Counted from the stretch's first letter, positions 1 to 20,000 are shown. The stretch: DNA of 20,000 nt from Lentisphaeria bacterium (GCA_041690595.1 JAWLHB010000045.1:50184-70183); one strand, 5' to 3'. Made by a program: numbers and translations. Notes: a model not told the origin generated them from the sequence alone.

Positions 1-260
1 GGCAGCAGGTCGGGGCTTTCCGGCAGGGAGACGCCGTTCGCCCAGACGCCGTGCGCGCGACTATACTGGCCGGTGATCCAGCAGGAGCGAGCCGGCGTGC
101 AGACGGGCGCCTGGGCAATGGCATTGGTGTAACGCAGCCCCTGATGGGCGAGACGGTCAAGGTTCGGGGTCGGAACAGCGGTGAGTCCGGCGCAGCCAAG
201 TGCCGTCGCCCGATGCTGGTCGGTGGTGATGAAGAGAATGTGTGGAGCTCTATCGTTCAT
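1..260 (-). CDS. Sulfatase (Cys-type, formylglycine-dependent), N-terminal part; continues beyond the window
   Basis: Not in the ORF track. Manual translation from ATG at 260: MNDRAPHILFITTDQHRATALGCAGLTAVPTPNLDRLAHQGLRYTNAIAQAPVCTPARSCWITGQYSRAHGVWANG. It contains the metal-binding xTDQ motif, TPNLDRLA and the CxPxR signature (CTPAR) followed by TG. One base separates its ATG from the upstream stop codon. No signal peptide is evident. Confidence 0.95.
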   Translation of the reverse strand, partial: MNDRAPHILFITTDQHRATALGCAGLTAVPTPNLDRLAHQGLRYTNAIAQAPVCTPARSCWITGQYSRAHGVWANGVSLPESPDLL

Positions 261-261
261 T

Positions 262-1329
262 CTACAGCTCCTCGATCCCGACATAGTCGATCATCAGATC
301 ATCAATGACAAAATCGGCCTCGCTCTTACCTATATGCATCGCTGCCGCGGCGCCGAATGCGCTGGCATCGACGCAGGGCTTCACGTAGGTGACCGTCTTC
401 CATTCGTCAGGTGAAAGCTCGACAAAGTGGCCCGCGCCGTACGCCCAGGTCCGCTCCCCTCGCATCCACCACAGACCCGCGGCTACGGAACCGGATCCCT
501 TGGCTCGATAGGAAAAGCGGAGCCACGTATTGTCGAAAGGCAGGTCGGGAAGTCGAAAATGTGGGAAAGGATAACCGTCGGCTTTCTTCACCAGCCGCAG
601 GACGTGGTTGCCATCCGGTTCGACCTCGACGCTTGCCGTTACCATGGCGCCTGCATGGCCGAAATAGCCTTGGTGGCTTGCAGACGGGAAGGGGCCGGGC
701 TCGAGGGTCTCGAAGTCGCTGACGGGCAGCAACGTCTCGGGTTTGGTTTTCAGCAGGACGGAATTGCCGTCCATGGTGCCAATCTCCCTGATTGCCAGGT
801 CGCGCATAAGGAGCTTTGGCCCGGAGTGTACCGGCTTTCCCTGGCCGCTGATGCCGATCCAGAGGAGCATGGCATCGGCTTCCGGCGGGGCCGCGAAATC
901 CTGGGAGATACGCGTCAGGCGCGTATCGAAGTTCGGGAAGGAAAGAATCGTGTCGAAGCGCGTCGGTTCGCCATGGTGTAGCCAGGTTGCACAGAAGAGG
1001 CTGCTGTAGGTTCCGGCACATGTCGTGACCCGGAAATCAAGAACGTAGCGCGCCAGGGCTTTGATGGGAAAGGGGCCGACTCCCACGTACCGGTAGTTGG
1101 TACGCGGGTCTTCCTTGGGAATCTCGAGGATCCACAGACCGTTCTCCTGGCGGATGCCGCGGCTGTAGGCGAGAAACTCGTTGTTTGTCGACGGGTCGGT
1201 ATTCGCCGGCTGCCCCGGCATCACCTCTTCACGGCCCTGCCCCCAGTGGAAAAGGTTCGACTCCTCCGCTGCCAACGTGGTAAATGCCAGCGAAAGGAGT
1301 GCCACCGAAAAAATCAGAATGTGGAACAT
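262..1329 (-). CDS. Secreted hypothetical protein, probably two carbohydrate-binding-module-like beta-sandwich domains
   Basis: 355 aa with a hydrophobic signal peptide (MFHILIFSVALLSLAFTTLAA). The two halves end in similar strands (LLMRDLAIRE, FVIDDLMIDY). Patterns YVLDFRV...FAAPPEA and LRFSYRAKGSG...LSPDEWKTVTY resemble CBM4/9-like domains. Tightly packed in the operon. Confidence 0.7.
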   Translation of the reverse strand: MFHILIFSVALLSLAFTTLAAEESNLFHWGQGREEVMPGQPANTDPSTNNEFLAYSRGIRQENGLWILEIPKEDPRTNYRYVGVGPFPIKALARYVLDFRVTTCAGTYSSLFCATWLHHGEPTRFDTILSFPNFDTRLTRISQDFAAPPEADAMLLWIGISGQGKPVHSGPKLLMRDLAIREIGTMDGNSVLLKTKPETLLPVSDFETLEPGPFPSASHQGYFGHAGAMVTASVEVEPDGNHVLRLVKKADGYPFPHFRLPDLPFDNTWLRFSYRAKGSGSVAAGLWWMRGERTWAYGAGHFVELSPDEWKTVTYVKPCVDASAFGAAAAMHIGKSEADFVIDDLMIDYVGIEEL

Positions 1330-1335
1330 GAAAAG

Positions 1336-4300
1336 TTAACCTATGATTCGGGTTTCATTCGCGCTTGTCCGTTTGACTCTGGCGCCGTTCTCGGCCATGG
1401 AGATCTCATCTCGGCCTTTACCGTTTTGCCACTCCAGCACGATCGAGGTGCGGTGGTGGACGGCTGGCGGTTGTGATCCGTTCGGCAGAGCCACCAGTAT
1501 GCCCAGCACGCCCCCCCGACCGGTTTTGTTTATGCGTACCGCCGAGAGCCGTTGGGCCAACCCATCGCAGGACCCACTTTGTGCCGCGGTTTCGCCGACG
1601 ATAAACTCTTCCCTGCGGAAGCGGTGATTCATGAAGCCGTTTCGCATGGCAGGGTTGCCATGGAAGCTGCCGGCGGCGCCCTGTGTACTGACGTAACTGA
1701 AAGTATCCCTGTCGATGTCCGATGCGCCGTCGATCCATAGCCAGAGATCCAGACCGTAGTCACCGACCATGCGCCATCCGTCGCCATCCCGGACGGCTTT
1801 GTCCGCCAGCGCCCAGACCGACCAACTCCAAGGCTCTTCGGTGTCGCCGACCGTGTCGCGCAGCAGGATGTACTCGGGAATCTCCGGGTCCCGCCCGGCG
1901 ACATGGAGGAAATCGCGACGCCAGCGAATGGGCTTCGCCAGGTGTTCGGTTTCCGCAATTACCGGCTGGCGGTCCGGGCGGGCGCGGGGCTGCAGGATCT
2001 TGATCGTCGTCTCCATGCCGATGTAATCGACCTCGTTGCCGAGTCTGACGACATGAGGATCGGCCATCGGCCAATCGTCGCTTTGGCGAATGCAGATGCG
2101 GTTGTGGCATTCCGCGGCGGCCACGCGTGGGGCATAACCGCTGGCGATGTCCGGGCAGAGGGGGACGCCGTTGGGAAACCAGGCGAACGATCCGTTGTCG
2201 GTGTGATAGTGCCCCCAGCAGAAGCTGCCGAACTTGGCCGCGAGGTAGCTTTCGCGCGGCGTGTTGAAGCTGCGACGGAGGATCGCGCCGAAGCCGGGAT
2301 AATGGCGGCTTTCCCCAGCGATCGGAAGGGGCTGGACCTCCGGTTGCGCCAGCAACAGCGGTTCGCGGAAGCCAAACTTCGCCCAGTCGAACTCGCCGAA
2401 CTGCTCGACGTAGGCCCATTGCAGATTGCTTGCCAGCTCAGGACAGCTTTCCCGCAGGTAGCGGATGCCCCACAGGAAAATGTCCGAGCGCAGTCCGAGC
2501 GAGATGTCACCGAGCCCGACCATGGCGCGACGGTTGTTGAAGCGGGGATCGGGCGGGGTCAGAAGATCGATGGCGAAGCGCGAGACGCTGGAGAGCGCCG
2601 CACTGGTGGTCAGGTCGCCGTGCCCGCCGTGGCGCAGGTTGACGGCCATGCGCCAGAGGAGGGTGAGTCCGAAGCACATATAGCTGGGATTCTCCGCCCA
2701 GGCGCCGTTCGGACCGACATTGCCGCGCTTTTCGTTTTCAGCGTCGGCCCAATGCTTCACGGGCGGGGGCAGAGGATCCTCGACGCGGAGGCAATGCTCC
2801 AACTCGGCCAGGGCCTCCCGCCCCCACTCTCTCGCTTCCGGAAGATCGCGCAGGACGCAGGAAGCCGCGGAGATGGCGAGGCTGTTGGCCATGATGAAGT
2901 TGTGAGTGCCGCGAAAATAGCCATCGCCCGTGCGCGGCCAGCGGTCGCGGTCGGCGAGGCAGCAGGCGAGGAAGACCGTCCGCCGGTAGAGACGCTGGCG
3001 CAAAGCAGGCGGCAGCTCGGCGCAGCTCATGACCCAGTCGAACCAGTCAAAAAGCTGCGTGCATTTCTGCGGGAACTCGAGCACGCTGAGCAGCCAACTG
3101 TCCCAGCCGTCGCCGCATAGCGCCGCCTGGATCAAGGCATCGTACTGGTCTGCCAGCATAAGTGCGAGGGCCGTGGCTTCCGGTAGCTTACCGGTGGCCA
3201 GGAACTGCTCCGGAGCAGTCTGATAGGCGGCGCCCTCGGGATTGTCGGCTCGCCATGTCTCGAGCGCGTTGTGCAACGCGGGGGTTTCCCGAATGCATCG
3301 GCGTATGTCCGGCCAGCGGTCGCGATCGAGGAAAATGCGTGGGTAGCTTTCAGCACGTTCGGGGGGCGTATCCAGCGGCCAGCGTCTGATCTTGTCCAAC
3401 GGGAGGTTATGGTGGTTGCGCAGGTATTGAGGGCGGGCGGTCGAGTGCGGGCTTTGCGGAAAGGCGTCAGTCGCCGTCCCGGCCCACAGGCCCCAGTGTC
3501 GCTCACCGGTTCGGATGGGGAGATGCAGACGAAGACGCCCGCTGTCGTCACGACAAAGCACCGGCTCGTTCTCATACGCGTTCCGCCACGCCGACGAGGT
3601 CAGCGCGAAGATGCCCAGATAGTGCTGCTTCCCCATTTCATGGATGCCAAACCAGGAGCCCTCCTGACCGGTCCAGCTGCTGAACGGGAAGAGCCAGGCT
3701 ACGTCGCGACCGGGCGCGACGTGGGCTGGGAAGGTGAAATGGTTGTCTGCCCCGCCCGGTTGCCCCGGCATGCTCTTGGGCATGTTGGCCGCGTGCAGAA
3801 CCTCAGGCGGATAGTTGCGCTGCTGATTGAGCCGCATATGTATGGAAGCCTTGTCGCCCGGCGCCATCAGCTCCCACGACCAGGCGGGGGCGGACCAGTA
3901 CTGCTCCACCACCCGATGGTGGGGCCAGCTCTCGGTGACGTAATCTGGGCTGACCAGCGTGGACCTCTCGCGCAGCAGGATTGTCTCGGCACCGAGCCAG
4001 GTAGAGACGATACACTCGCAGGTCGCACCGCCGACAAATGTGTAGGTCACACTGGCGCGAAGTTCCAGCGGCCCCGTGGCCAGTAACTCGGTCTGGATAC
4101 CCGTCACCTTGAGATCGCCGATCAGGCGGGAGTCACCCCCTAGCCTGGCACCCCGGCCGACAAACTCCGCGATCGGGCCCGGCACCTCTGTGGCGGCGCG
4201 CCCATCGGGATATGCTACGGAGTTCGGCAGTCGGACGCTGAGATTATCCGTACGGAGTACCAATCCGTCAGCGGTTTGCTCAGCCACGAGCAGCCCATAT

Positions 4301-4614
4301 CCACAGGAGACGGTCAGGTTGTCGGGCAGCTTGGCAACCAGCTCCAGTTCCAGCGTTTCGTTTGGCTGCAGCTCGACCAGAGCAATGGCATCCGCCTCGT
4401 GAATGCTCCCGTCGGGATGCCTCGAAACGATTTCCAGCTGGGCGGGCACCGCGACGGGGTTCATCGCCGCGTGCAGGTTGTCCAGTTGGTGAATCCACCA
4501 GGCGCGTGGGGTGGGAAAGTCGCCCTGAGTGAAGATGAATCGTTCCCGTACAAGCTGCCGGGGCCAATATTGCCCAACCGGCTCGGTGATTTTCAGTGTG
4601 TATGTTGCTGCCAT
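1336..4614 (-). CDS. Large heparinase II/III-like protein (candidate polysaccharide/oligosaccharide lyase)
   Basis: 1092 aa. Helical central region with GTHNF and GAWAENPSY, followed by GFGAILR...YLAAKFG..WGHYHTDNGSFAWFPNGVPLCPD...HN, which matches the H-x-H-x-D-x-x-S-F pattern of heparinase II/III C-terminal domains. No signal peptide seen. Confidence 0.7.
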   Translation of the reverse strand: MAATYTLKITEPVGQYWPRQLVRERFIFTQGDFPTPRAWWIHQLDNLHAAMNPVAVPAQLEIVSRHPDGSIHEADAIALVELQPNETLELELVAKLPDNLTVSCGYGLLVAEQTADGLVLRTDNLSVRLPNSVAYPDGRAATEVPGPIAEFVGRGARLGGDSRLIGDLKVTGIQTELLATGPLELRASVTYTFVGGATCECIVSTWLGAETILLRERSTLVSPDYVTESWPHHRVVEQYWSAPAWSWELMAPGDKASIHMRLNQQRNYPPEVLHAANMPKSMPGQPGGADNHFTFPAHVAPGRDVAWLFPFSSWTGQEGSWFGIHEMGKQHYLGIFALTSSAWRNAYENEPVLCRDDSGRLRLHLPIRTGERHWGLWAGTATDAFPQSPHSTARPQYLRNHHNLPLDKIRRWPLDTPPERAESYPRIFLDRDRWPDIRRCIRETPALHNALETWRADNPEGAAYQTAPEQFLATGKLPEATALALMLADQYDALIQAALCGDGWDSWLLSVLEFPQKCTQLFDWFDWVMSCAELPPALRQRLYRRTVFLACCLADRDRWPRTGDGYFRGTHNFIMANSLAISAASCVLRDLPEAREWGREALAELEHCLRVEDPLPPPVKHWADAENEKRGNVGPNGAWAENPSYMCFGLTLLWRMAVNLRHGGHGDLTTSAALSSVSRFAIDLLTPPDPRFNNRRAMVGLGDISLGLRSDIFLWGIRYLRESCPELASNLQWAYVEQFGEFDWAKFGFREPLLLAQPEVQPLPIAGESRHYPGFGAILRRSFNTPRESYLAAKFGSFCWGHYHTDNGSFAWFPNGVPLCPDIASGYAPRVAAAECHNRICIRQSDDWPMADPHVVRLGNEVDYIGMETTIKILQPRARPDRQPVIAETEHLAKPIRWRRDFLHVAGRDPEIPEYILLRDTVGDTEEPWSWSVWALADKAVRDGDGWRMVGDYGLDLWLWIDGASDIDRDTFSYVSTQGAAGSFHGNPAMRNGFMNHRFRREEFIVGETAAQSGSCDGLAQRLSAVRINKTGRGGVLGILVALPNGSQPPAVHHRTSIVLEWQNGKGRDEISMAENGARVKRTSANETRIIG

Positions 4615-4622
4615 GATTCCAA

Positions 4623-6764
4623 TTATCCGAGGTTAACGGTCGTGTGAACTGCGCTGGAGGCCAGGACGTCGGGTTGGCCCCCCCCGACGCTGATCTGGAA
4701 GTCTCCAGGTTCAATGAATGGTTTGCCCGCATCGTCGTAACAGGCGAACTGTATCGGCTTCAGTTCGAACGTCACCGTTCGTGTTTCACCCGCCTTCACA
4801 TGAATGCGCCGGAAACCTTCCAGATGATGCCGGGGGACGGGGACTGACGCCTCGATATCCTTGATGTAAAGCTGGACGACTTCGTCGCCGTCGCGGTCAC
4901 CCGTATTGGTGACGTCTATCGAGACTTCACATCGGCCGTCGGCGGCTTCCTCAACCGGGCCTGACACCCGAGCCTCGAAACCGGATACCTGCAGGTTGCT
5001 GTACTCGAACGTCGTATAGCTCAGCCCGAATCCGAAGCGATACTGGGGCTCCTCTTCCATGAATCGATAGGTGCGGCCCTTCATGTTGTAATCGTCGAAT
5101 GGCGGCAACTGATCCATGGATTTGACGAAGGTGCATGGCAGGCGGCCAGCGGGATTGTAGTCGCCGAAAATCACCTCGGCGATGGCGTTGCCGCCCTGCT
5201 CGCCGGGGTACCAGCCGAGCACGATGGCATCGGCATACGGCTCAACCTCGGATAGATCGACCGGGCTGCCGGTCAGCAGGACGAGGATAAGCGGCCTCTG
5301 CTTGGCACGGAGATATTTGAGCAAGTCAAGCTGTTTGCCCGGGAGGCCGATCTGAGTGCGGTCACCACCACCATCGGAGGCTGCGACGCCCTCTTCGCCT
5401 TCCAACTCGGTCGTATTTCCCAGCACCGCCACGATCGCTTCGCTGCTGCTCGTGATCTGCTCGTCGAGTTCGGCTATGTGCAAGGGATCATCCCGCCACA
5501 GATCGCAGCCCTTGTTGTAGTTGACCTGCGTACCGACGGAGAGGCGGGAGAGAATGCCCTCGAACGGCGTCACCGGGCGCGGAGAAAAGCCGTTGTAGTT
5601 GGCATACAGCGCCACATCGTTCTGCGCATTCGGTCCAGCCACGCTGATTTCCCGCACAGCCTTCGACAGCGGCAGCACACCGTCATTCTTAAGCAACACG
5701 ATCGACTCGCGGGCCATCCGCAAGGCCAGGTCAAGGTGCTCATGACAGCGGACCTTGCTGACGGGAATCGAGGCGTATGGCACCTTCTCTTCCGGGTCGA
5801 ACATGCCCAGGCGCAGGCGCGCCTCGAAAAGGCGCTTCACGGAGACGTCGAGTTCATCCTCGGTGATCAAGCCCTGCTCGACCGCCTCGATCAGCGCGCC
5901 GTAGGTCGACCCGCAGTTCAGATCACAACCGCTTTTCACCGCCATGGCAGCCGACTCCGCGGGTGTGTCGGTGAGCTTGTGGCAGAGATGGATGTCCCTG
6001 ATGGCGTTGCAGTCGGATACGAAATGGCCTTTGAAGCCCCAGTCGTCACGCAGGATCTTCTGGATCAGCGTTTTGGAGCCGCAGCAGGGTTCGCCAAGCA
6101 CCCGGTTGTAGGCGCCCATTACGGACCAGGCGCCGGCTTCCTGCACACACGCCCTGAAGTGCGGCAGGTAGGTTTCGTGGAGATCTCGCTGCGTCACCAC
6201 GGCGTTGAACGCGTGGCGGACGGGTTCCGGGCCGCTGTGCACGGCGTAGTGCTTGGGCGTTGCCACCACTTTGAGATACGTCGGATCGTCCCCCTGCAGT
6301 CCCTTGCAGAATGCCACCCCCAGGCGAGCGGTCAGGTACGGGTCCTCCCCGTAGGTCTCCTGGCCCCGCCCCCAGCGCGGATCGCGGAAGAGGTTGATGT
6401 TCGGCGACCAGTAGGTCAAACCGAAATAGATGCCCCGGTTGCCCTGCCTGACCGCCTGGTGATGCTTGGCCCTGGCTTCGTCAGAAATCGCGTTGGCGAC
6501 GTCGTGCATCAGCGGTTCGTCAAAGGCCGCCGCCATACCGATAGCTTGCGGGAACACGGTGGCCTGTCCGGCCCTGGCGACGCCGTGAAGGCATTCGTTC
6601 CACCAGGTGTATGCCGGCACGCCTAGCCGAGAAATCGCGGGTGCCGCATGCATCATCTGCGCGACTTTTTCGCGCAGGCTCATCGCCTGGACCAACGCAT
6701 TCACGCGCCGCTCGACGGTGAAGTCAGGATTGTACCACGGATGCTCCGTTTTCATCTCAGGCAT
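4623..6764 (-). CDS. Glycoside hydrolase family 3 (beta-xylosidase/beta-glucosidase) with C-terminal Fn3-like domain
   Basis: Motifs WWNECLHG, FPQAIG, WSPNINLFRDPRWGRGQETYGEDP, KHYAVH, nucleophile region FVSDC, LEGEE, FGFGLSYTTF, GDEVVQLY. AAGGA RBS upstream. No signal peptide. Confidence 0.96.
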   Translation of the reverse strand: MPEMKTEHPWYNPDFTVERRVNALVQAMSLREKVAQMMHAAPAISRLGVPAYTWWNECLHGVARAGQATVFPQAIGMAAAFDEPLMHDVANAISDEARAKHHQAVRQGNRGIYFGLTYWSPNINLFRDPRWGRGQETYGEDPYLTARLGVAFCKGLQGDDPTYLKVVATPKHYAVHSGPEPVRHAFNAVVTQRDLHETYLPHFRACVQEAGAWSVMGAYNRVLGEPCCGSKTLIQKILRDDWGFKGHFVSDCNAIRDIHLCHKLTDTPAESAAMAVKSGCDLNCGSTYGALIEAVEQGLITEDELDVSVKRLFEARLRLGMFDPEEKVPYASIPVSKVRCHEHLDLALRMARESIVLLKNDGVLPLSKAVREISVAGPNAQNDVALYANYNGFSPRPVTPFEGILSRLSVGTQVNYNKGCDLWRDDPLHIAELDEQITSSSEAIVAVLGNTTELEGEEGVAASDGGGDRTQIGLPGKQLDLLKYLRAKQRPLILVLLTGSPVDLSEVEPYADAIVLGWYPGEQGGNAIAEVIFGDYNPAGRLPCTFVKSMDQLPPFDDYNMKGRTYRFMEEEPQYRFGFGLSYTTFEYSNLQVSGFEARVSGPVEEAADGRCEVSIDVTNTGDRDGDEVVQLYIKDIEASVPVPRHHLEGFRRIHVKAGETRTVTFELKPIQFACYDDAGKPFIEPGDFQISVGGGQPDVLASSAVHTTVNLG

Positions 6765-6780
6765 TTCATCTTCCTTATCA

Positions 6781-9700
6781 TCATTTCTCGTTTACCTTGA
6801 AATCAACCGAGCTTCTGGGCGCGACCGTGACCGTGTGTGCCCCATCTTCGAGGATCGCGAACGCCGGCGCCGGTGCGAGGATCGCGGTGATCTCCCGGTC
6901 GGTCGGATTGTGAGCTTCCACCATCCATACGCCCGTGGGTTCGCCGCGATCGTCGGTCTCTCGGACGGTTGTGATGTGCAGTTCCGAATAGTCGGTCGTC
7001 AGAAGATTGCCGACGACCAGTTCCGTACCTTTCAGCGTCGCGGGTACCTGGCAGAACGCCTTCTTATCATACACGCCGACGGGTCGGATCAGCCCCTGGT
7101 CTTTGCGGTACAGGAAGGCGGAAGCGTTGGGATTCACCCCATCGACGATGATCGGCTGCATGTTGGTGTCGAAGGCAGCTTCTTTCAGCAGAATGGCCGC
7201 CGCACCATTCTCAGCCTTCACGTGCAGTTCGCACAGAGGCAGACCGTCCAGTTGCCCGGTCTTCAATGCGAACCACTCGGGTTTCAATACCTGTTCCACG
7301 TCGACGGCCCGGTCGATGCGCTGGAATCGCCAGGTGAAGGTCTCGCCCGCGCGATTGCGGTCGCCAACATGCACCCCGGACTCGACCACCGCGTGATCGT
7401 CCTCCCACGCGACGCGAAAGGCCAGATCGTCGCCCTGCCACTGGATACTCTCGCCACGTTCGGTCGATTGCATGGTCAATACGCTTCCGGACGGGATCGG
7501 TATCATGGTCGATTCAGTATCTTTATTCACCGTGCCACGAATCACGCCGCCACCTGGCTCGATCAAGGCATACTCGACCGCTTCGGGCGCCTGGGATTCG
7601 ATCACGGTCTTGGCGAAGAAGCCGTTTGCATCGAGTTCCAGCGGTTTCTTGAGCGTCAGTTCGTGCTCGAAAACGTGGAGCTCGGCAGGCTGCGGCCCTT
7701 CCTTCATGTCGGCGGTCGCCTCGCCAAAGCCGTCCCAGTAGACCTTCTGCGTGTGGTGGCTCTTGTGGGACACGCCCTGACCGTGACGGTTGTAGTATTC
7801 GTAGCCGCGCTGCTCGAGGGTGTAGTCGTCGCGCTCGTGGTGCGGCGCCCAGTTGTGCCAGCCGTGCTGGTCGGTCAGTTCATCCCAATGGTATACCCAA
7901 TCGGTCCTGTACCGTTCTATGAGCACATCCGGACTGACCAGATCCACGAAGAAGCGGCGGACTTCGTCGCGCGGGGTGCGATTCGCCCGCAACGCCTTGT
8001 CGTCAATCCTGCCGCGTTTCAACCGGATATGCCGATAGGTCGGGCCGCCGTGAATAGGGCTGTAGATGCTCAGCGGTACATTGACGCGATCGCCACAGTA
8101 GTTGTAAAGCCTCTGCTGCTGCTCCATCCAGATCTCATTGCTTACCGCTCGATGGCCGTTCTTGTCGGTGACGACGGCGGCAAGGTGACGGTTTTGGTCT
8201 TGCAACAGGTCGAAGTCGACCGTGAAATCGGTCGCGCCCTTCGGATCGAAACGGCGGATGAGGGTTTCCCCGTCATAGATGGTGATGTCTGCAAGTCCCG
8301 CCTCGCTTTCGGCGTCCAGTCGCACCTTCAACCGGTACCAACTGTCCATGAACCAGTCCCTGGTCTCGATGCCTTGATGGCGCTCGATCCAGTAGCGTGG
8401 GAATTCAATCCCCATCCAGCGATAGCCACCGCGGAACAGCAATCGCAGCTTCGGCCCCTGGGTGGCCACCGGTCCGACCCATGAGCGATAAACCTGGCGA
8501 TCGGGAACCTCAGGATCACTGACGACAAAACGCTTGAATACACGTTCGAGCGTGGCTTGTTCGGGCATCCGCGGATCGTTGTCCGCGGAGGTTACCAGGA
8601 ACGGGCGTCCGTTCTTCGCGGCGCCATCCAGTTCTTCCGGGCTGAACATCAGATCAAGCGCGTAGGGCCTGGGATTCACGTGGAGCGAGTTGGCGTGCAG
8701 GAGCTTGTCGAGGGCATCGTCAAGCGGTTTACCCCTCTCGTAGCTCCAGACGGTAAACATGTTGTAAAGCTTGTAGTCCCAGAAGGGCGCCTGGTTGGAT
8801 TCATGGTCGAAGTAGCCGGTGCACTTCTGTTCGAGCCAGAGCTGAATCTGACCGCTCTTATGGTCGGTAGCGCCGTGGCCTTTCTGCGGCGACCAGCCGC
8901 GGTCCACGTTGATTTGTTTGCCGTCGTCGGTGAGATAGGCACCTGAGATCCAAGGCCGTTTGTTGCCCCAGGGCAAAAAGCCGCGGTTGCCGCTGGCGTT
9001 CTGATATTCGAGCCCGGCGCAGGCGATGAAATTTTCGTCCGACGCTGCCAGGCAATCGGCTTGCAGGCTCTCCCACTTTTCCTGGTTCATGTGGACCAGA
9101 TCCTCGGCGAAGATCAGGAAATCGAAGCCGTTTCGCTTGGCGGCTTCCACCCATTCGGCGACGGTGCCGGTGCCGGTCGAGTAGGTGGTGTGGGCGCCGC
9201 AGACGCCGCGGTAGTAGCCGGTGGGCTTGCCCGGGAAGTCCATCTGATCCCAGGCGACGGTGGGGGTGTCGCGCGCGATTGGCGGCCGCTTGGCGATGTC
9301 GGGGCCGTAAAGACCCGCGTCGAGGGACGGTTGCGCCAGCCATGCGTAGGTGTTTTCCAGCAGCTTCCAGAAATCGCTGGGTACGCCCTTTTCCCCCTTT
9401 TTCATGACCACTTCGCCCAGCGGAGGATAGTAGGGGGTCCAGACGATCCACTGGGGCGCGACGCCGAGCACGGCCATCCGACCGGCATCGACCTGGCGAA
9501 CCGACAGCAGTGAGTACGGGCCGTCCGGCCGCTTGTCGCGCCAAAGCCGCTGCGGCACCTGCTTGGCTATCTGCAACTCCGCGGTCGGGGCGGTCTCGAC
9601 CAGCGATTGCCACTGGTGGCTGGTGTTCACCGGCGTTGCCGCCGCTTGAGCATGCCCGCCCCAGCCGACTGGATACCAGATAGCCTCGACGCCGCGGGTC

Positions 9701-10257
9701 ACCGGGTGATCAGCCGCGATCTTACGGGCCAGTGCCACTTTTGAGCCATAGCGCTGCAGTGCCGGCGGGCTCATGGGCGTTTCAGTGCCGGCATCCCGGA
9801 TGGCTTCGGCGTAGAAGTCGATGCCGAATGTCTTCAGGAAATCGGGGATGTCACCCAGGCCTTCCTCGTGGTAACCGCCCGAGGTGTTCAGGATGAAGAG
9901 CACGCCGCCACCGGCGCGCATGTACTCTTCGATGTAGCGCTGGCGCTCCTGATTGAGGCGCTGATCGGCATGGATGAAGCCGTAGCTGGAGATGACCACA
10001 GCATGGTAGCGACGCAGGACGTGGGGCGTGATCTCGCTCCACTGGCCGGCGAAGACGTCGAAACCGTGCGCTTCCAGTTCGTCGAGATAGGTGGTCTCCA
10101 TGTAGACGCCCGGTTTGCCGATGAAGAGCAGCGCGGGTCTGCCCTCCGGTTCGGCCGCGGCTGTTTGGCTGCAAGTAGTGATCAGCAGGGCGGCGAGCAT
10201 GATTAACAGGCCGCGTGCGGCACGATTCAAGGGCGGCAGATAGCAGTTTCTGAGCAT
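6781..10257 (-). CDS. Large secreted multidomain protein (~1158 aa): N-terminal alpha/beta (GATase-like) domain plus degenerate PHP-like domain
   Basis: Start moved from 10392 to ATG 10257, which follows an AAGGAG RBS and begins a signal peptide (RAARGLLIMLAALLITTCSQTAAA). YHAVVI...YMRAGGGVLF...HPVTRGV...GRMAVLG resembles class-I GATase-like/DUF4350-type domains. GVCGAHTTYSTG...AAKRNGFDFLIFAED...AGLEY resembles PHP motifs. Confidence 0.75.
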   Translation of the reverse strand: MLRNCYLPPLNRAARGLLIMLAALLITTCSQTAAAEPEGRPALLFIGKPGVYMETTYLDELEAHGFDVFAGQWSEITPHVLRRYHAVVISSYGFIHADQRLNQERQRYIEEYMRAGGGVLFILNTSGGYHEEGLGDIPDFLKTFGIDFYAEAIRDAGTETPMSPPALQRYGSKVALARKIAADHPVTRGVEAIWYPVGWGGHAQAAATPVNTSHQWQSLVETAPTAELQIAKQVPQRLWRDKRPDGPYSLLSVRQVDAGRMAVLGVAPQWIVWTPYYPPLGEVVMKKGEKGVPSDFWKLLENTYAWLAQPSLDAGLYGPDIAKRPPIARDTPTVAWDQMDFPGKPTGYYRGVCGAHTTYSTGTGTVAEWVEAAKRNGFDFLIFAEDLVHMNQEKWESLQADCLAASDENFIACAGLEYQNASGNRGFLPWGNKRPWISGAYLTDDGKQINVDRGWSPQKGHGATDHKSGQIQLWLEQKCTGYFDHESNQAPFWDYKLYNMFTVWSYERGKPLDDALDKLLHANSLHVNPRPYALDLMFSPEELDGAAKNGRPFLVTSADNDPRMPEQATLERVFKRFVVSDPEVPDRQVYRSWVGPVATQGPKLRLLFRGGYRWMGIEFPRYWIERHQGIETRDWFMDSWYRLKVRLDAESEAGLADITIYDGETLIRRFDPKGATDFTVDFDLLQDQNRHLAAVVTDKNGHRAVSNEIWMEQQQRLYNYCGDRVNVPLSIYSPIHGGPTYRHIRLKRGRIDDKALRANRTPRDEVRRFFVDLVSPDVLIERYRTDWVYHWDELTDQHGWHNWAPHHERDDYTLEQRGYEYYNRHGQGVSHKSHHTQKVYWDGFGEATADMKEGPQPAELHVFEHELTLKKPLELDANGFFAKTVIESQAPEAVEYALIEPGGGVIRGTVNKDTESTMIPIPSGSVLTMQSTERGESIQWQGDDLAFRVAWEDDHAVVESGVHVGDRNRAGETFTWRFQRIDRAVDVEQVLKPEWFALKTGQLDGLPLCELHVKAENGAAAILLKEAAFDTNMQPIIVDGVNPNASAFLYRKDQGLIRPVGVYDKKAFCQVPATLKGTELVVGNLLTTDYSELHITTVRETDDRGEPTGVWMVEAHNPTDREITAILAPAPAFAILEDGAHTVTVAPRSSVDFKVNEK

Positions 10258-10355
10258 GATATGGGACTCCTTTGGATGATGACTTTGGATCAGCGCACGA
10301 CGCGATGTTCGCCGGGCTGCAGCGCCCATCGGGCCCACATAGCTGCGGTTCCCGG

Positions 10356-10469
10356 TCAAGTGCTCGGCAAACTGTCGCACGAGGTTCGACACCGCTCGAT
10401 CAAAGTGAACGGCTGGCGCCTGGTGCAGGATGTGGGGTGCTGGTTTTCTCTCGTCTCTCTGTGACTCAT
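10356..10469 (-). pseudogene. Truncated prepilin-type (FTLIE) gene relic, 37 codons
   Basis: AAGGAG RBS (10484-10479), then ATG 10469: MSHRETRENQHPTSCTRRQPFTLIERCRTSCDSLPST*. The leader resembles the intact pilin at 13714 (MHRET...RRSCFTLIE), but similarity stops right after FTLIE and there is no hydrophobic helix. Confidence 0.8.
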
Positions 10470-10506
10470 GTTCAGGGTCTCCTTTCTTGGCTAACTGAAG
10501 GGGCGA

Positions 10507-11565
10507 TCATTCTACGCTCCCCTCGGTCACGCGGAGGGAACCGTGCGAGAGCATGATTGGGTGCACCAGCTCGCGCACCGGTGGCTGGTCGGTGGTGACA
10601 ACGCGCATGGCTCGCTCTGTGGTGGCCAACCGCTGAAAACTCATCGTATCGACATGCATTCGCGGCTCGCCGGGGGCCTCTATCGCGATCAGGCCGATGT
10701 CTTCCGGCACGCACAACTCGCGCTGCGCGAACGTCTGCTGCAGCACCTTTGCGCTCCTGGCGTTGTTGAGAACCAGCGCACTGTTGGCTGGCACTCTGGC
10801 GAGGATGCCCTGGAGGTCGCCCGAGTGCCCGGGCGGGAGCAGTACATAATCGTCTACAAGGGGCACGCCATCCTCGCGCCTGGCTTGCCGGAGACCGGCA
10901 TGGTGCAGCCCGCAGGCAGGCGCAGAAGTGTCGGCATAGCCGAAGTAAAAGATGTGCCGATAGCCGGCGCGCGCGACCGCCACCGCGGCCAGGCGGGCGG
11001 CGCGCTGATAGTCGGGCATCAGGTATTCCTGGTCGGGAAGTTCCGGCCGATAGTGCTCGATATGGATGACCCTCACCCCGGCCGCCGCCACCTCGTCCAG
11101 CAACGCGTCGTTGCGCGGCTCCACGGGGGAGCAGAAGGCCAGCAGCGCCTGGTGACGCTGATCGCGTACCTGCTGCAGAAAGAGACGCTCGGCATCCGGG
11201 TTCCAGGCTGTCTGCAGCTGAGAGTAGACGCTGAGCAAATGGCCGTTGGCCAGTGCCGCATGCTGCAGGGGCACCAGATCCTCCTCCCCGAACATGTACA
11301 TGTAGGATATCATCCTGGGGCTTGAGTGGACCCCGGGTGCCGCCTTGACGAAGACGCCGGCACCACGTCGCGCCCACACGCGCCGTTCATCCTTCAACCG
11401 CGAAATGACCTTGTTGACGGTCGTCACGCTGGCGCTGTAGCTTGCGGCCAATTCGAGTTGTTTCGGCAGGCGTTCGCCTTCCTCAAGCACCCCCTCATCG
11501 ATCTGACGACGGAGATCGAGGTAGATGTCGTGGCAGCGGTAACCTGTATGCGTCTTAGGGGGCAT
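10507..11565 (-). CDS. GntR-family winged-HTH regulator with C-terminal LacI/periplasmic-binding-protein-like sensor (AraR-type architecture)
   Basis: IYLDLRRQIDEGVLEEGERLPKQLELAASYSASVTTVNKVISRL...RRGAGVFV is a GntR HTH. The C-terminus has GYRHI, VPEDIGLI and LSHGS, typical of LacI-type sensors. ATG 11565 follows GAGG; TTG 11571 is an alternative start. Confidence 0.92.
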   Translation of the reverse strand: MPPKTHTGYRCHDIYLDLRRQIDEGVLEEGERLPKQLELAASYSASVTTVNKVISRLKDERRVWARRGAGVFVKAAPGVHSSPRMISYMYMFGEEDLVPLQHAALANGHLLSVYSQLQTAWNPDAERLFLQQVRDQRHQALLAFCSPVEPRNDALLDEVAAAGVRVIHIEHYRPELPDQEYLMPDYQRAARLAAVAVARAGYRHIFYFGYADTSAPACGLHHAGLRQARREDGVPLVDDYVLLPPGHSGDLQGILARVPANSALVLNNARSAKVLQQTFAQRELCVPEDIGLIAIEAPGEPRMHVDTMSFQRLATTERAMRVVTTDQPPVRELVHPIMLSHGSLRVTEGSVE

Positions 11566-11599
11566 GCTCAATCCTCAACTTTCGGACCTGCTCACTCTG

Positions 11600-11634
11600 A
11601 TACTTACGTTTACGTTTAGCAGGTGCCTTGTCAA
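11600..11634 (-). promoter_or_regulatory. Putative sigma70 promoter of the GntR gene with overlapping tandem repeat (candidate operator)
   Basis: The minus strand reads TTGACA (11634-11629) aggcacctgc TAAACG TAAACG TAAGTAT. The -35 is perfect; the -10 is weak and lies within the TAAACG repeats. An AT-rich tract lies just upstream (11641-11668). Confidence 0.5.
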
Positions 11635-11713
11635 ACAGGCAACTAAAATAAGTATGGAATAATTAGATTGCGCGGCCGCGACGGCGCCTCTCCGATGTTC
11701 CGGGCTTGGTGCA

Positions 11714-11772
11714 CCCGCACCAGCTGCCTGGGTCAGTATTGCCCAACCGGCTCGGTGATTTTTGTGGTGTAT
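11714..11772 (-). pseudogene. Relic of the 5' end of a diverged homolog of the 1336..4614 gene
   Basis: 50/59 nt identical, ungapped, to 4545..4603. Translates YTTKITEPVGQY*PRQLVR versus YTLKITEPVGQYWPRQLVR. Confidence 0.85.
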
Positions 11773-11834
11773 CGCTCAGCAGGCAGGTGTGCTTGTTGCC
11801 TTTGCTCCAGCCTTACAGCTCGCCATGCCGATGC

Positions 11835-12275
11835 TTATTCGCTCCTTGCGCCCTTTTCCAGCAGTCTCAAGGTGTTGACGTCCGGCTGTCCTTGGTAGTA
11901 CTTTTCGAGAGCCTCAGCAAAGAGGCTCTCCGCGGACTCGCAAAGCGAGAACAACGTAACGGAGGAGTGGAACTTCCACGTGTCGGGCTCTCCAAAGATG
12001 TCGTACGCGGTAGCACCCTGAACTTGCAGCACGAGGGACGTGCATGCGTTCAGGCGTGCTCCCAGCAGGGGATGGAGCAGGTAACGCTGTGCTTGGTCAA
12101 GGGAATCGATGGCGTATCTTTCGGACATCCAGCTGTAGCCGAGTCCGCGCAGCTGAGGAAAGATGAACCACATCCAGTGCGAGGTTTTCGCTCCAGCGGC
12201 CAGTTCGCGGAGCACCTGGCCATAAACGGGTGCCTGCGCATCAACGAAGTGGGAAAATTCATCAGGCTGTGTCAT
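11835..12275 (-). CDS. DUF1810 family protein
   Basis: FVDAQAPVYGQVLRELAAGAKTSHWMWFIFPQLRGLG.S..YAI...YLLHPLLGARL...IFG.PD..KFHSSVTLF matches the recognisable DUF1810 pattern. ATG 12275 is preferred over TTG 12293. Confidence 0.9.
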   Translation of the reverse strand: MTQPDEFSHFVDAQAPVYGQVLRELAAGAKTSHWMWFIFPQLRGLGYSWMSERYAIDSLDQAQRYLLHPLLGARLNACTSLVLQVQGATAYDIFGEPDTWKFHSSVTLFSLCESAESLFAEALEKYYQGQPDVNTLRLLEKGARSE

Positions 12276-12493
12276 CTGTCTTCGACTCTGCAAAGGGTTA
12301 GACGTTCGGTCTGCCTAAGGTAGGTGCGTGCGGAGAGGATTGCCAGAGTCGCAGCAGCGCTGGCAGGCCGTCAGAGGCAACGGGCGGAACTGAACCGATG
12401 ATGCGGGGGGCGCGGGAACGCAAGCCAGTCAGGCGTGTGGCTTTTCAGGATTGGGGAAGCGGACGATTGGAAGGTGCTTTTTTCGAGTTTGAC

Positions 12494-12557
12494 TTGACTA
12501 CTACCGGACAGAAGTTAGATTCGCGGGATTGAAACGGTTCAATGTAAGGTTCAATTC
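12494..12557 (+). promoter_or_regulatory. Promoter and LacI-type operator upstream of the LacI gene
   Basis: TTGACT (12494-12499)-N16-TAGATT (12516-12521). Near-perfect palindrome ATTGAAACGGTTCAAT (12528-12543) with central CG, and an extra half-site GGTTCAAT at 12549-12556. Confidence 0.7.
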
Positions 12558-12573
12558 ACTCCGGTCAGCAGAG

Positions 12574-13632
12574 ATGAATGTAACAATACGAGACGTGGCC
12601 AGACATGCCGGGCTAAGCTTGGGAACAGCCAGCGGCGTACTCAACGGAAGTGACAAGTTCTCTGAGGCAACCAGGAAGCGGGTCTGGGAAGCGGCACTGA
12701 AGCTGGACTACACGCCGAACCGACAGGCTCAGACGTTGCGGGCAACGGGAAGCGCGCAGGGACGGGCACGAACGGGCGTCATCATGCATGTGTCGCATCT
12801 TGGGAGTGAGTCGCCTTTGGGGGATAGTTTCGAGGCGGAGCGATCGCTGACGATGTCGTGGCTGGCGCAGCAGTTGGGCATGTACCCCATCTCTTACTGG
12901 TACCGTCGGCGCAGCGGCTTTCAGTGTCCGCCCGTGCTGAATGGCTACGTGGATGGAGCCATCGTGGGAACGCCTCACGTGGAGGTCGTGGAGATCCTGC
13001 GTAAGAAGGTGCCCGTGGTGCTTATGGATGTGCCTTTTTCGGCGGATGTGGCGGACGTGCCAATGGTCAATGCGGATTGGCGGCATGGGATCGCGACATT
13101 GATGGGTGACCTGGCCGAACGTGGTCATCGGCGCCTGGGGCTGATCCACTCGACAGCCGAGGGGGATGGTGTGTCCACCGAGGTCCCCAAGGTGCGGATC
13201 ATGAAAGAGACAGCCAAGGCGGCCGGGCTGACGATTTCAGATGGCTGTTGCCTTTCAGACGCGATTGTGCCGGAGACGCACGATGGGATGATGGCGGACT
13301 TGTCGGAGGCGTTTGCCGGGTTAATCCGGGAAGGCAGACTGACCGCGATCATGGCGTCTGGCGAGTTCTACGCCGCCAGCCTGCACGAGAATCTGGTGCG
13401 GCTGGGGATCAGGGTGCCTGAAGATGTGAGCATCGCCATGACCTCCTCGGGGCTGGAGGGAGCGACAAGCACGATAGCGAAGGTGACCGTCGATTGGACC
13501 GCGATGATACAGACCGCGCTGGAGGTACTTTCCGCACAGATGAGCGGGAGGTCATTACCCTGCCGGGAATACCTGGTGCCGTCACGCGTACTCGCTGGGA
13601 CCAGCATTGGCTCTGTGCCGGAAACCAGCTAG
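12574..13632 (+). CDS. LacI-family transcriptional regulator
   Basis: MNVTIRDVARHAGLSLGTASGVLNG...SEATRKRVWEAALKLDYTPNRQAQTL is a LacI HTH plus hinge helix. GHRRLG and GIRVPEDVSI are sensor-domain motifs. Start placed at ATG 12574 because TTG 12529 lies in the operator. Confidence 0.95.
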   Translation: MNVTIRDVARHAGLSLGTASGVLNGSDKFSEATRKRVWEAALKLDYTPNRQAQTLRATGSAQGRARTGVIMHVSHLGSESPLGDSFEAERSLTMSWLAQQLGMYPISYWYRRRSGFQCPPVLNGYVDGAIVGTPHVEVVEILRKKVPVVLMDVPFSADVADVPMVNADWRHGIATLMGDLAERGHRRLGLIHSTAEGDGVSTEVPKVRIMKETAKAAGLTISDGCCLSDAIVPETHDGMMADLSEAFAGLIREGRLTAIMASGEFYAASLHENLVRLGIRVPEDVSIAMTSSGLEGATSTIAKVTVDWTAMIQTALEVLSAQMSGRSLPCREYLVPSRVLAGTSIGSVPETS

Positions 13633-13713
13633 TACCTACCTCTCTCCATGAGAACCAAGAATCGTTAAAGAACCGACGAGCCAAGCTCAACCAGCAACAA
13701 GGAGGATTCAGTC

Positions 13714-14430
13714 ATGCATCGCGAAACCATCACATCGTTGCCTGAACAGTCCCTCTGGGGAGACGCTTTCCCGAGCAGACGGAGCTGCTTTACGCTGATC
13801 GAGCTTCTCGTCGTCATCGCGATTATCTCCATTCTGGCAAGTCTGCTCCTCCCTGCTCTGAGCCAAGCCAGGCAGGTTGCCCAAAGAACGGCCTGCAGCA
13901 ACAATCTCCGCCAGTTGAACATGAGCGCCGCCGGCTACGCCGATGCCAACGACGAGTGGGTCCTTGCAGCCAATGGCCCTGACGCGCAGAAGACGCGTTG
14001 GTGGAACAGACTTTCGGACGAACTCGGGGCTGATGCATTTGCGAGGCTGGGGCGTTGCCCATCGGACAAGAGCCCGCTGGCGGGAGGTTCCTATGCCTAC
14101 AGCCGATCTCTCGGGTGCAGGATGTGGAGCGACGCTTATGGTTTGAACTTCAGACGACTTTCAAGAATCACAAATCCGGTCGGTTGCCTGCGGCTCGCCG
14201 ATGGTTACACGGATCTCATGCCGATCACCGTGCTTGGGGTCAACCACTCCCAGATGACAGCTTGGATGTACCTGAACATCCCGGCGGGGGTTGGCATGAA
14301 CCAACTTGGTTTCCGTCACCCAAACATCATCGGCAACGTCAACATGGCCTTCATGGACGGACATGTCTCTCACCACAATCACGCCGGATCACGAGAGATC
14401 ATCACCAAGCAGAATGGCTGCTTCAACTGA
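13714..14430 (+). CDS. Prepilin-type N-terminal cleavage/methylation protein with C-terminal H-Xn-DG motif (DUF1559-like)
   Basis: [43 protein letters not shown], an internal CPSD, and C-terminal [29 protein letters not shown] upstream. Confidence 0.95.
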
Positions 14431-14512
14431 TCGCTGGAAAACCGGAGTGGATTCGGGTCAGCCGCGGGTGCGCCCGTTTCCCCCAACCAACAAGACCCAG
14501 GAGGAGTTTCTC

Positions 14513-16825
14513 ATGAGACCGAGCTTGCTCGCCTTTATCACGCTATTTCCGGCAATCGCCATGTGGGGGGCTGACCTCACCCTCGTCAGTGAAGGCAAGA
14601 CGGAGTATCTGATCGTGACTGGAACGAATCAGCCTTACGATGGTTTCGCGACGAGTGAGTTTCAGCAGATCATAGAGAAGAGTACCGGGTGCGCTTTGGA
14701 GTCCGTGGCCACGGACTCGCCGGAAGCGGAGAGGAGCGGGAAGCGGATTTTCATCGGCCACAGCGCGCGGGTTCGCGAGCTGCTTGGCGAGGCGCGTGTG
14801 GATGGGCTGAAGAAGAATGAATCCCTTGTCGCCACGATCGGCGACGACCTTGTGATCATCGGCGGGGGAAATCACGGTACGTCGTATGGCGTCTATCTTT
14901 TTCTTGAGAAAGAAGTCGGATACCGGTGCTTCACGCCGTTTCCGAATGGGGAACGCATACCGCAGCACCGAAGTCTCGTGGTGAGTGGAATGGAGTATGG
15001 GGAACGCCCCGCCTTCGATCTGTCACGCAAGGCTTACATGCTTTACCTGTATGACAAGAGCGGGTCGCTGTATCAATACCGAAACCGGGGCGTGGTGCGA
15101 TACACGTGTGTCTCCGGGGATGTGACGTTGGATGGTATTGAGAACTCCGACTTTGCGCTCCTTGACACCGGCCATGGCTTCAACCTGTACATCACAACCG
15201 ACCGGACGAAGAATTACTACGAGTGGGACGAAAGCAAGGACTACTTCCAAACCAATCCGGAATACTTCAGCCTGAATCGGAACAACGAGCGGACGGCAAG
15301 GCTTCAGCTGTGCTTCTCCAATCCTGAGTTGCGGAAGGAGTTGACGAGACGGATCATCGAGCGCGGCAAGCGCAGGGGTGGACGAGGAGTGCTTACCCTC
15401 GGCGCCAACGACTGGCCGGGCCCCTTCTGCTTCTGCGAGGACTGCAAGCAGCTTGAGGAGAAGTATGGCTGCACAGGCGGTCCGTTGTATGATTATATCC
15501 TTGAAGCGTGTCCCGAGGTGGCGAAGGAACTGCCGGATATCAGGATCAGTACCCTGGCGTACCGGAAGGCCCAGAGCGAAGCGCCGCCAAGAGGTATCGA
15601 CAAGATGCCAGATAATTGGATCTGCGACTTCGCTCCCGTCGATGACGATCAGGGACAGACCCTCGACGGCGACCGCAATCTCGACACCTTGAAGAACCTG
15701 AAAGCGTGGAGCCGCCTTACCAACAACATCACGTACTGGTATTATATCTGCATCAACTCGGCGCCCTTCGGGCCTGTGGAAAGACTTTCGCGAGACATGA
15801 AGTTGATGTACGAGAACGGCGTGCGAGGGGTGGGCGTCTGCGGCCTGGGTTCACCTGGGATGTTTCCGATGCAGGAATACATCATGTTTCGTCTGATGGT
15901 CGATCCGTATCAGGACCCGTGGCCGCTGGTTGAGGAGTACAACCAGCATCACTACGGCGACGCCGCACCCGAAATGAGCCGGTACGTGAAGGAACTGGAA
16001 GAGATCTGGCGGGAGCCGAAGCGATATATTCCGCTTTCTTGTCCGGGCAAGGATATTCTGGATTTCACTCCCGAGCGGCTGATTCGCTGGCAGGCGATGT
16101 TCGATGCGCTCGAAAAGAAACTCTCGGAGAAGGGGGACGAACTCAGGAATCTCTCTCTGGCGCGCTGGGATATCGACATGCTGACACTCACCCATTACCC
16201 GAGAGTGATCGAGAGCTTTCCAGATTGCGGCATCACTCCGCAGCAGGTTATCGAGCGCATGCGCGCGGTGGATCTTCCCAACCGTTACCGAGGCCAGAAC
16301 CTGCGAAAACAGGCCGAGACTGCCTACCTGACCTGCTTAGCCTTGTCGAAGCCGTTACCCTCGCCCCTGGACAAGCTTCCAAGCGGGCGCGTGACGCAGC
16401 TTCCGCAATGTGGTGGCCACTTCCCGATTCCGGATCCCGACGCCGCTTGCGGCGAAGCGAAGACCCAGCCGCTGCGCGAGAATCAAATGAAAGAGCAGGG
16501 CAAGAAGATTGGATTCGACATTTATGACGTCGCGACCAAACACACCCTGCAACACGGGGAGATCGATGTCTCAATGTGCATTCCGGGAAAGTACGAGGTC
16601 TATTTCGTGGCGAAAACGACAATCCCACGCGGCGGTCTGATCGCCTTCGACTCGTGGTGGGGCATACAGGATTCCCTCGCTCCGTACTATCCAGAGGGAG
16701 ACGAGTTCCGAGAGTATGAAATATGGGCGTCGCTGAAATTTGTCGGACCTTCATTCGGGACTGAGACCGACGACAACAAAGATAGAATCTTCTGCGACCG
16801 CATGTTCATCGTCGACAAGAAATAG
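14513..16825 (+). CDS. Secreted DUF4838-like protein (putative glycoside hydrolase-like)
   Basis: Start moved to ATG 14513 (AGGAGG RBS; signal peptide MRPSLLAFITLFPAIAMWG). N-terminal GH20/GH67-type accessory domain (LVIIGGGNHGTSYGVYLFLEKEVGYRCF), then PEYFSL, QLCFSNPEL, ND...CFCEDC, ISTLAY and LMVDP, typical of DUF4838 proteins. Confidence 0.8.
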   Translation: MRPSLLAFITLFPAIAMWGADLTLVSEGKTEYLIVTGTNQPYDGFATSEFQQIIEKSTGCALESVATDSPEAERSGKRIFIGHSARVRELLGEARVDGLKKNESLVATIGDDLVIIGGGNHGTSYGVYLFLEKEVGYRCFTPFPNGERIPQHRSLVVSGMEYGERPAFDLSRKAYMLYLYDKSGSLYQYRNRGVVRYTCVSGDVTLDGIENSDFALLDTGHGFNLYITTDRTKNYYEWDESKDYFQTNPEYFSLNRNNERTARLQLCFSNPELRKELTRRIIERGKRRGGRGVLTLGANDWPGPFCFCEDCKQLEEKYGCTGGPLYDYILEACPEVAKELPDIRISTLAYRKAQSEAPPRGIDKMPDNWICDFAPVDDDQGQTLDGDRNLDTLKNLKAWSRLTNNITYWYYICINSAPFGPVERLSRDMKLMYENGVRGVGVCGLGSPGMFPMQEYIMFRLMVDPYQDPWPLVEEYNQHHYGDAAPEMSRYVKELEEIWREPKRYIPLSCPGKDILDFTPERLIRWQAMFDALEKKLSEKGDELRNLSLARWDIDMLTLTHYPRVIESFPDCGITPQQVIERMRAVDLPNRYRGQNLRKQAETAYLTCLALSKPLPSPLDKLPSGRVTQLPQCGGHFPIPDPDAACGEAKTQPLRENQMKEQGKKIGFDIYDVATKHTLQHGEIDVSMCIPGKYEVYFVAKTTIPRGGLIAFDSWWGIQDSLAPYYPEGDEFREYEIWASLKFVGPSFGTETDDNKDRIFCDRMFIVDKK

Positions 16826-17236
16826 AGGGCACCTCTGAGCACAAGGACTGGCCACTTACTACGTGGCCATCCGTTCACTTCCAGCAATTGCCTCTTGGCA
16901 ATTCTCTATCTGACATCCATGCTATTGCCGGGCATTCCACGCCAGGCGAAAGCGCCCGCGGTGCAAATTGCCAGATCGCTCTCAAGCAGATTGGTCTGGC
17001 AGCTTATGCCAATGGGGTGCTGACGTCTTCCCGAAGAATAACGGAGACTCGTAAACATATTCGGACCGAAGGTCGGCGCAGCCAAGGGCGGAAGGTGCCG
17101 TATGCGAGTTGCGGGGGCGCGGGCGTCTTCTCATCAGGGCATCTTTAAAGGGCGGCGAGATGGGCTATAGTGTGCCTTTTACGGCGGCGGAGTTGCCGGT
17201 TAACAGGATCGTGAATTGCGAACAGGGGGAGAGATC

Positions 17237-18085
17237 ATGGTACCGTTCAAAGTGGATCTGAGCGATCAGGTGGCCGTCGTCACGGGTGGGGGGGGGATTC
17301 TGTGCAGCGAGATGGCCAGAGCCCTGGCCGAATGTGGCGCGAAGGTCGTCGTCATGAGCCGTCGCCTCGAGCCCCTGGAGTCCGTCGTGAAGTCCATCAC
17401 GGATCTTGGCGGCACGGCGATGGCCGTGAGCTGCGATGTGACCGATCTGGAGAGCCTGCAGGCGGCCAATGCCTCCGTCGAGGCGGCCTATGGTCCCTGC
17501 ACCATCCTCGTCAATGGCGCCGGCGGCAATCATCCCAAGGGTACCACCAACCTCGAACGCCTTACGCCGGAAGCCCTCGCCGACAAGCAGCTGACCTCCT
17601 TCTTCGATCTCGACCCGGCGGGCATCCGCTTTGTCTTCGACCTCAATTTCATCGGCACCGTCCTGGCGACTCAGGTCTTCACGCGCAAGATGGCGGAGAA
17701 GGGACGCGGCACGGTCATCAACGTCTCGTCCATGAGCGCCCTGGCGCCACTCACCAAGGTGATGAGCTACAGCGCCGCGAAGGCGGCCCTCAACAGCTTC
17801 ACGCAGTGGCTCGCCGTCCATCTGGCGCCGGTTGGCGTCCGCGTCAATGCCGTAGCCCCCGGATTCCTCCTCACCGAGCAGAACCACGCCCTGCTCAAGA
17901 ATCCCGACGGCAGCGACACGGCCCGCGGCAAGACCATCATGAGCCAGACGCCGATGCGCCGCTACGGGAAGCCCGAAGAGCTGCTGGGCGCGGTGCTCTG
18001 GCTCGCCAGCGAGCAGGCATCCAGCTTCGTTACCGGCGCCATCATCCCGCTCGATGGTGGCTTCAGCGCCTTCAGCGGCGTCTGA
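17237..18085 (+). CDS. uxuB: SDR-family oxidoreductase, D-mannonate oxidoreductase (fructuronate reductase)-like
   Basis: TGGGGILC, LVNGAGGNHPKGTT, SFFDLD..GIRFVFDLNFIGT, SSMSA..PLTKV, YSAAK (YxxxK), NAVAPGF and DGGFSAFSGV match the SDR-type mannonate oxidoreductases. ATG 17237 follows GGGGGAG. The SDR call is secure; the exact substrate is not. Confidence 0.8.
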   Translation: MVPFKVDLSDQVAVVTGGGGILCSEMARALAECGAKVVVMSRRLEPLESVVKSITDLGGTAMAVSCDVTDLESLQAANASVEAAYGPCTILVNGAGGNHPKGTTNLERLTPEALADKQLTSFFDLDPAGIRFVFDLNFIGTVLATQVFTRKMAEKGRGTVINVSSMSALAPLTKVMSYSAAKAALNSFTQWLAVHLAPVGVRVNAVAPGFLLTEQNHALLKNPDGSDTARGKTIMSQTPMRRYGKPEELLGAVLWLASEQASSFVTGAIIPLDGGFSAFSGV

Positions 18086-18136
18086 TCCTTTCCTGCCGAT
18101 ACCTCGAACACTCAACTGGGGAAACCTAAAGTCATC

Positions 18137-19594
18137 ATGAGTCAGAAAGCCGACATCGGCCTCATTGGCCTCGCCGTCATGGGTGAAAACCTTGTCCTCA
18201 ACATGGAGAGCAAGGGCTTTACCGTCGCCGTTTACAACCGTACCATCAGCAAGGTTGACGATTTCGTTGCCGGGCGCGCCGAAGGCAAGAAGATCGTTGC
18301 GACCCGCTCCGTGGAAGAGCTTTGCGACAGCCTCAAGTCGCCGCGCCGCATCATGATCATGGTCAAGGCCGGTTCCGCGGTGGACAAGGTGATCGACTCC
18401 CTCGTGCCCCACCTGGAAGAGGGTGACATCCTCATCGACGGCGGCAACAGCCATTTCAACGATTCGATCCGCCGCACCAACGAGTTGAAGGCCAAGGGCA
18501 TCCGCTTCATCGGCACCGGCGTCTCCGGTGGCGAGGAAGGCGCTCTCACCGGTCCCTCCATCATGCCTGGCGGGCATCCCGATGCGTGGCCGCATGTGAA
18601 GGAGATCTTCCAGGCCATCGCCGCCAAGGTGGCCGATGGCTCGCCCTGCTGCGAATGGATCGGCAACGACGGCGCGGGACACTTCGTCAAGATGACCCAC
18701 AACGGCATCGAATACGGGGACATGCAGCTCATCTGCGAAGCGTATCAGCTCATGGCTACCGGTCTGGGCATGGGCGCCAAGGAGATGAACAAGGTCTTCA
18801 CCGAATGGAATAACGGCCCCCTCGACAGCTACCTCATCGAGATCACCCGCGATATTCTCGCCAAGGACGACGAAGAGACCGGCCAGCCAATCGTGGACAT
18901 CATTCTCGATACCGCCGGCCAGAAAGGCACCGGCAAGTGGACCTCCGTCTCGGGTCTGGATCTTGGTGTGCCAATCCCCCAGATAGCGGAGGCCGTCTTT
19001 GCCCGCTGCATCTCCGCCCTGAAGGAACAGCGCGTTGCGGCGAGCGAAGTTCTCTCTGGACCGAAGCTTGCCTACAAGGGCGACAAGAGCGCCTTCGTCG
19101 CCAAGCTGCACGATGCTCTCTATGCGTCCAAGATCTGCTCCTACGCCCAGGGTTTCCAGTTGATGGCCGCCGCCGGCAGCGAGTACAACTGGGAGCTGAA
19201 CTTCGGCGACATCGCCCTGATGTGGCGCGGCGGATGCATCATCCGGGCCAAGTTCCTGGAGAACATCAAGCAGGCCTTCGAGCGCAATCCGGAACTGACG
19301 AACCTGCTGCTCGATCCCTTCTTCAACGAGATCGTCTCGAAGGTTCAGGACAACTGGCGCGAGGTCATCAAGACCGCGATCGACCTGGGGGTTCCCGTAC
19401 CTTCCATGAGCGCGGCGCTCAACTACTACGACAGCTACCGCACCGCCAGGCTGCCCGCCAATCTGCTTCAGGCACAGCGCGACTATTTCGGCGCTCATAC
19501 CTACGAGCGGATCGACAAGCCCCGCGGTCAGTACTTCCACACCAACTGGACTGGCAAGGGCGGCACCACCACCGCCAGTACCTACACCGCCTGA
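18137..19594 (+). CDS. gnd: 6-phosphogluconate dehydrogenase, NADP-dependent, decarboxylating
   Basis: [80 protein letters not shown]; full length, 485 aa. Confidence 0.99.
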
Positions 19595-19604
19595 TCCGGT
19601 CTCA

Positions 19605-19636
19605 GGCGCTCCGGCTGGGGAACCGGCCGGAGCGCC
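19605..19636. repeat. GC-rich hairpin after gnd (REP-like or RNA-stabilising/terminating stem)
   Basis: GGCGCTCCGGCTGG-ggaa-CCGGCCGGAGCGCC forms a 14-bp stem with one G-U pair. No U-tract follows, so it is not a canonical intrinsic terminator. Confidence 0.6.
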
Positions 19637-19697
19637 AGATCCGACGCAACGGGCTGGCGTGTCCCCGCGTCTCCGGAACGTCCGTTCCCCGACGGAT

Positions 19698-19933
19698 ACA
19701 GGTGGTGCACGTGAGGTGACCGATGACAATCGGGCGAGAGAGATGCGGTGGACACAACCCCGTCAGGGTTGATGGATGCGGGGGCAGTATACCCAGGGTA
19801 GTCCCAGCGGGACAACCCTGGGCTAAGGGACGATGCCCCGTCAGGGCATTGGGAAGTACCTGTCCCCAGACAGGTGGTGCACGTGAGGTGACCGATGACA
19901 ATCGGGCGAGAGAGATGCGGTGGACGCAACCCC
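19698..19933. repeat. 64-bp direct repeat pair flanking a REP-like multi-hairpin element
   Basis: 19698-19761 and 19870-19933 differ at one position (period 172 bp). Hairpins: CAACCC-cgtca-GGGTTG (19755-19771), CCCAGGGTaGTCCC-agc-GGGACaACCCTGGG (19792-19822), ATGCCC-cgtca-GGGCAT (19833-19849), ACCTGTC-ccca-GACAGGT (19858-19875). Confidence 0.85.
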
Positions 19934-20000
19934 TTATGGTATTTGATTATTTATTTGGACGGATAGCCTCAAGTTCATCGCGAATGCCCGCGGCGGTCTG

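Follow-up and report, generated by a model that had tools for sequence, protein, structure and literature searches.

This locus raises the question of why operons for glycan degradation should place a gene for a pilin-like protein directly behind a sugar repressor. The window (the whole stretch of 20,000 nucleotides analysed here, from a Lentisphaeria bacterium) carries two such arms, and a preliminary description of it had proposed that each glycan locus has its own sugar-induced pilin, joining a shared machine in the role that SusD has in Bacteroidota. In PVC genomes few families of unknown function are as large as the N_methyl/DUF1559 proteins, and the answer bears on the access of Gram-negative glycan degraders to their substrates where SusC/SusD is lacking.

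Two regulated cassettes

On the rightward arm (plus strand) a sigma-70-like promoter, TTGACT-N16-TAGATT (12494..12521, placed by eye from its match to the consensus), is followed in the gap before the start codon by a near-perfect 16-bp palindrome of the LacI-operator type (12528..12543), which may point to autoregulation by LacI. The repressor starts at the ATG at 12574 (12574..13632) and has a helix-turn-helix and a sugar-binding domain (PF00356, E 1.6e-14; PF13377, E 7e-12). Such operator cores lie upstream of only 5 of 37 LacI genes (112/2468 controls) and so are not a general feature; the upstream regions of LacI genes yielded no enriched 8-mer and those of GntR genes just weak AT-rich words, and a general operator motif was rejected.

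The next gene (13714..14430), with the ribosome-binding site AAGGAGG, encodes a 238-aa pilin-like protein of the N_methyl/DUF1559/H-Xn-DG family (PF07963 at 28.5 bits against a cut-off of 21.2; TIGR02532 also over its cut-off). Its 25-aa leader ends in Cys, the mature sequence FTLIE begins at 13789, and the residues conserved in the family columns are C36, C90, H177 and D190-G191-H192, giving an H-X12-DG spacing. Behind it lies a 770-aa DUF4838 protein with a signal-peptide-like start (14513..16825; PF16126, E 6.5e-40), whose model (pLDDT 91.6) has a glycoside-hydrolase fold resembling GH115, GH67 and GH84 (Foldseek E 5e-17 to GH115) and whose residues C267, C306, C308 and C311 are invariant in a column comparison. 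GH163 and GH185 enzymes have PF16126 as their catalytic domain (PMC10570127), and the protein carrying it here is predicted to be glycosidase-like.

Beyond a DUF1810 gene (11835..12293, minus strand) that separates the arms, the leftward arm, also on the minus strand, begins with a GntR-type helix-turn-helix fused to a LacI-type sugar-binding domain (10507..11571; PF00392, E 4e-14; PF13377, E 6e-5, a weak match of 23.6 bits, below cut-off), one of 91 such hybrids across the genome. It is followed by a 37-aa pilin relic (10356..10469) consisting of the ribosome-binding site AAAGGAG, a 20-aa leader, FTLIE at 10409, 12 unrelated codons and a stop. A chance occurrence is unlikely, since FTL[IV]E without a pilin helix is found 10 times in 16.2 million six-frame residues and the relic also has the ribosome-binding site, an ATG and the right position. 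No C-terminal pilin remnant is detectable past it (823 of 1000 shuffles scored as high), and two other broken copies exist, at C12 and C64. A metagenome scan for an intact version, made with the GntR protein, yielded two loci (38% identity) that both lacked a pilin match; four sediment runs gave only scattered short pieces, one of which spans the relic junction with 22 letters on its short side, not enough to carry weight.

The operon behind the relic looks intact nonetheless. It encodes a 1158-aa protein with a signal-peptide-like start (6781..10257), a 713-aa GH3 glycosidase (4623..6764; PF00933, PF01915, PF14310), a 1092-aa protein (1336..4614), a 355-aa protein of no family with a signal-peptide-like start (262..1329, from the gene call and profile scan) and the 5' part of a 474-aa sulfatase (3..260; PF00884) that extends beyond the window, past which lie a second gene of the size of the 1158-aa family and an IclR regulator. 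For the 1158-aa protein a PHP-like metallohydrolase is no more than a lead: it has a weak signal of this kind (NF038032, E 4e-6, under cut-off) and Atlas scores of 0.98 to unnamed clusters and 0.78-0.79 to PHP/DUF3604 clusters; it is one of 22 paralogs, five of which follow a pilin gene. The 1092-aa protein has no Pfam match, and a heparinase II/III-type polysaccharide lyase is a lead from its Atlas matches (0.98 to one cluster in which 15% of members carry Hepar_II_III_N; 0.88-0.89 to heparinase II/III clusters). A PDB sequence search with these two proteins and the DUF4838 protein gave no match. Secretion is here judged from N-terminal sequence by eye and a crude hydrophobicity rule.

All named parts of the cassette layout were thus found on both arms, including the strong ribosome-binding site of the first gene behind each regulator, although on the left this gene is a relic. 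The reported lack of transporters also holds for the 12 window proteins scanned, the sole exception being an ABC_transp_aux match below cut-off inside the 1158-aa protein.

A variable pilin family behind sugar repressors

The cassette layout is real and genome-wide. There are 174 pilin paralogs, 63 of which have a same-strand sugar-type repressor directly upstream (111 have none there), exceeding both a genome null (mean 3.9, maximum 12) and a local null (mean 12.6, maximum 24), as the preliminary description had anticipated. Conversely, 63 of the 135 sugar-type repressors are directly followed by a paralog, with a gap of zero or less in 21 of these 63 pairs. The same test gave 3/75 for DUF4838 genes and 0/77 for sulfatases; the pilin is tied more tightly to the regulator than to any one enzyme family.

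This coupling recurs in two genomes of another order, G020 (25/68 pilins against 9/429 other genes) and G016 (8/16 against 4/127), and the same gene order is seen in 8/20 Victivallales-labelled loci. No repressor lies directly upstream of the 22 pilins in seven same-order genomes, or of the eight in G019, a weak result given poor gene calls there; in family f2, genomes with 19-102 paralogs have 0-1 so placed. The coupling was likewise absent from 65 loci outside Lentisphaeria (Planctomycetota-labelled loci: 0/28), counts that depend on regulator profiles built from this genome, which may miss distant regulators outside the class. The single pilin of G017 follows a GntR-type gene that the sugar-domain profile missed.

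The Glu at +5 (E5) is present in 174/174 paralogs and the whole helix is near-invariant, while at the C-terminus H177 is kept in 173, D190 in 157 and G191 in 158. The window pilin has the C-terminal His...Asp-Gly of the DUF1559/H-X9-DG family and in profile scans matches neither TIGR04294 nor PF07596; among its homologs, of which at least 120 are listed, many carry PF07596, one paralog passes that cut-off, and TIGR04294 has 14 genome matches over cut-off. As expected of a type IV pilin, it has an N-terminal hydrophobic helix with E5, and the model (pLDDT 82.6) predicts a helix of about 50 residues (3-53) bearing a globular head of pilin fold. All 18 top rows of the fold comparison were pilins or pseudopilins, the best with a Z of 6.4 (rmsd 3.6, 120 residues aligned), a middling score, and none at 8. 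Foldseek returned nothing at E <= 0.001 for the model, and the head's listed matches include no lectin or enzyme fold, which does not exclude one.

The heads mostly lack detectable mutual similarity (median pair score 0 bits) and are under purifying selection, as shown by dN/dS values of 0.13-0.40 in 12 of the 14 closest pairs, the other two being saturated. Head similarity follows regulator similarity weakly (Mantel r 0.095, p 0.007), and strict co-evolution of heads with enzymes or regulators was rejected (Mantel r 0.037-0.095; triads not significant). In the orthologous cassette of G112 the LacI and DUF4838 proteins are 42% and 63% identical to those of the window but the head has no BLAST match to the window head, which would be unexpected of a head that recognises the same glycan.

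That the loci lack SusC/D was borne out: SusD (PF07980) has no match in the genome, which is 97% complete, and the four TonB receptors all lie 11.5-26 kb from the nearest paralog. Per Mb, pilins and TonB receptors are inversely related over 21 relatives (rho -0.85; the highest pilin counts, at least 137 and at least 47, are lower bounds). The relation vanishes outside the class (rho -0.04 over 41 genomes; -0.11 for means of 26 families) and is therefore lineage-confounded; a phylum-wide trade-off was not supported, 17 of 61 genomes being poor in both. Families f7 and f10, in which the cassette is common, have no TonB-dependent receptors in 19/19 genomes.

Assembly and possible roles of the pilin

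The genome has 19 matches over cut-off to PilB/GspE/PilT-type ATPases, 6 to secretins and 15 to the platform domain. The single core pilB/pilC/pilD locus of the preliminary description was accordingly rejected: there are several secretion or pilus machines, and only PilD, with both Pfam domains, is single. The idea of locus-specific pilins loses its single machine in this way and keeps its support from regulator enrichment, large neighbours, absence of SusD and the pilin fold. The window cassettes contain no assembly genes; only one family member, at C7, adjoins such genes, heading a secretin-PilM-PilB operon. A family member precedes a secretin of this C7 type in 10/30 loci, with heads that are homologous across genomes (25-47% identity), and G000 has one copy of this member. 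The same query found no such secretin in f7 (0/54) or f10 (0/27). ATPases of PilT length were matched in G000, G020, G016 and G112.

We consider it likely that the pilin is a co-induced filament subunit of glycan operons. Table S3 of a 2026 proteome of Verruconatronum alginivorum (Verrucomicrobiota; one replicate; PMC13274419) offers a parallel in the 251-aa pilin pgaptmp_000050 of an alginate cluster, which we liken to the window pilin by size and gene context rather than by sequence: it reaches 0.513% of protein when alginate is the substrate and is at 0 with either sucrose or mannose. Among 50 pilin rows of 215-276 aa in these data, 36 were undetected, 12 reached at most 0.033% and one was constitutive at 0.87-1.78%.

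Each cassette would then be an operon induced by sugar, with a type IV pilin as its first structural product; the helix of this pilin is near-invariant and its head varies greatly. Sugar released from the polymer would inactivate the repressor of the locus, and the pilin would be produced in quantity together with the enzymes. The single PilD would process it, tolerating non-Gly residues at -1, and the shared helix would admit any paralog to a common filament machine. The displayed head may bind the polymer, or the particle carrying it, and so retain it on the cell surface, close to the secretin and to the enzymes induced along with the pilin. That these sugar-induced, variable subunits serve substrate capture we put forward tentatively, at a little short of an even chance; that filaments then retract and bring polymer in through the secretin goes one step beyond this and is weaker. 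Points against capture are the middling fold scores with no lectin fold among the matches, the unrelated head in G112, the left-arm operon that seems intact although its pilin is a relic, the other broken copies, the many paralogs that have no repressor directly upstream, and the failure to match the C7-type secretin in f7 and f10.

A role in exporting or displaying the adjacent enzymes would account for the data almost as well as capture does. Here the pilin would join a T2SS pseudopilus or a pilus and recruit, export or hold the adjoining large enzyme, a possibility that we rate as rather doubtful. The gene after a pilin is indeed mostly large, as had been described (at least 600 aa in 84/122 cases against 1109/5196; median 824 aa against 357), and its product is seldom a lipoprotein (6/122, by lipobox pattern); C-terminal signals on these 122 proteins were of the outer-membrane type in two and PEP-CTERM in none. 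When 60 of 102 next-downstream genes were scanned, those for DUF4838 proteins and sulfatases being left out, 19 belonged to CAZyme, CBM or lectin families, 28 to no Pfam family, 13 to others and none to transporters. Complete T2SS operons number at least four in G020. Similar heads are commoner among paralogs whose downstream genes are homologous (5/20 pairs) than among others (22/8482), but in the remaining 15 the heads are unrelated, as they are in the G112 cassette that kept its enzyme. Two homologs, P0002 (head 62% identical) and P0133 (DUF4838 protein, 60% identical), are both recorded on contigs of 16,193 nt, probably a single contig; among same-class loci that leave enough room, 8 of 11 have a pilin ahead of the DUF4838 homolog. 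Elsewhere, a T2SS pseudopilin of Verruconatronum rises on alginate (0.222 vs 0.006), for which its authors suggest export (PMC13274419), and Acinetobacter reportedly encodes dedicated T2SS chaperones beside their cargo (PMC4713064). Against such pairing, the 174 pilins have 257 large genes in their same-strand runs, and no gene of at least 600 aa occurs in 41 of the 156 runs, while pgaptmp_000050 is about five times as abundant on alginate as either of the two alginate lyases (0.111 and 0.097; PMC13274419), which suits a polymer subunit better than a partner in 1:1 ratio.

It is improbable, in our judgement, that the proteins stay uncleaved in the inner membrane, the head acting in the periplasm as a scaffold or oligosaccharide-binding relay; this would follow if loss of Gly at -1 meant no processing. 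By definition a class 3 signal peptide ends in Gly or Ala (PMC9934059), and the window pilin has Cys there; Gly (14) or Ala (16) occurs in 30/174 paralogs and 1/27 Lentisphaeria-labelled loci against 64/65 loci outside, so that processing of the paralogs by PilD is an assumption. Multi-pass membrane proteins are also scarce near paralogs (57/1280 against 311/4051). However, pseudopilins in complete T2SS operons lack Gly too (Arg in 3/5 at C53 of G000; Asn, Lys or Ala in the GspG-position genes of G020), which makes the change class-wide and points to a relaxed PilD, and the near-invariant helix with E5 and the family member in a machine operon also speak against anchoring. Slightly less probable again is that the heads vary for evasion of phages or grazers, or hitch-hike with duplicated regulator blocks, and have no substrate specificity. 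Their dissimilarity, the replaced head in G112 and the existence of relics would suit this; purifying selection, a placement behind a sugar sensor that stays fixed across distant orders and the single-substrate induction in Verruconatronum (PMC13274419) would not, and one sugar per variant would be a poor design for evasion.

Since the cassette pairs each head with a sensor and an enzyme set, a predicted inducer and a candidate ligand come with every paralog, and the pilin gene flags operons whose glycan enzymes are uncharacterised. With Gly at -1 lost across the class, the usual prepilin rules do not hold for Lentisphaeria, and an unusual PilD is predicted. Taken together, the data suggest that the cell exchanges the subunit of a surface fibre to match the polysaccharide on which it feeds, a testable job for the family. 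A bolder reading, which we think rather unlikely, is that an undescribed polysaccharide-feeding system operates in Lentisphaeria and some other PVC bacteria: 100-200 repressor-gated heads, which a relaxed PilD allows to be swapped into retractile filaments, would each bind a polymer and pull it to or through the secretin, in place of SusC/SusD in TonB-less lineages.

Relation to known systems

Published work already covers the family, the way it has expanded and the secreted proteins encoded next to it. Mahajan et al. (2020) reportedly describe the expansion and may say more on gene context. Planctomycetales genomes each have at least 41 such prepilin-like genes, spread out and often flanked by signal-peptide genes (PMC8567305). 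Neither the repressor-pilin coupling nor the loss of Gly at -1 in Lentisphaeria was found in the literature searched, a search outside which most subscription papers and bioRxiv supplements lay. With the PVC proteins that combine N_methyl with SBP_bac_10 (DUF1559, PF07596; H-X9-DG, TIGR04294) the present family shares the N-terminal helix, the C-terminal H...DG and a large expansion, but its heads are shorter, the H-Xn-DG spacing varies, Gly at -1 is lost and the genes are coupled to repressors.

Like the pilins here, pgaptmp_000050 has many homologs in its genome (67) and lies ahead of signal-peptide genes, and its induction by a single substrate is what is proposed for them; unlike the window pilin, it is divergent from a symporter rather than behind a repressor, and Verruconatronum has a TonB system. 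Its authors read this 'PulG-like pseudopilin' as T2SS export and do not treat the family as a system. In Streptococcus sanguinis the minor pilin PilC binds glycans (PMC9934059); it is one of five pilins and has a grafted lectin module, of which the heads here show no equivalent. A type IV-like pilus encoded by MUL2 of Akkermansiaceae, in the same phylum, has been proposed to serve in attaching to complex glycans and taking them up (PMC13174399). It too involves a PilM-containing locus, but MUL2 is one conserved four-gene locus with an archaeal-like pilin, whereas here there are more than 100 separately regulated subunits; compared by gene content, the window cassettes do not unite pilin, PilM and assembly genes in one locus.

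With the PULs of Bacteroidota the cassettes share a sensor-regulator clustered with CAZymes and sulfatases, many parallel loci and one variable non-enzymatic protein per locus. They differ in having no SusC/SusD pair, with neither SusD nor a TonB receptor in the loci, and few lipoproteins; their regulators are cytoplasmic LacI/GntR repressors, and the variable protein is a pilin. By this analogy the pilin heads may play a SusD-like role, and the cassette would work as the substrate-capture layer of a PUL without being one.

Pilin genes behind sugar-type repressors

In the source genome, G000 (8.1-Mb, 97% complete; probably of class Lentisphaeria, to judge by the names that close homologs carry), for which 5534 genes were called for this analysis, we defined a core pilin-like family by E < 1e-20 and a mature length of 150-320 aa, retaining 174 of 203 frames with a pilin N-terminus and setting the other 29 aside. 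A same-strand sugar-type repressor lies directly upstream of 63 of these 174 pilins, whilst random genes gave a mean of 3.9 and a maximum of 12 in 5000 draws. Against a local null of genes no more than five places from a repressor (mean 12.6, maximum 24), the enrichment behind LacI/GntR-type repressors anticipated by the preliminary description is borne out. From the repressor side, the pilin comes directly next for 63 of 135 and within five genes for 106; DUF4838 genes (3/75) and sulfatases (0/77) do not occupy this position in the same test. The gene downstream of the pilin has a median length of 824 aa vs 357 aa. DUF4838, which serves GH163 and GH185 as catalytic domain according to PMC10570127, is the next gene after 17 pilins, and 60 other next-downstream genes that were scanned comprised 19 from CAZyme, CBM or lectin families, 13 from other families and 28 with no family, with no transporter among them.

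The order of repressor, pilin-like gene and large protein had also been described for both arms of the window (G000:C45:50184-70183), and our gene calls and family matches agree. The right arm carries promoter-like hexamers, a 16-bp LacI-type palindrome (12528-12543), LacI and then the genes for a pilin-like protein (238 aa) and a DUF4838 protein (770 aa; 14513-16825). The left arm holds a GntR-HTH/sugar-domain hybrid and a 37-aa pilin relic, followed by an 1158-aa protein (6781-10257), a GH3, two proteins of 1092 aa (lyase-like) and 355 aa, and a sulfatase. In the relic, the RBS, leader and FTLIE are kept, everything beyond E5 is gone, and no C-terminal remnant scored above shuffles. Two more broken pilin genes, one cut short after 12 codons and the other frameshifted, lie directly behind GntR hybrids on the minus strand, at G000:C12:32316 and at C64:15329-15769.

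Within the subfamily of the right-arm DUF4838 protein, C267, C306-x-C308-x-x-C311 and H221 are invariant, a pattern that may mark a site for a metal or an iron-sulfur cluster in this protein of glycosidase fold. The 1158-aa protein belongs to an unnamed exported family (22 paralogs of ~1100-1200 aa) that recurs in these operons and gives a weak PHP-like metallohydrolase signal, making it a candidate new family of glycan-modifying enzymes. One copy of a 59-nt direct repeat (85%) falls within the opening codons of the gene for the 1092-aa protein (4545-4603) and the other upstream of the GntR gene (11714-11772), perhaps as a rearrangement scar beside a DUF1810 gene (11835-12293, minus). After the right arm, 17216-19594 encodes an SDR of D-mannonate oxidoreductase type (NF006132 over cut-off) and a 6-phosphogluconate dehydrogenase; the two are consistent with uronate catabolism, though they lie ~400 nt from that arm. 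At 19698-19933, a 64-nt repeat occurs twice inside a region of dispersed repeats, probably a mobile-element end, for which BLAST finds ~60 pieces across the genome, frequently where contigs end.

The pilin protein and filament machines

The predicted structure of the window pilin (pLDDT 82.6) consists of a 50-residue helix and a globular head, and the structures that it matches best are those of type IV pilins and pseudopilins, with middling Z scores (6.4 to Thermus PilA4). The helix is near-invariant among paralogs, with E5 in 174/174; C36, C90, W71, Y117, H177 and D190-G191 are conserved as well, and the remainder of the head is mostly unalignable between paralogs. Gly or Ala at -1, immediately before the mature Phe, occurs in 30/174 paralogs, and in 1/27 Lentisphaeria-labelled loci vs 64/65 outside. 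Cassette pilins break the Gly/Ala rule of canonical prepilins. This loss is class-wide in prepilins (genome-wide in G000; loci L014, L018 and L232-L235; named loci L102-L178). The single PilD of the source genome (L001, 418 aa) carries a long hydrophilic insertion ahead of its second catalytic motif.

The preliminary description expected a single core assembly locus; the source genome instead holds one PilD, 19 above-threshold ATPase matches, 6 matches to secretins and 15 to platform domains. In a second genome, G020, four or more complete T2SS operons occur together with PilT-length ATPases. The pilin family is nevertheless tied genetically to a filament machine, since one member on contig C7 (L016:12664-13482; G000:C7:132660-133481) heads a secretin-PilM-x-x-PilB operon. 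Members of this type lie upstream of the orthologous secretin in 10/30 loci and form a candidate housekeeping subunit, being single copy in G000, with a head conserved across genomes and a variant C-terminal motif (L016; L199-L225). The C7 query found no such secretin in the genome families where the cassette is commonest, so this tie does not fix the machine serving cassette pilins.

Tandem divergent secretin-like pairs occur in G020 (L229:7611-10673 and L230:6812-9865), with similar pairs in genomes G016 and G112; adjoined by no ATPase or pilin gene, they are possibly stand-alone outer-membrane pores. On contig C46 (L019:1982-5488), two 580-aa exported proteins end in a pilin-like helix and DG motif, reversing the architecture of the pilin family's motifs, and adjoin pseudopilin and platform genes.

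Distribution and uptake genes

Earlier work describes DUF1559 as a large PVC family (PMC4807772; PMC5352709) that in Planctomycetales is expanded, dispersed over the genome and often beside signal-peptide genes (PMC8567305). We found the family in 21/21 genomes of the relatives set, with 3 to at least 137 matches each. The cassette recurs in G020 (25/68 pilins vs 9/429 other genes) and G016 (8/16 vs 4/127). It was absent from 22 pilins of seven same-order genomes and from 8 pilins of G019; most cassette-negative genomes hold few such repressors, and G009 holds 100, yet its sample is two pilins. Among 77 named loci, it occurs in 8/20 Victivallales and 1/7 other Lentisphaeria pilins, and in 0/28 Planctomycetota, 0/27 Verrucomicrobia/Kiritimatiellia and 0/10 others. 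A pilin precedes DUF4838 homologs in 8/11 same-class loci with room vs 0/3 in another class.

No SusD was found in the source genome, whose four TonB receptors lie 11.5-26 kb from the nearest pilin paralog; three of its 12 sugar-type binding proteins are within 5 kb of one. G020, G016 and G112 combine 9-12 secretin matches with no TonB receptor. In genome families f7 and f10, no TonB-dependent receptor was found in 19/19 well-assembled genomes, and those whose secretins were counted gave up to 9-12 matches. A draw of 61 genomes gave at most one TonB receptor in 15/16 pilin-rich genomes; outside the class rho was -0.04, and 17/61 genomes were poor in both. The association is largely a lineage effect, and the absence of SusC/SusD, whilst real, therefore does not demonstrate replacement by pilins.

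Possible roles of the cassette pilins

The analysis shows gene order, enrichment, a predicted fold, selection and the machine inventory. In the scheme that we infer, sugar would lift repression at the locus and the pilin would be made in bulk alongside the enzymes; PilD would process it, the shared helix would build it into a filament, and the head would work at the cell surface. Our tentative preference for the pilin's job is polymer capture, given that the pilin's tie is with the sensor and not with one enzyme family, that 41/156 runs lack a large gene, and that a pilin is super-stoichiometric in the proteome of PMC13274419. There, an alginate cluster holds a 251-aa pseudopilin with 67 homologs, likened to the window family by length and annotation only. 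In one replicate (Table S3) it made up 0.513% on alginate, where it was the most abundant alginate-cluster protein in the table as read here, and was undetected on sucrose and mannose; similar-sized pilins across all 89 pilin rows were mostly silent, with one constitutive.

Export or display of neighbouring enzymes by the pilin is a somewhat less likely alternative, favoured by large, non-lipoprotein neighbours, by the presence of several T2SS and by co-duplication of heads with some enzymes (5/20 vs 22/8482). A cassette in G112 conserves sensor and enzyme but not head, which weakens this reading and capture alike. It is improbable that the pilin is an uncleaved periplasmic anchor: pseudopilins of complete T2SS operons in G000 and G020 likewise lack Gly/Ala at -1, so the loss may well reflect a relaxed PilD rather than uncleaved proteins. 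Purifying selection acts on the heads of close paralogs, and non-specific variation of the heads is the least probable reading.

Capture by a filament subunit has parallels in an Akkermansiaceae locus for a type IV-like pilus and glycan attachment (PMC13174399) and a glycan-binding pilin (PMC9934059, which also gives a class 3 signal definition). Our literature search found no paper stating either repressor-pilin coupling or Gly loss at -1; one 2026 paper (PMC13274419) foreshadows the cassette. The repressor-pilin cassette makes a long-open protein family directly testable. Its pilins join two known kinds of system, type IV filament subunits and glycan operons. Of the SusD-like adaptor first proposed, the likeness to the variable capture component of a Bacteroidota-type PUL holds for position and probably for regulation, but the cassette pilin is not itself a PUL member.
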